Shown here in pieces: positions 1 to 64,000 of a stretch of DNA of 64,000 bases. The stretch covers positions 18,988 to 82,987 of the forward strand of contig JBDRCZ010000027.1 of the NCBI GenBank assembly GCA_043821285.1. Reading direction: 5' to 3'. The translations under genes were made by a program, and so were the position numbers. Position 1 is the stretch's first letter; the number at the start of each line of letters is the position of its first letter. This DNA comes from Candidatus Omnitrophota bacterium. GTDB lineage: Bacteria; Omnitrophota; Gorgyraeia; B26-G9; JBDRCZ01. The notes under the pieces are model-generated. The model saw only the letters and a list, made by a program, of their open reading frames with translations, made no database searches and was not told the origin of the DNA.

Positions 1-545
1 TATTTAGTCAACGAGCCATTGATTTTGCCATAATCTCTTTATAAATTCATGGTAAGGTAAAATAAGTATGCTGGATTGTGTACGACGGGCATTTTTTTCT
101 AAGGAGACAACAAGAAGATGTTGAACTGCGGGGGTGTTCCTCGCTTAATATATTCATGAATATTTATACCACTACTATAATATATACTATATGCTAGAGT
201 ATTTGCAAAATATCTATTTTTTATACCTTCCCGCTAAGTCGCCAAGCTCGCTAAGGTTTTTGGAAGTAATAAATAAAAGCAAGATGACAGGAACCGGGGA
301 GATATTACAGAAGTAAGTCTTATGTGACATTCAAGATGACCGGAGAATATCTTTTGCTGCCTTAAGGAATCTTTTTGCGCTTTTCGCAGTCGCCGCGGCT
401 CCCTTCTGAGAAAAAATTCTGTGATAATCAGCTTCTTCTCTTAAAATCATACGGATTTTCTTTGAATGAGCCCTTGCTTATGCAGTCGATTTAAACATCG
501 TTAGCTGAACCATAGCTTATTTTAGCTCCTCTGGCGATTTTTTTA

Positions 546-1754
546 TCAGATCAGTTGGCTGAGAAATGTTTGTGCAGGGACAATAATTGGTAAGGTGTGT
601 TTGAAGCAATTCTCGGGAACATATTCCATGTCAAAAACTACTTGAAATGCATGCTGCGCTTTAGTTTTTTCCTGAAAATAAATCAAATTTTTACTTAGCC
701 CGGTATTTGTAGACAATTTTGCTTCAACTAAAAACCACGGTTTTTTATCGCGTGAGACTAAAAAGTCTACCTCCCGCTTTTCCTTGTCGCGGATAAACCA
801 CAAATCATAACGCCCTAGCCCACAATCGGTCCAAAAATGCACCGCCTTTAATAAATGCGCGGCTACTAAATTTTCAAACTGATGTCCCGGATTATCAACA
901 TTAACCCAATCCCATAAATAAATTTTAGGTTCTTTGAGCAAGGAACGGGGAATATTTTTGGACCATGGTTGCAGAGTAAAACAATAAAAAAAGGACTGTA
1001 ATGTTTTAATCCAACGCTGGATTGTCCCTGATGACATATTAATCTTATTCGCCAAGTTGCTGTAGTTAGTTAATTGCCCGGTCTGATGCTTTAATATTTC
1101 TGCTAAAAGTTCAATTTGTCCCAACTCTTGGATGCGGCTTAGATCCCGGACATCTTCCCGGATCAGCTGTTCTTGACGCAGGGCTTTCCAGCGGTTTAGG
1201 AACCTGGGGTCGTTTTTTAAAAACGGTTCAGGAAAGCCGCCATTTTTGAGTAAGTTTTCAAAATCTTGATTTTTATTTTGAAAAGGCGGATTAATTTCTT
1301 TGTCGAATACATCCACCCGTCCCAGTTCTGCCAAGGATAATTGGTGTAGGCGATAAGAGAAATATCTTCCCATTAAACTGTCCCCGCCTTTTTTGTAAAT
1401 ATCTAATCGTGAGCTACCCGTGACAATAATATTTACTTTTCCCTTGTAAGTATCAAAAAAACCTTTGAGGAACGTTTTCCATTTATTATATTTGTGAATT
1501 TCATCAAAGACCAGAATAGGGATAGCGGAAGAAAGTTTGTCTAATCCGGCAAAATGGGCAACAGAACTTACACCTTCGAGAATAATTTTTCTATGGTCTA
1601 AATTATCCCAGTTAAGATAGGCAAACTGATTGGTGAACTCTTTGGCCATTAGACTAACAGTAGTTTTACCGGCCTGCCGTGGTCCTATAAGAAAAATCAT
1701 TTGCTGCTGGCGGGTAAAATGATCTTTGATAACAGATGTGTAAATTCTTTTCAT
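546..1754 (-). CDS. AAA+ ATPase, DUF4143-type (COG1373-like)
   Basis: 402-aa ORF with a Walker A motif, GPRQAGKTT, near the N-terminus. The overall layout, an ATPase core with a C-terminal DUF4143-like region, matches the 'archaeal-type' AAA ATPases common in bacteria. Confidence 0.8.
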   Translation of the reverse strand: MKRIYTSVIKDHFTRQQQMIFLIGPRQAGKTTVSLMAKEFTNQFAYLNWDNLDHRKIILEGVSSVAHFAGLDKLSSAIPILVFDEIHKYNKWKTFLKGFFDTYKGKVNIIVTGSSRLDIYKKGGDSLMGRYFSYRLHQLSLAELGRVDVFDKEINPPFQNKNQDFENLLKNGGFPEPFLKNDPRFLNRWKALRQEQLIREDVRDLSRIQELGQIELLAEILKHQTGQLTNYSNLANKINMSSGTIQRWIKTLQSFFYCFTLQPWSKNIPRSLLKEPKIYLWDWVNVDNPGHQFENLVAAHLLKAVHFWTDCGLGRYDLWFIRDKEKREVDFLVSRDKKPWFLVEAKLSTNTGLSKNLIYFQEKTKAQHAFQVVFDMEYVPENCFKHTLPIIVPAQTFLSQLI

Positions 1755-2324
1755 AGTTTCCTCCGTGCACTATTTTACCTGGCTTTTGAACGTGTTCCAT
1801 CTACGACTATTTTACCATACATATTAAATTAGTCAAGACTATTTCGAGATACTGCTTGTTTTAGTCAGGAAGAAAAAAGAAACAAAAAGTAGGTAATTAC
1901 AATATTCGTGTTCATCCGTGTCATTTGTGGTTTGAATATTTTTTTAACCACCAATTACACCAATCCTCACGAATAAATCTTTTTACGATTAATGTTAGCT
2001 GTGGGTTAACTGTTTTTTTAGCCACGGATAATTTACACGGATGTGGCCCAGATGTATAAAATTTTTATCCGTGTGTAATCAGTGAAAATCAGTGGTTTCA
2101 AGTATTTTAAAACCTATTGCTAAGCCGTGATATCAACATATACAGATAGCCTGATAAATGAGCAGACAATTTATGTAGTGTAAACTACGTAAATTGTAGA
2201 ACTATGTCCGTCTGCGAATTTAATCCGCCAGCTTGTTGGGCGGATATACCCCTAATTGCACGAATTGTCACGAATAAATTTTTTTGTAGTCACAACAAGT
2301 CACATTATGATAAAATAATAAATT

Positions 2325-2792
2325 ATGGGAAAAAAGAAAATGATTGCGGTCATTGGCGCATCGCAGCCCCCGGCAGATTTGCTCAAAGTAGCAGAGGAAG
2401 CAGGTCGTTTGATTGCCGAAAATGGTGCCGTGCTCGTGTGTGGGGGGTTGGGAGGAGTGATGGAGGCTGCGGCACGCGGGGCAAAATCCGGCCAGGGGCT
2501 AACCATTGGAATATTACCCTCCCATGACAAAACCAGCGCAAACCCGTATATCGATATTGTTATCCCCACCGGGCTTTCTGAAGCGCGTAATGTGATTGTT
2601 GCCTCCGCGGCAGATGTGGTGATTAGTATTGGCGGAGGATATGGCACCCTGTCAGAGATTGCCTTTGCTTTACAACATTATATCCCGGTTATTGGCATAA
2701 ATACCTGGGAGGCAAAACAGAAAGATTTAACCGCCAAAATTATCAGGGTTTCTTCAGCAAAAGAAGCGATAACCCGGGCGATGGAGTTATAA
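2325..2792 (+). CDS. TIGR00725/LOG-family Rossmann-fold protein (possible lysine-decarboxylase-like/cytokinin riboside 5'-monophosphate phosphoribohydrolase family)
   Basis: 155 aa. Carries VIGAS, GGLGGVMEAAARGA and a GGYGTLSEI motif, all typical of the LOG/DprA-like nucleotide-binding fold. A possible SD GGGAAAA (2316-2322) lies upstream. Confidence 0.65.
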   Translation: MGKKKMIAVIGASQPPADLLKVAEEAGRLIAENGAVLVCGGLGGVMEAAARGAKSGQGLTIGILPSHDKTSANPYIDIVIPTGLSEARNVIVASAADVVISIGGGYGTLSEIAFALQHYIPVIGINTWEAKQKDLTAKIIRVSSAKEAITRAMEL

Positions 2793-2795
2793 CCA

Positions 2796-2890
2796 CGTAT
2801 TGCGTATTGAGTATCGAGTATTGAGCATAAAAAATAAAAGGCGACAAATAAAAACGCAATACTCAATACGCATCACTCAATACGAGATAA
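2796..2890. repeat. Intergenic repeat element family B (GCGTATTGAGTAT ... AAAAAATAAAA ... ATACTCAATACGC inverted repeat)
   Basis: A 14-bp arm, TGCGTATTGAGTAT, and its reverse complement flank an A-rich loop. Related copies occur at 8384-8452, 9661-9712, 53581-53652 and 55354-55387. Confidence 0.55.
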
Positions 2891-4287
2891 TGTTTGTAGA
2901 AAAGTTAAATATATCTGCATCGCCGGCTGCGGCATTTAGCGGGATAAAAGATCTGCCGTATGCGATGTTATTAGAAAGCCAGAAATTTTCCCGCACCATG
3001 GGCCGGTTTTCTTTTTTGTTTGCTTATCCGGAAGTTGTTTTTATGAATAATCGCAATAAGATAACAATATTGCGTAACGCGAAAAAGGAATTTTTTTTCG
3101 GCGACCCGTTCATGGTCATAAGAGAGCTCTTAAAGGAATTTAAAAATAAAAGGGAGCATGCTTACCTCCCCTTTTCCGGTATGGCCGTGGGATATTTTGG
3201 TTATGAACTGCGCCATTTTATTGAAAAAGTGCCGGCGGCAAAGGCGGATATTTTTACCATCCCGGATTGTGTGCTTGGGTTTTATAACCAGGCGGTTATT
3301 TATGACCACCTAAAAAAAAAGGTCTACTATGCAGCATGTGCGCCGGATAAAAAACCCAGTTTAAAGCATGCGGTTTTAAAACAAATAAGCCGTCAGGAAA
3401 ATTTTAGACAAATAAACGGCAGGGATTATTGTTTACACTTGCACTCAAATTTTACGAAAACAAAATATATCGCGGCAGTAAACAGTGTCAAGAGATATAT
3501 AAAAAACGGTGATATTTACCAGGCAAATCTTGCACAGCGCTTTACCGGAAAATGCCGTCTGCATCCCTATATCCTCTATGAACGTTTGAGAAAAATAAAC
3601 CCGGTCTGCTACGGCGCATATCTGAATTTTGGGGATTTTACGATTGTTAGCGCCTCGCCGGAAAAATTCTTAACCCTCAAGGGACGTCATGTTTCAACAA
3701 GACCGATGAAAGGCACCCGCCCCCGTGGAGATACTGCCCACGAGGATCGTAAGTTAAAAAACGAACTTATCAAGAGCGCAAAAGATAAAGCAGAATTGGT
3801 GATGATTGTTGATCTGGAAAGAAATGACCTGGGCCGGGTATGTGCGTACCGGAGTATCGAAGTAAAGAGACTGCGAATACTCGAGAGTTATGCCACGGTG
3901 TTTCAGACAACCTCAGTAATTGACGGCAGATTGATAAAAGGTAAAGATGCGCTTGATCTTTTGCGGGCATGTTTCCCCGGCGGCTCAATCACCGGTGCGC
4001 CGAAAATAAGGGCAATGGAGATAATCAGCGAAATAGAACAGTTGAAACGCTCCGTTTATACTGGTGCGATTGGGTACATCGGGTTTTCCGGTGATATGGA
4101 TTTATCCATTGCCATAAGAACGTTGGTCTGGAAAAATAATAATGTATGTTTTCATGTCGGCGGGGGGATTGTGGCGGATTCTACCGGGGAACAGGAATAT
4201 CAGGAGACTCTCCATAAGGCGAAAGCATTATTATGCGCGATATCAGCACCAGAACCACGGATGATACAGATTGAAGGAATAAGCTAA
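2890..4287 (+). CDS. pabB: Chorismate-binding enzyme: aminodeoxychorismate synthase component I (or anthranilate synthase component I)
   Basis: Conserved chorismate-utilising motifs are present: LERNDLGRV, GSITGAPKIRAMEII and SVYTGAIGYIGFSGDMDLSIAIRT. The ORF track starts at 2800, but the first 30 codons lie inside repeat element B, so the internal ATG at 2890 is preferred. A class-IV aminotransferase (pabC-like) lies 3 kb downstream. Confidence 0.8.
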   Translation: MFVEKLNISASPAAAFSGIKDLPYAMLLESQKFSRTMGRFSFLFAYPEVVFMNNRNKITILRNAKKEFFFGDPFMVIRELLKEFKNKREHAYLPFSGMAVGYFGYELRHFIEKVPAAKADIFTIPDCVLGFYNQAVIYDHLKKKVYYAACAPDKKPSLKHAVLKQISRQENFRQINGRDYCLHLHSNFTKTKYIAAVNSVKRYIKNGDIYQANLAQRFTGKCRLHPYILYERLRKINPVCYGAYLNFGDFTIVSASPEKFLTLKGRHVSTRPMKGTRPRGDTAHEDRKLKNELIKSAKDKAELVMIVDLERNDLGRVCAYRSIEVKRLRILESYATVFQTTSVIDGRLIKGKDALDLLRACFPGGSITGAPKIRAMEIISEIEQLKRSVYTGAIGYIGFSGDMDLSIAIRTLVWKNNNVCFHVGGGIVADSTGEQEYQETLHKAKALLCAISAPEPRMIQIEGIS

Positions 4288-4664
4288 ATATCCGCCACAA
4301 AGCGTTGGCGTCCTCCACAAAGTTAAAGATCCGCCAATGTTTTGTGGAGGAATTGGCGGACAAGGATTGAATTCCCCGCCATGTTTTTTGGCGGGTCATT
4401 TAAAAAGATAAAGCCACGAATTAACACACTTCGACTGCGCTCAGTGTTAAGAAAAGTCCTGAGTCTATCGAAGGACACTGATTGGACACGGATGAAAAAA
4501 GACGAAGCGTAAATATTAAACTGGAGTATTCCCTGTAGCTTGCTACAGGGTGGCTTCATTAAAAATCCGTGTTTCATCCGTGGCTAAAAAAATAATCTGT
4601 GGTTGCTTATTGGAAGTGTAGGGAATGTTTAGCAAAACCAAAATCAGAATAAGGAGAAATTAAT

Positions 4665-5030
4665 ATGTACGGACGGCAGCGGCGGCGGTATTTACGGGTG
4701 GTGATATCAATAGACGTTGAATTCAAAGAATTGAATGACCCGGCAGGTGTTTTTATCGCGAAAACTATTGATATTAGCGCCGGAGGGATGAGAGTAATTC
4801 TCCCGGAATATAAAGAAATCGGGAGCGTGTTCAGTATGTCCTTTGTATTGGAAAATCAACACACAGTTGCCGATGTTCAGGGAACAATTGTCTGGAATAA
4901 AGAGAACATGGACACAGACAATAAACCGGTATATGAAGCCGGAGTGCTTTACACGGCAATAGATTTAGAAACCAGGCATAATGTTATAAAATTTGTCTAT
5001 GAAGAATTAAGGAGTAAGCACAACCTGTAA
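4665..5030 (+). CDS. PilZ-domain protein (c-di-GMP receptor)
   Basis: 121 aa. Has the RxxxR motif (QRRRYLR) and the D-x-S-x-GG motif (DISAGG), both characteristic of PilZ. A strong SD, AAGGAGAAA, precedes the ATG. Confidence 0.75.
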   Translation: MYGRQRRRYLRVVISIDVEFKELNDPAGVFIAKTIDISAGGMRVILPEYKEIGSVFSMSFVLENQHTVADVQGTIVWNKENMDTDNKPVYEAGVLYTAIDLETRHNVIKFVYEELRSKHNL

Positions 5031-5241
5031 ACTTAAATATTCTTTGTAGCAAGCTATAGGGTAAAAAGTTTTGTTTTTTTACGGAATTGTCGAAGACCCG
5101 CCACAAAGCGTTGGCGGGCAGGTCCGCCGTGGCGGGGGTAAAGAAAAAGCCACTTGTATTCGCCTCGGCGGAAGAACGGAAAATGATTACATTTTCCGTG
5201 TATGAAGATACTCCGCAGCAGGATAGCGGAGGAGATTCATT

Positions 5242-7509
5242 ATGCTGCGAAAAATATTACTTTTAATTTTATTCGTCGGGATCGCGCCGCTGGTGATTGG
5301 CATGTTCGTGTTTTATTTTGAGCAGACCGTGCTGATTAGGGAGACGACCGGACGCGACTTTCAGCAGGCCGCCGAACAGATTGCGCAGAGAATAGATACG
5401 GTTGTTAATGCACAGGTTGCCTTGTTGAAAAAGATTGCCACAAGCCCGCAATTGAGATATTTGCTTAATGAAGAGAAGAAAGAATTGCTTGCCGCCTTTT
5501 TGATTAATGAAGCGAAAAAATACCATTTATTTGAACTCCGTGAACTCAGGATAATCAACGAACACTCCGAGGGGGAAGAAGATAAACAGCTCTGGATGTA
5601 CGTTGTTGGACCGGGCAAGGGGGAGTATTTAAGTGATATCTGGTATGATAAAGATAAGAGACAGTTTTTTATAGATGCCGCGGTTAGGATAACCGATGAA
5701 ATGTCTAATAAACGGGCAGTGTTGAAAACAATACTTCCGGCAAATGCGATTGGGATGATCATCCATGAATGGCAAAGAGGTAGTACGGGATATACGCGAA
5801 TGGTTACAATTAACGGACAGGTGATTGTTTCCCCGCGGCAAGTAAACATGTTACCTTATAAACTAAATGCGGCATTAACCGGACAAATTACGCAGTTTCG
5901 AAACGGCTGGACAGAGGCGAAAGAAGAAGGTGAACGAATTCTGCACGGATTTTCCCCGGTCAAAGCAAGTTACCGCGTAAAAGGCGGGGTGTTTGGTGAG
6001 TATAAGTGGTTTGTTTTGGTCTCGCAAAATAGTAATGAAGCATTAATCAAGATCTATAGATTTATCGTGAAATCAATTCTTCTGGGGATTGCGCTGATTA
6101 CGATAATTGTTCTGGTTGGCGGCTATGTAACCTATAAGTTTATTCAGCCGATAAAACTTCTCGGCCGCGGGGTAAGGATTATCGGGCAGGGTAACCTTAG
6201 TTACCGGTTGAATATTAATACCGGTGACGAGATTGAAGAACTGAGCCGGGAATTTAATCAAATGGCAGTTAAACTGAAAGACATCTATGATCATCTTGAA
6301 GATAAAATTCTTGAAAGGACAAAAAAGATAAAAGAGGCAAACACCCGGCTGCAGAAAAATCAGATAGAATTACAGGCAGCCCAGGGACAACTGCTGGCCG
6401 TTGCCGAAGAATTGGAATATGCCAATGCGCGGATGGAAGAGCAGACAAGGGAATTAGAGCGTCTTAGTCAGGTAAAGTCTGATTTTGTATCGATGGTCTC
6501 GCATGAACTGCGTACCCCGCTGGCGGCGATGAAGGAGGGGGTATCATTGGTTGCGGATGGTTCGGCGGGAAGTCTTACCCCGCTGCAAAAAAAATTGCTG
6601 GGCATCACCGCGTCTAATATTGACCGGCTGGCAAGATTGATTAATGAACTGCTGGACCTCTCGAAAATAGAATCCGGTAAGATCGAGATGAAATTTCAGG
6701 AAACGCAGATTGAAAAGTTGATAAAAAGCAGTATCGAGATAATGCAGCCGCATGCCCGTTCGGAAAATATCGAGCTAAAAGTGCAATTGGAAGATAATTT
6801 GCCGGCAATAGTTGTTGATATCGACAGGATATTACAGGTGTTATCTAATTTGATAAACAATGCCATAAAATTTACTCCGCCGCAGGGGATAATTACCGTC
6901 TGCGTGCAGGATCGAGATACGGAATTTATCGAAGTTGCCGTAGAGGATACCGGGGTAGGAATAAGCCGGGAAGATGTGGCAAAACTTTTTCAGAAATTTC
7001 AGCAGTTAGATAATGCCGGGGCCGTGAGGAAACCCGGCGGCACCGGGCTGGGACTGGCAATATCTAAAAATATAATTATTGCCCACGGCGGGAAAATGGA
7101 CGTTATTAGTGAGCCCAAAAAAGGCAGCCGGTTCTTTTTTACTCTGCCTAAGTATACCGAGGTAATTAATGCGTATAAGTATCTTGACAAGAGAATAGAG
7201 TTTGCCGAAAAGAACGTTACGAGTATTGCTTTAATAATCATGGAATTAGCTAAGCCCGCTGATGCCGCGGCGGTTGTTGAGCAGCTAAAACATATTGCCC
7301 GGCGGCCAAATGATAAAATAGAATATCTGGGCGGTAAAAACATAATGATCGTCTTGGATGTAGATAAAAATGGCGCCCAATTTGTTGCAAACAGAATAAA
7401 AGAAAAAATCAACGCGCACTATAATTTTAAGATTGGTGCCGGAGTCTATCCGGAAGATGCAACCGAAAGAGACGATTTAGTAAGGATTGCAAAACAAAGG
7501 AAAGTATAA
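5242..7509 (+). CDS. Sensor histidine kinase (TM-periplasmic sensor-TM-HAMP-coiled coil-HisKA-HATPase_c plus a ~120-aa C-terminal extension)
   Basis: Two hydrophobic helices flank a ~250-aa extracytoplasmic domain. The H-box is SHELRTPL, and the N/G boxes are NAIKFT and DTGVGI ... GGTGLGLAI. An SD GGAGG lies upstream. Confidence 0.9.
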   Translation: MLRKILLLILFVGIAPLVIGMFVFYFEQTVLIRETTGRDFQQAAEQIAQRIDTVVNAQVALLKKIATSPQLRYLLNEEKKELLAAFLINEAKKYHLFELRELRIINEHSEGEEDKQLWMYVVGPGKGEYLSDIWYDKDKRQFFIDAAVRITDEMSNKRAVLKTILPANAIGMIIHEWQRGSTGYTRMVTINGQVIVSPRQVNMLPYKLNAALTGQITQFRNGWTEAKEEGERILHGFSPVKASYRVKGGVFGEYKWFVLVSQNSNEALIKIYRFIVKSILLGIALITIIVLVGGYVTYKFIQPIKLLGRGVRIIGQGNLSYRLNINTGDEIEELSREFNQMAVKLKDIYDHLEDKILERTKKIKEANTRLQKNQIELQAAQGQLLAVAEELEYANARMEEQTRELERLSQVKSDFVSMVSHELRTPLAAMKEGVSLVADGSAGSLTPLQKKLLGITASNIDRLARLINELLDLSKIESGKIEMKFQETQIEKLIKSSIEIMQPHARSENIELKVQLEDNLPAIVVDIDRILQVLSNLINNAIKFTPPQGIITVCVQDRDTEFIEVAVEDTGVGISREDVAKLFQKFQQLDNAGAVRKPGGTGLGLAISKNIIIAHGGKMDVISEPKKGSRFFFTLPKYTEVINAYKYLDKRIEFAEKNVTSIALIIMELAKPADAAAVVEQLKHIARRPNDKIEYLGGKNIMIVLDVDKNGAQFVANRIKEKINAHYNFKIGAGVYPEDATERDDLVRIAKQRKV

Positions 7510-8381
7510 TGGGCTATATCTTTTTCTTAAATGGCCGGTTTGTTCCGGAAGAACAGGCAAAGGTTTCTGTCCTGGAGAGAGGATTTTTGTATGGTGACGG
7601 CGTTTTTGAAACCATGCGCAGCTATCAGGGAAAAATATTTCGCATTGACGAGCATCTCAGCCGTTTAAAAGATGCCTTAGACAAGTTAATGATTACTCCG
7701 TCCGATGATATTTCCCAATTAAAAAAAAATACCTTTGAGGTTTTGCACCGCAATAAATTATCAGAAGCATATATGCGGATAAATATAACCCGCGGGCTAT
7801 TTATGCAGCCGCAAGAAAAGACAAGCAAACATATTGCAACGATGCTGATCTTGATACGTAAGTTTATCCCTTACCCGGATAAATGCTACCGGCAGGGGAT
7901 CAGGGCAATTATTGCCACCACGCGGCAGAATGAAAACTCCCCGCTGGCAAATATAAAATCATTGAATTATCTCAATAATCTTATGGCAAAAACCGAAGCC
8001 CTAAGACGCGGGGCGCAGGAAGCAATAATGTTAAACAGTAAAGGACTGGTCTGCGAGGGGGCAATCAGTAATATATTTATTGTAAAAGGGAAAGATCTAT
8101 ATACCCCAGCCATAACTACCGGATGCCTAAATGGGATAACCCGTAATACCGTAATCGAAATTGCCCGCCGGAAACAGATTTTGGTTAAAGAAACAGATAT
8201 TAGCATCGAACAGCTCTCCGGCGCAGATGAGATATTTATCACCAACTCGCTGATGGAGGTTATGCCGGTAGTTGAGATAAATAACCGGCGGATAAATAGA
8301 GCAAGAATTGGACGTCTGACGCAGTTTTTGATGAAAGAATATAGGAAGGTTGTGGAACACGAAACGCGACACAGCAAATAA
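7509..8381 (+). CDS. pabC: PLP fold-type IV enzyme: aminodeoxychorismate lyase / branched-chain aminotransferase family
   Basis: 290 aa. Has ERGFLYGDGVFETMR and typical class-IV aminotransferase spacing. Its start overlaps the kinase stop (TAATG). It is assigned as pabC-like because pabB lies nearby. Confidence 0.7.
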   Translation: MGYIFFLNGRFVPEEQAKVSVLERGFLYGDGVFETMRSYQGKIFRIDEHLSRLKDALDKLMITPSDDISQLKKNTFEVLHRNKLSEAYMRINITRGLFMQPQEKTSKHIATMLILIRKFIPYPDKCYRQGIRAIIATTRQNENSPLANIKSLNYLNNLMAKTEALRRGAQEAIMLNSKGLVCEGAISNIFIVKGKDLYTPAITTGCLNGITRNTVIEIARRKQILVKETDISIEQLSGADEIFITNSLMEVMPVVEINNRRINRARIGRLTQFLMKEYRKVVEHETRHSK

Positions 8382-8480
8382 CGCGTGATGCGCATTGCGT
8401 ATTGAGTATAAAAAAAATAAAAAAAACGCAATGCTCACGGCGCAATACGAATCTAACACATTACGACAAAACTTCAAACA

Positions 8481-9656
8481 ATGAATATTAATAGAATTAT
8501 TACAGGATTATTTATTAAAAACATTGACAATACGAATAACCCCAGAGTACGTCAGCAGTGCGGATATCTTGCCAGCGGGGTAAGTATTGTTGTCAATATC
8601 TTGATTTTTATTTTTAAATTCATTTTTGGCACCGCGGCAAACAGTATTTCCTTAATTGCCGATTCTATTCATACGTTGTCTGATGTATTAACTTCAATAA
8701 TTGTATTGTTCAGTTTTAAAATATCTTATCACCCCGCGGACAAAGAACATCCTTTTGGCCACGGCCGTATGGAACATGTTGCCAGTTTAGTGCTGGCCGT
8801 ACTGCTTTTTGCCGTAGGCATTCATTTTTTTAACGATGCGCTGCTGCGCTTTGTGCGGCCGCAGGCAGTGACGGTAAATGCCTGGGTCATTATCGGACTG
8901 GGATTATCTATAATTCTAAAAGAATGGATGACCAGATTTACGTTATACCTCAGTAAAAAAATAGATGCCGCGGTGCTGGAAGCGGATGCCTGGCACCATC
9001 GTTCTGATGCCGTGACCTCGGTACTGGTGTTTATTGCCCTGTTTGGCGCAAAAAATAAACTTTTCAAAATTGATGCAATATTTGGTATATTGATTGCCCT
9101 GTTAATAATCTATATTGCCTGGAGAATCGCGAAAAAGGCGGTAAATCTTTTGCTGGGACAGAGCGTAGATGAAGCGGTAATAGGCGAGATTGAAAAATGC
9201 GCATATGAGGTGCCAGGGGTGGAAGGAGTGCATGATATTAAGGTGCATAATTACGGCACGTTTAATGCAATATCCCTGCACGTAGAGGTAGACAAAGGCA
9301 TTGATATGATACGGGCACAGGATATTGCCGGGTTAGTCGAACGCAGTATTGCCGGCAGATTTTTTTCGTCTCCAGTCGTCCGGATAGACCTGCGCGCAGA
9401 TTGTAAAAAGAAAAACATTTCTGCCGACCGGCATTTAAATATTGGCCGGATCATTTCTAAGCATAAAAACATCATTGGATTTCATGCTATTAATATGTTT
9501 TCTACCGACCGGGGCAGCCTGATTGATTTACATATTATTGTCGATCGGAACATGAGCATAGAAACAGCGCATCAGATAGAACATGCAGTTTCTGACGAAA
9601 TTAAACAGGAATTTATTGGTTATCAGGTTAATATCCACGTTGAACCGGGAACTTAA
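8481..9656 (+). CDS. Cation diffusion facilitator (CDF) family metal efflux transporter
   Basis: Six hydrophobic segments. The signature motifs are ADSIHTLSDV and HHRSDAVTSV. A ~90-aa C-terminal cytoplasmic domain is present. Confidence 0.9.
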   Translation: MNINRIITGLFIKNIDNTNNPRVRQQCGYLASGVSIVVNILIFIFKFIFGTAANSISLIADSIHTLSDVLTSIIVLFSFKISYHPADKEHPFGHGRMEHVASLVLAVLLFAVGIHFFNDALLRFVRPQAVTVNAWVIIGLGLSIILKEWMTRFTLYLSKKIDAAVLEADAWHHRSDAVTSVLVFIALFGAKNKLFKIDAIFGILIALLIIYIAWRIAKKAVNLLLGQSVDEAVIGEIEKCAYEVPGVEGVHDIKVHNYGTFNAISLHVEVDKGIDMIRAQDIAGLVERSIAGRFFSSPVVRIDLRADCKKKNISADRHLNIGRIISKHKNIIGFHAINMFSTDRGSLIDLHIIVDRNMSIETAHQIEHAVSDEIKQEFIGYQVNIHVEPGT

Positions 9657-9717
9657 CTACAGATAATAAATGCGTATTGTGTATTCAGACTGTGTCGTAA
9701 TTAACAATACTCAAACA

Positions 9718-9803
9718 AATTTTAACCACAGAGAACACAAAGTACACAGAGAAAAACTCTGAATAGCTTTATTCCTGCTCTGTGCTCTCTGTGTGCTCTG
9801 TGG
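9718..9803. repeat. Imperfect inverted repeat (CACAGAG-rich arms) downstream of the CDF gene
   Basis: CCACAGAGAACACAAAGTACACAGAG pairs with CTCTGTGCTCTCTGTGTGCTCTGTGG across a ~25-nt spacer. It could form a hairpin or act as a terminator. Confidence 0.4.
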
Positions 9804-10033
9804 TAAATTATTAATTTTTTAGTATAGCAAAAAAACATAACAAATTCCATAAAAAGTACTTATTACCGAAATAAATCAGACAGGATTAACCGGATAAAAA
9901 AAGATAAAAACTAATCGTGTTAATCATGTAAATCCTGTCAAAAGTAGTTATATTTTTTATTTTTCAACCACGAATTACACAAATCCACACGAATAAATTG
10001 AAGTAAAAGCTGAAAGGAATAAACAAAAAATAT

Positions 10034-10066
10034 AGCCACGGATTTTCACGGATTGAACACGGAGAA
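10034..10066 (+). promoter_or_regulatory. Triple direct heptamer repeat, CACGGAT-type, at 10-11-bp spacing (GCCACGGATTTTCACGGATTGAACACGGAG)
   Basis: Three heptamers on the same face of the helix, 35 nt upstream of the acyl-CoA ligase start. A near-identical copy is at 11890-11922. Confidence 0.55.
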
Positions 10067-10100
10067 AAAAGAGGAAGCAAAAAATAAGGGGTGAGGAAGT

Positions 10101-11834
10101 ATGGCAGAGAGACGAAATATAACGACTTTAAAGGAGATGCTCTATACAATCGGCCGCAGATATGCAGGTAAAATTGCCTTACAGGAAAAGAAGTCCACAG
10201 GTTACAATAAGATTTATTACCAGCAAATGTTACGTGCCGCGCGCACCCTTACCACCAGACTGATTGGGCTGGGGTTAAAAAAAACCGAACGCGTTGCCCT
10301 GATTTGTGAGAACAGGCCGGAATGGGCGATAGTTTTTTTTGCGGTGGTATCCAGCGGTGGAGTTGCCGTGCCGCTGGATACGAAGCAGACAGAAGCAGAA
10401 CTGGTAAATCGCATCAGACACTGTGAAGCAAAGATCATTTTTGTCGACGAAGAGCTTTTTTTAGTATTGGATAAACTGCGCAGTAGTCTGCCCTTTGTTG
10501 AAACGGTGATTACCTTAACCGCGAAACGTATGCGGGAGGAAATATTATGTTTGGAAGAGATGCTCCAGAAAACAACCGAGTATCTCGAACGTGACGTTTA
10601 TCCTGATGATGTTGCCTTGATGGTTTATACCTCGGGCACAACGAGTATTATAAAGGCCGCGGAGCTAACACATGCTAATTTGATGTTTGAGATTTGGACA
10701 ATTGATAAAGTGCTGAATTTTGTGGAAAATGACCGCTTCCTGTCGATTTTACCACTGCATCACTCTTTTGAAATAACCGGCGGGCTGCTGGCGCCGCTTT
10801 TGTGCGGGGCAAGTGTTACCTACAATCTGCAGGTTCTGAAATCCCAGGAACTAATCACGACAATGTGTCAAATACGGGCAACGATTATTCTAACCGTCCC
10901 GCTGTTGTTGCGTAAACTTTATGGCCGTATGGTAAAAAATATTAAAAATCTGCCTTGGCCAAAAAAAATGGGTTTTTATTTTTTGTATTGGGTGGCAAAG
11001 GGGTTTAGCCGATTGAACATCTATCCGGGGAGGCGTTTGTTTCGCAGTTTACATAAAACATTTGGCGGAGAACTAAGGGCATTTATCAGCGGAGCCGCGC
11101 CGCTCGATCCGGCAATCATTAAAACGTTTGAAATTTTAGGAGTTACCGTACTGCAGGGCTATGGACTGACAGAAACATCGCCGGTTATTGCGGTGAATAC
11201 GTTTATGAAAAATCGTATTGGCTCGGTGGGGGAGCCGCTGCCAGGGGTTAAAGTAAAAATATTGCCTTTACCCGGGCATGCCGGCGGCGAGATTCTTACC
11301 CGCGGCCCGCACATTATGAAAGGATATTTTAGAAATAAAGAATTAACCAGTGAGGTAATCAGAGACGGCTGGTTTTATACCGGTGACATTGGCCGGCTTG
11401 ACCGGCACGGACATCTTTATATTTTAGGGCGGGTAAAAAATTTGATTGTAACCGGTGTTGGCAAAAAGGTGTATCCGGAAGAAGTAGAAGAAGAAATTTT
11501 AAAAAGTCCCTATATTAAGGAACTCTGCGTGATGGGGAGGGTTCGCAGAGACGAACATAAAAAAGGCAGCGAAGACGTCTATGCGGTTATTGTGCCGGAT
11601 CTTGACTATTTTAAGGAACATAATGCCAACACTGATTGCGGTAATATACGCGAGGTGATTTCCCGGGAGATAAAAAAATACCGCAGCAATTTATCAAAAT
11701 ACAAGTGGATTAAAGATTTTGATATTGTATTAGAGGAACTGCCAAAAACGAATACCCGTAAGATCGTGCGGTCTAAAGTGGCGGAGATGATTGGGAAGCA
11801 AATTAGACCACAGACTGCAGACCATAGACCATAG
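10101..11834 (+). CDS. AMP-dependent synthetase/ligase (long-chain fatty-acid--CoA ligase-like)
   Basis: AMP-binding motif YTSGTTS. Also GYGLTETS and the hinge region YTGDIGRLDRHGHLYILGR. An SD GAGGAAG sits 4 nt upstream of the ATG. Confidence 0.9.
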   Translation: MAERRNITTLKEMLYTIGRRYAGKIALQEKKSTGYNKIYYQQMLRAARTLTTRLIGLGLKKTERVALICENRPEWAIVFFAVVSSGGVAVPLDTKQTEAELVNRIRHCEAKIIFVDEELFLVLDKLRSSLPFVETVITLTAKRMREEILCLEEMLQKTTEYLERDVYPDDVALMVYTSGTTSIIKAAELTHANLMFEIWTIDKVLNFVENDRFLSILPLHHSFEITGGLLAPLLCGASVTYNLQVLKSQELITTMCQIRATIILTVPLLLRKLYGRMVKNIKNLPWPKKMGFYFLYWVAKGFSRLNIYPGRRLFRSLHKTFGGELRAFISGAAPLDPAIIKTFEILGVTVLQGYGLTETSPVIAVNTFMKNRIGSVGEPLPGVKVKILPLPGHAGGEILTRGPHIMKGYFRNKELTSEVIRDGWFYTGDIGRLDRHGHLYILGRVKNLIVTGVGKKVYPEEVEEEILKSPYIKELCVMGRVRRDEHKKGSEDVYAVIVPDLDYFKEHNANTDCGNIREVISREIKKYRSNLSKYKWIKDFDIVLEELPKTNTRKIVRSKVAEMIGKQIRPQTADHRP

Positions 11835-12097
11835 ACCAAAACCACAGACGATGCAAATACTTGACCTGATAAAAAAGATAAAGATAAAGCCACGGATTTG
11901 CACGGATTGAACACGGATAAAGAAAGACTAAGCGCAGGGAAAAATTATCATAGAATTGTTTCTGCTGGAGTCAAGAATATGCTATAATATTATTACGAAT
12001 AAAATAATATTCCTTTTAGTTCGACAGGGGTATCGTTATAGAGAGAATAAAAATCTATGGTATAATATTTGTAATAGATTTAGGAGGCAAAAAACTA

Positions 12098-12324
12098 TGA
12101 CTGTTCAAGCACAACAAGTACTAAAAAAAGCTTTGTTGTTACCACCTATAGAACGGGCAGAACTAATTGAGAGAATTTTTAACAGTTTTGATTATCGCGG
12201 CAAAGACAACTTTGATGCTTTATGGGGCAAGGAAGCAGAAGCAAGAATTGACGCTTTCGAAAAGGGGAAATTAAAAGCTATTTCTGCAAAAAAAGTATTC
12301 CAAAAAATTGAAAAGATTAAATAA
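12098..12324 (+). CDS. Putative addiction-module antitoxin component (TIGR02574-like), orphan
   Basis: The ORF track starts at 11956. The SD AGGAGG sits at 12084-12089, and the ATG at 12098 gives a 75-aa product. Its pattern, LLPPIERAELIERIF ... D ... AEARIDAFEKGK, matches the family. No RelE/ParE-like partner is found downstream. Confidence 0.6.
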
Positions 12325-12501
12325 TGTTTCGGATACAATGCTATGCGAAAAGAGTATGATTTTTCAAAAGTTTAATGGATAAAAAAATTCTGGTGATGCG
12401 AAACATCATACAACCGGCAAAGTAGTCTCTGGTCTTGTGTACCAAGACAGGTGGGTGTAAGGAATTTTTTTATTGCGAAGCAAAAATAAGGGGGTGGGAT
12501 T

Positions 12502-12756
12502 ATGGCAGAGGAAAAATTAGGTGTGGTGGAACATTATTTTGGGCACATCTTTGTGGCAGCGATTAAGTTAGAAAAAGATCTTAAAGTTGGCGATACAATC
12601 CACATCAAAGGACATACCACCGATTTTACCCAGCCTATCGAATCGATACAAATTGAGCACAACATTGTAGACAAGGCTGGTAAAGGAGATGATGTTGGCA
12701 TTAAAGTGAAAGAACATGTACGGGTACATGACCTGGTGTACAAAGTAACGGACTAA
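12502..12756 (+). CDS. Small hypothetical protein with an EF-Tu domain-II-like beta-barrel signature
   Basis: 84 aa. Excellent SD, AAGGGGGTGGG. Segments VGDTIHIKGH ... GDDVGIKV resemble the translation-factor beta-barrel fold. Confidence 0.4.
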   Translation: MAEEKLGVVEHYFGHIFVAAIKLEKDLKVGDTIHIKGHTTDFTQPIESIQIEHNIVDKAGKGDDVGIKVKEHVRVHDLVYKVTD

Positions 12757-12827
12757 GTTACAGTATCTCGTTGCTAGTATCCCGTATCTAGTAAAAAACA
12801 CGAGATACCAGATACGAGATACGAAAA

Positions 12828-13223
12828 ATGAAAGAACACATAACCAAACTACGCGTGCGTTATGCGGAGACGGACCAGATGGGCATTGTTTATTATGCTA
12901 ATTATTTTATCTGGTTCGAAGTGGCGCGGGTGGAATTTTTGCGCCGCGCCGGTATTGCCTATAAACAATTAGAACACGATGGGATGTATTTAATTGTTAC
13001 GAAGGCTGCCTGCCACTATCGCGCGCCGGCGCTTTATGATGATACGATTATTGTAAAAACAACAGTTGCTGATTATAAAAATACAAGTTTTAATTTTGTA
13101 TACAAAGTGCAAAATTCCTCGGGAAAAATTTTAGCCGAAGGAGAAACTGCACATGTTTTTGTAAATAAGCGAAGAAAACCGGTAAAAATACCGGATAATA
13201 TAAAAAATATAATTTTCAGTTAG
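12828..13223 (+). CDS. Acyl-CoA thioesterase, YbgC/FadM (4HBT hot-dog) family
   Basis: RVRYAETDQMGIVYYANYFIWFEVAR is the hallmark N-terminal motif of YbgC-type thioesterases. Confidence 0.85.
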   Translation: MKEHITKLRVRYAETDQMGIVYYANYFIWFEVARVEFLRRAGIAYKQLEHDGMYLIVTKAACHYRAPALYDDTIIVKTTVADYKNTSFNFVYKVQNSSGKILAEGETAHVFVNKRRKPVKIPDNIKNIIFS

Positions 13224-13227
13224 TAAA

Positions 13228-13268
13228 ATAAATATTTTTTGTCTGAAGACAAAAAATATTTTTATTTA
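13228..13268 (+). terminator. Rho-independent terminator (perfect 14-bp stem AAATATTTTTTGTC / GACAAAAAATATTT, loop TGAA, T-run)
   Basis: The palindrome and T-tract are seen directly in the sequence, immediately after the thioesterase stop. Confidence 0.75.
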
Positions 13269-13272
13269 CTCT

Positions 13273-13305
13273 TGACAAAAAAAAATTGCTATGATAATAT
13301 TAATT
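13273..13305 (+). promoter_or_regulatory. Sigma70-like promoter (TTGACA - 17 bp - TGATAATAT)
   Basis: The -35 is TTGACA at 13273-13278, with an extended -10 TGATAATAT 17 bp downstream. It sits upstream of the ATP-grasp/kamA operon. Confidence 0.5.
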
Positions 13306-13489
13306 TAAAGTATAGAAATTTTTTCTTTTGGATACCTTTTCTTTTTTAAAAGAAAAGATAGGTGCTAAATTAATGACGCAGGTAGTAATTTAAAAGGAGG
13401 TTTTTAAAACGGCCAATATTTTCTAACTTATGAGGACTTGAAAATAGTCTTTTTTTGTATGAATTTGCCGTTGATTGAGGAGATAAAAA

Positions 13490-14485
13490 TTGAGCAAAAC
13501 CGTCGGGGTAGCCTACGATTTAAAAAGCGACTATGTTTTAAAAGATAGCGATCCTGGTGATTATAATGCGGAGCTTGATTATGAAGAAACAATCGATGAC
13601 ATTTGCGCTGCATTATCGAGCGGCGGACATTGTCCGGTAAAACTCGGCAGCAGTAGAAAAATAATCAAAAATATATCCTGCCTAAAAAAGATAGATATTG
13701 TGTTTAATATTTGCGAAGGGATTGGCGGCCGCAACCGTGAATCAGAGATGCCGGTTATCCTCGAGATGTTAAACATCCCATATGTTGGGGCAGACGGACT
13801 TACCCTGGGGCTAACCTTAGATAAAACACTTACCAAAAAGATATTACAATGCGAATCCATCCTTACACCGCGCTTTATCGAAGTACGCAATCCAGAGACG
13901 ATTAAGAAAAACGGATTGCGTTACCCGTTAATTGTAAAACCGTGCCATGAAGGCTCAAGTAAAGGGATAAGCGAAAAGTCAATTGTAAATAATTTTAAAG
14001 AATTAAGACAGCAGACGGACTGGCTGATTAAACGCTACCGGCAGCCGGCGCTGGTTGAGGAATTTATCGAAGGGATGGAGTTTACCGTCCCGGTTATTGG
14101 CAATAATCCGCCGCAGGCGCTTCCCGTTGTCCAGATTGAAATAGAAAATAAATTAAACCTTGGCAGATTATTTTATACCAACGCCCATATACATTCTAAT
14201 TGTTTAAAATACCGATGTCCGGCAAAAATTTCACCGCAATTAAAACAAAAACTTCAAACAATTGCCGTACGTACTTATCAGGCGGTTGAGTGCCGGGATT
14301 TTGGCCGGGTAGATTTTCGGGTAGATAATAATGGACGGCCGTATGTCTTGGAAATTAATCCCCTGCCGGCGCTTTCAATATTAGACGTGTTTAATATTGC
14401 GCCGCAGCAAATAGGCATGACCTATAAAGAGATTATTAACCGGATATTAAATGCCGCATTAAAGCGGACAGGTTTATGTGATTAA
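13490..14485 (+). CDS. ATP-grasp enzyme, D-alanine--D-alanine ligase family
   Basis: TTG start codon, with SD GAGGAG 7 nt upstream. The N-terminal pre-ATP-grasp region and C-terminal ATP-grasp motifs (VEEFIEGMEFTV, E ... N) align with Ddl-like ligases. Confidence 0.8.
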   Translation: MSKTVGVAYDLKSDYVLKDSDPGDYNAELDYEETIDDICAALSSGGHCPVKLGSSRKIIKNISCLKKIDIVFNICEGIGGRNRESEMPVILEMLNIPYVGADGLTLGLTLDKTLTKKILQCESILTPRFIEVRNPETIKKNGLRYPLIVKPCHEGSSKGISEKSIVNNFKELRQQTDWLIKRYRQPALVEEFIEGMEFTVPVIGNNPPQALPVVQIEIENKLNLGRLFYTNAHIHSNCLKYRCPAKISPQLKQKLQTIAVRTYQAVECRDFGRVDFRVDNNGRPYVLEINPLPALSILDVFNIAPQQIGMTYKEIINRILNAALKRTGLCD

Positions 14486-14506
14486 AAACATGCTCCGGAC
14501 CGGCAT

Positions 14507-15745
14507 ATGTTTTTAATTAGAAAGGGGGTAGATTTGGCGCAGGATGGCACATGGAAACGTTTAAGCATGTGGGAAGGGATTAGTGAGGAGGAATGGAATG
14601 ACTGGCGCTGGCAATTAAAAAATAGGATTACCACTGCCGAGCAGCTTAAGAAAATAATTACGCTTACCCCGGAAGAAGAAGAGGGGATTAAGCACTCAGG
14701 CGGACGGCTTTCAATGGCAATTACGCCGTATTTTGCGCAATTAATTGACCCGGACAAACCTTATTGCCCTTTGCGGCGCCAAGCAGTTCCGGCTAAAGAG
14801 GAATTTATCATCGGGCCCAATGACCGGGATGATCCTTTAGCCGAGGAACAGGATTCTCCGGTCAAGAACCTTGTGCATCGCTATCCGGATAGGGTGTTGG
14901 TGTTAGCAACGGATCAATGCGCGATGTATTGCCGGCATTGTACGCGGCGCCGGATGGTTGGGGTGGAAGAACAGGAAATAACCCCGCTTGACTTAACTAA
15001 AATCTGTGATTATTTAAAATCAAACCGGAAAATCAGAGACGTTTTACTCTCAGGAGGCGACCCTTTACTTTTGCCCGATGAGCGGCTTGAAGAAGTCCTT
15101 AAATCGATAAAATCCGTTTCCAACATAGACTTTTTACGCATTGGTACAAGAGTACCAGTAACCCTGCCGCAGCGGATTACCGAGGACCTGATTAATATAT
15201 TGAAAAAATATTCGCCGATATGGCTGTCTATTCACTTTAATCATCCGAAAGAAATCACTAAATCCTGCAAGCGTGCCTGTGACCTGCTTTCTGACGCAGG
15301 GATTCCTCTGGGCAGCCAGACGGTGCTCTTACACGGCATAAATGATCGGCTCTATATCATGAAGAAGCTGATGCAGGAACTTTTAAAAATCCGGGTACGG
15401 CCATATTATATTTATCAGTGCGATATGGCCAAAGGTATCGGACATTTTAGAACGTCTGTTGCCTGCGGTTACAGTATAATCGAGAAAATGCGCGGGCATA
15501 CTTCTGGTTATGCGGTCCCGACATATGTGATTGATGCCCCCGGCGGCGGAGGGAAAATTCCGCTGATGCCGGATTATCTGACATATCAGGCAAAGGGGAC
15601 ATTCTACCTGCGTAATTATGAAGGCAAGGTTTATGCCTATACCGAGGAGCCGGATAGAGTAAGTCCGCAGCTCAAAAAAGATATAGAAGAAATAATCCCA
15701 GAAGAAATAAAGGTAGCTACGGCAGATGCGGAGAAAATAAAATAG
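14507..15745 (+). CDS. kamA: Lysine 2,3-aminomutase (KamA-family radical SAM enzyme)
   Basis: CAMYCRHCTRRR contains the CxxxCxxC radical-SAM cluster motif. The N-terminal EEWNDWRWQLKNRIT and the overall length are typical of KamA/AblA. An alternative start is the TTG at 14534, after an SD AAGGGGGT. Confidence 0.85.
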   Translation: MFLIRKGVDLAQDGTWKRLSMWEGISEEEWNDWRWQLKNRITTAEQLKKIITLTPEEEEGIKHSGGRLSMAITPYFAQLIDPDKPYCPLRRQAVPAKEEFIIGPNDRDDPLAEEQDSPVKNLVHRYPDRVLVLATDQCAMYCRHCTRRRMVGVEEQEITPLDLTKICDYLKSNRKIRDVLLSGGDPLLLPDERLEEVLKSIKSVSNIDFLRIGTRVPVTLPQRITEDLINILKKYSPIWLSIHFNHPKEITKSCKRACDLLSDAGIPLGSQTVLLHGINDRLYIMKKLMQELLKIRVRPYYIYQCDMAKGIGHFRTSVACGYSIIEKMRGHTSGYAVPTYVIDAPGGGGKIPLMPDYLTYQAKGTFYLRNYEGKVYAYTEEPDRVSPQLKKDIEEIIPEEIKVATADAEKIK

Positions 15746-15794
15746 AAAATAGAGAGAGATTTATTCTTAGGAACAAAGAAGGCCGGCAAGATTT

Positions 15795-16871
15795 GTGCTG
15801 CTGCCTGCATTTTACGCCATGAATATTGGCATTATTGGGCTTCCTCAGTCGGGGAAGTCCATTTTATTTGAACTGCTTACCGGGGTCACGGGGGCGGGGC
15901 AAAAAACCGAGACCAACATAGGAGTAGTTCATGTCCCTGACGGCCGGCTTAATAAACTCTGTGAGCTTTTCCCCGGCAAAAAAAATATCCCTGCCGAGAT
16001 AAAAATCATAGATATTGGCGGAGTAAAACAAAAGACTAAAGACGTCTTAGATGCTGCGGCCTTAAAGGATACGGATGCATTTTTAGAGGTACTGCGCAAA
16101 TTTGGCGATCCTACCGTGGCTCATCCTCTGGGTAAAATTTCCCCGGCAGCCGACGCTAAGAATTTAGAAATGAGCATGATTATAACCGATTTAGAGCTGG
16201 CCACTTCCTGTGTTGAGCGAATAAACAAGGAAGTTTCAAAAGGCAGAAAAGAACGCGAGAGAGAGCTTGAGGTTTTAATCCTCTGCCGCAGTTTTTTGGA
16301 GAAAGAAAAACCGCTGCGGGAAATCGTGCTGGACACAGATCAGGAGAAACTAATCCGCGGGTATAAATTTTTAAGCATCAAGCCGAAGATGCTGCTGGTC
16401 AATGTTGGTGAGGACGAAATTACCTCACCGCTACCAGCGGAACTGATTAACTATGCCAGGCAGCGGCAGCTGCTAATAACCAAGAGTTGTGTAAAGATAG
16501 AATTTGAAATCAGCAAACTTACCGCAGCCGAGCAGAAGGATTTTTTCGAGGATGCAAAAATCTCAGAGCCGGCAAGAGAAGCAGTGATTAAAAATTGCTT
16601 TAAGACTTTAAAGCAAATAAATTTTTTCACTATTGGGAAAAACGAAATTAAGGCTTGGACCGTACAAGAAGGGATGACTGCTCTAGAGGCGGCGGGAAAG
16701 ATTCATACGGACATCCAGCGCGGCTTTATTAAAGCCGAGGTAATAAATTTTAAAGAATTTATTGAATTTAATTCCCGGCATACGGCCAGAGCCGCAGGCA
16801 ACTTACGCCTTGAAGGACGTAAATATAAAATCATCGACGGGGATATTGTTGAATTTAAGTTTAACATATAA
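15795..16871 (+). CDS. ychF: Ribosome-binding ATPase YchF (Obg-family GTPase with TGS domain)
   Basis: The G1 motif is GIIGLPQSGKS. The C-terminal TGS domain has the pattern FFT ... KAWT ... G ... A ... AGKIHTDIQRGFI. The ORF track starts at GTG 15795; the ATG at 15819 (MNIGIIG) is an alternative start. Confidence 0.9.
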   Translation: MLLPAFYAMNIGIIGLPQSGKSILFELLTGVTGAGQKTETNIGVVHVPDGRLNKLCELFPGKKNIPAEIKIIDIGGVKQKTKDVLDAAALKDTDAFLEVLRKFGDPTVAHPLGKISPAADAKNLEMSMIITDLELATSCVERINKEVSKGRKERERELEVLILCRSFLEKEKPLREIVLDTDQEKLIRGYKFLSIKPKMLLVNVGEDEITSPLPAELINYARQRQLLITKSCVKIEFEISKLTAAEQKDFFEDAKISEPAREAVIKNCFKTLKQINFFTIGKNEIKAWTVQEGMTALEAAGKIHTDIQRGFIKAEVINFKEFIEFNSRHTARAAGNLRLEGRKYKIIDGDIVEFKFNI

Positions 16872-16919
16872 AAAATAATATGAAGACAGCCCGCAGCAGG
16901 ATAGCGGGGGAGATTCATC

Positions 16920-17462
16920 ATGAAAAGACTTATTATATTATTACTAATTATTAATATATGTGGCTGCAGCCGGGTTGATCAGCAAAAAGAAATCGCGGGG
17001 GTTTTGGCGGAGGATCCGGGATTTAGTGCGGTGCTGGAGAGGAAGAAATATCTAGACCGTGAGCTGAAAAAAATCAAAGAAGAATGTGTGCAAAAACATA
17101 AGCTTATAAACACCCAGATCAGCGCGCTGCAGAAAAAAAAGTCCACCTGTGACAGGTATCTATCCATGCGCATAAAACAGCTAAACGCTGAAATTACCCA
17201 TGAGCGTAGTAAAATACGCGTTGAGCTAAAAAACATTGCAAAAAATCTTGCGGAGAAAAGACAAAAATCTAACAGCATAAACAACATAATTTTTAACACC
17301 CAGCAAGTGCTAAAAGGCACAGAAAAAGTTAGTGAAAAAAGGAGATTAGAGAGAGAAATTGTCCATAACCGAAAAATTCTTGAGAAATTGAAGACAGAAA
17401 CAAACGAATTAAAAAACGCCGCGAAACTTTTCAAAACCAAACTGCGGCTGCTTAAGAGATGA
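16920..17462 (+). CDS. Lipoprotein, coiled-coil, unknown function
   Basis: Signal peptide plus lipobox (LIINICG-C). The rest is a Lys/Glu-rich coiled coil. Confidence 0.55.
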   Translation: MKRLIILLLIINICGCSRVDQQKEIAGVLAEDPGFSAVLERKKYLDRELKKIKEECVQKHKLINTQISALQKKKSTCDRYLSMRIKQLNAEITHERSKIRVELKNIAKNLAEKRQKSNSINNIIFNTQQVLKGTEKVSEKRRLEREIVHNRKILEKLKTETNELKNAAKLFKTKLRLLKR

Positions 17463-18250
17463 AGTTAGTGTATTACGGTTCAATAAACCAATCATTAAGA
17501 ATGGACAAAAGTATATCCAGCCGCAAGATGCGGGGTAAATTTTCTTTCCTTCACGAAGGACAGGTGAAATATTTTCTCCACGCGCCACGGACACGACAAA
17601 CATGGACAAGGTAAGAGGGATGGAATAAAATAAAGATATGATCAGACCATATTATTGTTATCATATCTCCAGCCGTGGAGACCGCAGATGCAACAATTGG
17701 GATAACAGTGAAAAATAAGTTTTATATTGATTTATGGAAAAAATTAGCTAAAGGTGCAAATAAAACATTAATCGTAACTGTACATAGATAACTTTCTTCT
17801 TTACCCCCGTTAGAAGAGGATAAATGAAATTCTCTCCCGACAAGGGTTATAGTCTCTAAAGCATTATTTTTTAACCACAGATAGCACGGAAACTTGGATA
17901 AATCTTTTTTGATATCTGTATAATTTGAGTTAGCTGTGGTCTTACTGCTTGTTATTATTAGGATTACAACAGCGTAAATATTTTTCTGCGACGATATATT
18001 TTAAGAAATATTTTAGTAAATTATATTGCAATAATTTAAACGATGAAATGAGCCAAACATCCGCTTTTTTATTTTTTCTGCAACTGGATTTTTGTATAGC
18101 ATTCGCCAGTCAAATTTACCAAGAAGCGAATTTAAAGTTTAATATATAAAAAATTTCTGCTGCTGTATCCCAGTATCACCTTGGCTTAATACCCAATAAT
18201 TTTGCTGCAGAGATAGTCAAGGTAAAGGAATTTTTTTATTCTGTAAACTA

Positions 18251-18279
18251 AAAAGCTGCCTAGAAGGCAGCTTTTTTCA
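18251..18279 (-). terminator. Rho-independent terminator overlapping the stop codon of the minus-strand hydrolase-CheR-TPR gene
   Basis: Hairpin AAAAGCTGCC-TAGAA-GGCAGCTTTT with flanking A/T runs. The stop codon TAG lies in the loop. Confidence 0.7.
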
Positions 18280-21200
18280 TTTTTTGCCAGAGTTCCTCAC
18301 ATTGCCCTAAGGTTATATAAGCCTCGGTGCCATAGATAGAATTTAGCTCTAACGCGCTATTCAGCCACTTGCGCGCTTCTTCAAGTGATATGCGGGCGTT
18401 ATTGTAATCGGCAAGTTCCTTATGTGCCAGGGCCTTTTTGTAGTAACAAAGACTAGTATTTAAATATAACTGGTACCGGTCACTTGTATCTAAACGTATT
18501 TTTTTGTAATCGTCGATCGCCGTGTCAAGATTGTGAACTGCATTTTCTATCTGTCCCAGTTCAATATCTACGATCCCGCGTTCATAGTAGAGACCCGCAA
18601 GTAAATTGTATCCATGAACTGAAGTTTTTAGGGCAAGGGATTTATCTGCATTTTGTTTTGCTAAATCAAAATATTGTTTGGCCTGATGATAGTTATTATC
18701 GGCACAAAGCAATTTGGCATAATTTAGATAGGTCTTTCCCAGCTCATTGTAGATGTAATAAAAATTAGGATTTTGATTAAGCGCCTTTTGTAGATAAACA
18801 ATTGCCTGATTAATGCTCGTTTTAGCTTGAGCTAAATCGCCTTTTTTGCTGTATAAATTCGCCTTATGCGATGATAAAATCCCTAAGAACAGATAGGCCG
18901 GATATTGTCTCGGAAGAAGTTCTCGTGCTGCTTTTGTTATCTCTATTGCCTCGGCATTTGTTTCTATTTTACCTAACCCTTTTTGAAGATGTTTGTTCAG
19001 GGCTTCGATAATTTTATGGTAGTATAGCTTCTCTTTTTTGTTTCGCAATAACTGAACATAGGTCTTGTAATAATCAACTGATAGCGGATTTATATCCAGT
19101 GCAGTTTCCAGATATTTACGGGCTGATTTTTTGTCATCAGCATGCAGGTGGAGCACGGCTAACTGCGCCGAGATTTCAGAAGAAAAAGGATAAAGCTTCT
19201 CGGCCTCATGCAAGGTAGCAATTGCCTTTTCTAAGTTGCCCGAATGTAAACAGGTAAACGCAAGATAGAAATACAGGTCTATGGTCGGATTTTGTTTTAA
19301 TCTTTCCGTATAGAGTTTGATTAACGCCTCAGAATTATCCGTTTCATAAAACTTTTGTGAAAGCAGATGATTTATTCTAAAAAACCGCGCGTAGATGTTG
19401 TGATTATAAAAAGAGCCAATGTCGTATTGCGTATCAGTTAGAATAAGCAGTCCACCGGTATTTAACACCTTAAACACCTTATCGATATTTTTGTCTACTT
19501 CTTCACGGTCAATATACATCAACACATTCTGAACACTGACTAAATCATACGGCGGCGCAAATTGTTTGGGTAAATTATTCGGCAGATCATCAAGAATATT
19601 CTGCACCTTAAAATCAATGTGTTGTTTAAAAAATACCAAATCTTTTATCCGGTACCCGCGGTCGCTTTTAACGAAATATTTTAAAAGCCGTTGTTGTATC
19701 TGTTCAGGCAGACGGAGAAAATAATCTTCCTGAAAGTCCATCTCGCGGGCAATATCAATTACCTGAGGGTTGTAGTCCGTGGCAAGAATATAGAAGTCTC
19801 GAATCCCATGTTCCAGCAGCTCAATCGCAAAAGTTATCGCTTCCTGTCCGGTAGAACAGGCAAACACCTTAATTTTCAGGGGACGGTCTTCTTGTTTTGC
19901 CTGAGAGGTAAGTTGCGGTAAATATTTTATAAATTCTTTCAGGTCAGCCCAGTTACGGTAAAAATAGGTGCTGCTTAGGGTATAGAATTTTACCGTGAGC
20001 GTAAGAAGTAATTTATCATCTATTTTACCCAGCCGCACAATCCCATTGGACAAGAGATAATTATTTAAATTATCGCTCAATTGTTTTTTATCTATGCTGC
20101 TTAGTTCAGTAAAAAAGACACTCTTATAACGCTGCCTTATTCTCTGTTTTAACACGTCGTAGGTATACGGAGACAGGGTATTATTTTCCAGAGCCGCGAG
20201 GTATGTTTTTAGCGCCGTCTCTACCGCCTTGACCGGCCAGACCGCAGAATCGACATGCCCTAATGCATAGAGTAATGTTTTTAATTTCTCCGGTGATTGA
20301 ATCAAAAAATATAAGTCATATAGTTTCCCGTCGTTTATTTTATATCGCAAAAAAGGTTTGTTAAAGAATTTGAGTAAATGTTCATTCAATAGCTCAAAAT
20401 CAGAGACAAATTCTTCATCGCCTAATACCGCCGAGGCGGTATAACTGTCAATCGGACGCGTTAGGTCAAAGAGAAGATTGTAAGGGTTGGTAACTGCAGT
20501 GTCCGGGGATTTTTTAAGCTGTCTTTTTGCCAAATTACTGCCTAAACCGGCAAGGATATTAATGGCATTTTCACAAGCAACGAGTTCTTTGAGCAAGGCG
20601 GGATCAGAACATAATTTTTCCACAAATTCTATTGGGTCATTATCCGTGTAGGCGGTAATTGAGGGGGGGAAAATAGGATTTTTGTTGTGTAAATTATCGT
20701 TAAGCTGTGTAATTATTTCATTCTCAATTTCTGACTTAACGTCGGAAAGGAATAATCTAGTGCCGTGACCCTTTTCATTATAGACCTTTAGCCTTTTTTT
20801 GCCAGGATATGCGGTGAAAAATTTTTTACCAGATGTATAATTAAAATCCGTTTCTTCTAAAAATACTAAAATCGGGATGTCTTTTTTAGATAGCTTTGGC
20901 AAATCACGGCTTAGGTCTACCCCTAAATAGTTCATTGCCGGAGATAAGAGCGCAATCGAACGAATATGCTCGGAGACGGTGGCAAGTTTTATTGCGACCG
21001 AACACCCTAAACTACCGCCAATAAGGCCGATACGCTGGACATCTACATTATCCTGCTGGAGTAAAAAATTTTCTGCTGCCAGGGCATCATTAACCATTTC
21101 ACTGTACACCGCGTACTTAAACTTTTTCCAGTGAATATTTTTTTCTTTGCCATTTTTTTCTCTTTTTATGATGCTTTCCCCATGCCCGCGCAGATCAATA

Positions 21201-21454
21201 CTTAATACGATAAAGCCCTGCTGCTGCAGCTTTTTTGCAAGTTCATCCCAGTCTTGGCGGCTACCCTGCCACATATGCAGACAAACGACCGCGGGGCGGG
21301 AAATATTATCATTGTGGTAATAATATGACCCAACAATAACCACGGCATCTTTTGTGGTAAATGTTACGGTTTTAGTGGGAAAGGTATAGGCCGCGGCAAA
21401 AGAAATATGAAAGAAAGCAAAAGAAAATAGAAAAAATAATTTTAAAAATTTCAT
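18260..21454 (-). CDS. Secreted multidomain protein: alpha/beta-hydrolase - CheR-type SAM methyltransferase - TPR repeats
   Basis: An N-terminal signal peptide. The nucleophile elbow is GGSLG. The middle segment, VFACSTGQEAITFAIELL, matches the CheR MTase motif (GCSTGEEPYS). The C-terminal third contains multiple TPR-like repeats. Confidence 0.75.
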   Translation of the reverse strand: MKFLKLFFLFSFAFFHISFAAAYTFPTKTVTFTTKDAVVIVGSYYYHNDNISRPAVVCLHMWQGSRQDWDELAKKLQQQGFIVLSIDLRGHGESIIKREKNGKEKNIHWKKFKYAVYSEMVNDALAAENFLLQQDNVDVQRIGLIGGSLGCSVAIKLATVSEHIRSIALLSPAMNYLGVDLSRDLPKLSKKDIPILVFLEETDFNYTSGKKFFTAYPGKKRLKVYNEKGHGTRLFLSDVKSEIENEIITQLNDNLHNKNPIFPPSITAYTDNDPIEFVEKLCSDPALLKELVACENAINILAGLGSNLAKRQLKKSPDTAVTNPYNLLFDLTRPIDSYTASAVLGDEEFVSDFELLNEHLLKFFNKPFLRYKINDGKLYDLYFLIQSPEKLKTLLYALGHVDSAVWPVKAVETALKTYLAALENNTLSPYTYDVLKQRIRQRYKSVFFTELSSIDKKQLSDNLNNYLLSNGIVRLGKIDDKLLLTLTVKFYTLSSTYFYRNWADLKEFIKYLPQLTSQAKQEDRPLKIKVFACSTGQEAITFAIELLEHGIRDFYILATDYNPQVIDIAREMDFQEDYFLRLPEQIQQRLLKYFVKSDRGYRIKDLVFFKQHIDFKVQNILDDLPNNLPKQFAPPYDLVSVQNVLMYIDREEVDKNIDKVFKVLNTGGLLILTDTQYDIGSFYNHNIYARFFRINHLLSQKFYETDNSEALIKLYTERLKQNPTIDLYFYLAFTCLHSGNLEKAIATLHEAEKLYPFSSEISAQLAVLHLHADDKKSARKYLETALDINPLSVDYYKTYVQLLRNKKEKLYYHKIIEALNKHLQKGLGKIETNAEAIEITKAARELLPRQYPAYLFLGILSSHKANLYSKKGDLAQAKTSINQAIVYLQKALNQNPNFYYIYNELGKTYLNYAKLLCADNNYHQAKQYFDLAKQNADKSLALKTSVHGYNLLAGLYYERGIVDIELGQIENAVHNLDTAIDDYKKIRLDTSDRYQLYLNTSLCYYKKALAHKELADYNNARISLEEARKWLNSALELNSIYGTEAYITLGQCEELWQKMKKAAF

Positions 21455-21465
21455 GGGGGGGTTTT

Positions 21466-22155
21466 TTACTTTCCTCCCATGACTTCGCTTTTAAATGCAG
21501 TAATCTCTTTTTTTAGTTTTCTTTCAAGACTTATTGCTTTATTAAAATTATCTTGGGCTAATTCATTTTTACCTTGCAAATAATAAATTTTTCCGCGGGT
21601 AAAATAACTAAATGCATATTTTTTATTATACCGTATTGCTAAAGATAAATCTTCCAGCGCTTCATCAAAGTTATTAATTTTGGCATAAATAAGCGCACGT
21701 GTGTTTAGGGCAAAGTAGTTATGGAGATTAAGATCAACCGCGGTATTTGCATGCTCTAATGCGGTATGATAATCGCCTAAGTTATAATATGTCCAGGCGA
21801 TATTATTATAGATTACGTAATCATCAGGAATTATCTCTAATGCCTTTTTTAAATCCGCCAGTGCCGCCTGGTAGCGCTTCTCCATGGTGTATAAGGTCGA
21901 ACGTTTAAGATATGCCTCTTTTAAGATATTACCTTTACGGTTTCTTCCCAGCTCCGCTTCAATTATTTTCGTTTGCTTTTCTATTTTTTGATCGACGTTT
22001 GACGTCTGAGTAAGATAACGGTAATTATCTAAATCCGAAAGCAATTTTTTGGGGGAAACAGAGGTTTCCATCTGGGCGTTAGCGGATACGATAAATAAAA
22101 TAACCGCGGCAGTACATACGGTGATAAATAAATGTTTTTTTCTGGTATTACACAT
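21466..22155 (-). CDS. TPR-repeat protein with N-terminal signal/anchor
   Basis: The ORF track starts at 22218. An AGGAGG SD lies 10 nt upstream of the internal ATG at 22155 (MCNTRKK...). The protein has a hydrophobic N-terminus followed by three or more TPR motifs. Confidence 0.65.
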   Translation of the reverse strand: MCNTRKKHLFITVCTAAVILFIVSANAQMETSVSPKKLLSDLDNYRYLTQTSNVDQKIEKQTKIIEAELGRNRKGNILKEAYLKRSTLYTMEKRYQAALADLKKALEIIPDDYVIYNNIAWTYYNLGDYHTALEHANTAVDLNLHNYFALNTRALIYAKINNFDEALEDLSLAIRYNKKYAFSYFTRGKIYYLQGKNELAQDNFNKAISLERKLKKEITAFKSEVMGGK

Positions 22156-22928
22156 ATTATTTAATCCTCCTTTTTTTATGGTGTAGGAAAGTATACCCTT
22201 GTACTCTTGCGGGCACAAGCGGGCACCATGAAAACACTTTCCTAACCACGGAAAATCGCAATCATGTTATCACCGAAGGCGATTTTCTTGACAAACGGGT
22301 TAAGGTTATAATGAGAACCGGTCTAATCCATAATATTGCTCAATCCCCCTTTCCTTAATCAACGGCCATTCACAGAATTACTCTGAGAACTGTTGATGAC
22401 AGCGATTTAGAGCCGCGTATTACTTTGTGTAATGAAAACGTTACGAATTTTATGCAGCCCTGTAATTAACTATATAGTGTTTCAATAAAACTAACTTATC
22501 ATATCATTTTTTTGCTATATTTTTCAAGCATTTATTTTTGCTTGCGCTAAAATAATCAGTTATCACAGATATTGCTCAGCAAAATCTGGGATGCTGTACG
22601 ATCAAAAAACACGAACCTTGACTAATAAATTTTTTGTGGTAAACTATTTAATTGCAGCTTTCATCATTTTTATGTTTTGTAAATATAAAATAGTCATTGC
22701 AGAAAAACGCCGTAATAACGCGAAAGAATAGGAAGGTGCTGTTCTCTTAGCCGGCCTTTTTTAGGATAATATCCATCAAAGTATTAGTCGTGGAATTGGC
22801 GGATAAAGAATGAACTCTCCCCGCCCCAAGGGGCGGGGAATTTAAGATAAGAGTGAAATTATACGAAAAGCAATAAACTACACAGATAACATTGAACGTG
22901 CGATAATCTGTGTGAACGGAGAATAATT

Positions 22929-24026
22929 ATGTCGCATAAATTAACACCGCTTAGGATCGGAGATTTAGAAATAAAAATACCAATCGTTCAAGGGGCGATG
23001 GGAGTGATGGTATCAAGGGCTTCTTTAGCCAGTGCCGTAGCAAATTGTGGTGGGGCAGGAACGATTGCCAGTGTAGGATTAGGTTATGGGACCGAAGAAA
23101 ATGAAACAAATTTTGTTAAAGCTTCACGTGAGGGGCTGGAAAGAGAAATACGCCGGGCCAAGGAATTAACCAAGGGAATTATTGGAGTAAATATACTGGT
23201 AGCCTTAAGCAATTATGAGGATTTGGTAAGAGCGTCTGTAAAGGCAAAGGCGGATTTTATTATTTCCGGAGCAGGACTGCCGTTAAGGCTGCCGGAATTT
23301 GCCAATAGTTCAGCAATAAAGCTGATACCGATTGTTTCTTCTGCCAGGGCAGTGGATATTATTATCAAGAGCTGGAAAAAACGCTATAACCGCTTGCCGG
23401 ATGCGATTGTTGTGGAAGGACCTTTAGCCGGGGGGCATTTAGGGTTTAAAACGGAAGAGCTGAAAACAGATAATGCACATACACTGGAAAAGTTAGTAAT
23501 AGATGTTTTAAAAATAGCTGCCGGCTATGAAAAAGAGTTTAATATGCACATTCCGGTTATTGCTGCCGGCGGTATTTTTAATGGCGAAGATGTAGTGAGG
23601 TTTCTTAGATTAGGAGCAAAGGGAGTACAAATTGCCACGCGCTTTGTTGCTACACTTGAATGTGACGTAGCTGAAGAGTTTAAGCAATTATACCTAAAAA
23701 CGAAAAACGAAGACGTCTTTATTATCCAAAGCCCGGTGGGCATGCCGGGAAGGGCGATAAAAACAAAGTTTACAGAGAAAATATTGAGCAAAGAAAAAAT
23801 ACCAGTCGTGTGTAGGTACCGTTGCCTTAAGACCTGTGACCCGGCAAGTACTCCTTATTGTATAATGAAAGCGTTAGTTAACGCTGCCTGCGGCAGGATA
23901 GATGAAGCAGTTGTATTTTCCGGACACAATGTTTATCGGGTAGACAAAATCATATCCGTAAAAGAGCTAATCGATAGCATTATAAAGGAAGCAGAAGAAG
24001 AGCTGGAGAAAACATCGAAGGCGTAG
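22929..24026 (+). CDS. NAD(P)H-dependent flavin oxidoreductase, nitronate monooxygenase / FabK family
   Basis: IPIVQGAMGVMVSRASLASAVANCGGAGTIAS and GGHLG motifs, typical of the NMO/enoyl-ACP reductase II TIM-barrel family. Confidence 0.85.
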   Translation: MSHKLTPLRIGDLEIKIPIVQGAMGVMVSRASLASAVANCGGAGTIASVGLGYGTEENETNFVKASREGLEREIRRAKELTKGIIGVNILVALSNYEDLVRASVKAKADFIISGAGLPLRLPEFANSSAIKLIPIVSSARAVDIIIKSWKKRYNRLPDAIVVEGPLAGGHLGFKTEELKTDNAHTLEKLVIDVLKIAAGYEKEFNMHIPVIAAGGIFNGEDVVRFLRLGAKGVQIATRFVATLECDVAEEFKQLYLKTKNEDVFIIQSPVGMPGRAIKTKFTEKILSKEKIPVVCRYRCLKTCDPASTPYCIMKALVNAACGRIDEAVVFSGHNVYRVDKIISVKELIDSIIKEAEEELEKTSKA

Positions 24027-24493
24027 TGTATAATTCCCTGCCTGCAGCCGGGTCAATTTCTGTCGAAAATATCTGCCGCAATAATGCCCAGGTTTCTTTT
24101 CTCTTTAATTGCTCCGGCTGAATTATCGTTGCCAATGCTGTTTCTGCTCGATAAGCAATCATTTTTATTGTATCCATAATATGTTTTTTCTCAGTTGTAA
24201 GACTGCTGTATTTTTCGGATTCTGGTAATTCAGATATCTGGATATGTTTATCCAGTTTTTTTCGTTGTTCTTTTAATGCAGTGATTTCATTTTGATACAA
24301 TTCAATCATTTCTTGTAATTGCAGCAATTAAGAACCGAAAATTCTTCGTGCTTTTGAAGTAGTAAGATAGAGGGAAGAGCGGGAAAAGGCAATAAAGTGC
24401 AAAAAAGACATTTCGCACTTTATTTTTTTTGTGGTATAATAGGATGTTATATAAATAACATCTTAAAAAGAAGGAAAGAAAGGAGGGGTAAAG

Positions 24494-25057
24494 ATGTTTA
24501 ATGAAAGCTATGCGATGTTAGAGCGGAGAAGGAAGACATTATTAAAAAAGATTGGCCGGGTGGGGTATTTCATCATGGGAACGCCAACATATTTAAAAGT
24601 AAGATGCGGGCATAAGGGGTGTAAATGCCAAAAGGTAAAAGGAGCTGGACATGAGAAGCTGCATTTAAGCTGGACGGATAGCGAAGGTAATGGAACCGCG
24701 TATGTACCGGTAGGGTTACGGGAGGAGGTATTAGAGCGGGTGGAGAATTATTGGCTGATCAAAGAGTACATGAAAGAGATGACGAATAAGGATTTAACAT
24801 ACAAAAGAATGGGGGGATACTGTTTGGGGCATTGTTACTCACGGGATGAGGTAGCAATGAAGATATGGGATTGTATTTTAAACATGGCGTATTTAATAAA
24901 CCAGTTGATTGAGCGAGGTTCATTAATCTGTAAGGAAAGTTATGGCAGTATTAGGAATATTGCCAATCGGATGTTTGAACATTTCAGATATGCGGTATTT
25001 AAGCCGCCGGCTGAAAAAAGGAAGATCCAAATCAGATCATGCTGGGATACATCATGA
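24494..25057 (+). CDS. Hypothetical Cys-rich protein (CGHKGCKC cluster)
   Basis: 187-aa ORF. A possible zinc-ribbon is the only recognisable feature. Confidence 0.35.
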   Translation: MFNESYAMLERRRKTLLKKIGRVGYFIMGTPTYLKVRCGHKGCKCQKVKGAGHEKLHLSWTDSEGNGTAYVPVGLREEVLERVENYWLIKEYMKEMTNKDLTYKRMGGYCLGHCYSRDEVAMKIWDCILNMAYLINQLIERGSLICKESYGSIRNIANRMFEHFRYAVFKPPAEKRKIQIRSCWDTS

Positions 25058-25232
25058 AAAAGGGGCACCCACACAGTATCCCCTATTGTGCAAAAGGAAC
25101 GCGTTAATTCCTTTGCAGGCCCCGTTTACCCATTTTACAACCATTCCTGAATTTAATCAAAAGGCTTTTTTCTGACGTGAGTTTTGTGAATTTTGCAGAT
25201 CAGGTTCTTAATTCCTGGAAAATCAAAAAAAA

Positions 25233-25261
25233 CTTGAAAAAATACGATTTATATGATATAC
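25233..25261 (+). promoter_or_regulatory. Candidate sigma70-like promoter of the giant gene (TTGAAA - 17 bp - TATACT)
   Basis: Hexamers are seen directly, ~90 nt upstream of the ATG at 25353. An SD AAGGTGA lies 5 nt before the ATG. Confidence 0.4.
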
Positions 25262-25352
25262 TTTGTAATACTTATAATTACTATTTAAAATATTTTATAA
25301 AGTCGCTTAACATATTAAAACGATTATAAGTTACAAAAAAAGGTGATGAATC

Positions 25353-25460
25353 ATGACAGGCCTAAAACACAAAATATGGTTTAAGGCAATAGCATTCATT
25401 TTAATCCAGGCGTTTTTATGCCTGGATTTGTCATTTGCCGCTGGCGGCGATTTGAAAAAT
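25353..25460 (+). other. Conserved N-terminal leader (signal-peptide-like: K/R n-region, hydrophobic IAFILIQAFLCLDL core, AxA-like SFA|AGG site)
   Basis: Near-identical leaders start the genes at 47675, 51255 and 55592. Confidence 0.8.
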
Positions 25461-28400
25461 GTAAATTCTCTGCTCGCACCGACAATAAAATTAGATGAAT
25501 TAGAAGAAGTATTTAATAAAAAATATGTTGCAGAATCTCCAGAAGAACAGATACTTACCCAGAATTTTAATATCAAATTAAGAAAAACTAAAAAAACTAC
25601 AGAACAAGGCACCGCAGTTTCGATTACAGAAGAGCAAGCGGAGTGTATTAGAGCTGCGAGAACGGGTCTGCTTAATGAGTTTACAAACAAAGTATTTAAA
25701 CGTTATTTGACAGCAGTGCAGATAAATGTTCGCGAATTTTTGCCAAACATGGCTCAGCATATGAGCCGAGCGGAGATTAATATAGATGTAGTTGTCTTGG
25801 GTAATGAGACTGCAGTACGGCTTGCCTTATACCACGGAGCACTGCATGGCATTTTAGCTGAGGAGCGGGGGACAGCAGAAACACCGGAAGAGCGCTTTTT
25901 AGAAGAGGTATTTGTTGTACAAAAAGAATTAGAATATTTAAACAGCCTTTCAGAAAAAGAACAGGATAATTATCTAAAATTTTTGAAAAACTCCTACAGA
26001 ATAAACCACGCGGCATTTTTAAAATTATATAGCCGGTATAAAGAAAAGGTAAAAGAAGCAGAGGATAAGGGAGAGGCTCCAGACTTAAGAGTAATTCTGA
26101 GCATGATTGCCAGTTATGTGAAACAAGTCTCCCGGCGTGATAATGACTTTGGTCAAATAAACTTTGATATGCGCACAAATAAGGCCAAGGATGAGGTTCG
26201 TAAGGTAGTCGAGGGGATAGAGATAGCAAAGGAAACTTCTGCTGGAGCAGAGACATCAGAAGCAGACGTTGAGCCTAACACAGCAGCAATATCAGCAGAG
26301 GAATTAGAAGAAGAGGCAAAAACGTTGATAAAACGTTTTATTGATATTGTGTTAACGGTGACAGGGATTAATTTAATAAAAAGAATATACAATTATTTAC
26401 GTGAAAAGTTGTATTTATGGAACAAATCAAGAAAGCAAAGAAAGATTGAAAGACGGAATGGGGAGCTGGAGAAAATTGATCAGGATGACCCGGATTATCA
26501 AGACACGCTGTTTAAACTCTGGAAATTACAGGGATATGACATTAAATCCCTTAGACCACTATATGCATTAGCCAGACGCGTGGATAAAAGATATGCTGCA
26601 CTGAAGCAAGAACTGGAGACAGGTAATGAGCATATGATTGCCGGGAAGAGTAGAGCATTAAAAGACACAGTAACCCTACGGGTGAATAAACTTGCAGAGA
26701 ATGATACCAGAAATAGAAGCAAATTATTAGAACAGGTACTTAATGAAAATAATTATGCGCTTTTGATTGAGGCATTAGCACTGGTACAGGCTGCATTTAA
26801 CCAGGTTAAAGAGATTAAATTATATGATGTACAGATTATTGCAGCCATTGCCGCAAATAAAGGTGATGGGCAGATTATTAGATTATTACCAGGGGAAGGA
26901 AAGACTTATGTCGGAGCGGCGTATGCCTACCTTAACACTCTTGATGGTGCGAAGGTGCACATGCATACTACTTCTGAGTATTATGCTAAACGTGATGCTG
27001 AAGATGTGCGCGGAGTGTTAGAACTTTTAGGCTTAAGCGCTGCATGTTTAGAAAAAGAGAATGAGGAGAAAAAAGAGGCATATGCGGCCGATGTTCTCTA
27101 CGGGGAGAAATCTGAATTCGGGTTTGATTACTTAAAAGACAATTTGAAATATGAGTCTAAAGAAAAAGTTATGCATGGTCTATACCGGGCAATGGTAGAT
27201 GAGGTGGATTATAATATCCAAGATGATGGACGTACGCCACTGATAATCTCAGCAAGAAGTGTGGAAAATATTTCCGAAGTACTTTATATTGCCGTGAATG
27301 ATGTAGTAGCAGGACTTATCCGGGAACAAGCGGAACAAGAGCTTGAAGAAGATGAAAGATATTATGTGCTGGAGAATTTACCCGGCGATACGACTCCTGA
27401 AAAAGCTGCGAATTATACAACTCATTCTGTTGTGTTTACTGAGACAGGATTAAAAGCATTTGAAAAGCGTCTTTTAGAAAAAGGGTTAGCGGAGTTCTCA
27501 AAAGATGATTTTTTATTTTCTAAGACCCATTATTACATTTTTAGTATGGCGGTGCAGGCGCTGCGGGCGCATAAATTATGGTGTATAGACAAAGATTATT
27601 GTATTAATGAGGATAAAAAAGTTGAGCAAGAAAAAGATAGTCAAGAAGGAGATCAAAGGGCAGATACAAAAGATAAAGAGCCTAAAAAAGGACAGGTTGT
27701 ATTGATTGATGAAAGCTCGGGCCGTCTGATGGAGGGCCGGACATTAAGCCATGGGCTGCATCAGGCAATTGAGGCTAAACACCTAAGAGAAGTAATTACA
27801 GCTGATGAAAGGACTACACTTGAAATTAAAACGATTACCCCGCGTTCAGAAGCACAGGGCTCGATTACGGTAGAGTCATTTTATAAATTATATGAAAAAT
27901 TATCTGGAATGAGCGGGACTGTGGATGAAAATGAGGCCAGGCTCTGGGGACGGCAGGGTAAAGAAGTGGTAAGGGTTCCTTCAAATACCCTGCGCCAGCT
28001 TAAGGAGCATGCGGATAGATTATATCTTACCAACAGAGAAAGATTTGCGGCAATGGCAGAGGCGGCACAAGACAAGCAGACCAGAGGACAGCCAGTTGTG
28101 CTCGGGGTATTAACTCCCGAGGATGCGGATTTATTAAGCGGTATGATAGAGGAGCTTGGCATTGAGCATGAAACATTAGATGCGCGTAATCAAAAAGATG
28201 AAGAGCGGATAATTGCGCATGCCGGAAGAAAAGGCCGGGTTACGATTGTTACGAATATCGCGGGCCGGGCAACAAATATTGTTTTAGGCGGTAAAAAAGA
28301 AATACGTATTCAAGAATTAATATCAGAAGAGAGTCTCTCAGCAGAAACAGCAGAGAAAAGATATAAAGATGAAAAGCAGGAAGTTATTGCATTAGGCGGG

Positions 28401-31400
28401 TTATGCGTTTTTATTGCTGGTAGGCAGCCGAGTTCACGCGGGGATGAACAGTTTGAGACTAGAGCCGCACGGCAAGGCCAACCAGGAGAAAGCGGGCATT
28501 TTCTTTCAGCCGATGACCCGCTATTTGAACAAACCGGCACAAATAAAAAGGTTAGGGAATTAATCGAATATTATCAGAGCGAAGAAGGTAAAGGGGTGGT
28601 TGTCACCCATGTATTTAGAAAAGTTATCCATGAGGCACAAAAGAGATTATCACAGGTGCGGTTGCATGAGAAAAAGCAAACACAAAAATACGAAGAAGTA
28701 TTAGCAAACCAGCGGGAGACCTTTTATCGGTTAAGAGACAGGTTCTTGGAGGAGCCGCAGGAAACATTGCTTGAATTTGTGGAACAGGCGATTGATCTAA
28801 TATTTAGAGATGCGGAAGATATTGAAAAACAATTAGCGCTTGATCCTGAGCTTGCAAAATATAAAACAGGAATTTTAGATGAGGTAAATGAGATAAAAAA
28901 ACAAGGAAAAGATATAAAAGATATAGCAAGAAATGAGGGGATTGTTAGAGAAGATGAATTAAGTAGACTTACAAATTCAGGTGTATTGCGTTTAATGTTA
29001 CAGCGCCAATTTATTAGAGACAAATTTGCTGTTTTTTTAAATATTGGTCTTACAAATGAACAATTAACGTTTTCTAAGGAGCAACTTAAAAATGCAGTAA
29101 CGCAGGCATTAGAACACAGGGCAATATTAGCTAGGCTGATATTGCAGATGTTAGATTTATCTTGGCAGAGACACCTTGGGGATATTGAGGAGTTAAAATG
29201 GGCAATTAACTTTCGGCCGGGTGATGAGCAGAAAAAAGCAGCAGAATTTGGCATAGATGCATTTAAAACCTTTCAGGCAATGCGGGATGAAAATTATTTG
29301 GATGTTTGCGGGGTGGTATACAAAGGCTGGAAGAGATATTTTCGTGCGAAAGCAAAAATGATAGGCCGCCAGAAAGAAGAAGATGGAGAAGTGCCAGAAG
29401 AAGTGCAGGAAAGATTAAAAGACTTAGATGAGCGATTAGGTGGTAAATGGGATTTTCTTAGCAGCCGTAGCGGTCAGGCAGCTGCTACGGGAGGAGTGAC
29501 AGTAGTTGGGTTAAGCGGGATAGTCTATGGTTATGCTGCGCCAATGATACAACAGTCACTACATGATGCTAAAATTGAGCAAATGAATGAGGTATTAGAA
29601 GCGCTTCAGGTATTAGATATAACTAAAGCAACGCAGCTAATTGAAAAATATAATTTAGAAGATACTTTTAATCTTGGCGTAAACGAAGAACAATTGCAAC
29701 AGGAAAAAGACCTTAAGATTATAGAAATAGTATTGTCATCAGATTATACAATAGAAGATGAAGAAGGCGGGCGTTATTTAAGTGTTAGCAAAACAGATGC
29801 AGAAACAGGAGAAGAGGAGCAGACAGAGAAAATTGCGCTTACCTCAGAAGACGATGAAAACCTTGTTACGCGGTTAGAAGAGATAAAAAATAATCCGTCT
29901 GAGATAGATAAAGTAGCACAGGTTATCAAGTTAATAATCGAGAAGGGATTATTAGAATCATTAGGTGGTGACGAGGCTGTGGATGCAAATACAGGTACAG
30001 CCACAGCAAATCAAGATGGACAGGAAAATGGAGCTGCTGGTGAGACCGGCGAATTATTATCTGCAGAGGGCGACGAGGTATCAGATGAGCGTGAAGGAGC
30101 AGGGCAAGCTACTGCCGGAGCCGGGGGTAAAGAAGGAGAGGTTTCTATAGATGAGGAAAAGGCAAAGATAGAAATATCGCTACAGCAGATAATAGATGAA
30201 AATGAAGAAGAGACAGTAAGGACGCTATTATTAAAGGCGTTAATTAAAGATCTTATCAGGTCAGAAAATTATACTTATGCAGTACAAGAGACAGATGAAG
30301 GAGTTTATTTAAACATAATCAAAATAGATACGGAAACAGGAGAAAAGGAGCAGATAGAGAAAATTACGATTACCGAGGAACAGAAAACGATAATCGAGAC
30401 AGTGGGAGTAGCAGAAGAGGAGAGGATAAAGGCAGAAAAAAGGGGGCCGCAAAAACCAAGTTTGTCGGATTTATTTTTATCTAGTGCTACGTATTTAGTT
30501 CTCACAATATTATGGCTATACGCTGCGTATCGGAAATACAAGCATGCTAATACAAAAAGAGAACGTTATATTGCCTGTTTAATGGGATTGTTCGGTGTGA
30601 TTTTTGTCGGGGTTGGATTATTAGGTGCTGGGCCAGCTTTTAATTGGCATGCATCACTGTTTGCGCAGGAGGTAATACATCCGGATTTATTAGAAGAACC
30701 TAAGGAAGAGGTGACAGGAGAAGAAATCGAGCTTGAAGAGGAACTGCCGGAGTTAAATTTTCTTGATGAGGTTGAAGAGCTTAAGGATGTAAGAGACTAT
30801 ATTGCAAAGAGATTTGCGGAATTAGAAGAAGATTTACAAAAAGCCATGGGCAGAATAGATGAGATAATTGAAGATGAGTTATTGGCAAAGGTTAGATATG
30901 TACAAGCAGAGATGGATTTAGAAACTGCCGGCGGTAAAGAGGAAGAGGCGCTGCAGGACCTGCGAGATGCCCAGCAGACATATGATCAACAGGTAAATGA
31001 TTTTGAAGCGGCAACGAACGCTCTGATACAGGTATTAAATACAGAGATTGGGTCAGTTGAAGAGATGGTTGAAAAATTAGATAAAAAGATTGCTAATTTT
31101 ACTGCATTGGATGAAAGGTTAGCAGAGCGGTACGAAAAGACAAAAGAGTTAATTAAAGGTTATCAACAAAAATTAGTAGATATCAGAGAGCAGATTGAGA
31201 CAAATGAGACAACACAGGGAGATTTACAAGAGAAAATAAGGCTTTATGAGCAGCTGAATAACGAGATAATTCCCAAACAATTAGCAGATTTAGATGAGAG
31301 TATTGCATTTGATCAAGCGTGTATTGATGCCCTTACAGCAGCCGAAGATAAAATGGCTGGGCTTACAGCTAACCAAGAGGCCGCACGTCAGAAATATATA

Positions 31401-34400
31401 GATAACCCAATTACCGGACAAAAAGGGTTAATTAGTAGATTTAAGGATAAATTAACAGAGCTTAATGGATGGATAACTGATATTACAACAATAGAACTGC
31501 CAAAATATGATGTTTTTATTACAAATTTTAATGCAGCATTACAGAAGTTTAATAATTGGCTTAAGGATTTTGATGCTGGGGCAGCAAAAGAACAGGCAGC
31601 AAAAACACAACTTGAACAGGCAAAGCTTAGATATGGAAATCCGAGTCCTCCAGCAAATCCTACGGATTCGAATTTAGTAAACCAAGGCTGGATACCCGCG
31701 TTATATTATGACCAATGGTGGGTGGGAGTAAAAAAAGGTGTGGCAGAAGGAGCACAGAGTAGAGCACAAGCTGAGCTGGCTAAGGCAGAGGAAGGAGTTG
31801 TTCAAGCAGAAGAATTACTGCAGAGTTTAAGGGCTGGATTAGACGAAGTGCGGAAATTACCAGACACAATTAAAGTACCAGCAACACCAACAGTAACCCC
31901 AACAATAACTCCGACAGCAACAGTGACAGTAACGCCAAGTCCGACAACAACAGCAACGCCTTTACCAACTGGAACACCGAGTCCTGCGGCAACAGTAACG
32001 CCGGTAACAAGCCCAACAGGCACACCAATAGCAACGCCATCGCCAGCACCGACGTCGGAACCAACCACAGCGCCAGCAACGCCATCGCCAGCATCGACAA
32101 CAGAGCCAGCCCCGGCAGCACAATCACAAGGTGATACAACTACTGAAACAACTACTACTGTGCAATTAAACATTGGGTCCTTAAATATTAGTTTTGCCAG
32201 AATATTTGGGCAGAGAGGAGCAAGTACTGGTTCTGCGGGATTTAGTATTGGACCGTATGGTTCAGGCGGACTTGCTTGTGTAGGGTTAAGTGTTATGGGC
32301 GTGCTAAGGACCGCGGATATACCAGATGACACAACTCCTGATACTGCTGCAACAACCAGTGATACAGACACAACAGATGCAACAGATACGACTACACCAG
32401 ATGGGACCACAGATGTATCACCGGAAGATACAGCACCAGTTATGATGGATATTTTGAATGCAGAAAAGATAGATAAAGTTGCATTCTTTGAGGCAATGGT
32501 GAAGGTTGCTGAGTTTGGGGGCGCGACGTTTATACAAAGAGGGGGAGAAGAAGATATTGTTATTGTAAAAGATGTAGATGGAACTGTGTTATATGAAAAT
32601 AGTTATAAAGAATGGATGGGACATGTTGGTAGTGGTCATGTTTTTGTAGGGGTGTCCGGGGCGAAGGCTTATCGGGAGGCTGTAACAAGAGGCGGCTATT
32701 CTGAGATAACTGAGAATAATGGGGTAAGAAAGATAACATATTCTACGGTTCAAAACGGGTACACGGAATTACTTGGTAGTGGCGCAACAGCAGAATCGCG
32801 TACTTCTCCCACAAAAAGATATATGGAGGTAAATGTACATGGGGCAACGGTGTTAGCACAGATGCTTACTGTGGGCGGGTATATGCAAAAAGATTATAAT
32901 GGCAATCCGGATATTGTAGCCGTGCATTTGTCCCGGGCAGTAGAGATTGATGGAATAACTTCGGACATCTTTTTTGTTACGCCAGTAGCAACAGCTCCTC
33001 CTGGTGACCCGGGAGATCCTTATTCAGCAGTTTATCCGGATATGACCCCGGGAATAGAGGGAACAAATAATGTGCTTAATGCCATGAAAGGGAGTTATTC
33101 ATTTGAGGTACAGGGAGACTGGACGGTTTGGACGAGTGTAGATGTAAATACAGGAGTTGTTACACAATTCCGGACACCAGCAATGCCGCAAACCACAGGG
33201 CATGATTTTCCCCAGACAGGGGGATTAGCAGGTGTAGATGCTTTACTTAATGCGATTGGGGATGAAACAACTAATCGGCATTCTTATTCATTTGAGGTGG
33301 AAGAAAACAGGATTGTTTTAACCGTGGTTAATGTTGATACCGGAGAGATAACCACTTCCTATCTTACGAAGGCTGCGGATGGAACCCCAATAGGTATTGA
33401 TATTGATGATAAAGGCGGAGTTGCGGCCCGGTCGCGGATTAAAAAGGCATTAGAAAATAGTTATGCAATAGAAATTCAAAATGTAAACGGTAAACTCCGG
33501 GCATATTGGACGGTAGTGGATGTAGATACAGGAAAGGTTATTGATGATTTTTATACTGCGGCAAGCAGTACGATTACTCCTGGTTGGGATTTTCCCTTAA
33601 CCGGCGGGAAGGCAGGTATTACAAAAATCATCGCAGCATTGAATGGCAGTTATTGTATCCTTGATTCAAATAATGGCGTGACTAAATGGTTAGTTGTAGA
33701 TGTGACAACCGGGGCAAAGCAGTATTTTTATACAGCAACTACTGGAGATAAGCCGGTTCCGGGGTATGATATCCCGGATATCGGCGGTAAGCAAGGTTTA
33801 GACTTGATTGTTACCCGGGCATTGTCTAAGCAATATGAGATTGTATTACAGACAGATAAAGAAGTAGCACAATGGAAAATTTATAATATTGCTACCGGGG
33901 AAGAAATTATCGGGCAGGGCTTTTTCACTGCGGCTAATCCGAACAGTCCTGCTGCGGCTGGTGGTATGATATATGCAGTAGATGAAGATTCGAAATATAA
34001 CTTTGATAAACAAGGGGGAAGAGAGGACTTAAAAAATGTAATCTTTGCCTTAGAACATAGTTATATATTTAAAGATTTAGGTGATGGCCGAATAGAATGG
34101 ACCGTGGTTTCAGATGAGGCAGACGGCACATACAAGGTAACGAAATTCTTTACCCGGAAGATAGATAATATTATCCCGGAATATAAATTGGATACGGTCG
34201 GGGGATTAAAGGCGATAGAGTTAATACTCCAGGCGTTAAATTCAAGTTATAAAATTGTTAAGACAGAAAATGGGGTTACGGAATGGCTGATGGTGGATGT
34301 GAAAACCGGTGAGGTAAAATGGTTTCATACTGTGGCGGTGGATAAGATTCTGCCGGGATTTGATATCCCAAAAGTTGGAGGTATTGAGGCCGTAAAAATG

Positions 34401-37400
34401 ATAACCAAAGGTTTAAATAGTGCCTATCGGATATTAGGGGAAGTTAATGGGGTGACGAACTGGGTGATTGTTGATCCGGAAGTACCCCCGGATAAGGGAG
34501 GACTAGAATATTTCTATACCGTTGCCTTAACTGAAGCAGAAACAGATGAATATCCCGAGTTTAAGGTGTCAAAGGTCGGGGGCAAAAAATTAGCCCAGCA
34601 GTGGCGAGATTATGCCTTGCCCGGTACCTATAAGATTGGCGAACGTATTGGTCCTGAAGCTCCGCTTACAAATCAAAATGTCGTGCGTTTTGACGGCGGG
34701 ATGGCAACAATAGTAAGGGTTATTGATACGTATACCGGTGCGGTTAAGCATGTATTTTTTTCGCCCTATATGACCCCGGAAGAAGTAGAAGAGCTAAAGC
34801 AAAAAGATCCGACCTTTGTTTTTGATATGACCGGCGGAAAAGAACTGTATGAGCGGCTGTATAATAGCCAGGCAATGGCATTAGGGTTTAGCTTTGGCCT
34901 AACGCGGGACGAAGGCGGGGTAACTGTGAGTCAACAGTTAATTATCTTTGACCCGGATAGCGAGGCAATATCAAATAGTCTTTATGTGCCATTTATGACG
35001 GAAGCAGAATGGAGCCAAAACCCGAGCACGCGGTTAGATATAACCGGCGGGATAAAACTGCTGCAAAGAATAAAATTAGCTATGGAGAATGCGTATAAGA
35101 TTGGTGAACAGATTACCGTAACAAAAGATGGGGTTAATTTAACACTACAGATTGTGCGGGTCTGGGACCCGCATACTGGGGAGGCGGTAAAAGACCCGCT
35201 TACCGGAGAAATGATTGACCATTTTTACATGCCGGTAATCCCGGAAGAATTACTGGATATTATTTTTGAAGGCCGTGAAGAAGAAAGAAAGGAATTTGAA
35301 GAAAGTAAAACATTAGACTTAGCCAGCGGATATAAGCTGATTGAAGAGATTATAATAAAGGAGATGTTAGAGGGGGTTTATCGCTTAGGCGAGCAGTCAA
35401 AAGAAAAGTCGCATTTAATGGACGTGTATTTGATTGACCCAGATAAACTGGACATAGATACAAAATATGTGCCGTTTCTTAGTGAAGCAGAACGTGCTCA
35501 GGTACCAGAGGATGACCTTCTGGCGCAGCTGTTAAGTAAGGTAGATTTAGTCGGCGGCTTAGGATTAAATGAGAAAGACCGGGAATTGCTTAAAGGTACC
35601 TATAGAATCGTGGGGCGCCTTAGTGAAGAGGAAGGGACTCCCGAGAAATGGGGGGGTGTTGTGCATATCTATAATCCGAAAACAGGTGAAGTTACCGAGG
35701 AATACCGGCCGTATCTTACACCAGATGAGGTAGCTTTAAATCCAGATTTTGCCATACCGAATGTTGGCGGAATAGAGTCATTAGAAAATTGGCGCAGTGG
35801 GATTATTGATGGGTATCTTTTACGGCCTACGCCAATTGAAGTAAAGGGAGAGAGAAAAAATAGTTTTCTGGTCAGGATAGATACGATTGATATTGAGACG
35901 GGTGAAAGAGATCAATTTTTTGTTTCTTATATGACACCAGAAGAATTAGAAAAAGAATTAGAATTTAAGCCGCCGTTTAGTGTTAGTTCGAGATTTCTTA
36001 GAGAGGTTAGAAATTCTTTAGACACCGGCGGATTTTATCTTAGGGACCGGGATGAAACCGATGAAGTGGTTGAGTATTTAGTTTTTGACGGGGAAGGTAA
36101 TGCTGCTCGAGAACTGCACGTTTTTGAGATTCCTGAGGAATATCAGCGTATTAAAATACCCAAAGCCACTGCGGGCAGGGGAAATTTTGAACTTTTCAAG
36201 CGCGTATTAAGAGAAGGCGGATTTGGGAAGAGAGTAAGTGAGGAACGCCTGGCCCTTTATAGTGTGGCGAATGGCCATGAGGAATTAATTGGTCATATCC
36301 CGTATATATTTGGGGATAAAGAAATAGCAAAGGGGTTTGAAAAATTAGAAATTGGTGAGACTGTGGCTTTCCCGGGTGTAGACGGGGCGCAGTTTATGTT
36401 GGATATGATTACTGGATACGGCGGGTATATAAAGAGAATTAGTGAAAACGTAGTAGAGATGGGTAATACTAATGGTGAAATAAAATATGCCCCATATACC
36501 GAAGAAGAAGGTGAGCCGGGCATGGAAATTGGCGAATGGGTGCCGATAACCGGTAAAAAGGCCGCTGAACTAATGGACTATTTGGCCACAGATAGTAATG
36601 GCGGCAGGATCACAAGAATTGATGAATATTTTTCAGAGGTTAAGGTATTTTATGAAGACCGGACAGATAGATTTGTAGTTCCGTACGTACCACTTAAGTA
36701 TCGTTCTGAGCATGAATGGGATGAATTAAAGCAGAGGATGCAGGAACAATTTGGCTTAAACGAAGAAGAGATGCAGCAAATCGAAGGGGTAATAAAGGAA
36801 CTTAAGGCAGAAGAACTTAATATTGGGGAGTATGTTTCCATATTTAGTCTGAAAAATGCTGAAACTTGGCGCCAGGTGAATGAAGAAAGCGGTTATTTTG
36901 TCCGGGATGGGGATATTGTCCGGATATATAATTTAAAGAGCGAATTAATCGGCATTGCCCCTTACCAGAATATTGCGGAATTATTGCGGCAGCAGAAACA
37001 AAAAGAAGGGGAAGAGCCGGAAGAACTAAAGGAATTAGCAGATGGAGACTGGGTGCCGATATTTACCGCGGAGCAGGCCGAGGCAATTATTAAATTAACC
37101 AGAGAAGGCGGCCGGGTAAAACGCTTAAGTGCTTATATAGTTGAGCTGCAGGATGAGTATGGGAACCACCTAATGCTCGCACCATTTGAAAACCCCAAAT
37201 TTAGAAAACCAGGAAGACTAGAACAGCCGACACTGCCGGTAGGCAGGAGTATTGGCGTGGGCGGGGCAAAACTTCCGCGCATGTACAGTGAGCCAACAAG
37301 AGATGGTGAAGGCAATTATATATATGAGGTAACAGATTTAATCGGGAATAAATGGACCGAGGTATGGAATAAAAATGCCGAGACAATAATAATAATCCGC

Positions 37401-40400
37401 GAGGGCAAAGTAACTCAAACCTTGGCATTCCTTGGCGATGCTGTAGATATACCCGCGAAAACTTTAACCATTGATGTAGATGGCAGTAAAATCCTAAAAG
37501 AATATGACCATGAGAGATCCCGAGAGAGTGGGATGCGGGTATATAAGGTTACAGAGCTGAATGATGAGGCAATGCCGGAGGATGATATTATTACTTATGA
37601 ATATTTTAATATTACCGGACAACTCGTGAAGACCGAAGGTCTCACCATGGACACAATAAATCATGAATTTTTAAAAGACGGCCAGACGGATGTTGCGAAA
37701 AGCGGAGAAAAGAGGAATAAAAAAGGCGAACTTGAAGAGACATTTGAATTTGCCTGGCGGGTTTATATGGGGGAAGATAGTGAAGGGAATAAGATTTATG
37801 ATAATGTTTATAAGGTTACGGAAGTAAATGATGAGGAGACAACAGAAGATGATGTTATTAAATATGTGCAGTATGACAGCCGGGGTGAGGCGCGTGCTAC
37901 TTATTATCTTGGTACCGAAGTAGTAAATGGAACAACAGTAGATGGTACGGTAGTCATTGACACGGGTGCGTCTACAGACATACTTTCTCCAGAGATACAG
38001 AAGAGATTAAAAGAGAGAATAAGAAAGAGAATAGTAGAAAGATACAAAAATGAGTTTGTTGATAGCTATATAGCAGAGCATGACTTGACCAGAGAAAATT
38101 TTATTAAACTATTAGATGCGAACATTGTTGAAAGGCTGAAGCTGGGGGTGGTTGATAATCCGGGATTTAGAGAAGAGTTTGAACAGGAAATTAATGCATA
38201 CTTAAAATCTGTACAACAACAAATCGAAGACGAAGTTGCGGCAACATATGATAAGACATATAAAGATAAGTCCTTAAAGCCGATTTACTATTTTAAATGG
38301 AATGAGGAAAATAAGGGGGTTGATATTTTAGAGGGATTAGGGACTAAGGGTTTTGTTATTGACTCTGGGGTGCGGGTGTTTAGTATTGAAGATAAACATG
38401 TGCCGTTTGCCTTAATTCAGGAAATAGATAATCTTGGTGATGTGACCCGGGAATTCGGTATTGTTGACGGCAAGGAACAGTTTAAGATAAGATTTGGCGA
38501 GGGATTATTTATTGTTTCACAAGAAATTTTACAGGCATTAGAAGAAACAGAAGAAAGAGGAGCAGCTTATACCGCAAAATTAGAGCAGAGTAGATTTATT
38601 GCCAAACAGCGGGTATCTGAGTCACAGGAAATACAATATGATGCCCTGCCGAATGAATGGAAAGAAAAGGTAGATAAGATTATTGCGGATTTAAAAGAAC
38701 AGGGATTTATTCCCCCTGACCCGCAGAAGCTTACCTGGATGGAAATCCGGACTATTAACCCGGAAAAACCGGATGATGTATTAGTTACTTCTTATCAGGC
38801 ATTTAGCAAAAAAGATACCCCAGTAATTAAGATTGGGGGGCAGTATTTTAAATATGAAGGAGATAAACAGGCGAAATATGAGAGTCTGATTGATATTGAG
38901 GTTGGGTATGAGGATAAACTTTTGAGTTTGCGTTTTGATTTAGATTTAGTTGATGAGAATTTTAACTGGCGGAAAAGATTAGAGGCATTAAGCTATCACA
39001 TTACCCCGCATGAAGAGGTAATCATTGACCTCTATAGTTCGTTATTGTTTAAGGATTTTAGAAATAAGACGGATGGGTTCTGGGAACAAAGAAAACACTT
39101 GATTAAAGACGGGTTCTTTAATTATGACATTGACTGGATGTTAAACAATTTAAAGGATATTGCCCGGCTAAAAGCAGAAAGAACGGAAACATTTAATTAT
39201 GACACTTATAAATACGATATTACGCTGCTGATGGCATTAGAGGTTCCCGCGGCCCCGGTAACCTACATGCATATTACTAATGATAAAGGCGAAGATGTTA
39301 TTATTGGTAAAGCAGAATTAAATGACATAGATTTTACCCGGCGCTTAATTAAATCCACGAACATGATCAGTTTTTACCGCGATGAAGCCGGGAAGAAAAA
39401 AGCCGCAGATATTCCGTATATTTCCATGCGTGATTTTAAGGGCAATGTAGGGGTGCAATTTTACTTAACTGACGAAGGACCGGTGTTAGGGATTTACTCC
39501 TGGGATTTTGATAAACACGGTATTAGTGATAAATCAATGACCGTATTTAAAACTACTGAGGGCTGGCAGCTATTAGAATCAGCATTTTATGAAGGCGTTG
39601 CGAGCATGCCGCTTAAAGGGTTAGATGAAACAGAAAGTATGGAACGGGTATTCTTTTTTAATGGGATTAGATTTGCGGAAAATATTGGGTTTGAGGTTAA
39701 TGAAAATGATTTATATATTGAACCGAGCAAGCTGCAAGAAACACTTGTCGCCGTATTAGCGGACCCGGTAAATATATTAGACAGGCATAAGATTGGGAAA
39801 AACGGTGAAGGTAAATTAGCTTTAAGATTAGACGGTTATAAATTAGATGACTATGGAAAGGCAATGGGTGATCCTAAATATGTTGCCTTTGTGCTCTACA
39901 AAAAAGGAGCGCTGATTAGTGCGACCGAGGCCGGGCCTTTACATTTTGGATTTGGTAATGAAAGTTATGTTTATTTGTACGATCCGGGTAAAGGATTTGA
40001 TTTGCCTGAAGAGCAGGATGTGCTTAAAGGACTTAATGCTGCGAAGTATAGCGAGCTTAGCTGGAATGCGCAAGTTCAGAAATGGTTAGGCTATGATATG
40101 AATAGTTGGGAAGAGAGCAATTGGGTTGCGCATGCATGGAATCCCCGGGTAGAAAGCTTTGAAAAAGCCGGGACGATTAAACCGGAAACCTGGGCACGTT
40201 ATCCAGGAAAAGAAAAGACCGGTATTTTTTACGATGTTATAGACCATCGTGCGGGTAAAGAAGGTCTTTATATGAACGCACACCTTATCTCCAGTGGTGT
40301 GCTGGTTATTGAGGCATATGAAAGAGTGGACTCTGAATTTATGCCGGATGCTTTCAATATACGCCGGGTTCCACAATTAGTTATTTATGACCCCAACTCC

Positions 40401-43400
40401 GCACATATCCAAAAGCCAATAATAAGTATAGAACAAACAAGCGGGAACTCGTTAGCAGAATTTGAGGTTTCAGAACCAATACTGGTAAAAGAAGGAGATG
40501 GATACATTTGGGTTGTGAGGATAACTGTTAATGGATATGAACCATTTGATCTATTTAAAATTGTGCAGAAAACAGAATATAGATATGTTGCCATAAACAC
40601 CGGTACCTCACACGGACCAGTACTGATTAATAATCAACACCTGTCTGCTCCAGCAGATGAGCCAGATACTAGTGCTGCTGTTGTTCCAATGTTTGTTAAT
40701 CCAGTGCCAGATTTGGCAACGTATGAAATTTGGGATTTTGAGGAACACGAAGGCCATGGGATTGATATCCCAGTCGTAGCAGGAACACCAGTATATGCAA
40801 TAGCAGACGGTGAGGTAATATTTTCTGGTGAGGATCCAAATGGTAAGAAGGGCTATGCGGTAATTTATGTAACAGAAATTCCAGATGATAAAGGACAGAT
40901 GGAAAAATATGCCGTAGTAAATGGGCATTTAGATGAACACGGGCGCATTGAAGAAGGACAGCAGATTTTTGCTGGTGATACGATTATCGGCAAATCCAAT
41001 GGAGCAAAATATCAGCCGGGAGTCACGCAAGATAGTACTGGACCACATTTACATTTGGGGATGTGGCGTATTACAGGTTTAGAACATTATTCTAATCAAG
41101 AGATTGTCAAAGCGATTTTACATTATAATAGAAAGAGTTCTATAGATCGACAAATAGTTCCAAAAAGGCGGGTAGATCCAGAAAAAGTTTTAGCAGATGC
41201 CGGGGCAGTTGATATCAAAGAACGGGAAAAAGCAGTAGCATTAGCAGCAGCGCAATCCTCACAAAAGACCCCAACACCAACTCCGCAAAGAATCGCTTAC
41301 GCATATGCCGTTAATGGTTTGCCAGTGACACTGTCAGAGTTTTATCTTCATCAACAGACTGGCGGAGCAGCTGCACAAGAAACCCTGCAACAAGCTGATT
41401 TATCTTCAGAACAGAAAAATGGTACGGATAATAGAGCATTATACTCTCAAAATAGAGCCGAAAATAAAACAGAGAATGCAAATAATGATAAGAGAAATTT
41501 TGTTATGATCATCGCGGCATTTTTAGGTTCAAGGCTTATTATGCAATGCATCTACTGGGGGATCCGGTATTTTGGTCTGCTGCCGAAGCTCAGGAAGACA
41601 GAAGAAGAAAAATTGATATACAATCCCAAAAATCCGATGGCAGAAAGAAGACGGGCAGAAAAATTACTCTGGACCAAGCCGGCCTTTAGCACGTACAGGA
41701 TTAGTCCGGAAAATGCAAATCAGGTCATCCATGAATTAAGAGAGAAACAGGCAGCAGAACAAGCAGGGCAGGCGGAACCCGAAGATACAATAGTGGTAAT
41801 AATTGAAGCTGATGACGAGACTATAATCTATAATCTTACTCCGGCGGAAGCTGATGAACTGGGACGCGCGTTATCGGGAAATGTAGTATCTGAGGAGAAG
41901 GCCGGTATAAATATAAAGATTGAAGTGGAAAACTATACCTATTCTGAAGGCCCGCTTGAGGGGAATTGTAAGGAACAGCTGCGGCACCTTTATTATTTTA
42001 TTATGGAATGGCGAAGATTAGAAAATGAGTGGGCGGAAGATGACGAGCACTTGCTTGGCGGGACAGATGAGTGGCTTAATGGTCTGGATGTGTTTTCTAA
42101 TCTGCTTTCTTTCTATGTAAGAAGAGTGGTATTTGAAGGGGAAAAAGATAGCCGGATTACAGAAGACAGCAACCATATCTTTGACCGGATGAATAAACAT
42201 CTTGGGGAACTCACAGTATTCGTACGGGAATTACTCCAGGAGTATAAAAATGCGGCAACTGATGAGGAAAGAACAGGGATTAGTGGGACAATAGGGGATG
42301 TGTTAGGAGAAAAAGGGATTAAACCAAGAAAAGCGGAGTTTATTATTCCGGAAAAAAATCTCAGAATTATTCAGCAGTTTATCCAGGACACTATAGATGG
42401 CCGGGACACTGACACTGACACTGACACTGACACTGACACTGACACTGACACTGACACTGACACTGACACTGACACTGACACTGACACTGACACTATTGTA
42501 AGAGAGATGCAAAGCATTATCGGTGAACAGTTGCTTGTAATATCAAGGGATGATACGAAGGTTGAGGTTACAAACAATAATTGGGAAAAGATTGTTGTCT
42601 TAATCAGTAATCAACTCGATGGCGTAGAGGCAGCAGATATAACTGATGTTGTCGAAAAATATAAGTTGTTCAAAAAAAGAGAAGGTTACGACCTTTTGCC
42701 TGTTTTTGCCTGGTTTCTTGACCCGATCCGGCTGCTATTCATGTTTGCGTTTTCAGGATTAGGTATTGCAATCTGGACAAATAATGATTTTATTGGCGGA
42801 CCGACAGTATTACAATTTTTGCCAGAGTTATTTTCCGCGATTTTAGCACTTAATATTTGCGGTGTGCCTTTCTGGCTGCTGGGGCTGGCTGGTGCAGTAC
42901 TTAATTATATTGCAAACAAAGTAAGTGAAAAGGCGCGTTATCCGGGAGAAAATCCGGTTATTTCTTTTTTGCCCCGGATAGTGCCAGTAAGTTGGTTGTT
43001 TGGAAAAGATGTTGTTAAGGGAAGGTATACTTTTGAGATAAAGGAAGGACGCGGATGGGATCCTACGTTCTGGAGGGTAGCATCTTATATTTTTAGAATG
43101 GTGTGTTCTTTAGGCATAACACTAGGTATATGGTTTGTGGTTATTCCTAATCTGATTACCCCGGGACATGATATAATTCAATGGCTCATCGCCGGAATAG
43201 TTTCCCTTATCGCATTGTTAGACTTTTTTGGCTTATTTTTTATTTTAGTAAATAATGCCTTATTTGAAGGGATACAGGAGGCAGTTGAATCCAATAATAC
43301 CAGTAGACAAATGCAGCAAGATCAGGGTATAGCTAATAGAATACGCGGATTGTTTATGAGTATCCTTAGGTTAATACCTATGCGTGGGCTTAGATTTCTT

Positions 43401-46400
43401 AACTCACTTAATTACACTGCCTCCCGGCCGCTTTCAATTATCTGGCAGTCGATTAATTATCATTATCTTAGGCCAACTGCTCCGGCAGGCGGCTGGTATG
43501 GGCAGATTGGCGCGATTGTATTTGACACACTGATACATATCATTTTCTATACTGCGGTTATCTTTATTGGACAGCAGGTAGTTCAACTCTGGCTGGTAGA
43601 TAGGTTTTTATTACCGATTGACTTTTTTGGGACCCTGAAATTAGCTTGTGGGACGTGGATGTTGATAACTGGCTTAGCTATATTATTATATGCCTGCCAG
43701 GAGGGGGTTGTTGCGATAATGAGTTTGTTCCGAACCTTACATTTTCGCGCGGTTGGTATTATATATTTTGTTCTAGCGCTGATTTTAGCAAATTCTGGGG
43801 TGTTATTGCAGCCATTAGTAGATGCCGGGATATTGTCAGCAGGATTAACCGCCGGGATATTCCCCGCGGTAGAGCTATTTCTTGCTAATTCTGTATTTGG
43901 TGTGACATTAGGAATGTGGCTGATTATTGGAGTATTGTTAGTTATATTCTTTCCATCAAAGGTTAAGAGTGTTGCTATACGTCTAATACGTCCAATAATA
44001 CGTTTAATACGTTCAATAATAGGTCTAAAGGAGAAAATATATAAGGATATTCATGACAAGACCGCATATCTATTTCAAGCCGGACAGACGATAATGAGCC
44101 GTGTGTTTAGCGTTGGTGTTGAGCGAGCAACCGAAGAGTTAATGAGCGGCTACCGCCGGCTTATAGAGTTAGAGGCCAAAGATATAATCCAGGGCATTGG
44201 CACAAGGGAAGAATTGAGAGCATATCTTAAGCTTCTGCATACCCGGGAACTTGAATATGAAGTTACCCTCTGGCACCCAATACAATTAGTTGTCGGTGAG
44301 AAGAAAGAAAGAGCAGGCGATGACCCGGAAACCCTTATCCCGCCGCCAGAGGTCCAGATTGTTGTACGTTCTCCCGAGGAGAAAGAACAGATTATCAAGG
44401 CCTGGAACGCAAGAAGGATAATTGTTTCCATGCTTGCGGAGGAGAATAACAGTCATGATACTGGTATTAACATGGTTGAGATGGCATTACAATTAAAACA
44501 AGCAGAATTGGACGATAAAATTATAATGTTCCTGCTAAGTAATAAGTATAGTGATCGTTCAACAGAGCCTTCCCGGGTAAATTATGCTCCAAAAACAGAA
44601 TATGGACAAAGAAACAAGTTTGCCCGGTTAATTCAGGGAGTTACCCAGATTCAGGTAGAGGCGCATTATAACTGGACGACCTTTGGCACTAAGGCGCTGG
44701 CGATGACCGGTATTGATACAAAACCTGACGAGGTTATCCGGATTGATTCTACGGTTACGCTGGATAGAAATGCTAATGCATATAATTTCCCGGCGCATAT
44801 CCGCGATGTAAAGAGAATACGCGCTTCCCGGGATTTGGCCGTGATTGTTCCTACCCGTTCTACCACGAATAACCTGGCGAGTGTTGGCCAGAGCTCGGAG
44901 TTAGTAGAAAGAGGACATGGTAAACATTTAGAAGGCGTAATGTTGCTTGGCGGCACAGGTAGTGAAATTGTCCAGACCGGCTGGGCAAACATTGCCTTAA
45001 TTCTTTACGGCTTAATGCTCTATGCCTATGCCAATCCTAATCAGCCGATATATCCGCCCAGCTCACGGATTAAAGGCTGGAATAGTAATAAAGGATGGTG
45101 GGAGGATTTTTGGAGCCGTAATTACGGGCTTATTCCGATATTCCATAATGCCACGGGTATTTCTGAAGACCTGCAATTAGCCATATCAAATATTAGCGCA
45201 TTAATTGCCTTAGGCTATAGTCCAAAGATTGGCATATCTGAAGCAGACTATTATAAATTAAGAGAGGCCTGGGTTTTGTTAGAACAGTTTACTGCTTTTG
45301 GCCGCTGGGCAAATGGGTGTATGTCCACAGACCAGAGCCAGAGAATACAAGAAGCATTATATTTTGGCTCGCCAAGTTTATATACCAAAGCAGGGGCGGC
45401 TTATCGCGGTAGATTTTTCAGCATGGCTATTCTCTTTTTATCATTTATTGTTGCACTGCCTTTTTCCGTAATCCTTGGTTTTTCATCTTGTATGGGGGTT
45501 ATCCTCTCTTTAGTTAGTCTTGGTGCAATGGCAAATCAGGTGCTTACCTTAAATGGGCTGGTAGCTTATTTAGCCAATGCTGATTTTAACCGCTATATGG
45601 GGGTAATTGGTACGATGATTGCCGGGGGAGCAATTTTCTTATGGGGACTTAATCCGGCACTGCTTATTGTAGGCATGCTCATAGGCGGATATAGTATTGG
45701 TTTTAGCCGCTGGATATACACCCGCGGCCGGGACATCATCCTTTTCCCACAGCAGCTGCTCATTCATGCAGTAGCACAAATTTATAGATTTACCCTGCGT
45801 TTTAACATATCTGCAACTGGTGGTTTTGAAGGTGTAGATATACGGGAACAGCTCGTAAAAAGACCATACGATAATTTTGTTAATATAAAATGGATATTCT
45901 GGTTATTTGGGGTAGGGGGGTATCTTTTAAATTTATATGCCCTGCATGTTAGTGCCACATTAATAAATGTTATCTTTTTATTACCGTCGCTATTATTTTT
46001 CTCGGGGTTATTAATTGGATTATTTGTAACCAGTGTACCTGTTGGCAAGAGTATTGGTGCGTGGAGTTTTTTGCCCAAGACATTAGGTTGGCTGAGCGGC
46101 TATGTTATTTTAGGTTGGTTGCTCAAATGGAGCTTATTAGGGGGTGGATGGTCGCTATTGTCCAGCGGGGGAGTATTATTGATAGCAGCTCTTTTATTGT
46201 CTTGGGTGCTCAGAGACGTGCAGTTTAAGGGAATAAAAAATATAGTTAGCCCCATACATAATTACCTATTTAGTAAAATTGAACGGATGATGCAAAAAAA
46301 GACTGTTAGAAAAGAGTACTTTGCGGGTATTTTAACAGCGGCTCAACAAAATACACTTTTTACAAATCTAATAAATGCAGGCTACATAAATGAGCAGGGT

Positions 46401-47381
46401 GACATTCAAAATAAATTTTTTCAAGGTGACGATAGAATAACCACACCCTCTCAATTGCCATTAACTAATATTGATGGTTGTGAAGATGCGGATGCAGATA
46501 TAAGAGTAAAAATATATGATATTTTACAAAATACTCGCAGTTCCCGGGTTATTTCTGAGTTTGCACGTTCATTCGTGCTTTCGCTAATAGTCTTATTGCT
46601 ATTTTACTGGACACCAGTATTAGGAAGTTTAAATATAATCGGAATGGACGGGCTAAATGTCTTGGTATTTACTAATAACGCATTTTTGGCAGTAGGTATG
46701 TTTTTACTGGCTGTTTTTATCTACTATGGAATTGGGTTGATTATTAGAGGTGCCGAATATCATGGAGTACTGGGCACAAGGTTATTAATTGAAAAGATCT
46801 ACGCGGTGTTTGGGAAGAAAAAGAAAGTAGGCTTAAAGAATGAATTAGATTTTCAATACGGCCGGTTTTTAAGCTTAGAGCAGCAGGATATAATTTCACC
46901 TTTTACAAATATCACACAGGCGGCGGATTATACATTAATTCAGGCGCTTTTTACTGAGGTAAAACTTAATATTAATCTAAAAAGCTATGCTTATGCACGA
47001 CAAAGACTTGAGCTGATAAAACAGTATTTGGATAGATATGATGATGATGAGCAGCCTTACGGAGCACCTGCTCCACAACCTGTCGGTCAGTCTTTAGGGT
47101 ATGCAGGGATACATGGTTTTAATGCACCACAGATTGTATTTTGGCTCTTAGAAAGATTAGGAGTAGATCCTAAAAAGCCACTAGGGAGCAAACTCTGTGA
47201 ATTTCTTGCTGAAACACTAAGTTTTTTAAATGGACAAGGGACTCCTGAACCTCCTGAAAATCCTGAGAAAAGAGAGGAAGCTCTGTCCGTGGCTGATCCT
47301 AATCAGGTGCTGAATGGCAGGATACCAGGAATAGAACGATTACACTTAGGGGATGCATATTTAGTGCAGGAGGCGATTTAA
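25353..47381 (+). CDS. Giant 7,342-aa multidomain protein with the shared leader, a SecA-like ATPase motor, coiled coils, a TM hairpin, a Thr/Pro linker, about 14 tandem repeats, an M23 peptidase domain, DT repeats and a polytopic membrane C-terminus
   Basis: A single uninterrupted 22,029-nt reading frame, with SD and promoter upstream. The domain calls are listed as separate features below. Confidence 0.95.
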   Translation: MTGLKHKIWFKAIAFILIQAFLCLDLSFAAGGDLKNVNSLLAPTIKLDELEEVFNKKYVAESPEEQILTQNFNIKLRKTKKTTEQGTAVSITEEQAECIRAARTGLLNEFTNKVFKRYLTAVQINVREFLPNMAQHMSRAEINIDVVVLGNETAVRLALYHGALHGILAEERGTAETPEERFLEEVFVVQKELEYLNSLSEKEQDNYLKFLKNSYRINHAAFLKLYSRYKEKVKEAEDKGEAPDLRVILSMIASYVKQVSRRDNDFGQINFDMRTNKAKDEVRKVVEGIEIAKETSAGAETSEADVEPNTAAISAEELEEEAKTLIKRFIDIVLTVTGINLIKRIYNYLREKLYLWNKSRKQRKIERRNGELEKIDQDDPDYQDTLFKLWKLQGYDIKSLRPLYALARRVDKRYAALKQELETGNEHMIAGKSRALKDTVTLRVNKLAENDTRNRSKLLEQVLNENNYALLIEALALVQAAFNQVKEIKLYDVQIIAAIAANKGDGQIIRLLPGEGKTYVGAAYAYLNTLDGAKVHMHTTSEYYAKRDAEDVRGVLELLGLSAACLEKENEEKKEAYAADVLYGEKSEFGFDYLKDNLKYESKEKVMHGLYRAMVDEVDYNIQDDGRTPLIISARSVENISEVLYIAVNDVVAGLIREQAEQELEEDERYYVLENLPGDTTPEKAANYTTHSVVFTETGLKAFEKRLLEKGLAEFSKDDFLFSKTHYYIFSMAVQALRAHKLWCIDKDYCINEDKKVEQEKDSQEGDQRADTKDKEPKKGQVVLIDESSGRLMEGRTLSHGLHQAIEAKHLREVITADERTTLEIKTITPRSEAQGSITVESFYKLYEKLSGMSGTVDENEARLWGRQGKEVVRVPSNTLRQLKEHADRLYLTNRERFAAMAEAAQDKQTRGQPVVLGVLTPEDADLLSGMIEELGIEHETLDARNQKDEERIIAHAGRKGRVTIVTNIAGRATNIVLGGKKEIRIQELISEESLSAETAEKRYKDEKQEVIALGGLCVFIAGRQPSSRGDEQFETRAARQGQPGESGHFLSADDPLFEQTGTNKKVRELIEYYQSEEGKGVVVTHVFRKVIHEAQKRLSQVRLHEKKQTQKYEEVLANQRETFYRLRDRFLEEPQETLLEFVEQAIDLIFRDAEDIEKQLALDPELAKYKTGILDEVNEIKKQGKDIKDIARNEGIVREDELSRLTNSGVLRLMLQRQFIRDKFAVFLNIGLTNEQLTFSKEQLKNAVTQALEHRAILARLILQMLDLSWQRHLGDIEELKWAINFRPGDEQKKAAEFGIDAFKTFQAMRDENYLDVCGVVYKGWKRYFRAKAKMIGRQKEEDGEVPEEVQERLKDLDERLGGKWDFLSSRSGQAAATGGVTVVGLSGIVYGYAAPMIQQSLHDAKIEQMNEVLEALQVLDITKATQLIEKYNLEDTFNLGVNEEQLQQEKDLKIIEIVLSSDYTIEDEEGGRYLSVSKTDAETGEEEQTEKIALTSEDDENLVTRLEEIKNNPSEIDKVAQVIKLIIEKGLLESLGGDEAVDANTGTATANQDGQENGAAGETGELLSAEGDEVSDEREGAGQATAGAGGKEGEVSIDEEKAKIEISLQQIIDENEEETVRTLLLKALIKDLIRSENYTYAVQETDEGVYLNIIKIDTETGEKEQIEKITITEEQKTIIETVGVAEEERIKAEKRGPQKPSLSDLFLSSATYLVLTILWLYAAYRKYKHANTKRERYIACLMGLFGVIFVGVGLLGAGPAFNWHASLFAQEVIHPDLLEEPKEEVTGEEIELEEELPELNFLDEVEELKDVRDYIAKRFAELEEDLQKAMGRIDEIIEDELLAKVRYVQAEMDLETAGGKEEEALQDLRDAQQTYDQQVNDFEAATNALIQVLNTEIGSVEEMVEKLDKKIANFTALDERLAERYEKTKELIKGYQQKLVDIREQIETNETTQGDLQEKIRLYEQLNNEIIPKQLADLDESIAFDQACIDALTAAEDKMAGLTANQEAARQKYIDNPITGQKGLISRFKDKLTELNGWITDITTIELPKYDVFITNFNAALQKFNNWLKDFDAGAAKEQAAKTQLEQAKLRYGNPSPPANPTDSNLVNQGWIPALYYDQWWVGVKKGVAEGAQSRAQAELAKAEEGVVQAEELLQSLRAGLDEVRKLPDTIKVPATPTVTPTITPTATVTVTPSPTTTATPLPTGTPSPAATVTPVTSPTGTPIATPSPAPTSEPTTAPATPSPASTTEPAPAAQSQGDTTTETTTTVQLNIGSLNISFARIFGQRGASTGSAGFSIGPYGSGGLACVGLSVMGVLRTADIPDDTTPDTAATTSDTDTTDATDTTTPDGTTDVSPEDTAPVMMDILNAEKIDKVAFFEAMVKVAEFGGATFIQRGGEEDIVIVKDVDGTVLYENSYKEWMGHVGSGHVFVGVSGAKAYREAVTRGGYSEITENNGVRKITYSTVQNGYTELLGSGATAESRTSPTKRYMEVNVHGATVLAQMLTVGGYMQKDYNGNPDIVAVHLSRAVEIDGITSDIFFVTPVATAPPGDPGDPYSAVYPDMTPGIEGTNNVLNAMKGSYSFEVQGDWTVWTSVDVNTGVVTQFRTPAMPQTTGHDFPQTGGLAGVDALLNAIGDETTNRHSYSFEVEENRIVLTVVNVDTGEITTSYLTKAADGTPIGIDIDDKGGVAARSRIKKALENSYAIEIQNVNGKLRAYWTVVDVDTGKVIDDFYTAASSTITPGWDFPLTGGKAGITKIIAALNGSYCILDSNNGVTKWLVVDVTTGAKQYFYTATTGDKPVPGYDIPDIGGKQGLDLIVTRALSKQYEIVLQTDKEVAQWKIYNIATGEEIIGQGFFTAANPNSPAAAGGMIYAVDEDSKYNFDKQGGREDLKNVIFALEHSYIFKDLGDGRIEWTVVSDEADGTYKVTKFFTRKIDNIIPEYKLDTVGGLKAIELILQALNSSYKIVKTENGVTEWLMVDVKTGEVKWFHTVAVDKILPGFDIPKVGGIEAVKMITKGLNSAYRILGEVNGVTNWVIVDPEVPPDKGGLEYFYTVALTEAETDEYPEFKVSKVGGKKLAQQWRDYALPGTYKIGERIGPEAPLTNQNVVRFDGGMATIVRVIDTYTGAVKHVFFSPYMTPEEVEELKQKDPTFVFDMTGGKELYERLYNSQAMALGFSFGLTRDEGGVTVSQQLIIFDPDSEAISNSLYVPFMTEAEWSQNPSTRLDITGGIKLLQRIKLAMENAYKIGEQITVTKDGVNLTLQIVRVWDPHTGEAVKDPLTGEMIDHFYMPVIPEELLDIIFEGREEERKEFEESKTLDLASGYKLIEEIIIKEMLEGVYRLGEQSKEKSHLMDVYLIDPDKLDIDTKYVPFLSEAERAQVPEDDLLAQLLSKVDLVGGLGLNEKDRELLKGTYRIVGRLSEEEGTPEKWGGVVHIYNPKTGEVTEEYRPYLTPDEVALNPDFAIPNVGGIESLENWRSGIIDGYLLRPTPIEVKGERKNSFLVRIDTIDIETGERDQFFVSYMTPEELEKELEFKPPFSVSSRFLREVRNSLDTGGFYLRDRDETDEVVEYLVFDGEGNAARELHVFEIPEEYQRIKIPKATAGRGNFELFKRVLREGGFGKRVSEERLALYSVANGHEELIGHIPYIFGDKEIAKGFEKLEIGETVAFPGVDGAQFMLDMITGYGGYIKRISENVVEMGNTNGEIKYAPYTEEEGEPGMEIGEWVPITGKKAAELMDYLATDSNGGRITRIDEYFSEVKVFYEDRTDRFVVPYVPLKYRSEHEWDELKQRMQEQFGLNEEEMQQIEGVIKELKAEELNIGEYVSIFSLKNAETWRQVNEESGYFVRDGDIVRIYNLKSELIGIAPYQNIAELLRQQKQKEGEEPEELKELADGDWVPIFTAEQAEAIIKLTREGGRVKRLSAYIVELQDEYGNHLMLAPFENPKFRKPGRLEQPTLPVGRSIGVGGAKLPRMYSEPTRDGEGNYIYEVTDLIGNKWTEVWNKNAETIIIIREGKVTQTLAFLGDAVDIPAKTLTIDVDGSKILKEYDHERSRESGMRVYKVTELNDEAMPEDDIITYEYFNITGQLVKTEGLTMDTINHEFLKDGQTDVAKSGEKRNKKGELEETFEFAWRVYMGEDSEGNKIYDNVYKVTEVNDEETTEDDVIKYVQYDSRGEARATYYLGTEVVNGTTVDGTVVIDTGASTDILSPEIQKRLKERIRKRIVERYKNEFVDSYIAEHDLTRENFIKLLDANIVERLKLGVVDNPGFREEFEQEINAYLKSVQQQIEDEVAATYDKTYKDKSLKPIYYFKWNEENKGVDILEGLGTKGFVIDSGVRVFSIEDKHVPFALIQEIDNLGDVTREFGIVDGKEQFKIRFGEGLFIVSQEILQALEETEERGAAYTAKLEQSRFIAKQRVSESQEIQYDALPNEWKEKVDKIIADLKEQGFIPPDPQKLTWMEIRTINPEKPDDVLVTSYQAFSKKDTPVIKIGGQYFKYEGDKQAKYESLIDIEVGYEDKLLSLRFDLDLVDENFNWRKRLEALSYHITPHEEVIIDLYSSLLFKDFRNKTDGFWEQRKHLIKDGFFNYDIDWMLNNLKDIARLKAERTETFNYDTYKYDITLLMALEVPAAPVTYMHITNDKGEDVIIGKAELNDIDFTRRLIKSTNMISFYRDEAGKKKAADIPYISMRDFKGNVGVQFYLTDEGPVLGIYSWDFDKHGISDKSMTVFKTTEGWQLLESAFYEGVASMPLKGLDETESMERVFFFNGIRFAENIGFEVNENDLYIEPSKLQETLVAVLADPVNILDRHKIGKNGEGKLALRLDGYKLDDYGKAMGDPKYVAFVLYKKGALISATEAGPLHFGFGNESYVYLYDPGKGFDLPEEQDVLKGLNAAKYSELSWNAQVQKWLGYDMNSWEESNWVAHAWNPRVESFEKAGTIKPETWARYPGKEKTGIFYDVIDHRAGKEGLYMNAHLISSGVLVIEAYERVDSEFMPDAFNIRRVPQLVIYDPNSAHIQKPIISIEQTSGNSLAEFEVSEPILVKEGDGYIWVVRITVNGYEPFDLFKIVQKTEYRYVAINTGTSHGPVLINNQHLSAPADEPDTSAAVVPMFVNPVPDLATYEIWDFEEHEGHGIDIPVVAGTPVYAIADGEVIFSGEDPNGKKGYAVIYVTEIPDDKGQMEKYAVVNGHLDEHGRIEEGQQIFAGDTIIGKSNGAKYQPGVTQDSTGPHLHLGMWRITGLEHYSNQEIVKAILHYNRKSSIDRQIVPKRRVDPEKVLADAGAVDIKEREKAVALAAAQSSQKTPTPTPQRIAYAYAVNGLPVTLSEFYLHQQTGGAAAQETLQQADLSSEQKNGTDNRALYSQNRAENKTENANNDKRNFVMIIAAFLGSRLIMQCIYWGIRYFGLLPKLRKTEEEKLIYNPKNPMAERRRAEKLLWTKPAFSTYRISPENANQVIHELREKQAAEQAGQAEPEDTIVVIIEADDETIIYNLTPAEADELGRALSGNVVSEEKAGINIKIEVENYTYSEGPLEGNCKEQLRHLYYFIMEWRRLENEWAEDDEHLLGGTDEWLNGLDVFSNLLSFYVRRVVFEGEKDSRITEDSNHIFDRMNKHLGELTVFVRELLQEYKNAATDEERTGISGTIGDVLGEKGIKPRKAEFIIPEKNLRIIQQFIQDTIDGRDTDTDTDTDTDTDTDTDTDTDTDTDTDTDTIVREMQSIIGEQLLVISRDDTKVEVTNNNWEKIVVLISNQLDGVEAADITDVVEKYKLFKKREGYDLLPVFAWFLDPIRLLFMFAFSGLGIAIWTNNDFIGGPTVLQFLPELFSAILALNICGVPFWLLGLAGAVLNYIANKVSEKARYPGENPVISFLPRIVPVSWLFGKDVVKGRYTFEIKEGRGWDPTFWRVASYIFRMVCSLGITLGIWFVVIPNLITPGHDIIQWLIAGIVSLIALLDFFGLFFILVNNALFEGIQEAVESNNTSRQMQQDQGIANRIRGLFMSILRLIPMRGLRFLNSLNYTASRPLSIIWQSINYHYLRPTAPAGGWYGQIGAIVFDTLIHIIFYTAVIFIGQQVVQLWLVDRFLLPIDFFGTLKLACGTWMLITGLAILLYACQEGVVAIMSLFRTLHFRAVGIIYFVLALILANSGVLLQPLVDAGILSAGLTAGIFPAVELFLANSVFGVTLGMWLIIGVLLVIFFPSKVKSVAIRLIRPIIRLIRSIIGLKEKIYKDIHDKTAYLFQAGQTIMSRVFSVGVERATEELMSGYRRLIELEAKDIIQGIGTREELRAYLKLLHTRELEYEVTLWHPIQLVVGEKKERAGDDPETLIPPPEVQIVVRSPEEKEQIIKAWNARRIIVSMLAEENNSHDTGINMVEMALQLKQAELDDKIIMFLLSNKYSDRSTEPSRVNYAPKTEYGQRNKFARLIQGVTQIQVEAHYNWTTFGTKALAMTGIDTKPDEVIRIDSTVTLDRNANAYNFPAHIRDVKRIRASRDLAVIVPTRSTTNNLASVGQSSELVERGHGKHLEGVMLLGGTGSEIVQTGWANIALILYGLMLYAYANPNQPIYPPSSRIKGWNSNKGWWEDFWSRNYGLIPIFHNATGISEDLQLAISNISALIALGYSPKIGISEADYYKLREAWVLLEQFTAFGRWANGCMSTDQSQRIQEALYFGSPSLYTKAGAAYRGRFFSMAILFLSFIVALPFSVILGFSSCMGVILSLVSLGAMANQVLTLNGLVAYLANADFNRYMGVIGTMIAGGAIFLWGLNPALLIVGMLIGGYSIGFSRWIYTRGRDIILFPQQLLIHAVAQIYRFTLRFNISATGGFEGVDIREQLVKRPYDNFVNIKWIFWLFGVGGYLLNLYALHVSATLINVIFLLPSLLFFSGLLIGLFVTSVPVGKSIGAWSFLPKTLGWLSGYVILGWLLKWSLLGGGWSLLSSGGVLLIAALLLSWVLRDVQFKGIKNIVSPIHNYLFSKIERMMQKKTVRKEYFAGILTAAQQNTLFTNLINAGYINEQGDIQNKFFQGDDRITTPSQLPLTNIDGCEDADADIRVKIYDILQNTRSSRVISEFARSFVLSLIVLLLFYWTPVLGSLNIIGMDGLNVLVFTNNAFLAVGMFLLAVFIYYGIGLIIRGAEYHGVLGTRLLIEKIYAVFGKKKKVGLKNELDFQYGRFLSLEQQDIISPFTNITQAADYTLIQALFTEVKLNINLKSYAYARQRLELIKQYLDRYDDDEQPYGAPAPQPVGQSLGYAGIHGFNAPQIVFWLLERLGVDPKKPLGSKLCEFLAETLSFLNGQGTPEPPENPEKREEALSVADPNQVLNGRIPGIERLHLGDAYLVQEAI
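26700..28830 (+). other. SecA-like preprotein-translocase ATPase motor (NBD1 - PPXD insert - NBD2 - start of helical scaffold)
   Basis: Colinear matches to SecA in order: LLPGEGKT (Walker A, cf. SecA MRTGEGKT); YAADVLYGEKSEFGFDYLKDN ... MVDEVDYNIQDDGRTPLIIS (cf. [21 protein letters not shown] ... [20 protein letters not shown]); LIDESSGRLMEGRTLSHGLHQAIEAKH; FYKLYEKLSGMSGT; TNIAGRATNIVLGG (cf. TNMAGRGTDIVLGG); GGLCVFIAGRQPSSRGDEQFETRAARQGQPGES. Confidence 0.9.
30460..30650 (+). other. Pair of transmembrane helices (internal TM hairpin) in the giant protein
   Basis: ATYLVLTILWLYAAY and CLMGLFGVIFVGVGLLGAG are strongly hydrophobic ~20-aa stretches flanked by basic residues. Confidence 0.6.
31870..32420 (+). 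repeat. Thr/Pro-rich low-complexity linker (PT repeats) followed by a Thr/Asp-rich stretch
   Basis: PATPTVTPTITPTATVTVTPSPTTTATPLPTGTPSPAATVTPVTSP ... followed by TTPDTAATTSDTDTTDATDTTTPDGTTD. This is a typical extracellular flexible linker. Confidence 0.85.
33080..36040 (+). repeat. About 14 degenerate tandem protein repeats (~65-90 aa each), consensus ... SY-x-I ... W-x-V-V-D-V-x-T-G-E/K ... F-Y/F-T ... P ... D-I/F-P ... G-G ... A-L-N
   Basis: Recurring blocks include WTVVDVDTGKV ... FYTAA ... DFPLTGGKAG ... ALNGSY; WLVVDVTTGAKQYFYTAT ... DIPDIGGKQG ... ALSKQY; WLMVDVKTGEVKWFHTVA ... DIPKVGGIEA ... GLNSAY. They were identified by eye in the translation. Confidence 0.75.
40700..41080 (+). 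other. M23/LytM-family zinc metallopeptidase domain (peptidoglycan endopeptidase-like)
   Basis: The HxxxD motif (HEGHGIDIP) and the HxH motif (GPHLHLGMW) sit ~100 aa apart, with Gly-rich beta-strands between them (AIADGEVIFSG). This is the canonical M23 active-site arrangement. Confidence 0.8.
42405..42494 (+). repeat. Perfect hexanucleotide microsatellite (GACACT)x15, encoding (Asp-Thr)15 in frame
   Basis: Counted directly: 15 uninterrupted GACACT units. The unit length is a multiple of 3, so slippage changes length but not frame. Confidence 0.95.
42670..47381 (+). other. Polytopic integral-membrane C-terminal region (~1,570 aa, more than 20 hydrophobic helices interspersed with soluble loops)
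   Basis: Long runs of hydrophobic 18-25-aa segments, for example LLFMFAFSGLGIAIW, ICGVPFWLLGLAGAVL, LGITLGIWFVVIPNLI and GVLLVIFFPS, with many Trp/Gly. A short IRLIRPIIRLIRSII motif follows one helix. Confidence 0.75.
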
Positions 47382-47520
47382 CAAGCTGCATGCAGCTTAC
47401 ACAGATGATCGCGGATGAGAAGATACAAGATGATCAAAGATATAAAAAGATATCAGATGGTTAAAAAATGACGAAAGCAGAATGACGAAAAAAGAAAGAA
47501 ATTACCACGGAGACGCGGAG

Positions 47521-47575
47521 GACACGGAGAAAAACTGCAATAAATCAGACAGGATTAAGAGGATAAACAAGATAA
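47521..47575. repeat. Upstream element family A (GACACGGAGAAAAACTG-AATAAATCAGACAGGATTAA ...)
   Basis: About 50 bp nearly identical to 53658-53710. The core AAATAAATCAGACAGGATTAA also occurs at 9868-9900 and 55383-55425. Each copy sits 50-230 nt 5' of a gene start. Confidence 0.6.
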
Positions 47576-47674
47576 GCAATTCTAAAATTCGAAGATTAAA
47601 AAATTTGTTTATTTGATGATTTTATTTGGATTTTGTCATTTGACATTTGGAATTTAACTATATGGAGGAATATT

Positions 47675-50600
47675 ATGAACAAGTCAGTACGGACAGTTTG
47701 GTTTAAGGTAATTGTGGTTATTTTAATTAATGCCTTTCTTTGTTTGGACATTGCATGGGCGGCTGGTGGTGATTTAAAGCGGATCTTCCCCCTAATTTTT
47801 CCCATAAAGAGTCTTAATACCCACCTTGCTCCTTCCTTAGCATTGGAAAAATCTACGGAAAGAGATAGTCTTGTTAGGGTATATGGGGGGGGTAAAGGAT
47901 GGTATAATATGGCGGTAAGAACAACAGAGACGGGTGGTCATACAGAGGCGGCTAATCAAGATAAGCCTGCTGCTACAGGAAATATTCTAACTTCATACAT
48001 TATTGCTAAAAATACATTTGTAGTATTTGCTGTAGGAGGTATTGCTATCATTCTCGCGCTTATCTTCAGCGGCTGTGTTTTTTCAGATCTTGCAAACTGG
48101 CTCGATAAAAATATCCAAAAAGGACTGATAGAATTTGTATTCATGGTCAGTTTCTTTTTTGATATATTTGCTATCATTGGGCTGTTAGCAAATTTTCGGC
48201 AGGGATTTGATACGTCTTCGTGGTATTATTCTGAAAGAAAAAGCTTAATAAAGCAAAAAACTGATGTTACGAATAGGTTGAGAGGCTTAATAAAGATTAA
48301 TGAAACGGCAGAACGAAGTATGGACTGGCCTTATGAGACGGAATTTGACCCGATTATAACGAGAGAGTTTCGCACCTTAAAAGATATAAGTGAACGTCTG
48401 CGCGGTTTTATTCCGCATGTATTAGACAGGGTAAAAATCTTGGGCCGGGACATAACAAAAGAGAAAATAGAAGGGAAAATTCTCCAATTACGGATTGATA
48501 CCAATAGCCGGATAAGACCCAAGGATGATGGTACCCATGAGCTAATCTATCCTAATGACCAAAGAATGACCGCTATTGTACGCTCAATTAAGGAACATCT
48601 TAGATATAATCCGCGCGGAATTGTTATTAATGGACATTTGGGCCGGCCGCAAGAACAAATACAACAAGTTATTAGAGAAACTATCCGAGATAACCCGAAT
48701 TGTTCACGAGAAATGATAGCTTTACTAGCAAAACTGATAATTGCTGAACGAAAACGTGATCCGGAAACTCTGGAACAAGTGTTAGATAATTCTGCTTATT
48801 ATCGTAGTATATTGCCAAAAGCAATAAGAGGTGAGCTTAATGGAGCGGGGTATACCGTAATAAAAGAAAAGATGAAAGAAGATATTGAGCAGATTGTTGC
48901 TGGTAGAGAGTTGGATACTATTTATGACCGGATAGAAGAAGAATTGCAAAGAGCATTGGGAAGGGAAATAAAAATCCAGAGGGCGCCGGATAGTATTGGT
49001 AGTGATGTGCAAGCGCAGATTGACGGTTTACAAAATGAGGCAATTCTCGGACTGCCAAATGTCAGGTTTCATGAAGAAGAGGAGATTTTTGCCGTAGGAG
49101 TCATGTTAGAGGAACTATTAACAAGTTTAGACAACGTTGGATATGTGCGTAACGACACAATACTCGAGTTTGAGGATAGAGTAAAACACCTCTATGACCG
49201 GTCACGGCTGTTCTTTGCTTTAGATGAGCTCAGCGCTATTGTAAGGAAATTAATCGGTGATGTTAATGAAGAGGAATTTAGTGGAATTGTTGATGATACA
49301 AGTCGGCTTTTCGAGGCTTTAGTCAACAATCAGTATATCACTGAACAAGGCGGCATTCTAGACAGATTTGGCAGGGTAAGAATATTTTCTGATATGCAAA
49401 TAGAAGGCTATACAGATGAGCAAAAAGAAAAAATTTTTAAGATTTTGCAAAACTGCCTAAAGAGAAATATAATTCAAAAACTTCAACAGGAAGAAACACA
49501 GAAAAGACTTAGAGAGATAAACAACGTCATTAAAGAAAAGGAAGAGGCATTTAGAAAGGAATTTTTTGCCGGGGCCGAGGTTTCCATAATGGATGCTCCC
49601 GGTCCTTTACTACGCAACCATGTCTCAATCGTAGGGCCTCCACAGAAATCAAATACTGAGCATGGGCTGGGTATTTTAGTAGCGGATGAACTGCGTTCTG
49701 TTGGCAATGCCAGAGAAAATCTGCAGGTAATGATTTTTGGCGGCGGAAATGATTTAATTGAAAAATTGATTTTAGTTGAAGGTATCGTGAAGAATACCTT
49801 ACAGCCAGGGGGAATGCTGGTTTTAGGCAGTAGTGCGGAAACTGCTTTTGTGCTAGAAAGAGCGGGTCCTGATAATAGAAGAAAAATTTGTATTAATAAT
49901 ACGGATGAAGAAATTGAGGAAATTATAAAAATAGTTAAAAGAATCGAAAACATTGCTAAGGCTAAGAAGATAACTATTCGTCACCCCATAGTTATAAAAG
50001 CTAGTAAAAGATCATCGGCAGAAATACTTAGTTTACTAAGAACTATTGGAATAGAGGAAGTTGAAGTTGTTAGAAAAGAAGAATTTTCAGAAATTGCCGC
50101 TGATATTGGTGAGGATACAGACAGACTTTTTAATCATTTGATACAATATGGTTATATTACACAAATTAGAAATGAGTATGGTTTAATAACAGATAAATTT
50201 AAAGGCTTAAAAGATCATGCGGGAATGGAGATAGATTTTTTATATGCGGATAAAAAACAAGAAATATATAATATTTTAAATAGGGTAAAACTTAGGGCGT
50301 CTGATGGATGGAGAGTTAGCCAAGGTCAAGGTGATTATGCATTAGATCTAATGGATGATGAAATTAATAGAATTATTATCGATATTCGTAAGGTATTAAA
50401 CGGTAATCCCAAGGGTTTAATCGTTATGCATGGGACAGTGGGGGTAACTGTTCAGCCGTTGCTTACCGGCACAGAGAAATTGCTAATGGGGCTTGCGGAG
50501 ATTTCAGAAGAGGGAACACCGGTAGTTGTCAGCGGAGCCAGTACTACAGAAGTGGCGAGGAGGCTCGGAATAGAATTAGGTCCAAACTCTCGTATTACCC

Positions 50601-51160
50601 CTTCCGGTATTTCAAATTTGCGGGTGTTAGGAGCGAACGATGAGCTTGATGTGCTCGCGTTAAGGTCCGCAGCAAGAAGTGATAAAAAAATAGAAGAGGC
50701 AGAGCAAAGAATAGTAAATGAAAAAAAATGGCAAGCAAGACGTACTATAGGCTTTTTGATGATGTTCTTAGCTTTCTCAGTAGGAGTTTACATATTAGGT
50801 ATTGGTATTATGAATTTTATTGAGACGCATAAGAATTTGACAGTTATTATAGGAATGCTGTTTTTTGCTATACCAATGGGTACTTGGTTTTCCCATAGAA
50901 AATACCATGGCTCCCTCCGGTATGCCTTTGAGCCATATTTAAGTGAGCAAGATAGTTCTCGAACATCGGACCACAGCTCTAATTCTGCTCCTTTTAGAAT
51001 AAATGATGGAACTAAGAGCTCACAGACTCGAAGATTGGGACACATTGATGAGAACGATGGTGCACATGATATGGGGGCAAAAGAGACACCGGTTATATCT
51101 CCACCAGCAATAACTCAAAGAGAATTAGTGGAGTTAAGAGCAATAGAAATGGCGATCTGA
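47675..51160 (+). CDS. Leader-family protein 2 (1,161 aa): shared leader, 2 TM helices near the N-terminus, large soluble region, 2 C-terminal TM helices; function unknown
   Basis: The ORF track starts at 47633. The preferred start is the ATG at 47675, MNKSVRTVWFKVIVVILINAFLCLDIAWAAGG, 5 nt after a GGAGG. Hydrophobic stretches are FVVFAVGGIAIILALIFSG, FMVSFFFDIFAIIGLLANF and, near the C-terminus, FLMMFLAFSVGVYILGIGIM and VIIGMLFFAIPMGTWF. No known catalytic motif was recognised. Confidence 0.85.
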   Translation: MNKSVRTVWFKVIVVILINAFLCLDIAWAAGGDLKRIFPLIFPIKSLNTHLAPSLALEKSTERDSLVRVYGGGKGWYNMAVRTTETGGHTEAANQDKPAATGNILTSYIIAKNTFVVFAVGGIAIILALIFSGCVFSDLANWLDKNIQKGLIEFVFMVSFFFDIFAIIGLLANFRQGFDTSSWYYSERKSLIKQKTDVTNRLRGLIKINETAERSMDWPYETEFDPIITREFRTLKDISERLRGFIPHVLDRVKILGRDITKEKIEGKILQLRIDTNSRIRPKDDGTHELIYPNDQRMTAIVRSIKEHLRYNPRGIVINGHLGRPQEQIQQVIRETIRDNPNCSREMIALLAKLIIAERKRDPETLEQVLDNSAYYRSILPKAIRGELNGAGYTVIKEKMKEDIEQIVAGRELDTIYDRIEEELQRALGREIKIQRAPDSIGSDVQAQIDGLQNEAILGLPNVRFHEEEEIFAVGVMLEELLTSLDNVGYVRNDTILEFEDRVKHLYDRSRLFFALDELSAIVRKLIGDVNEEEFSGIVDDTSRLFEALVNNQYITEQGGILDRFGRVRIFSDMQIEGYTDEQKEKIFKILQNCLKRNIIQKLQQEETQKRLREINNVIKEKEEAFRKEFFAGAEVSIMDAPGPLLRNHVSIVGPPQKSNTEHGLGILVADELRSVGNARENLQVMIFGGGNDLIEKLILVEGIVKNTLQPGGMLVLGSSAETAFVLERAGPDNRRKICINNTDEEIEEIIKIVKRIENIAKAKKITIRHPIVIKASKRSSAEILSLLRTIGIEEVEVVRKEEFSEIAADIGEDTDRLFNHLIQYGYITQIRNEYGLITDKFKGLKDHAGMEIDFLYADKKQEIYNILNRVKLRASDGWRVSQGQGDYALDLMDDEINRIIIDIRKVLNGNPKGLIVMHGTVGVTVQPLLTGTEKLLMGLAEISEEGTPVVVSGASTTEVARRLGIELGPNSRITPSGISNLRVLGANDELDVLALRSAARSDKKIEEAEQRIVNEKKWQARRTIGFLMMFLAFSVGVYILGIGIMNFIETHKNLTVIIGMLFFAIPMGTWFSHRKYHGSLRYAFEPYLSEQDSSRTSDHSSNSAPFRINDGTKSSQTRRLGHIDENDGAHDMGAKETPVISPPAITQRELVELRAIEMAI

Positions 51161-51254
51161 AAAATTTGACAACTGACAATTAGAAAATTCGAGGATTATA
51201 AGATTCAAAAAACATTTGGATTTATTTAGGATTTAAAAATGTATTTGGTGAGAT

Positions 51255-51352
51255 ATGTGTCAATTAAAGCAAAATATCTTATTTAAAATAATAGCGGTAG
51301 TACTGATAAATGCCTTTTTCTGTATGGATATTGCCTGGGGCCGGCCTATAGC
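51255..51352 (+). pseudogene. Decayed third copy of the shared leader (MCQLKQNILFKIIAVVLINAFFCMDIAW-), frameshifted and truncated; the rest of the 255-aa ORF is spurious read-through over the antisense brnTA
   Basis: The leader and 5' UTR (GTATTTGGTGAGATATG) are homologous to the copies at 47675 and 55592. After GCCTGGG the sequence loses ~25 nt relative to the paralogs, and the frame changes. The downstream ORF body overlaps two well-supported minus-strand genes. Confidence 0.6.
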
Positions 51353-51410
51353 ACTGCTTCACACCGATAGTATCGGAATTCCTGTTGGGAACTTAGTGAT
51401 TTATCTGCGA

Positions 51411-51683
51411 TTAGGAATGCCGGAGATGATGCCGTTCTTTAGCCAGGCGTTCACTGATCCAAGAACGGATAAGACTAAGATACCCCAGCCCCTTATCTGC
51501 AGCGATTTGTTTAAGAGATTTAATCTGCGGTGTATCCAAACGCAAGGAAATGAGTTTCTTTTTTGGACGAACAAATTCTGCTTTTGCTGGGGTGAGTTCT
51601 TCCAAAAATTCTGTGATGCTATGACGATCCCAGAATTTGCGTTCTTCCTCAAGAGACTTAAATTTTGGTATTTTTCTTTTCAT
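51411..51683 (-). CDS. brnA: BrnA-family antitoxin (CopG/RHH-type)
   Basis: 90 aa. The pattern KSLEEERKFWDRHSITEF ... ISLRLDTPQIKSLKQIAADKGLGYLSLIRSWISERL is typical of BrnA antitoxins. It lies immediately downstream of brnT. Confidence 0.8.
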   Translation of the reverse strand: MKRKIPKFKSLEEERKFWDRHSITEFLEELTPAKAEFVRPKKKLISLRLDTPQIKSLKQIAADKGLGYLSLIRSWISERLAKERHHLRHS

Positions 51684-51689
51684 AATTCG

Positions 51690-51956
51690 TTATCTCCTTT
51701 TGTAAAACTTTTGTTCAGCTTTCGACATTGCCCGCGCGGTAATTATTTTTGCGCTGTTTGTGCCGCGATACTCAAATATTATCGTCAGATATCTTCCGCT
51801 TTCTGTTTGCCCGAGGGCGAAATAGCGATAGTCTCGACTTTTCAAAATAAATGGTTTGCCTTCAAAACAAACCTCTTCTACTTCCCTGGGGTCAACGCCG
51901 TGTTTAGCGATATGCCAAATAGTATTTTCGTTCCACTCGATATGTGTAATTTTCAC
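51690..51956 (-). CDS. brnT: BrnT-family toxin (DUF497 ribonuclease toxin)
   Basis: 88 aa. MKITHIEWNENTIWHIAKHGV ... EVEEV matches BrnT/DUF497. A 6-nt gap separates it from the downstream antitoxin gene. Confidence 0.8.
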   Translation of the reverse strand: MKITHIEWNENTIWHIAKHGVDPREVEEVCFEGKPFILKSRDYRYFALGQTESGRYLTIIFEYRGTNSAKIITARAMSKAEQKFYKRR

Positions 51957-52338
51957 ACGTACACCTCAGTTAATAGTATATTTCGAAATACAAAAGATGT
52001 CAAGAGTTTTATGCAACGATAGGAAAATAGCAAGGACACAGTTAATTGCTTATTTTTTAACAACAAATCGCACATGTTGTACGGATTTTTAATATTTGTG
52101 TTATCTGAGCTATCTGTGGTTAAAAAGATTCTCCCGTAAAGCCGCAAGGTTTGCTTAAAGTAATACTTTTCAGTTATACTCAGTACTGCTACACCCATCT
52201 ATCCATGTGATCTACCCATATACTCATTCCCCCATCTTTTACAAAATTCAACTTTTATACAATATTTCAATTTTCTCTTGACCATACAAAAATTGTATGG
52301 TACATTAGATGTATGGTTTACGGCAGGAGGGATGCATA

Positions 52339-53469
52339 ATGGTAAAATTTCCCGTAGGCACACCAGTTATGGGAAAAGATTTAATTGGCCGTCGAGATGA
52401 GTTAAGGCAGTTAGAAGACTTGCTTGTTTCTGGACAAAGTGTCATTTTAACTTCTCCCCGGCGCTATGGGAAGACTTCAGTTTGCCTAGAATTGTTAAGC
52501 CGGCTTAAAAACAAAAAATATTTTGTGGTTTATTTAGATATTTTTTTGATTTTAAGTAAACGAAGATTTGCCGAGGAGATTGTAAACAAAACTCTTGAGA
52601 ATAAACAGGTTAGAAATTTTACGTATCAACTAAAAGAACGTTTTACAGAACTATTTCGTAAAATTGAGGTTAAACAGGTGATTAAAGATTTTGAATTCGT
52701 ATTATCGTTTAAAGATGAGAAGATAGATGAATGGGTTTTATTAAAATCTGCGTTGGAATTTCCAGAAGAATTTGCTAAAAAATACAAACGGAGAATGATT
52801 GTTATTATTGATGAATTTGGCGATTTGGCGAAATTAAATGGCGTGGAATTATTTAAATATATGCGGGCGATTTTTCAAAGACAGTCTTCCTGCAGTTATT
52901 TATTCACCGGAAGCCATGAAAGCATTATGAAAAAGCTTTTTTTTGATAAAAGACAGCCTTTCTTTCGTTTTGGCATTATGATGAAGTTAGACGTGTTACC
53001 AAAAAAAGAGACAAGTTTTTATATTAAGGAAAGGTTTAAACAAGCGGGATTAAAAATATCGGAGCGCGAAATTGATTATATTTTGCAGAAAAGTCACGCG
53101 CATCCTTATTATACGCAGCTTTTGTGTCAGAAGATATATTTTAGGATTTTGTCAAAAGGAAAAAATGAGATTAGCCAAGATGATATAGCAGAGGCATATC
53201 GGGAGGCGGTTATCACGGAGAAAGATTTTTTTGAAGAGCTTTGGATGGACTTAATGAGTAAGAAATATTATGCCAGGGTAGTTAAAGAACTTGTGTTGAA
53301 AGAAGGTCCTATTTATACAGTCGCGGATTTTAAAGGAGTAAATTTGGCAAGGATTCTCAAAAATTTAAGGGATAAAGGAATTATCGTAAAGGAAGATAAA
53401 AAATATAGTTTAAAAGACCATTTTTTCCAAGACTACATCAAAATACGTTTGCAGGGTAAGATGTTTTAA
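52339..53469 (+). CDS. AAA+ ATPase, archaeal-ATPase (PF01637-like) family
   Basis: The ORF track starts at 52309. The preferred start is the ATG at 52339, 6 nt after an AGGAGGG SD. Walker A is SPRRYGKTS and Walker B is IVIIDEF. The length and C-terminal region fit ATPase/DUF234-type proteins. Confidence 0.8.
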   Translation: MVKFPVGTPVMGKDLIGRRDELRQLEDLLVSGQSVILTSPRRYGKTSVCLELLSRLKNKKYFVVYLDIFLILSKRRFAEEIVNKTLENKQVRNFTYQLKERFTELFRKIEVKQVIKDFEFVLSFKDEKIDEWVLLKSALEFPEEFAKKYKRRMIVIIDEFGDLAKLNGVELFKYMRAIFQRQSSCSYLFTGSHESIMKKLFFDKRQPFFRFGIMMKLDVLPKKETSFYIKERFKQAGLKISEREIDYILQKSHAHPYYTQLLCQKIYFRILSKGKNEISQDDIAEAYREAVITEKDFFEELWMDLMSKKYYARVVKELVLKEGPIYTVADFKGVNLARILKNLRDKGIIVKEDKKYSLKDHFFQDYIKIRLQGKMF

Positions 53470-53759
53470 CATTTAAACCGTTGCGCTACGGTAAAAAATA
53501 ACATAGTAATGTAAAAATGGCAGCTTGTGTGGTATAATTATACTAGATCAATTACGTATTATAACTATGTATAAATATGGAGTATTGCGAGTGCCCCGTT
53601 GTGCGGAGCGGCTGTTCGGGGTATTGAGCATAAAAAATAAATAAAAAATTTTACTAGGACACGAAGAAAAACTGAAATAAATCAGACAAGATTAACCTAA
53701 TAGACAAGGAGAACTTTCCTTTATATACTTGTTGCTTGCCTATGTTGAGAGGTATAAGG

Positions 53760-54191
53760 ATGTACAGGCGGTATACCGCAGATATGCTGCGGTCTAATCT
53801 TCATGAGATTTTTGTTAAGTTTGCTGCGGTTTTAGTCCATCTTTTTGGTTCACAGGTCACAGGGCGCCTGGGACCAATGAGTGATGTAGATTTAGCCGTG
53901 CTTTGGGATGACAAAGAACAGCAGCCAATGATGAAAAGCCTTGCTTTACAAGAAGCAGTGAGAACTAAGCTTCAAGATGAAAAGTTTGAGATCGGCCCGC
54001 TTAATGAGCAGCCGCTTAGCTTCTGCTATAATGTGATTAAAGATGGGGTCTGCATCTTTGGTAAAGAGTCTGACCGTGTTAGATACGAAACATATATTCT
54101 CAATGAGTATTTAGATTTTTTGTATTTAGCTGAGGAATACAATAAGGCCTTTACAAAGGCTGTTTGTGAGGAAAAAAGAATTGATAAATAG
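53760..54191 (+). CDS. mnt: Minimal nucleotidyltransferase (MNT-type antitoxin of HepT/MNT systems)
   Basis: The ORF track starts at 53736. The preferred start is the ATG at 53760, 9 nt after a GAGAGG SD. GSQVTGRLGPMSDVDLAVL is the GS-x9-DxD NTase motif. The gene overlaps the downstream HEPN gene by 26 nt. Confidence 0.8.
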   Translation: MYRRYTADMLRSNLHEIFVKFAAVLVHLFGSQVTGRLGPMSDVDLAVLWDDKEQQPMMKSLALQEAVRTKLQDEKFEIGPLNEQPLSFCYNVIKDGVCIFGKESDRVRYETYILNEYLDFLYLAEEYNKAFTKAVCEEKRIDK

Positions 54192-54474
54192 AGAAGAGTT
54201 CTACCGGCGATTAGATGAAATAAGAGAGGCAGTTAACTTCTTAAGAAAAATAAAACAGGAGGACTTAGAAATAGAGGAGAAGTTTCTCTTGGCAAGGTAC
54301 GAGCTGCAGATTATCTTAGAGGCAATGTTTACCACCGGTAATCAAATTATTGCCAATAGCATACTTAGGAAGCCCACGGGTTATAAGGACATTTTAACAG
54401 TTCTATATGAAAATAAGATATTAGAGAAAGAATTATACGAGCAACTAATTCCCTTTGTCGGATTACGTGGTTAA
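54166..54474 (+). CDS. hepT: HepT-like HEPN (DUF86) toxin, apparently C-terminally truncated before the R-x4-6-H motif
   Basis: 102 aa. The protein ends ... LIPFVGLRG*, where DUF86 proteins normally continue ... VGFRNxxVHEY. Its gene order with the MNT gene is the typical HepT/MNT pairing. Confidence 0.65.
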   Translation: MRKKELINREEFYRRLDEIREAVNFLRKIKQEDLEIEEKFLLARYELQIILEAMFTTGNQIIANSILRKPTGYKDILTVLYENKILEKELYEQLIPFVGLRG

Positions 54475-55353
54475 ATTTTTGTTTTTTCTCTTTCTCTACA
54501 TTCGCTACATTTGATTATTCTTTTCTATCTTTTGTCCGGTTTGTTAATTTTTTTCTGCTTTTATAGTATTCTTTGCGTTCTTGGCGGCTTTGCGGGATGA
54601 TTTGTTGCAAAAATCTGCAAAATATTTCCAACCCTTTTTATTTGATGCATAGCTCTTTTTATATCAAACACTTACAACCCATCACACAAAACAGAGAAAT
54701 AAAAAAATCACAAAATACCCTTGAAATTTCCCAAAAATATGGTATACTTGTAAAATGCCTTATTTATAATAGATTTTAAATTTATTTACAAATAATTTAA
54801 CATATAAAAATCACAAATAATTGCAGGCGATAATCAAAAATGGGCCAAAAATAATAATATTGAATCCATTCAGATTTAATATCTCCCTGTTTAGGTTAGA
54901 AAACTCCCTTAAATTCCAGATTGTATAAATCTGGAAAGCTCTGTTTAAAAAGCTGATTGTTTATGCAAAGCGGGGTTGTTTTTGGCTAATTCGATAGGCA
55001 ACTCCTTTCAACACGATTAATTTTATCATACGCGGCAATAAAATAAAACGATTTTTTCTTGCAGCCTAAATACTTATACCTTTTTCTCCTGTGAACCATT
55101 ATTATTTTTGGCGCACTTTTCATTATTCCCTACACGCGCATATGATTCCATAGAGAGCAGGAAACAAAAATGCATCCCGCACGTATTTAGGATGATTGAA
55201 CGTTACTCAAGGGATGAAGATGAGATAAAGCCTTTTGTGAAGAACTGAAGGAGTTAATGAAATGTGTCGATCTATTTATTTAAACAGAGAAAGCACGTGA
55301 AAGATTACCTTATTCAGCGGGCGGATCTTATCGCAAAAGTAAAAAACGGGATT

Positions 55354-55425
55354 AGTATTGCGTATTGAGTATAAGAAATTAAAAAAATCAGACACGATTA
55401 ACTGGATATCAGGATAAAAAAACTT
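55354..55425. repeat. Composite upstream element: family B (AGTATTGCGTATTGAGTATAAGAAATTAAAAAAA) fused to family A (AATCAGACACGATTAACTGGATATCAGGATAAAAAAA)
   Basis: The same B-then-A arrangement occurs at 53581-53710, and in split form at 9661-9900. Confidence 0.6.
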
Positions 55426-55591
55426 AGTGTGCGGATAAAATTTTTGAATTTTAGTATGTCATTTTGATTTTTGGACTTCTCCTCCGAAGGCGGATCCGCC
55501 TCTGGCGGAGATTTTTGGATTAAATTTAGAAATTAGGTCAATTAGAGCAATTAGACATTAATTAGAAATTAAAGAGTGTATTTGGTGAAAT

Positions 55592-58500
55592 ATGAGGAAG
55601 CAGAAATATAATATCTTATTTAAACTAATAGCATTGATACTAATCAACGCCTTCTTCTGCATGGATATCTCCTGGGCCGCAGGTGGTAATATAAGAGGTC
55701 TAACTACCCATCTTGCACCACGGTTGAATATAAGTGATTTAAATAGTGTTTTTGAAAAAGTAACACCAGGAGCGATCCAGTTTGATAAAGATATAGCTGT
55801 CTTTAGATATCAGGTTGGAGAAATTTATGAAAATAATAGGTCCGTAGAAGAAATAACCGCACTGATAGAACAACATAAAGAATCTTTTATATCTGCCTTA
55901 TATGTTGAAAAAGAAATAGAGGGTAATAGTTGGCGTAAGAAAGAACTAAGAAGCATGAATTATACGGAACTGTGCACGCTTATTCCATCGGATGATTCGT
56001 ATGCTGAACCTGTTATTTACGCACAACATAAGATTAAAGCTGTTCTTGGTGGAAGGCGTGTTTCCGCACCTATTAGCATGGCGGGTTCATGGATAGAGGA
56101 TCTGAAATGCGTTATGGATATAGAAGAGCGTTATAGAAATGAGACAGTTATGAGAGAGCAAATGACGCCGAGTCAGCAGAAGATTCATGAGCTATGGAAA
56201 TTATACCGTGACCTGGGCGTAGGAATGGTAATGCCGGTGGATGATAACAACACAGTCTACTTATACAATCGGGAGGACGTGGGGTCGCTATTATATAGCA
56301 ATGAAGAACTTAGGTTTGCATTAGATGGTTTGATTTCACCTGCATCTACTGAAGCCTTGTTTAAGTCAGATGTGCTACAATTAGTAGCTTTAGAACCAAT
56401 GATCTGGGGATTTCCTAACCCAATAACAGCATTGTTCCCAGAGATTCTTCAGATTTGTCTTGAGCATATGCGTTCGGCCGCAGATTTAGACCGAATCATT
56501 GAAAACAGACATAAGGAAGATTTGATTTTTCCTCGAATAAAGCTTAACTTTTTGTTATGCGATGTAGGCGGACTTACAGCAGCAGCCAGAGAACTATATA
56601 TTGATCCACATATTGTTGTGACAGTTGAAACGAGACAAAGACAGGCAAGAGCTGCAAGTATAGTTGCTCAGATACCTTCTCAGATTAAGGCTGAACAAAT
56701 TCCAAAAAGCACGCGGCAAGCTTTTGTAGAACATATGCAGAGAATTGTTCAGATAGCAACAGGTGTTACTAATGCGGAGATTGATAATAGATTGCTCATT
56801 TCCCTAATGAACCGCATAGCTATTAATGAAAATTATCCCCTTTTGGGTGTTAACATATTTAGATTTAGAGTTCGTGATAAAAGAGGCGAGAGAGAATATG
56901 CTAAAGATATTTTTCATTTTGAGGTAGATGTTGCTAAACAGAATGTTTTTATTATGGATAGTGAAGGAAATAGACGTCAATTTGCTTTGTCATCTGGCTT
57001 TGATGTACGAACAATAACCACGATCTTGGATCTTGAGATCAAAACTAAACAAGGCAGCAGAAATCTATTTGAATATCTTTTTGAAAGAAAGTGGCTACCA
57101 GAGGATGTGACACGTGAGATGATTATTAGTCAGGATATGACACCAGAGATCCACTTTTATTTTGTTTTAGATGAACGCCACAGGCTTCAATATACAACCG
57201 CAGAAATTGGACGAAAAACTATAGAACTTGTGTTTATGGATGAAGGTATTCGATGGTGGAAAGGGATTGGGAATACTGAAGAACAATCATACGTATCAGA
57301 TTATGGGGGGAAAGACTTCCGAGTTAGTATAGCAAGCGGTCAGATAGTTACCATAGGGCATTTACATCCTCTATTACACGGCAGTGTTCAAAGAAAGCAA
57401 AAAGTTCTTGTGCATGCAGGTGATGCAGCAGCTTATTTGCATCTTGGCAATCAGGTAAGAGAGCGCTGTCCAAATACAAAAATTTCGAATATAATCGTTG
57501 ATACAGTGGAGCATGGAAAAGAATGGATGGTGAGAATTTTTATTCCAAGATTATCGGTCAATTGGAACGAATATAATGCTCTTATTAAGCAGGCCAAGAG
57601 TAGCGATAAGCAATTAAGAAGAGGGAGTGAACAACGCATCAATGAAATAACCCAACACATACAAGAAAATATAGATGATTATTTTGAAGTAGTTGAAATA
57701 CCGATTATACTTGAGGATGAAGGTGATAGAAAAATGCCAAATCCTCCGCCAGTTGTAGCTACTCCTATTTCTCCCAAACCGTCTTCTGTCTCGTTGTCAG
57801 GTCTTACCTATGATGAACATGAGCGTGACATAGACCGTCGGATTGCAAAAGAGATAGAAAAATATTATAGCAAACCATTGCCATGGGCGCCAAAGTCGCT
57901 CAAGAGGGTAATAGCAGTTTTTATACCCCAGTCTTTTACGAAACCATATACATTAGAAGATTCTCAAGCAAAGCTTGTAATGGAATTCTTGGAAAATGTG
58001 GGGTTAGTTTCTCTAAAAGACCTTTTCAAAACAGAGGTTCGCAGTGGTCGAGTATGGCAAATTGATAGCCGGCCGAAAAAAGTATATGCTAATGGCCATG
58101 CTGGGCCTCGGGGAATTTATGTATTTAATCCTGATACTATTTTTGGGGGGCCTAAAGATATAGTTAGATGGGAAGCGGGTGTGTTGATTCATGAGATTAT
58201 TGCCAAAGCGGGCTGTTCACATAATCAAGCATTAGCAATGCAAAAGGTTTTTGACTGGTATTATCGGGATAAAGGAGGATGGATTTCAGGAGATGTTTGG
58301 CAGCACCGCATTAATACTAAAGTTGCTGGATTATTGACAGACTTAAGCGCTTTGAGCGAGTGGCCAGAGCTTCCTCAAGGCAAGGGGGCTGAAATATCTC
58401 GCGACCTTGCTGAGCAATCTGGATTAAAAGCACCACCAGGGACGACTACTTCTCAGGAAAAGATAGTTCTTTTAATAAGACTTATCAATGATGGTCTTGA

Positions 58501-60343
58501 ATACCCCACTGGACGTGCGGTTGAAAAGTGGATAGAATCTATATGCAAAAAAATAGCAGAATTTGATGGGACACTTCCGGACAAAACTAAAAAAAACATA
58601 AAATCTGTATTTCTTAATAAACTTGTAGAAATTATGCTCGAAGATCATGGAGAGATTTATTTCATTATTCAACCAGTTATTGAAGTTTTTGAAAAAACTG
58701 GGATTAGCATAGCAGATAAAGATATAGTTAGAAAAATAACAGAGCTTGCAGAAGCCAGACAGGACAACCCTGCAGTGCTGCCGCAAACTATCTACGCCCC
58801 GACTGATTTTTTGTCAGTGTTTGGGGAACATTTTAATGGTTTAAATTTAGAAAACACAGAACTTCAAACAATAGAGCTTGCGATACGGATATTTTACAGG
58901 TATTCTTATTGGCTTGATGTGATGGTAAAACAAGGCCTGTCATATCAACATGCAGCCAGGGCTTTAATATATTATTTACAAATACAAGAAAGATTAAACA
59001 AGATAAGCATTTCTGTGCAGGGAAACTCCCAAGACGAAAACCCGGATACGCACCCTTCGTTACGATGGAAGCCAGATGCTTTTATACAACTTATACGAGT
59101 GGCTGTTCTTGATCCAGATAATGATATTGAGTTAAAGAGTTTAGCCAAGCAATTATATAGTGATGATCAATTTGATTCGTGGGAAGATATTTATAATCGT
59201 ATACCGGAACCTAACCCAAATGGCCAGGACGAAATTGGTACTTCTTCCGAGGTAAAGAAGAGTGGTGCATTAAAACATATAGGAACCCATCCGGCAAAAG
59301 AAGTGTCGGAAGGTGTTATGGGCATATGGAGAGAAGCTGCTGCTAACAAATTAGTTGAGACGAAGACGATACAAGATAAAAAGATAGAAGCTATATTTAT
59401 CTTTGATGCTGTATATATGCCAGAAGACAGGGCAGGCCATCATTTTTATGATAGAGAGGGCAATCTTGTAATAGTTACTCGTGCAAAAATAGAATCTGAG
59501 ACTCTTGAAGGTATAATCGCTGGAGAAACAGCTTATCATGATTCAGATGAGGCAGGTTGGAGAACGTGGCTTAGCCTATATGGTAGCCTATATGAAAATT
59601 TGACAGAAGAAGAAATTAAACGTCGATCCCACATCCTTGCCTCAGCAAGGCAAGTTTTTGCCTTTAGTGAAAATGGTGAGCTTACTCCATACCATAAACA
59701 ACAGCTTACCAAGATGCCATTAGATAGGCTCATACAATTGATGCTGGAAGACAGAGCAGATCAGCATAACATAATAAGACGATATCTTAATGAAGCAGAT
59801 TTTGCCAAAATTGTGATGTATGAAACTCGATTTAGGCAAATAGTTAAAGAAAAGATAAGATTGTTAATAATGAACGAATTGCCTGGAGATGCCAAAGTTA
59901 TATTAAGCAGCCAAGGCCAGCAAGCAATTTCTTTTACTTTTACAGAACCGGTATTAATTTGTATTGGTGGCACAGTGCTTATATTGCATGAAAAAGATGG
60001 TGTATTAACCTTAGAAGTTTCAAAAGATATATGGGAAAGAAAAGAAATGCTTTTAAGGGAAGCGTATTATGATGTTGGCAATGATGAGTTAAGACCAGAA
60101 GCGATGAATAATTTTAATATCCCAGATTCTAGAGTTTCCGGTATTCATTTTACTATTCAACGTAGAAGGGAGAGTATTACTATTGCCAGACATCCGCTTG
60201 GAGGAGATACGGTGGTTTATTTTACTAAGGCCTTGCCGACTGGATCTGCAGATGCCCGTACAGATGTTGCTGAAATGCCGGATACAGGGTTTTTAGCAGT
60301 TAAACGAATGGAATACATTTTGGAAGTAGAGAGAGCAATCTAA
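55592..60343 (+). CDS. Leader-family protein 4 (1,583 aa): shared leader followed by a large hydrophilic body without further TM segments; function unknown
   Basis: MRKQKYNILFKLIALILINAFFCMDISWAAGGNIRGLTTHLAP. The 5' UTR GTGTATTTGGTGAAATATG is homologous to the paralog UTRs. No recognisable catalytic motifs. Confidence 0.85.
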   Translation: MRKQKYNILFKLIALILINAFFCMDISWAAGGNIRGLTTHLAPRLNISDLNSVFEKVTPGAIQFDKDIAVFRYQVGEIYENNRSVEEITALIEQHKESFISALYVEKEIEGNSWRKKELRSMNYTELCTLIPSDDSYAEPVIYAQHKIKAVLGGRRVSAPISMAGSWIEDLKCVMDIEERYRNETVMREQMTPSQQKIHELWKLYRDLGVGMVMPVDDNNTVYLYNREDVGSLLYSNEELRFALDGLISPASTEALFKSDVLQLVALEPMIWGFPNPITALFPEILQICLEHMRSAADLDRIIENRHKEDLIFPRIKLNFLLCDVGGLTAAARELYIDPHIVVTVETRQRQARAASIVAQIPSQIKAEQIPKSTRQAFVEHMQRIVQIATGVTNAEIDNRLLISLMNRIAINENYPLLGVNIFRFRVRDKRGEREYAKDIFHFEVDVAKQNVFIMDSEGNRRQFALSSGFDVRTITTILDLEIKTKQGSRNLFEYLFERKWLPEDVTREMIISQDMTPEIHFYFVLDERHRLQYTTAEIGRKTIELVFMDEGIRWWKGIGNTEEQSYVSDYGGKDFRVSIASGQIVTIGHLHPLLHGSVQRKQKVLVHAGDAAAYLHLGNQVRERCPNTKISNIIVDTVEHGKEWMVRIFIPRLSVNWNEYNALIKQAKSSDKQLRRGSEQRINEITQHIQENIDDYFEVVEIPIILEDEGDRKMPNPPPVVATPISPKPSSVSLSGLTYDEHERDIDRRIAKEIEKYYSKPLPWAPKSLKRVIAVFIPQSFTKPYTLEDSQAKLVMEFLENVGLVSLKDLFKTEVRSGRVWQIDSRPKKVYANGHAGPRGIYVFNPDTIFGGPKDIVRWEAGVLIHEIIAKAGCSHNQALAMQKVFDWYYRDKGGWISGDVWQHRINTKVAGLLTDLSALSEWPELPQGKGAEISRDLAEQSGLKAPPGTTTSQEKIVLLIRLINDGLEYPTGRAVEKWIESICKKIAEFDGTLPDKTKKNIKSVFLNKLVEIMLEDHGEIYFIIQPVIEVFEKTGISIADKDIVRKITELAEARQDNPAVLPQTIYAPTDFLSVFGEHFNGLNLENTELQTIELAIRIFYRYSYWLDVMVKQGLSYQHAARALIYYLQIQERLNKISISVQGNSQDENPDTHPSLRWKPDAFIQLIRVAVLDPDNDIELKSLAKQLYSDDQFDSWEDIYNRIPEPNPNGQDEIGTSSEVKKSGALKHIGTHPAKEVSEGVMGIWREAAANKLVETKTIQDKKIEAIFIFDAVYMPEDRAGHHFYDREGNLVIVTRAKIESETLEGIIAGETAYHDSDEAGWRTWLSLYGSLYENLTEEEIKRRSHILASARQVFAFSENGELTPYHKQQLTKMPLDRLIQLMLEDRADQHNIIRRYLNEADFAKIVMYETRFRQIVKEKIRLLIMNELPGDAKVILSSQGQQAISFTFTEPVLICIGGTVLILHEKDGVLTLEVSKDIWERKEMLLREAYYDVGNDELRPEAMNNFNIPDSRVSGIHFTIQRRRESITIARHPLGGDTVVYFTKALPTGSADARTDVAEMPDTGFLAVKRMEYILEVERAI

Positions 60344-60344
60344 A

Positions 60345-60372
60345 AAAGTTGCCAATTGGCAACTTTTTAGTT
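60345..60372 (+). terminator. Rho-independent terminator (AAGTTGCC-AATT-GGCAACTT + TTTT)
   Basis: A perfect palindrome immediately after the stop at 60343. Confidence 0.75.
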
Positions 60373-60712
60373 AACAGTGTACCCCCCCCTGCCGGGGACA
60401 AGCAGTTTACCGTTTACAGTGCAAAAAATACAATTATCACACAGGTGCAGCCTACAAGACTGGTTGACCTAACAGGGTGAAAGTCCCTGTGGATGTAATT
60501 GCCTATTTGACATCATAGCCATATCTGACCTTTGTCAAAGGTGACAAAGACCGAGGAAAGCTCAGAACTAAACGGAGACTATAGGTCTTCTAACAAACCT
60601 GAGGGTTGCAGCGAAAGCGAACCTTAGAATTAGCCTCGTTAGATAAAAATGGAAGCGCTAAGTCCGTCTGTGTGGGACGATAGCCAGAGGCTCTGGAGGA
60701 AGGAATAAGTTG

Positions 60713-61268
60713 AGCTGAACCAATAGGGGAGGCGCCTGTAGCTTAAAGCCGTATTGGGGAAAACCCGATGTATCAAGCCGTGTTTTAAGGGTATTACTTG
60801 AAGAGCCTAAAAAAGAGTGGAGGATGCTGGAATTATCAAAAACCGCAAAAGTAAGCCTTGGCCAAACGTCTAATGTCTGTCGTTGGCTTATCGATGAGGA
60901 ATATCTTAAAAAAACATGGCGGTTATTCTTTAACTGAACCTGGTAAGTTATTGGATGAGTGGTGCCAAAATTATACTTATACGCAGAATAAAATGTCCGC
61001 TTACTATTCTTTTGAGCAGAATCCGGAAAGATTAATTAAAAAGATAATACAGATTAGTAAAGAGAAAAATTTAAAGTATGCTTTTACTTTGTTGTCCGGT
61101 GCTTCTTTCGTCGCTCCGTTTGTCAGAGGTATAACCAGTTTGCAGATGTATGTTGCTGACAATGAAGATCTTTCTAACAGGGTTCGTTTACTTGACCTGC
61201 GGCCAGTGGAGTCAGGAAGCAACATTTTTATGCATATTCCTTATGATGAAGGAGAAAAACATGGATAG
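60713..61268 (+). pseudogene. Disrupted gene for a wHTH-containing protein (N-terminal ...RVLRVLLEEPKKEWRMLELSKTAKVSLGQTSNVCRWLIDEEYL in one frame, 136-aa C-terminal domain in another frame); possibly an AbiEi-like antitoxin/regulator
   Basis: Manual translation gives an HTH-like ORF in frame 2 with no ATG at its N-terminal boundary, running into a stop at ~60885. The ORF at 60858-61268 continues in a different frame. Together these suggest a frameshifted pseudogene. Confidence 0.4.
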
Positions 61269-61807
61269 AAGGTTAATCACTGATTTAGAGGTTAAGCTTG
61301 TAGAGGCATCAAAATCTATACTTTTAGAGATAATGAATTTTTAACATTGTTGTCGAAGTAATATCTAAGATGTCCTGATTTGTTCTTAAAAAAAGATTTC
61401 ATTACAGAACCACGGATGACATCCCGAAAGAAAATTATACGGCACATTCCAGTTGTACGGAACATATAGAAATAGCTCAAACATTACTATAACAGCATAG
61501 GTGGCAGTTTCTAACGGGACAAGCAGAAAAAGGATAGACATTAAGCACAGATTGCAGGGAAGAAGATTTAACATGTAAAATTTGTGTAATTTGTGCGAGA
61601 ATCGTATTTATTGACAGTCGTAATGCATGGATATATAATATAAGTTAAATGGGGTGAAGGCTTATGAAAAACTGGAAAGCAACCACAGATTACACAGATT
61701 ACACAGATTATCACGAATGGAAAAAAGTTTATTTGTGACAATTTGTGTGAATGGTGGTTAAAAAGAGAACATAAGCCGCAACTGCTTTTCAAGAGAGAGG
61801 TAAAAAT

Positions 61808-62041
61808 ATGGGAATGTTCAAAAAGAAAGTTAAAATATCTAACAGTAAAAATCCGAAGTTATCGTTTAGTGCTGATTTTTGGGTTGATACCGGTGCTTTG
61901 TATTCCTTTGTTCCTGAAGATTATCTTGAAAAAATAAAGGTAGAACCATTGGTAAAACGTAATCTTATACTTGCAGATGGTCGTCGAGACACCAGATTGC
62001 TTGGGTTTTGCAATTTTGAAATAGAAGGATTAGAAGGGTAA
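61808..62041 (+). CDS. Retropepsin-like (clan AA) aspartic protease domain protein
   Basis: 77 aa. The motif FWVDTGALYSFVP contains the D-T-G-A active-site signature. An SD GAGAGG lies upstream. Confidence 0.65.
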   Translation: MGMFKKKVKISNSKNPKLSFSADFWVDTGALYSFVPEDYLEKIKVEPLVKRNLILADGRRDTRLLGFCNFEIEGLEG

Positions 62042-62170
62042 TCCCTTGCCAGGTAATTTTTGCACCAAAGAAATCATTGTTTTTAATTGGTGCAACGGCA
62101 TTAGAAAATTTTGCCTGCATCCGCCTAGGCGGATGACCTGAAAATGCTTGTATTTTCCGTAAATGAAGCC

Positions 62171-62204
62171 ACCCTGTAGTAAGCTGCAGGGTGGCTTCAT
62201 TTAA
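62171..62204. repeat. Repeat family D: palindromic element CCCTGTAG-n-GCT-n-CAGGGTGGCTTCATT-AAAAA
   Basis: A 14-bp perfect stem, ATGAAGCCACCCTG / CAGGGTGGCTTCAT. A related copy is at 4531-4565 (CCCTGTAGCTTGCTACAGGGTGGCTTCATTAAAAA), with a degenerate copy at 5039-5068. Confidence 0.5.
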
Positions 62205-62228
62205 AAAGCAAAGGAAGTGTTTTGCCGG

Positions 62229-62996
62229 ATGGAAGAATATGAAGTTTGCAAAATCTTTCCCAAGAGAGAAGAAAAAATAGTTGACCTTGTTACCCGGGAA
62301 GTTTCCCTTGCCATTTATGTAAATGGTAAGGAGATCGTTACCCTTCTTGCCAGCCCTATGGATATTGAAGAACTGTCTGTTGGGTTTGTTTTTACTGCAG
62401 GGTTGATAAAGAGTTTTAATGAGATTAACAAACTAACCGTAGACCAAGAGAGCGGGATAGTTTATGTGGAGCTCCGGGATAAACCGCTTAATCCAGAATT
62501 AATTTTTAAAAGGGAGTTTACTTCTAATCGTGGCCGGGAAACATTGTTTTATAATCGTGTTGACGGCATGCATCGCAGCAGCGAAGGGTCAGGGATAACT
62601 ATTAACCGAAACCAGGTGTTTCAGATAATGCAGGATTTTACTAACCGTTCATTGGGTTTTAAGCAAACAGGTGGTGTGCACTCAGCGGCAATAGCTACCC
62701 GGGAAAATATTTTAATCATCAAAGAGGATATCGGCAGACACAATGCCATTGATAAGGTTTTAGGAGAAGCGCTGATGAAAGATATTGATTTAAAGGATAA
62801 AATTATCCTCTCTTCGGGCCGCGTGTCTTCGGAAATATTACTTAAAATACAAAAGACGCCAATTTGTATGATGATATCGCGCGGCGCTCCCACGGATCAG
62901 GCGATTAAACACGCCAGAAATACGAAGATGACGCTAATCGGATTTGCCCGCGGGCAGAGTATGAATGTGTATAACGCAAGAGAAAGAATTTTATAA
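62229..62996 (+). CDS. fdhD: Formate dehydrogenase accessory sulfurtransferase FdhD
   Basis: GGVHSAAIATRENILIIKEDIGRHNAIDKVLG is the FdhD signature. The ORF track starts at GTG 62217, but the ATG at 62229 has an SD AAGGAAG 11 nt upstream. Confidence 0.9.
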   Translation: MEEYEVCKIFPKREEKIVDLVTREVSLAIYVNGKEIVTLLASPMDIEELSVGFVFTAGLIKSFNEINKLTVDQESGIVYVELRDKPLNPELIFKREFTSNRGRETLFYNRVDGMHRSSEGSGITINRNQVFQIMQDFTNRSLGFKQTGGVHSAAIATRENILIIKEDIGRHNAIDKVLGEALMKDIDLKDKIILSSGRVSSEILLKIQKTPICMMISRGAPTDQAIKHARNTKMTLIGFARGQSMNVYNARERIL

Positions 62997-63108
62997 ATGG
63001 ATAAAAAGATTCCGAAGGAATTTTTTTATTAGTATTAACAATAAAAATGTTTTGTGCCGATTGCGATTGCAGGCATTGTTTTTAAACAGAATCGGTGGAG
63101 GGAATGTA

Positions 63109-64000
63109 ATGATTGAGTATGAGCAAGCACTTAAGGCAATATTGCATGATACTAAAAAATTGTCTAAAGAGAAGGTGTTTATTGAAGATTCCGCAGGCCG
63201 GGTATTAGCGGAGGATGTTTATGCAGACTTAGACATGCCGCGTTTTAATAAATCAGCAATGGACGGCTATGTGCTAAAAGAAATAGATGTGCGAAAAGTT
63301 CCGGTAAAACTAAAATGTATTGGAGTTATCGAGGCTGGCCAGAGTTTTGGCAGGATTGTTAGTAGAGGTGAGTGTGTAAAAATAATGACCGGGGCTTGCC
63401 TTCCAAAAAGTACAAATTGCGTAGTTATGAAAGAACATACCCAACAATTGGGTAAGTATGTTGAAATAACCAAATCTGTAAACAAAGGGCAAAACGTATG
63501 TCTGCAGGGAGAGGATATTAAGCAGGGAGAGAAAGTACTGGTTAAAGGTAAAGTAATTTGTACCTCAGACGTGGCGCTTTTGGCAAGTGTGGGCAGGCGT
63601 TATGTAGAAGTTGTAGGAAAACCAAAGGTTGCTATTTTAAATACCGGTGGTGAGATTGTGCCGGTCGGTGAGAAATTAAGCGGGAAAAAAATATATAATA
63701 GTAATGGCCCGCAGCTGTTAGCACTCCTAAAATCAGATAATATTAACCCCTGCTTTTTAGGGATTGCTAAGGATAAACCGCAGGAATTAAAACGAGCGAT
63801 TAAAAAAGGACTAAACGCTGATGTGCTTTTGATTTCCGGCGGGGTATCGGTAGGGGATTATGACCTGGTGCCGGAGATTTTAAAGAGTTTAGGGATAAAA
63901 GAAATATTTCATAATGTTAAATGTAAACCCGGTAAACCGCTTTTTTTTGGCCGGAATAGAAATACCATCGTCTTTGGTATTCCGGGCAATCCAGTAGCGA
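63109..64000 (+). CDS. moeA: Molybdopterin molybdenumtransferase MoeA (5' partial; continues beyond the window)
   Basis: The SD GGTGGAGGG sits 6 nt before the ATG. The N-terminal MoeA motifs are present: SAMDGYVL, KIMTGACLP and the linker-domain signature ... GGVSVGDYDLV. There is no stop before position 64000. Confidence 0.9.
   Translation, partial: MIEYEQALKAILHDTKKLSKEKVFIEDSAGRVLAEDVYADLDMPRFNKSAMDGYVLKEIDVRKVPVKLKCIGVIEAGQSFGRIVSRGECVKIMTGACLPKSTNCVVMKEHTQQLGKYVEITKSVNKGQNVCLQGEDIKQGEKVLVKGKVICTSDVALLASVGRRYVEVVGKPKVAILNTGGEIVPVGEKLSGKKIYNSNGPQLLALLKSDNINPCFLGIAKDKPQELKRAIKKGLNADVLLISGGVSVGDYDLVPEILKSLGIKEIFHNVKCKPGKPLFFGRNRNTIVFGIPGNPVA

Follow-up and report, generated by a model that had tools for sequence, protein, structure and literature searches.

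A diverged fourteen-unit tandem array of small predicted alpha+beta modules in a SecA-bearing giant membrane protein of Candidatus Omnitrophota

We found that a giant membrane protein of a Candidatus Omnitrophota bacterium carries 14 tandem protein units of 57–93 aa (array A, residues 2566–3544, window positions 33048–35984, + strand), which span about 977 of its 7,342 residues. The window is the whole stretch of DNA that was analysed, 64,000 nucleotides, in which no rRNA was detected; for a gene neighbouring the host gene the single genome match had 34% identity. Array A is a genuine tandem repeat and its copies are old. Its most probable role, to which we give an even chance, is that of an extracytoplasmic structural stalk or spacer made of lineage-specific alpha+beta modules. 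The other parts of the host protein are as follows.

25353..47381, + strand: host open reading frame (ORF), single and uninterrupted, encoding a giant polytopic membrane protein
Residues 443–1322: SecA domains (Pfam PF07517 SecA_DEAD, E=1.7e-59; PF01043 preprotein-binding, E=4.2e-15; PF07516 SecA_SW, E=8.1e-18)
29706..29825, + strand: weak echo of the unit (residues 1452–1491) in the first predicted outside loop; HMM E=0.13
30216..30365, + strand: weak echo of the unit (residues 1622–1671), containing ENYTYAVQETDEGVYLNIIKIDTETGEKE; HMM E=0.012
30570..30626, + strand: hydrophobic span, predicted membrane entry (residues 1740–1758); Kyte–Doolittle 19-aa mean 2.45
31869..32159, + strand: Pro/Thr-rich linker of 97 aa upstream of array A (residues 2173–2269), read from the translation
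35985..37205, + strand: array B (residues 3545–3951), 5–6 units of 48–98 aa directly 3' of array A
40755..41069, + strand: Peptidase_M23 domain (residues 5135–5239); Pfam E=9e-11, NCBIfam MepM-like E=6.8e-6
41499..41555, + strand: hydrophobic span, predicted membrane return (residues 5383–5401); Kyte–Doolittle mean 1.83

A starting HMM was built from five obvious units; it found further units unaided, and iteration brought the set to 13. Each of these was then scored with an HMM made from the other 12 and compared with 500 shuffles of itself. All 13 units scored above every one of their own shuffles, with 8.5–59.1 bits for the units and no more than 10.8 bits for any shuffle in the set; the weakest was unit 10 (8.5 bits against 6.3 bits for its best shuffle). 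A fourteenth unit was recognised by the 13-unit HMM at residues 3325–3388 (E=0.016 with one sequence searched), covering profile positions 2–52 of 61. When the two parts of the array were compared by hhalign, the profile of units 1–8 matched that of units 9–14 over 49 columns (probability 90.7%, P=1.3e-6). The leave-one-out scores and this match between independent half-array profiles refute a chance or low-complexity artefact, to which we assign practically no probability: only the low scores of units 10 and 12 speak for it, and 12 units reach 17.8–59.1 bits. The original prediction of about 14 tandem units was confirmed by these tests, and its limits (33080–36040, residues 2577–3563) agree with ours within ~30–60 nt at the ends; it gave unit lengths of 65–90 aa, and ours are 57–93 aa. 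The units, all on the + strand, are listed below with their leave-one-out score and shuffle maximum.

A1: 33048..33218, residues 2566–2622, 57 aa; 37.2 bits, shuffles 9.1
A2: 33219..33413, residues 2623–2687, 65 aa; 20.1 bits, shuffles 6.1
A3: 33414..33602, residues 2688–2750, 63 aa; 47.2 bits, shuffles 9.0
A4: 33603..33782, residues 2751–2810, 60 aa; 55.1 bits, shuffles 9.1
A5: 33783..34013, residues 2811–2887, 77 aa, insertion past strand 3; 18.8 bits, shuffles 6.7
A6: 34014..34199, residues 2888–2949, 62 aa; 17.8 bits, shuffles 6.2
A7: 34200..34376, residues 2950–3008, 59 aa; 59.1 bits, shuffles 7.0; used for the single-unit AlphaFold2 model
A8: 34377..34577, residues 3009–3075, 67 aa; 34.7 bits, shuffles 9.2; second unit in the two-unit model
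A9: 34578..34832, residues 3076–3160, 85 aa; 30.6 bits, shuffles 8.8
A10: 34833..35045, residues 3161–3231, 71 aa; scores as given above
A11: 35046..35324, residues 3232–3324, 93 aa, insertions in the strand 2–3 hairpin and past strand 3; 40.3 bits, shuffles 10.8
A12: 35325..35552, residues 3325–3400, 76 aa, most diverged; the unit recognised by the 13-unit HMM
A13: 35553..35765, residues 3401–3471, 71 aa; 21.1 bits, shuffles 7.5
A14: 35766..35984, residues 3472–3544, 73 aa; 21.9 bits, shuffles 7.7

Unit A9 opens a longer 'P-Y-M-T-P-E-E' subtype of the units. The repeat is visible at the protein level only: Tandem Repeats Finder reported no period near 180–280 nt, and direct DNA repeats did not exceed 22 nt (longest 19–22 nt). 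Amino-acid identity among the copies is 10–51%, with adjacent units sharing ~30% on average, and the unit is absent from all other ORFs and frames within the window. A small alpha+beta module was probably duplicated in tandem to 14 copies long ago and has diverged since.

The consensus of array A is GGxxxxxxxxxALxxSYxIxxxxxxGVxxWxxVDxxTGxxxxxFxTxxxxxxxP and contains all the unit motifs listed in the original prediction. AlphaFold2 modelled unit A7 alone with a pLDDT of 80.8 (73–81 over five models), placing a helix at positions 3–13 and strands at 16–23, 26–32 and 39–45. The two-unit model (pLDDT 86.3, pTM 0.78) has a helix and three strands in both units; its pTM suggests a defined orientation between neighbours, a reading that depends on this one model, as the other four models of the pair scored badly (pLDDT 41–53). 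Each unit is therefore predicted to be a small alpha+beta module in which three antiparallel strands come after an 11-residue helix, and not the beta-rich sandwich or propeller blade proposed earlier. A Gly-Gly cap precedes the amphipathic helix, which leads through ALNxSY into the first strand (SY-x-I); the second strand (W-x-V-V-D, within W.VVDV.TG) is joined by the D-x-x-T-G hairpin to the third (F-Y-T), and a Pro-containing linker follows. The column statistics of the 14 units are consistent with this prediction, with hydrophobic positions at i, i+1, i+4, i+7 and i+8 in the helix and alternating in the strands. The best-conserved columns are G2 (14/14), Y17 (13/14), G1 and G38 (12/14 each), and A12, D34, T37, F43 and P53 (10/14 each). 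They are of the kind that holds a fold together, that is, cap and turn glycines, buried aromatic and aliphatic residues and the linker proline, and no catalytic signature was seen in the modules. Insertions and deletions cluster between the FYT strand and the next GG in the unit alignment, array A itself starts with a helix at residue 2566, and in the two-unit model the leading helix, which has no sheet before it, is still positioned with confidence. Together these place the start of the domain at the GG-helix, so that units drawn as in the original prediction, from the Trp strand to ALNxSY, split the structural module.

Relatives of array A were sought by sequence, profile and structure. Pfam gave no family at E≤1 over residues 2501–4100 and no match for any of the 13 units searched singly, and NCBIfam gave none for the array, which bears out the original statement that the units cannot be assigned to Ig, cadherin or YD/RHS; in the comparison that it proposed with Big, DUF11 and bacterial Ig-like families, none fits in either database. 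Every match in a PDB sequence search came from the hairpin motif that the unit shares with WD40 repeats, and none was a relative; Foldseek searches with the unit models against PDB and BFVD found no fold match; and among 1.84 billion representatives a profile search yielded nothing but unrelated beta repeats that have the W-x-V-D-x-T-G hairpin in common with the unit. No orthologue of array A was retrieved, nor any sequence relative of the C-terminal membrane region or of a fused SecA. By sequence, array A thus appears as a lineage-specific orphan family without a recognisable relative in the databases searched. It is a new repeat family, but of an ordinary, already known kind. Big, cadherin, DUF11 and YD/RHS were also rejected because those folds are all-beta and the predicted unit has a helix.

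The WD40 blade resembles the unit in its local hairpin motif (hydrophobic-W/V-D-hydrophobic-x-T-G-E), and this hairpin also lay behind several inspected matches of the 1.84-billion-protein search. In contrast to the 57–93-aa unit with its helix, a blade has ~40 aa and four strands and no helix. WD40 membership was rejected, since no unit has a Pfam WD40 match and the matches obtained (FBXW7) cover only 12–16 residues of hairpin; the likeness is a local convergence of sequence and no sign of homology. PepSY, BLIP and BamE domains resemble the unit in having ~60 aa with an N-terminal amphipathic helix, antiparallel strands and a V-D-x-x-T-G hairpin, a likeness of topology only, and in an extracytoplasmic location, which is also the probable one for array A. 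PepSY domains further share tandem occurrence and association with peptidases. The units could on this basis be very distant PepSY-like or BLIP/BamE-like modules that regulate or inhibit the peptidase in cis, as PepSY propeptides do. The order of elements and the hairpin are both PepSY-like, an M23 peptidase is present on the same polypeptide, and hhalign against a small PepSY alignment, whose sequences were verified against Pfam and PDB, set SY...W.VVD..TG on vYev...ev.vDa.TGkv (P=0.0017). However, the hhalign probability was only 15.2% over 25 columns, which correspond to the last two PepSY strands, and the hairpin is not diagnostic, as WD40 blades match it too. The PepSY fold is a helix packed on a four-stranded antiparallel sheet, whereas three strands were modelled per unit. 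None of the 13 units matched Pfam PepSY (PF03413) at E≤10, nor did the whole region at E≤1, against 84.9 bits for the PepSY consensus as positive control; no PepSY, BLIP or BamE chain was among the top 50 Foldseek matches in the PDB; the BamE variant (PF04355) reached an hhalign probability of 0.2%, and this profile comparison was not significant. The peptidase also lies ~1,600 residues downstream of array A. We regard this reading, of PepSY-like or related modules with a regulatory role, as very unlikely.

The topology of the host protein was assigned from a crude Kyte–Doolittle hydropathy scan (19-aa windows) together with domain logic. Between the predicted entry and return spans lies a segment of ~3,600 aa (residues 1759–5382) without strong hydrophobic spans, which holds array A, the Pro/Thr linker and the M23 domain; in every 19-aa window of array A the mean is ≤0.96. 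The 14-aa loop YRKYKHANTKRERY (residues 1726–1739) ahead of the first of these spans is Lys/Arg-rich, as is RYFGLLPKLRK just after the second. M23 enzymes have their peptidoglycan targets outside the cytoplasm, and linkers rich in Pro and Thr typically occur in exported proteins. The position of the array in this span-free segment between membrane spans, in company with the linker and the peptidase, argues for an extracytoplasmic stalk, and judging from hydropathy and domain logic the segment is probably extracytoplasmic. A cytoplasmic array, acting as a scaffold at the inner side of the membrane, a role suggested for some of the catalogued long proteins of Omnitrophota, has little probability: the SecA ATPase would then lie outside and the M23 peptidase inside, the positive-inside rule would be broken at both Lys/Arg-rich loops, and the linker would fit poorly. 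It draws some support from the uncertain crossing parity, to which an N-terminal hydrophobic segment ahead of SecA (residues 12–30) and borderline segments at residues 1381–1399 and 2305–2323 contribute; the parity flips if residues 12–30 are a true span with the N-terminus inside. The 977 residues of the array also contain only one Cys, and in a 2026 preprint nearly half of the long proteins are assigned to 'inner-membrane-anchored cytoplasmic-domain' types (10.64898/2026.06.07.730766).

In the layout that we favour, the host protein would have its N-terminal SecA-like ATPase in the cytoplasm and many membrane spans in its C-terminal part (~20 hydrophobic spans at residues 5781–7131 in the hydropathy scan), and outside the cytoplasm array A would form an elongated, fairly stiff stalk or spacer. 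A rod-like shape would be expected of small domains in tandem. With the coiled coil upstream of it, the Pro/Thr linker and array B, the array would determine how far from the membrane of its own cell the distal modules, among them the M23 peptidoglycan peptidase, can reach. Adjacent domains of other multidomain rods also have low identity, which may protect against misfolding, as Wright et al. reportedly described in 2005, and we count the neighbour identity of array A in favour of the stalk. Surface-protein stalks (Ig-like/Big, Rib, SHIRT, G5-E and 'Periscope') likewise are built of many small domains that fold independently and follow one another in very large envelope proteins, lack catalytic motifs and probably act in projection or spacing. 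Their domains, however, are all-beta and belong to Pfam families, unlike the unmatched helix-and-three-strand unit here, and these stalks stand on a wall-anchored or free end, whereas array A is predicted to lie in a loop with membrane spans on either side. Periscope-type proteins have near-identical DNA repeats that permit changes in copy number, in contrast to the diverged array A with no DNA period of unit length.

The units could instead be binding modules, and the array an adhesin or lectin-like multivalent binder that holds prey, host or a partner surface for the action of M23, a reading that we consider unlikely and that is compatible with a stalk. Array A shares a probably extracytoplasmic segment with the peptidase, many diverged copies could give avidity or varied specificities, and for SecA-bearing giants from uncultivated bacteria a role in attaching to the walls of other cells and breaking them down has been suggested (10.1101/2023.11.21.568195). 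Against this, the conserved positions all look structural, and neither a carbohydrate-binding or adhesin family (Pfam, NCBIfam) nor a Foldseek match was found. The stalk or adhesin in a surface megaprotein of the original prediction was a reasonable functional guess, since the array does belong to a giant protein of the membrane or surface and lies in a segment that is probably extracytoplasmic. A bolder proposal, which we hold to be decidedly unlikely, is that a domain family not met before, whose minimal fold may itself be new, forms a rigid projection with a length of tens of nm on an envelope machine that exports itself by its fused SecA, as the reach-and-recognition element of a new contact-dependent attack apparatus. 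With array A, a small predatory or epibiotic bacterium could then press the wall-cutting M23 domain onto the cell next to it.

In the literature, giant membrane proteins that carry SecA have been read as cell-surface machines (bioRxiv 10.1101/2023.11.21.568195; 10.64898/2026.06.07.730766). As in the giants of Omnitrophota and Actinobacteriota (West-Roberts et al. 2023; Nielsen & Lui 2026), the host protein carries SecA_DEAD and preprotein-binding domains on a very long multi-span polypeptide, the fusion by which 'Archaeovorin'-like proteins are recognised, together with a peptidase and large unannotated repeat-rich regions. The giants of West-Roberts et al. have at least 30,000 aa and lack the SecA wing/scaffold domain (10.1101/2023.11.21.568195), whereas the host protein is far shorter and has SecA_SW (PF07516). 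Their reported content includes glycosyltransferase, methyltransferase, NUDIX or HEAT domains (10.1101/2023.11.21.568195), none of which was found by Pfam in the host protein.

Array B, a second repeat family whose units follow the pattern helix...GG-R/K strand...P-Y, may continue the stalk of array A. In its leave-one-out test 4/6 units scored above all 500 shuffles, the first unit failed, and for the unit at residues 3733–3830 one of 500 shuffles was equal or better. Comparison of arrays A and B by hhalign gave no significant similarity (P=0.045–0.45). The profile of the two weak echoes upstream aligned with array A over 28 columns (hhalign, P=0.0013).

The interval 33080-36040, in which the original prediction placed a tandem repeat of about 14 units, lies inside a single unbroken open reading frame (25353..47381, + strand) encoding a 7,342-aa protein. 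Pfam recognised only two parts of this protein, a SecA-like ATPase and a Peptidase_M23 domain, and no family in aa 2501-4100 at E ≤ 1. The features considered here are listed below.

Features of the 7,342-aa protein (residues; window positions; strand; description)
aa 12-30; 25386-25442; hydrophobic, signal-peptide-like segment (Kyte-Doolittle 2.15), then SFA-AGG
aa 443-1322; 26679-29318; +; complete SecA-like ATPase (Pfam)
aa 1452-1491; 29706-29825; +; weak echo of the array A unit (HMM E = 0.13)
aa 1622-1671; 30216-30365; +; weak echo of the array A unit (HMM E = 0.012)
aa 2173-2269; 31869-32159; +; Pro/Thr linker, 97 aa
aa 2566-3544; 33048-35984; +; array A, 14 units of 57-93 aa
aa 3545-3951; 35985-37205; +; array B, 5-6 units of 48-98 aa
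aa ~4040-4190; 37542-37832; ~90-aa module in two copies (V-Y-K-V-T-E-L/V-N-D-E...E-D-D-I/V-I-x-Y...Y)
aa 5135-5239; 40755-41069; +; Peptidase_M23 domain (Pfam E = 9e-11)
aa 5685-5714; 42405-42494; perfect (Asp-Thr)x15 dipeptide run

The tandem repeat, array A, is real. A seed HMM of the five obvious units picked up four more unaided, and iteration brought the number to 13. Each unit was scored with an HMM of the other twelve and compared with 500 shuffles of itself; all 13 exceeded every one of their own shuffles (8.5-59.1 bits, the shuffle maxima being 5.6-10.8), the weakest being unit 10. The only gap in the array was filled by a more diverged 14th unit (aa 3325-3388), which matched the HMM at profile positions 2-52 of 61 with E = 0.016. 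Profiles built separately from units 1-8 and units 9-14 aligned over 49 columns (hhalign probability 90.7%, P = 1.3e-6), and the unit was absent from every other reading frame of the window. The HMM-defined array and its consensus agree with the coordinates, unit count and motif list first read by eye. The periodicity on which that reading was staked was significant at the protein level, by both HMM and hhalign, but did not extend to the DNA, where Tandem Repeats Finder detected no unit-length period and the longest direct repeats were only 19-22 nt. The copies are old; pairwise identity between units is 10-51%, averaging 30% where units adjoin and 24% where they do not.

We next consider the structure of the unit. 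AlphaFold2 was run on a single unit with the 13 paralogues as alignment, and on two units with an alignment of non-overlapping two-unit rows. All five single-unit models (pLDDT 73-81) showed an identical pattern of a helix at positions 3-13, strands at 16-23, 26-32 and 39-45, and an unstructured tail. The best two-unit model (pLDDT 86.3, pTM 0.78) contained this helix-plus-three-strand pattern twice, while the other four were poor (41-53). The unit alignment supports the pattern independently: in the helix, hydrophobic columns fall at i, i+1, i+4, i+7 and i+8, and in the strands they alternate. The best-conserved columns, G2 (14/14), Y17 (13/14), G1 and G38 (12/14) and A12, D34, T37, F43 and P53 (10/14), are caps, turns, core residues and one linker proline. 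Since length variation is concentrated past strand 3, just ahead of the next Gly-Gly, and the array itself starts with a helix, the module runs from the GG-helix through strand 1 (ALNxSY), strand 2 (W.VVDV), a TG turn and strand 3 (FYT) to a linker (P.DIP). It thus does not begin at the Trp strand, as had been proposed, and the models of one and two units give an alpha+beta module in place of the suggested beta-sandwich or propeller blade. Units 9-14 are longer and make up a subtype with a P-Y/F-M/L-T-P-E-E motif past strand 3. This motif probably adds a short helix, such as that seen at residues 112-117, in unit 8, of the two-unit model.

A known family for the unit was supported by none of the sequence searches or model comparisons. 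Per-unit Pfam searches gave no family common to two or more units at E ≤ 10, and NCBIfam gave no match for the array A region. A profile search of all PDB sequences returned F-box/WD40 proteins only, through a 12-16-residue hairpin ('vkvWDveTGe'). When the one-unit and two-unit models were searched with Foldseek, none of 350,542 PDB chains fell below E = 0.04, TM-scores were poor, and BFVD yielded none below E = 0.097. A BamE/BLIP-like module was likewise rejected, as hhalign returned nothing (BamE probability 0.2%). The units map to no Pfam family, and their description as novel and unassignable holds.

Searches for relatives of the array were equally negative. A word-indexed search of 5.8 billion proteins gave 0 matches with either array A or the C-terminal membrane region as query, and with the SecA region it gave only ordinary SecA of ~900 aa at ~32% identity. 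When 1.84 billion cluster representatives were searched exhaustively with the profile, 24 weak matches reached E ≤ 0.001, with a top score of 61.7 bits. All 11 of those inspected were unrelated beta repeats (WD40, LVIVD-like, DUF11-like and others), in which the hairpin alone was aligned, and none of them has the helix; a genuine array would outscore these 24 matches by far with as few as four or five units. Searches of species-representative genomes, JGI metagenomes and viral contigs with array A found nothing. The window itself is absent from the searched collections, which thus simply do not sample its lineage.

To place the array relative to the membrane, hydrophobic spans were called by a Kyte-Doolittle scan. 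Strong spans were found at aa 12-30, 1707-1725, 1740-1758 and 5383-5401, with ~20 more in 5781-7131, and weaker candidates at aa 1381-1399 and 2305-2323. Lys and Arg are abundant both in the loop at aa 1726-1739 (YRKYKHANTKRERY) and just past aa 5401 (RYFGLLPKLRK), which by the positive-inside rule would make these two stretches cytoplasmic. With these flanks inside, aa 1759-5382 would form one 3,600-aa outside loop anchored at both ends, comprising in order a coiled-coil-like region with weak SMC/Rad50-type matches, the Pro/Thr linker, a Thr/Asp-rich linker, array A, array B, ~1,180 unannotated residues and the M23 peptidase. We infer this topology from sequence; it would put the SecA ATPase on the inner side of the membrane and the peptidoglycan peptidase on the outer side, in accord with the chemistry that both require. 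The segment at aa 12-30, ahead of SecA, does not fit, and conflicts with a cytoplasmic SecA ATPase unless it is something other than an ordinary N-in span or the start codon is misassigned. The (Asp-Thr)x15 run falls within the part, predicted to be cytoplasmic, that separates the membrane return from the C-terminal multi-span region.

The SecA part includes SecA_DEAD (E = 1.7e-59), P-loop_SecA (1.3e-44), wing/scaffold (PF07516, 8.1e-18) and preprotein-binding (4.2e-15) matches. The H-L-H motif is kept in the predicted M23 peptidase (GPHLHLG); the first of its metal-binding motifs is E-G-H-G-I-D, in which the spacing is one residue less than in the usual H-x-x-x-D.

Array B has the unit pattern helix...GG-(R/K-rich strand)...P-Y, and several of its units end in G-E/D-W-V-P-I. 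In the leave-one-out test the first of six units did not pass, four exceeded all 500 shuffles, and for aa 3733-3830 a single shuffle of the 500 scored as high or higher. Although both arrays appear by eye as a helix followed by strands, hhalign detected no significant similarity between them and lends no support to array B as a continuation of array A. The two echoes, located in the loop that joins the SecA domain to the paired membrane spans, carry a helix, a Y-x-Y strand and a D-x-E-T-G-E hairpin (hhalign P = 0.0013). The two-copy module at aa ~4040-4190 loosely recalls YD-type repeats and had no Pfam or NCBIfam match.

Taken as an extracytoplasmic tandem-domain array, array A keeps the stalk-like character given to it by the original prediction. 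It would consist of 14 small alpha+beta modules, each folding separately and chained by short conserved Pro-containing linkers, which together with the B repeats may make the outside part of the protein longer and somewhat stiff, and so fix how far out the distal modules and the M23 domain extend. We regard this non-enzymatic, structural role as about evenly balanced between right and wrong. A binding or adhesin role is a possibility to which we give distinctly less weight; it is compatible with the structural segment, and the two are inseparable in the present analysis. It appears improbable that the units are PepSY-like and regulate the peptidase: the helix, Y-strand and V-D-x-T-G hairpin resemble PepSY by eye, but hhalign against Pfam/PDB-verified PepSY sequences gave 15% probability over 25 columns, Y-strand and hairpin only, and neither per-unit Pfam nor Foldseek extended the likeness beyond this weak hairpin match. 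A cytoplasmic scaffold seems just as unlikely; a true N-in span at aa 12-30 would flip the parity of crossings in its favour, but it would place the SecA ATPase outside and the M23 peptidase inside and break the positive-inside rule at both Lys/Arg-rich flanks.

SecA-domain-bearing giant membrane proteins are known in Omnitrophota and Actinobacteriota and have been read as surface machines attacking other cells, with the wing/scaffold domain reported missing from their SecA domains (10.1101/2023.11.21.568195). A 2026 preprint describes a 20-protein 'SecA DEAD-like' architecture cluster and finds internal repeats to be the rule in such proteins, mostly diverged at the DNA level (10.64898/2026.06.07.730766). 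The protein described here is alike in plan, but is much shorter, keeps the SecA wing/scaffold and has no retrievable sequence relative; the helix-plus-three-strand repeat is described in neither paper. Array A is a new sequence family of a known feature type, the diverged array of tandem domains within a giant envelope protein. On present evidence the novelty lies at the sequence-family level and not in biological principle, the repeat being structural and of a familiar kind. It offers a concrete, well-delimited case of the unannotated sequence that makes up the bulk of giant proteins in uncultivated bacteria. Its main use is as a domain-family seed, for which 14 paralogous copies suffice, and as a handle on SecA-fused giant protein architecture; the confidently predicted secondary structure and register should be usable for construct design. 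If the extracytoplasmic stalk is true, array A would define the reach of a membrane-anchored peptidoglycan peptidase, which bears on the interactions of such organisms with other cells.

Three features lie downstream of the giant gene:
47633-51160; large ORF, 1,175 aa, of which just a mid-protein phosphoglycerate-kinase domain (aa 595-838) is recognisable
55592-60343; large ORF, 1,583 aa, without any Pfam match
60471-60616; group II intron D1-D4-4 (Rfam), barely over threshold at 49.1 bits against a gathering score of 49

The intron match sits just past the 1,583-aa ORF, with no recognisable reverse-transcriptase ORF near it. The genes around the giant gene are of the ordinary kind found on bacterial chromosomes (anthranilate synthase, histidine kinase, D-Ala-D-Ala ligase, YchF, FdhD and others). 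A scan with YchF gave a single match of 34% identity, in an Ignavibacteriales MAG, which is uninformative as to taxon. The window contains no rRNA gene, and its G+C content is ~40%.

Follow-up and report, generated by a model that had tools for sequence, protein, structure and literature searches.

An M23/LytM domain with a displaced zinc-ligand histidine in a SecA-fused membrane megaprotein of an Omnitrophota bacterium: a putative lineage-specific insertion

In the 64,000-nucleotide stretch of DNA analyzed here (the window), we found an M23/LytM domain inside a 7,342-residue membrane protein, hereafter the megaprotein, encoded in a 'Candidatus Omnitrophota bacterium' MAG. Seven proteins of the window are identical to NCBI proteins of a MAG with this name, in the range MFH1776461-83. 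As judged from family profiles and a modelled fold, the domain is genuine and its match lies far beyond chance. In the alignments, four of its five catalytic or metal residues fall in the expected columns, and the histidine expected as the first zinc ligand is displaced. We tentatively propose, with somewhat less than even confidence, that the domain is an insertion present only in the lineage of this SecA-fused Omnitrophota protein, and that it cuts the producer's own wall locally.

Translation of the window showed that the megaprotein is encoded by a single uninterrupted ORF of 22,029 nt, and the M23 stretch (40700-41080) is in frame within it. The parts of the protein are listed in Table 1. 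The ORF passes the >20-kb criterion of Seymour et al. (2023), who found giant-ORF sequence to be mostly unannotated. Here, the repeats, domain X and the C-terminal domain had no Pfam match even at E ≤ 10; PDB sequence searches gave nothing usable for domain X and the C-terminal domain, and the C-terminal 1,643 residues had no match in a word-indexed protein search. Hydropathy analysis detected about 20 hydrophobic segments in the whole protein. When one repeat unit was run against the megaprotein with jackhmmer, 10 copies were recovered with E values from 1.7e-08 to 1.8e-32, sharing the motif ...GG..A......L..SY.......G...W.VVDV.TG..., and the T+P+S fraction was 0.31 in the 250-residue block that contains the Thr/Pro-rich linker. 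An earlier note on this DNA had associated a Thr/Pro linker and repeats with the M23 domain; both exist, but they are found about 1,600-2,900 residues upstream and do not adjoin it.

Table 1. Position of the megaprotein and of its parts in the window.
Feature	Position (nt)	Strand	Basis
Giant ORF hosting the M23 domain, 7,342 aa	25353..47381	+	Uninterrupted ORF; parts homologous to ~30 large proteins
Signal-peptide-like N-terminal leader, aa 1-32, MTGLKHKIWFKAIAFILIQAFLCLDLSFAAGG	25353..25448	+	Hydrophobic 12-30, basic N-flank
SecA-like ATPase module, aa 443-1322	26679..29318	+	Pfam matches, ATPase motifs
Hydrophobic helix pair, aa 1707-1725 and 1740-1758, with strongly basic joining loop, YRKYKHANTKRERY	30471..30626	+	Hydropathy, charge
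Thr/Pro-rich linker, aa 2176-2269	31878..32159	+	Seen in translation
At least 10 tandem repeats, 53-77 aa each, aa 2565-3476	33045..35780	+	jackhmmer
Conserved 'domain X', aa 4305-5089, directly upstream of M23, function unassigned	38265..40619	+	Homology to ~30 large proteins
M23/LytM domain, envelope aa 5104-5260 (custom HMM); Pfam core aa 5135-5239 = 40755-41069	40662..41132	+	PF01551, AF2, Foldseek, PDB profile matches
First metal motif, H5132-E-G5134-H5135-G-I-D5138, non-canonical	40746..40766	+	121-comparator alignment
H5192, conserved 'xGHL' His	40926..40928	+	Column His in 119/121
HxH motif, H5232-L-H5234 within TGPHLHLG	41046..41054	+	Both columns 121/121
Tether of ~120 residues, aa 5261-5382, second half low-complexity	41133..41498	+	Sequence
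Transmembrane helix, aa 5383-5401, closing the predicted extracytoplasmic segment	41499..41555	+	Hydropathy; KLRK...RRR after
C-terminal polytopic membrane domain, ~16 helices, aa 5781-7131, with a 492-aa loop 6200-6691	42693..46745	+	Hydropathy

The family assignment is based on profile searches and on a structural model. PF01551 (Peptidase_M23; gathering cut-off, 28.7 bits) matched residues 5135-5239 with 42.0 bits and an E value of 1.1e-10 in a 4,342-aa piece of the protein, and with 48.3 bits and an E value of 1.2e-12 in a 200-aa excerpt, where it was the only Pfam family found even at E ≤ 10. A profile built from the domain matched 46 M23/LytM sequences in the PDB, including ShyA (E 1e-32), lysostaphin, LytM, zoocin A, EnvC and SpoIIQ. 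The domain has the GTPVYA and TGPHLH blocks in common with family members. The NCBIfam MepM equivalog scored 23.1 against a cut-off of 341, indicating that the domain is not a MepM orthologue. The AlphaFold2 model, generated with a 122-sequence alignment, had a mean pLDDT of 70.8, with core blocks at 80-88 and values below 50 from residue 5265 onwards, at the start of the tether (modelled to residue 5275). The 45 best Foldseek matches of this model in the PDB were all M23/LytM structures, with target-normalised TM-scores of up to 0.68; a single-sequence AlphaFold prediction of the region, with a pLDDT of 35.7, was too low to use. The PF01551 scores and the Foldseek matches exclude a chance motif or a LysM/OapA-like fold. 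The earlier note had placed an M23/LytM domain at this site from the peptides HEGHGIDIP (residues 5132-5140), AIADGEVIFSG and GPHLHLGMW (residues 5230-5238); all three are encoded, and the assignment was borne out by the Pfam score and the modelled fold, with no LysM/OapA alternative among the Pfam families on the excerpt.

Next, we analyzed the zinc and catalytic residues. The family is defined by the H(x)nD and HxH motifs, and the first His of HxH activates water while the second binds zinc (review PMC9662197). In an alignment with 121 comparators, D5138, H5232 and H5234 fell in columns conserved in 121/121, and H5192, which is part of VVNGHLD and lies 40 residues before H5232, in a column that is His in 119/121; the role of its LytM equivalent, His260, is described in the same review. 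The HxH motif in GPHLHLGMW was read correctly in the earlier note. The first motif was not: the domain had been called intact, with HxxxD in canonical spacing, but the position of the first zinc-ligand His, -4 from D5138, is occupied by G5134, in a column that is His in 121/121 comparators. There are His residues at -3 (H5135) and -6 (H5132) from D5138, so that H(x)2D or H(x)5D can be read. HMMER and a four-sequence MAFFT alignment placed H5135 in the His column only with a one-residue gap, and a 21-sequence MAFFT alignment placed H5132 there instead, with a two-residue insertion and paired with the proteins P0040 and P0046. These two (HDGGGID and HYGGGID, respectively) and P0052 (HDYPAID) are natural H(x)5D sequences, and P0108 is a natural H(x)4D sequence. 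Two more well-conserved positions were changed in the same 121-comparator alignment: N5190 is found where Tyr/Phe is usual, and G5236 where Glu is usual after HxH. Upstream of the first motif, where an oxyanion-stabilising residue is found in other members (LytM Tyr204, EnpA Arg21; PMC9662197), the consensus is R/K at the two positions before the canonical His, and the megaprotein has E5131 and H5132 there; Y5124, W5127 and F5129 are also close to the motif, and the alignment is unreliable in this region. Structure prediction, which the earlier note had suggested as a check of the active site, was informative for the fold, whereas the block around the first motif (residues 5125-5134) was the least confident part of the model, with a pLDDT of 58.

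Catalytic competence of the domain is only putative, since Gly replaces the otherwise invariant His that serves as first zinc ligand. Somewhat less probable than the reading we favour is that this is a degenerate, non-catalytic LytM domain working as a peptidoglycan- or protein-binding module, either as a hydrolase activator or dock, like EnvC, NlpD and DipM, or as a protein interface, like B. subtilis SpoIIQ and H. pylori Csd2. All these proteins share the fold of the megaprotein domain, and as matches to the model EnvC (4bh5/8c0j), DipM (7qrl) and Csd2 (5j1k) are roughly on a par with active members. EnvC and NlpD have lost several catalytic or metal residues. B. subtilis SpoIIQ deviates in its first motif at the leading His alone, as does the megaprotein. 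Zinc binding by SpoIIQ is lost when only this His is replaced, either by the Ser naturally present in B. subtilis or, in C. difficile, by H120S (PMC4982068). The changes at N5190 and G5236 point in the same direction, and M23 folds that have degenerated are acknowledged to form a functional class of their own (PMC9662197). However, the megaprotein differs from these domains in keeping the other four catalytic or metal residues together with two His residues that flank the lost one, which would be the pattern expected of continued selection for metal binding. The natural H(x)4-5D variants mentioned above also keep all other catalytic residues, the middle His and HxH included. A degenerate LytM factor would be expected to have a defined partner docking on the LytM groove, such as an amidase, SpoIIIAH or Csd1. 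No amidase or other partner was recognisable in the megaprotein or the neighbouring genes: scans of the megaprotein and of 20 neighbouring ORFs gave no amidase_3 match, no YscJ-like domain and no second M23, although a partner may be encoded elsewhere.

When compared with the M23B endopeptidases ShyA/MepM, LytM, lysostaphin, zoocin A and StM23, the domain is alike in family HMM, fold, first-motif Asp, middle His and HxH, and unlike in the first-motif His, which these enzymes have at Hx3D, and in the Tyr/Phe and Glu positions. It also differs in context: these enzymes are secreted or lipid-anchored proteins of 150-450 residues, whereas the megaprotein domain is located about 5,100 residues into a membrane protein.

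The location of the domain relative to the membrane was predicted from hydropathy and charge counts, following the positive-inside rule. Helix 1740-1758 has six K/R before it and none after, which predicts an inside-to-outside orientation and places residues 1759-5382, about 3,600 residues, outside the cytoplasmic membrane. The six K/R are in the 14-residue loop that joins this helix to helix 1707-1725. At the other end, a basic stretch directly follows helix 5383-5401, and helix 5781-5799 has five K/R before it and none after. The predicted outside segment begins and ends with a transmembrane helix and would thus be anchored by both of its ends in the producer's cytoplasmic membrane, with the M23 domain about 140 residues before the closing helix. 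The suggestion in the earlier note that part of the megaprotein reaches peptidoglycan is in agreement with the position of M23 within this predicted extracytoplasmic segment; the target wall may be the producer's own or another cell's.

This topology contains a paradox, as the leader and helix 1707-1725, if both span the membrane, would put the SecA ATPase outside too. SecA needs ATP and should be cytoplasmic, and if the leader is not a span, two helices precede the long segment. The pair could then be a hairpin following a cytoplasmic SecA, residues 1759-5382 would be cytoplasmic as well, and the M23 domain would never meet peptidoglycan and would have another role or none. A 2026 preprint predicts that 46% of long Omnitrophota proteins have their bulk on the cytoplasmic face. 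We regard this arrangement as very unlikely, because it fits poorly with the basic loop between the two helices and the lack of K/R in the flank after the second one, and the same charge pattern is seen at helices 5383-5401 and 5781-5799 and in the homologues that were read. Thr/Pro-rich linkers and tandem beta-rich repeats would also be typical of exported regions.

Domain X showed 30-40% identity to about 30 large proteins, and none of these homologues had an M23 HMM match. The C-terminal domain was homologous to P0010 (297 bits over residues 6132-6821) and to P0014. Three homologues (P0010, P0014 and P0036) were collinear with the megaprotein and about 300-360 residues shorter exactly at the M23 site; they keep domain X, the following helix and the C-terminal membrane domain, and between domain X and the helix they have no more than 62-300 residues in all. 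Since the surrounding parts are kept without M23, we propose that the domain is a lineage-specific insertion. A single helix follows domain X in seven homologues, and the downstream flank was strongly basic in the three whose flanks were read. Recent horizontal acquisition is unsupported by composition, as the GC content of the M23 segment (0.408) is typical of the gene (0.411), with GC3 1.6 SD low.

Searches for relatives of the domain itself gave little. The word-indexed protein search with the M23 region returned only three weak stand-alone M23 proteins. No relative was found in the genome contigs scanned with the M23 region or with a three-sequence domain X alignment, nor any match in the metagenome contigs scanned with the M23 region. 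Two contigs matching a degenerate DNA pattern for EAGPLHFG[FY]G were discarded, as tblastn showed chance matches of 11 residues. The nominal best phmmer match to the M23 N-terminus, P0033, was an artefact, being a 16-fold repeat protein with each copy at 10.5 bits or less.

The SecA module gave Pfam scores of 201.9 bits for SecA_DEAD (PF07517), 56.7 for SecA_PP_bind (PF01043), 152.7 for P-loop_SecA and 65.6 for the wing/scaffold model SecA_SW (PF07516; residues 1086-1322, cut-off 26.7). It contains the ATPase motifs GEGKT, DEVD and a divergent GRATNI, and the NCBIfam SecA score of 460 bits was under the equivalog cut-off of 814. Three neighbouring ORFs begin with a leader nearly identical to that of the megaprotein. 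The pattern ...AF[LF]C[LM]D[IL][SA][FW]AAGG was present in three of the four leader-sharing proteins, and two of the three neighbours carry an 'E.AI' C-terminal tail; these shared leaders and tails had no NCBIfam match. The SecA module and the C-terminal polytopic domain may form a self-contained export machine that moves its own ectodomain of about 3,600 residues, and maybe the three leader-sharing neighbours, with M23, built around a non-canonical zinc site (H(x)5D or H(x)2D), as an integral cutter opening the producer's sacculus for the cargo. We consider this a long shot; if true, it would be a new division of labour for SecA and M23.

SecA-fused giant Omnitrophota proteins proposed to degrade walls are a class already described (bioRxiv 10.1101/2023.11.21.568195, and a 20-protein PF07517 architecture cluster in bioRxiv 10.64898/2026.06.07.730766), and finding M23 in an envelope protein of a bacterium is in itself nothing unusual. 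The megaprotein shares with this class the phylum, the divergent SecA_DEAD and preprotein-binding domains, many transmembrane helices, few recognisable domains, poor sequence conservation and a proposed link to cell-wall processing. It differs in size, as 'giant' means >30,000 residues in West-Roberts et al. (2023), and in its PF07516 match, since the class is said to lack the wing/scaffold domain. The 'Archaeovorin' and 'Dockerin-type' domain sets of West-Roberts et al. (2023) are absent from the megaprotein, and it had no Pfam match to glycosyl-transferase, glycosyl-hydrolase, methyltransferase, NUDIX, C39 or dockerin families. M23 is not mentioned in the main text of either preprint.

Proposals for Omnitrophota include a predatory or epibiotic way of life and giant proteins that degrade walls (West-Roberts et al. 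2023; Seymour et al. 2023), the wall-degradation proposal resting largely on carbohydrate-active and adhesion-like domains (West-Roberts et al. 2023). An active endopeptidase directed against another cell, whose ectodomain reaches prey or host and whose M23 cuts that cell's peptidoglycan in predation or epibiosis, would suit an organism of this phylum, where binding and digestion of the walls of prey cells has been put forward as a role of giant SecA-containing membrane proteins and giant ORFs have been linked to symbiotic or predatory lifestyles. M23 domains are used in bacteriocins and in phage injection, and lysostaphin, zoocin A, phi29 gp13 and a cyanophage pre-ejectosome protein were among the matches; a stalk could be formed by the long Thr/Pro linker together with the repeats. 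The phage proteins (phi29 gp13; cyanophage A4 pre-ejectosome, 9k2v; Gp16, 9m7n) resemble the megaprotein in having a single M23 in a larger wall-passing multi-domain protein, but they are virion parts that attack the host wall from outside, whereas the megaprotein is chromosomal, membrane-anchored and bacterial, and no phage genes were found within the window. We nevertheless judge a prey-directed enzyme unlikely. The M23 domain is the most membrane-proximal globular domain rather than a distal one, and with the predicted double anchor in the producer's cytoplasmic membrane, the ectodomain would have to cross the producer's own wall and outer layers to reach prey. In addition, no secretion or pilus genes were found within the window, homologous megaproteins do without M23, which makes it peripheral to the machine, and the cultured relative preys on an archaeon without peptidoglycan.

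Omnitrophota retain complete peptidoglycan synthesis, and the producer should therefore have a wall of its own. We favour remodelling of this wall over a non-catalytic LytM domain or a prey-directed enzyme. Between the two roles offered in the earlier note, the predatory or epibiotic one is less favoured; the position of M23 about 140 residues from the closing helix, in an ectodomain predicted to be tethered at both ends, would speak for remodelling. In the sequence of events that we propose, the spacer that separates domain X from the following membrane helix would have received the M23/LytM domain by insertion, and solely in the megaprotein's lineage. Residues 1759-5382 would lie outside the cytoplasmic membrane and be tethered at both ends, so that M23 would be suspended in the periplasm of the producer, some 120-140 residues away from the membrane. 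Zinc would still be bound, with H5132 (as H(x)5D, found in a few natural M23 sequences) or H5135 substituting for the canonical His. The domain could then cleave peptide cross-links locally in the producer's own sacculus, and this cleavage would make room for, or let through, the ectodomain of about 3,600 residues, which may be exported with the help of the fused SecA motor.

The M23 module, of about 160 residues and separately expressible, is a rare biochemical handle on the giant Omnitrophota proteins. With its first zinc ligand displaced, it also amounts to a small experiment of nature on how far M23B enzymes can vary their H(x)nD spacing, and the module could show whether such a giant protein touches peptidoglycan, and whose.

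The segment 40700-41080 lies in frame within a single plus-strand ORF (25353-47381) encoding the 7,342-aa megaprotein, and the three peptides behind the earlier note's M23/LytM assignment, HEGHGIDIP (aa 5132-5140, from nt 40746), AIADGEVIFSG, and GPHLHLGMW (aa 5230-5238), were all found in its translation. The note had suggested a comparison with Pfam, and Peptidase_M23 (PF01551) was matched at aa 5135-5239 (window 40755-41069) with 42.0 bits (E 1.1e-10) in a scan of the 4,342-aa C-terminal piece and with 48.3 bits (E 1.2e-12) for a 200-aa excerpt, against a gathering score of 28.7; the excerpt matched no second Pfam family, even at E<=10. A profile built from the domain and its relatives recovered 46 PDB sequences at E<=1e-5, among them the active enzymes ShyA, lysostaphin, LytM, and zoocin A, and the degenerate members EnvC, DipM, and SpoIIQ. 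The AlphaFold model from the single sequence reached a pLDDT of only 35.7; with a 122-sequence alignment the mean was 70.8, with core blocks at 80-88 and the lowest confidence just ahead of the first motif (58, aa 5125-5134). When this second model was compared with the PDB by Foldseek, the best 45 matches were all M23/LytM domains. The M23 domain is genuine, and a LysM/OapA-like fold as the best match was ruled out.

The description of this domain as intact and canonically spaced did not hold for the first metal motif. The canonical M23B zinc-ligand His lies at -4 from the Asp (H-x-G-x-D); here the motif reads H5132-E-G5134-H5135-G-I-D5138, with His at -3 and -6 from D5138, so that position -4 is Gly, in a column that is invariably His in the comparators. 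The other four catalytic residues are in register, including the HxH pair as originally claimed, and two further well-conserved sites are altered (Tyr/Phe to N5190, and the Glu after HxH to G5236). The register was repaired differently by the alignment programs: H5135 was aligned through a one-residue deletion (by HMMER against zoocin A and by MAFFT with 4 sequences), and H5132 through a two-residue insertion (21-sequence MAFFT), alongside the natural HDGGGID and HYGGGID. Non-canonical spacing was present in 4 of about 95 distant M23 matches, as H(x)5D in P0040, P0046, and P0052 and H(x)4D in P0108, and all four of these database proteins keep the middle His and HxH. The family is defined by H(x)nD plus HxH, Hx3D being typical of M23B (review PMC9662197). 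In SpoIIQ, loss of this first His alone, replaced by a natural Ser in B. subtilis or by H120S in C. difficile, removes zinc binding (PMC4982068). Setting the family definition and the natural spacing variants against the SpoIIQ zinc loss, we judge from sequence that the chances of catalytic competence are about evenly balanced; on the same evidence, with SpoIIQ speaking for it, a degenerate LytM module is possible but doubtful.

Features of the megaprotein and neighbouring ORFs, and M23 residue columns scored in an alignment of the domain with 121 M23 proteins
Feature	Residues (aa)	Window (nt)	Remarks
Signal-peptide-like leader, giant	1-32	25353-25448	
SecA-like module	443-1322		complete but divergent; SecA_DEAD, PP_bind, P-loop, wing/scaffold matches
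Two helices	1707-1725, 1740-1758		very basic connecting loop
Hydrophilic stretch			3,624 residues, after helix 1740-1758
Thr/Pro-rich linker	2176-2269		94 aa; predicted outside
Tandem repeats	2565-3476	33045-35780	at least 10, 53-77 aa each; predicted outside
Domain X	4305-5089	38265-40619	predicted outside
M23 domain	5104-5260		predicted outside
G5134			site of first zinc-ligand His; comparators His 121/121
D5138			first-motif Asp; comparators Asp 121/121
H5192			middle His; comparators His 119/121
H5232			HxH, first His; comparators His 121/121
H5234			HxH, second His; comparators His 121/121
Tether			about 120 residues after M23, second half low-complexity; predicted outside
Single helix	5383-5401		
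Hydrophilic stretch			379 residues, after helix 5383-5401
(Asp-Thr)x15 repeat	5685-5714	42405-42494	perfect
C-terminal polytopic domain		42693-46745	about 16 helices and a 492-residue loop
Leader, PGK-domain ORF		47675-47770	
Leader, 255-aa ORF		51255-51340	
Leader, 1,583-aa ORF		55592-55690	
Similar C-termini		47340-47378, 51120-51157, 60305-60340	

Helix-flank charges (K/R 6 before and 0 after helix 1740-1758, 5 before and 0 after helix 5781-5799, and a basic flank following helix 5383-5401) predict that aa 1759-5382 lie outside the cytoplasmic membrane. The SecA ATPase would end up outside as well should the leader and helix 1707-1725 each cross the membrane, and inside should neither do so; either way, the prediction for the long segment remains outside. 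A cytoplasmic location of the M23 domain, against which these charge counts argue, seems very improbable. Within the predicted outside segment, only M23 was recognised by Pfam. The tandem repeats, with a conserved ...W.VVDV.TG... core and preceded by the Thr/Pro-rich linker and a Thr/Asp-rich stretch, had no Pfam match. The SecA-like module carries GEGKT and DEVD motifs and matches PF07516 (wing/scaffold) with 65.6 bits (window 28608-29318); its motif VI is divergent, reading TNIAGRATNI where canonical SecA has TNMAGRGTDI. The (Asp-Thr)x15 repeat lies past helix 5383-5401 and ahead of the polytopic domain, in a stretch predicted to be cytoplasmic. The polytopic domain, homologous to parts of P0010 and P0014, had no Pfam or PDB match; ...ATGISEDLQLA... 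in its long loop resembles the motif known as ISED in GT48 glucan synthases, a lead only, and one to which HMMs gave no support.

When 1.84 billion representatives were searched exhaustively with HMMER, using aa 4221-5420, domain X, the conserved module just before M23, proved common to about 30 large, mostly fragmentary proteins (30-40% identity); generic M23 proteins were also matched, in the M23 part alone. Domain X spans about 600-780 aa, contains the conserved blocks VSLRFDLD, WRDFKGNVR, GKSGEGKL, and SATEAGPLHFG[FY]G, and had no Pfam or PDB sequence match. A local M23 HMM gave 0 matches among the domain-X proteins, and Pfam scans of the homologues P0010, P0014, and P0007 showed no M23. 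Collinearity with the megaprotein extends in P0010, P0014, and P0036 from domain X through a stretch that aligns with aa 5524-5830, and in the first two of these also through the C-terminal membrane domain; each of the three is 300-360 residues shorter precisely at the M23 site. Because domain-X homologues lack M23 and the collinear ones are shorter there, these sequence comparisons mark M23 as an insertion specific to this lineage, placed in a variable spacer that adjoins the membrane and is predicted to be extracytoplasmic. Its position adjoining a membrane helix and its Omnitrophota origin are established. A single helix follows domain X in seven homologues, and in the three with the flank examined the downstream side is strongly basic, supporting the same topology as in the megaprotein. 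The GC content of M23 is in line with that of the whole gene, and collections of genomes and metagenomes yielded no closer relative that carries the domain. Beyond its membrane domain, P0014 (3,809 aa) has DUF218 and radical-SAM domains (aa 2687-3271), so the enzyme modules acquired vary from one family member to another.

Four ORFs of the window open with a near-identical signal-peptide-like leader, in which basic residues precede FK.IA..LI.AF[LF]C[LM]D[IL][SA][FW], followed by AAGG in three of them and by GRP in the 51255 ORF. This leader, which may be a dedicated sorting signal, is kept at the protein level with synonymous changes in the underlying DNA, shows A-x-A-like sites (SFA-A, AWA-A, SWA-A), and matched no NCBIfam model. 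Similar C-terminal tails (...VQEAI, ...IEMAI, ...VERAI) are found in three of the four, and P0014, from an unrelated source, ends in ...LDRAI. Directly downstream of the giant gene, MFH1776477.1 (1,161 aa, window 47675-51160, plus strand), annotated 'phosphoglycerate kinase', combines the leader with helices at each end and a PGK-like domain in split form (Pfam PGK, 78.9 bits, aa 595-838), an unusual arrangement for a fold that generates ATP in glycolysis. A SecA-type ATPase downstream of a seemingly classical Sec signal peptide (25353-30626) is a topology paradox, repeated next door by the PGK fold behind such a leader, since these ATP-dependent modules are predicted outside the cytoplasm if leader and helix 1707-1725 each cross the membrane; the same puzzle has been remarked for other long Omnitrophota proteins (bioRxiv 10.64898/2026.06.07.730766).

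We prefer a role for M23 at the producer's own wall: exposed in the periplasm, and with zinc binding kept via H5132 or H5135, the domain would cut the producer's own cross-links locally, accommodating or passing the huge ectodomain. This is preferred because M23 lies at the end nearest the membrane of a loop predicted to be tethered on either side to the producer's own membrane, because Omnitrophota retain full peptidoglycan synthesis (bioRxiv 10.64898/2026.06.07.730766), and because homologous machines function without M23. An enzyme directed at prey, in line with the predatory or epibiotic lifestyle also proposed earlier, is unlikely given the same anchoring. The literature already describes giant Omnitrophota proteins that are poorly conserved, cross the membrane many times, and carry divergent SecA modules, and proposes a role in cell-wall degradation for them (bioRxiv 10.1101/2023.11.21.568195; PMC10066038; bioRxiv 10.64898/2026.06.07.730766); M23 is unmentioned in the texts of all three, and a literature search pairing it with Omnitrophota gave nothing relevant. 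Compared with those giants, the megaprotein here is smaller, is without their typical domain sets, and keeps the wing/scaffold match that the SecA modules of the West-Roberts et al. proteins are said to lack (bioRxiv 10.1101/2023.11.21.568195). The finding is an unusual first-motif spacing in an M23-family domain carried by an already known megaprotein class, and the value of this domain lies in being an experimentally tractable handle rather than a new principle.

Follow-up and report, generated by a model that had tools for sequence, protein, structure and literature searches.

An orphan leader copy beside a BrnT-type toxin–antitoxin operon in a leader-gene array of Candidatus Omnitrophota

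Introduction

In toxin–antitoxin (TA) systems of the BrnTA family, the toxin gene precedes the antitoxin gene. Integron cassettes carry attC sites, whose core sites follow the consensus RYYYAAC and GTTRRRY. These two kinds of element, the first of them represented by the BrnT/BrnA pair of Brucella abortus (PDB 3u97), are among the described systems closest to the locus presented here, as are 5′ pseudogene fragments stranded beside mobile TA or defence islands. A giant gene in the same stretch recalls the giant and large membrane or secreted proteins of Omnitrophota, for which one preprint reports SecA_DEAD domains (bioRxiv 10.1101/2023.11.21.568195).

Here we describe an orphan copy of an N-terminal leader that stands next to a convergent BrnT toxin gene and its RHH antitoxin gene, the arrangement that a preliminary description of this DNA had correctly recognised. 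The locus lies in a 64,000-nt stretch (the window; GC content 39.8%) of an 86-kb contig belonging to a Candidatus Omnitrophota genome that was assembled from a metagenome (locus tags ABH952_*). We delimit the leader copy and the TA module, describe what fills the space between the neighbouring leader genes, and weigh how the two elements came to be adjacent.

Results

A six-frame HMM search of the window identified four plus-strand ORFs that open with a common N-terminal leader. These are a 7342-aa giant (25353–47381; leader 25353–25510), a 1161-aa PGK-domain fusion (47675–51160, true start 47675; leader 47675–47840), an orphan leader with its ATG at 51255 (leader 51255–51341), and a 1583-aa protein (55592–60343; leader 55592–55750). 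The bodies of the three intact genes are mutually unrelated, and the 1583-aa protein has no homologue besides itself. The giant carries SecA_DEAD, P-loop_SecA and SecA_PP_bind domains close to its N-terminus and is typical of Omnitrophota giant genes; visual inspection adds an HLHLG motif like that of M23 peptidases, numerous hydrophobic segments and an extended (TD)n run. The PGK fusion, labelled merely 'phosphoglycerate kinase' by NCBI, joins transmembrane segments and a phosphoglycerate-kinase domain (PF00162, E = 5e-22) to the leader, and has a domain of ~80 aa in common with the C-terminal part of the giant. Just upstream of the giant gene and a DUF6788 ORF lies a Transposase_29 fragment on the minus strand (23980–24327; PF21804, profile positions 421–509 of 562).

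The 20-mer AATAAATCAGACAGGATTAA occurs four times in the window (9870–9889, 47539–47558, 53676–53695 and 55382–55401), where chance alone would give 0.06. Every copy reads on the plus strand, 60–230 nt 5′ of plus-strand genes that include two intact leader genes and an MNT gene, and the orphan leader has none upstream. We regard the 20-mer as a candidate promoter or regulatory element. Some 80 nt before the start of the 1583-aa gene, at 55478–55511, is a GC-rich palindrome, TCTCCTCCGAAGGCGGATCCGCCTCTGGCGGAGA, probably no more than a hairpin or terminator. It gives the sole Rfam match, a sub-threshold PsrR1-like hairpin at 55434–55516 (29.7 bits, gathering score 42).

The leader extends well beyond the window. 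Pfam and NCBIfam hold no model for it, and a word-index search returned nothing; it took an exhaustive profile search of metagenomes to recover the family, which matched 108 protein-cluster representatives at E ≤ 1e-3, almost always at residues 1–60, in host proteins of 67 to 6383 aa. Twenty-five looked-up representatives come from the same genome assembly, often at adjacent locus tags, and the giant ORF brings the count in this genome to at least 26 proteins. Carriers include the SecA-domain giant, the PGK fusion, methyltransferases, a site-2 protease and an AAA protein, together with short leader ORFs of 67, 118 and 142 aa in the same genome, whose locus tags are ABH952_06340, ABH952_09745 and ABH952_07460. 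The module itself consists of a basic N-terminus and a hydrophobic stretch ending ..AF[FL]C[LM]D[IL][SA]WA, followed by AGG.LK.L.THLAP.L.I. From this pattern, the hydrophobic stretch is predicted to resemble a signal peptide with a site of the AxA type. Another Omnitrophota contig (L001) carries four leader genes in a similar tandem arrangement. Term searches of West-Roberts et al. and of a 2026 complete-genome preprint turned up nothing on conserved leaders or orphan copies. The leader family is an undescribed, portable N-terminal module on otherwise unrelated proteins, and it yields tandem arrays both here and in L001.

The orphan copy, hereafter the stub, keeps the 5′ end of a leader gene. 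At the DNA level, 51222–51343 aligns at ~75% identity to 55558–55679, the segment that spans the upstream region and start of the 1583-aa gene. The 33-nt 5′ UTR of the stub (51222–51254, in local alignment with 55558–55591) retains a Shine–Dalgarno-like GGTGAG 5 nt before the ATG, and the UTR of the 1583-aa gene has GGTGA in common with it. Codons 1–29 (51255–51341, plus strand; MCQLKQNILFKIIAVVLINAFFCMDIAWG) match the leader HMM in the six-frame search at E = 1.4e-17. Scored against a profile built from 25 intact family members, these 29 residues reach 65.6 bits, in the middle of the 57–72 bits of the intact members themselves. At every one of the ten columns that are invariant across the four window copies, the stub has the conserved residue, and residues 1–29 conform to the signal-peptide-like pattern K..[IL][WL]FK.IA..LI[NQ]AF[FL]C[LM]D[IL][SA]W. 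With its ATG, Shine–Dalgarno sequence and invariant residues all intact, the stub is a true and undecayed leader copy, much as the preliminary description had it (UTR and first ~28 codons). Either its truncation was recent or it is still under selection.

Beyond codon 29, the resemblance to the family stops sharply. Alignment of the leader 5′ regions, the check that had been proposed for this purpose, delimits the breakpoint at about 51343, inside GGGGCCGGCC (51341–51347). The sequence GGCCGGCC is found just twice in the window, and the break falls where signal peptidase is predicted to cut (AW-A/AGG in intact copies). Past the stub, the rest of the module (AGG.LK.L.THLAP.L.I, residues 30–52) has no match in any of the three frames (−1.5 bits). 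Likewise, the DNA of 51344–51420 does not rise above shuffled sequence in comparison with the three intact copies (100–370 of 500 shuffles reach its score), and its ungapped identity to them, 19–23 of 75 positions, is that of chance. Residual colinear matches at 51353–51371 (the giant's LLAP codons) and 51383–51403 (the 1583-aa gene) were set aside as not significant against shuffles. Because leader homology is undetectable past ~51343 in any frame, the earlier proposal of a short deletion followed by loss of frame is unsupported; the frame in fact stays open to 52022, for 255 codons. The next 67 nt (51344–51410) form a spacer that lies outside both the leader family and the conserved brnTA module, and that contains small palindromes and, at 51364–51376, a hairpin weakly resembling a plus-strand terminator.

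Past the spacer, two small minus-strand genes converge on the stub. The first to be transcribed, brnT (51690–51956; 88 aa, GTG start), matches PF04365 (BrnT_toxin, DUF497; E = 1.5e-12) over the whole profile (positions 1–77 of 77) with 48.1 bits against a cutoff of 34.5, so the toxin assignment came through the HMM search suggested for it. Its residues 6–83 align to residues 36–113 of B. abortus BrnT (PDB 3u97_A, E = 0.008), PF04365 is precomputed on all 25 BrnT homologues, and NCBI already annotates the product as a BrnT family toxin (MFH1776479.1). The antitoxin gene (51411–51683; 90 aa) starts 6 nt downstream of brnT, giving a toxin-first order. Its product matches PF12441 (CopG_antitoxin, E = 4.4e-16; 59.8 bits, cutoff 28) at profile positions 2–78 of 79. 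The canonical BrnA half of the earlier assignment did not hold: there is no PF14384 match at E ≤ 0.01, and the NCBIfam BrnA model (NF047399) gives 29.7 bits, under its cutoff of 60. On these profile matches, the name BrnA-like RHH antitoxin suits the protein better than BrnA sensu stricto. The same pairing of brnT with an RHH antitoxin recurs on four contigs elsewhere (L003, L004, L005 and L008). By analogy with the BrnTA family, BrnT would be a ribonuclease toxin, and the antitoxin would neutralise it and repress the promoter.

The limits of the module are set by comparison across contigs. A promoter of the form TTGACA-17 nt-TATACT, with 11 of 12 consensus matches, lies upstream of brnT on the minus strand (51975–52003). 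The sequence CTTGACATCTTTTGTATTTC-N5-TATAYT is conserved between the window and four modules elsewhere (L003, L004, L007 and L009), and the short contig L008 displays the spacer and −10 box only. The conserved promoter spacer is probably an operator. When the window is aligned with L003 and L004, DNA homology begins with the −35 box and ends with the brnA stop codon. The module occupies a TA-rich island with an IS3-type transposase in L003 and adjoins groES/groEL in L004. Since promoter-to-stop homology recurs in these unrelated contexts, brnTA is a self-contained mobile unit. Neither target-site duplications nor terminal repeats were seen at its ends, in the repeat list or in the flank alignments, and PADLOC gave no confident defence-system assignment for the pair.

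Farther upstream of brnT is a 17-mer, TTTTAACCACAGATAGC, that the preliminary description had taken for a promoter-associated motif. It is present as described (52109–52125, minus strand, zero mismatches), ~105 nt upstream of the brnTA −35 box. Its promoter role falls away, given that the actual promoter is at 52003–51975 and that homologous brnTA loci (L003–L006) lack both the motif and the imperfect inverted repeat of which it forms part. That repeat, TTTTAACAACAAATCGC...GCTATCTGTGGTTAAAA (52055–52125), contains the motif in one arm and folds as DNA no better than shuffled sequence (z-scores −0.65 and −1.46). A further copy of TTTTAACCACAGATAGC, at 17869, sits between convergent genes. The motif is a small dispersed repeat, unrelated to the brnTA module. 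As a separate observation, imperfect inverted repeats starting TTTTAACCACAGA form a family in the window (9720–9810, 17869–17935 and 52055–52125), in which the 9720 copy alone folds significantly better than shuffled sequence (z = −3.0); these repeats may be REP- or MITE-like.

The stub and brnTA occupy one end of a 4.4-kb gap between intact leader genes (51161–55591), most of which is an accessory stretch of ~4.2 kb. Divergent from brnT is a gene for a 386-aa ATPase_2/AAA_14 P-loop protein (52309–53469). This protein has a weak PADLOC match to mad8 (E = 9.5e-5) and weak NCBIfam anti-phage matches; PADLOC gave it no confident defence-system assignment, and it is possible that it is a defence-type NTPase. 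An MNT gene follows (53736–54191), and then a truncated HepT (54166–54474), whose Pfam match covers profile positions 3–87 of 120 and whose sequence ends ..GLRG*, just ahead of the catalytic Rx4-6H motif. The next ~1 kb (54475–55370) is AT-rich (26–32% GC) with no recognisable gene, and Pfam found no match in the small ORFs of 54475–55400. Together, the HepT truncation and the AT-rich stretch probably mark another rearrangement scar. No transposase, integrase or recombinase is present in the gap.

What is missing from the gap is the body of the truncated gene. A tblastn search of 51161–55591 with the 108 family proteins and the giant protein returned the leader only and no body remnant; the bodies being so diverse, a decayed remnant could have been missed. 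The lack of a body remnant means that at least one deletion or replacement is required and that a single insertion is insufficient. For comparison with other genomes, searches of GTDB genomes that took the 1583-aa protein or the leader alignment as query yielded no closely related genome, and a metagenome scan for related loci recovered two distant loci only.

The open frame that continues from the stub needs its own explanation. From 51255 to 52022, 255 codons on the plus strand, the reading frame of the leader carries on into the frame exactly codon-complementary to brnA and brnT, which is open because the two genes hold no TTA, CTA or TCA codons. In the preliminary description, an intact long ORF running on from the leader was to count against truncation. 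An ORF of that kind exists, formally, at 255 aa; its extension is the shadow of the TA genes and contains no family body. Pfam gives no match for it, nothing past residue 29 resembles any of the 108 family proteins, and its codon-usage score is negative (−0.24). It is not among the NCBI annotated proteins, where a single accession lies between the PGK-fusion protein and BrnT.

The absence of antisense-stop codons has a probability of ~5e-5 under host codon usage, and in 13 host genes no antisense frame stays open for more than 119 codons. Given the codon usage of the homologues, the probability is ~0.1. The three closest homologues (L007–L009; toxins 73–81% identical) also lack TTA, CTA and TCA codons and have no leader nearby. 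More widely, four of the six brnTA modules examined have no stop in the codon-complement antisense frame of either gene. Avoidance of these codons in the subclade could be a matter of donor codon usage or of a conserved antisense feature. Substitutions among brnT homologues fall mostly at sense third positions (18, 13 and 42 at the first, second and third positions), so the antisense protein is not conserved. A selected antisense gene was considered and rejected, since L007–L009 have the open antisense frame without any leader. Thus, the 255-codon ORF is a shadow ORF, a by-product of the codon usage of this TA clade, and not the body of a leader-family gene.

Discussion

We think it likely that the locus pairs a dead leader-gene stub with a mobile brnTA operon, the two joined by a rearrangement that included a deletion. 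Under this reading, 51222–51343 would be the dead 5′ stub of a former leader-family gene whose body was wholly lost by deletion or replacement. The segment 52003–51411 on the minus strand would be a self-contained, horizontally mobile type II TA operon comprising promoter, brnT and RHH antitoxin, seated in an accessory stretch with the ATPase_2 gene, MNT and truncated HepT, and AT-rich DNA. The rearrangement would thereby have set two independent things side by side. The brnTA operon may simply be a former downstream neighbour of the lost gene. We infer both the order of these events and the stub's lack of function.

The preliminary description had offered, as one cause, that the TA pair inserted into a family member and destroyed it. 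A single insertion, of brnTA or of the whole island, that split an intact family gene with no other event strikes us as unlikely. The stub does lie just 67 nt from the brnA stop codon, and brnTA is evidently mobile, one and the same promoter-to-stop unit recurring where the surroundings are unrelated. Insertion would, however, be expected to leave the remainder of the gene on the far side of the insert, where tblastn finds none, and no target-site duplication, terminal repeats, transposase or integrase have been seen; as a sufficient cause, insertion fails for want of a body remnant anywhere in 51161–55591. A more elaborate version is very unlikely. In it, the leader copies at 51222–51343 and 55558–55679 would be att-like direct repeats left by a 4.2-kb island that entered the 1583-aa gene at its 5′ end, bringing a replacement leader and leaving the displaced copy as the stub. 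The stub is indeed closest, at the DNA level and with the UTR included, to the next leader downstream, and the two copies, with the accessory genes between them, form a direct repeat spaced by 4337 bp. Yet they are just ~75% identical and their longest identical run is 15 nt, at the protein level leaders from other parts of the genome match the stub about as well (69–71%), the island is without a recombinase, and similarity upstream of the leaders fades gradually, as it does for paralogous UTRs. An assembly artefact created by repeated leaders is the least probable account of the junction, one to which we give almost no weight. The source is a metagenome-assembled genome with at least 26 leader copies, which might favour such an error; against it, window leaders share at most 15 identical bases, far under assembler k-mer sizes, and the break falls at the leader end and not within an identical stretch. 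The same figure, 15 nt as the longest identical run between any two window leader regions, makes not only assembly error unlikely but also ongoing recombination between paralog 5′ ends, which had been put forward as a role for the boundary.

Two further readings would give the neighbours a purpose. The stub could still function, either by placing a signal peptide on the 255-aa antisense product or through antisense transcription that modulates the TA operon, which we regard as highly improbable. Its intact ATG, Shine–Dalgarno sequence and invariant residues would suit such a role, as would an in-frame run of 255 codons against a host maximum of 119 in 13 genes and the lack of a strong terminator between stub and brnA. 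The open antisense frame is, however, a property of the brnTA clade that L007–L009 display with no leader; in-frame joining is a 1-in-3 chance; the ORF has neither Pfam match, homologues nor NCBI annotation and scores −0.24 on codon usage; and the third-position bias of substitutions indicates an antisense protein that is not conserved. Scarcely better placed, and improbable in our view, is the idea that TA modules have been retained because they stabilise the leader-gene array, addicting the host against its deletion. In its favour, brnTA, MNT–HepT and a weak AbiEi-like ORF (60858–61268) all lie in or beside the array. Against it, the four-gene leader array in L001 is without TA genes, contigs with homologous brnTA hold no leader match in a six-frame search, the HepT is truncated, and a family gene has been lost right beside brnTA, the opposite of stabilisation. 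This earlier suggestion is therefore unsupported. We return to a dead stub joined to a mobile brnTA operon by a rearrangement with deletion as the reading that we favour.

By themselves, the stub and the TA pair amount to ordinary genome decay, within an accessory stretch, beside an already annotated BrnT-type operon. Of more interest is the leader family, which offers a handle on the surface or secreted proteome of these uncultured, possibly predatory bacteria and lets one ask how export signals come to be acquired by giant-protein genes and the genes next to them. One idea, which we hold to be unlikely, is that the leader (UTR, signal peptide and AGG...LAP segment) might be a portable 5′ cassette that Omnitrophota graft onto unrelated genes for cell-surface routing. 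Were that true, the stub and the short ORFs of 67, 118 and 142 aa would be shuffling intermediates or leftovers, and the stub would mark an active site of 5′-module exchange in place of simple decay. Speculatively, a break at the predicted cleavage site is compatible with a portable 5′ module.

Set against described systems, each element of the locus has a partial counterpart. The window giant and the Omnitrophota giants of West-Roberts et al. (bioRxiv 10.1101/2023.11.21.568195) both have SecA_DEAD domains; the window giant also bears the leader, and a term search of that preprint returned nothing on a leader common to many smaller proteins.

Like an integron cassette, the window has a small TA operon with its own promoter beside an imperfect inverted repeat, and the repeat ends TTTTAAC...GTTAAAA, resembling the attC core sites. 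Unlike integron cassettes, it has no integrase domain in neighbouring genes, and the other copies of the repeat are not beside cassette-like genes. An attC/integron origin was rejected on the poor folding of the repeat, the lack of an integrase, and the fact that the repeat is not conserved with the brnTA module.

As in Brucella abortus BrnT/BrnA, the toxin belongs to PF04365, with a nearly full-length alignment to 3u97, and the operon keeps the BrnTA-like order, with the toxin first, a small RHH antitoxin 6 nt on, and a single upstream promoter. The window antitoxin belongs to PF12441 and the Brucella-type antitoxin to PF14384. The stub, for its part, is most like the 5′ pseudogene fragments found beside mobile TA or defence islands. 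As in those remnants, homology is lost sharply, no body is present, a mobile TA operon abuts the break, and truncated genes lie nearby (the HepT and the transposase fragment). Unlike those remnants, the stub is undecayed, and its extent is precisely that of the signal-peptide segment in a portable leader module that otherwise unrelated genes have in common.
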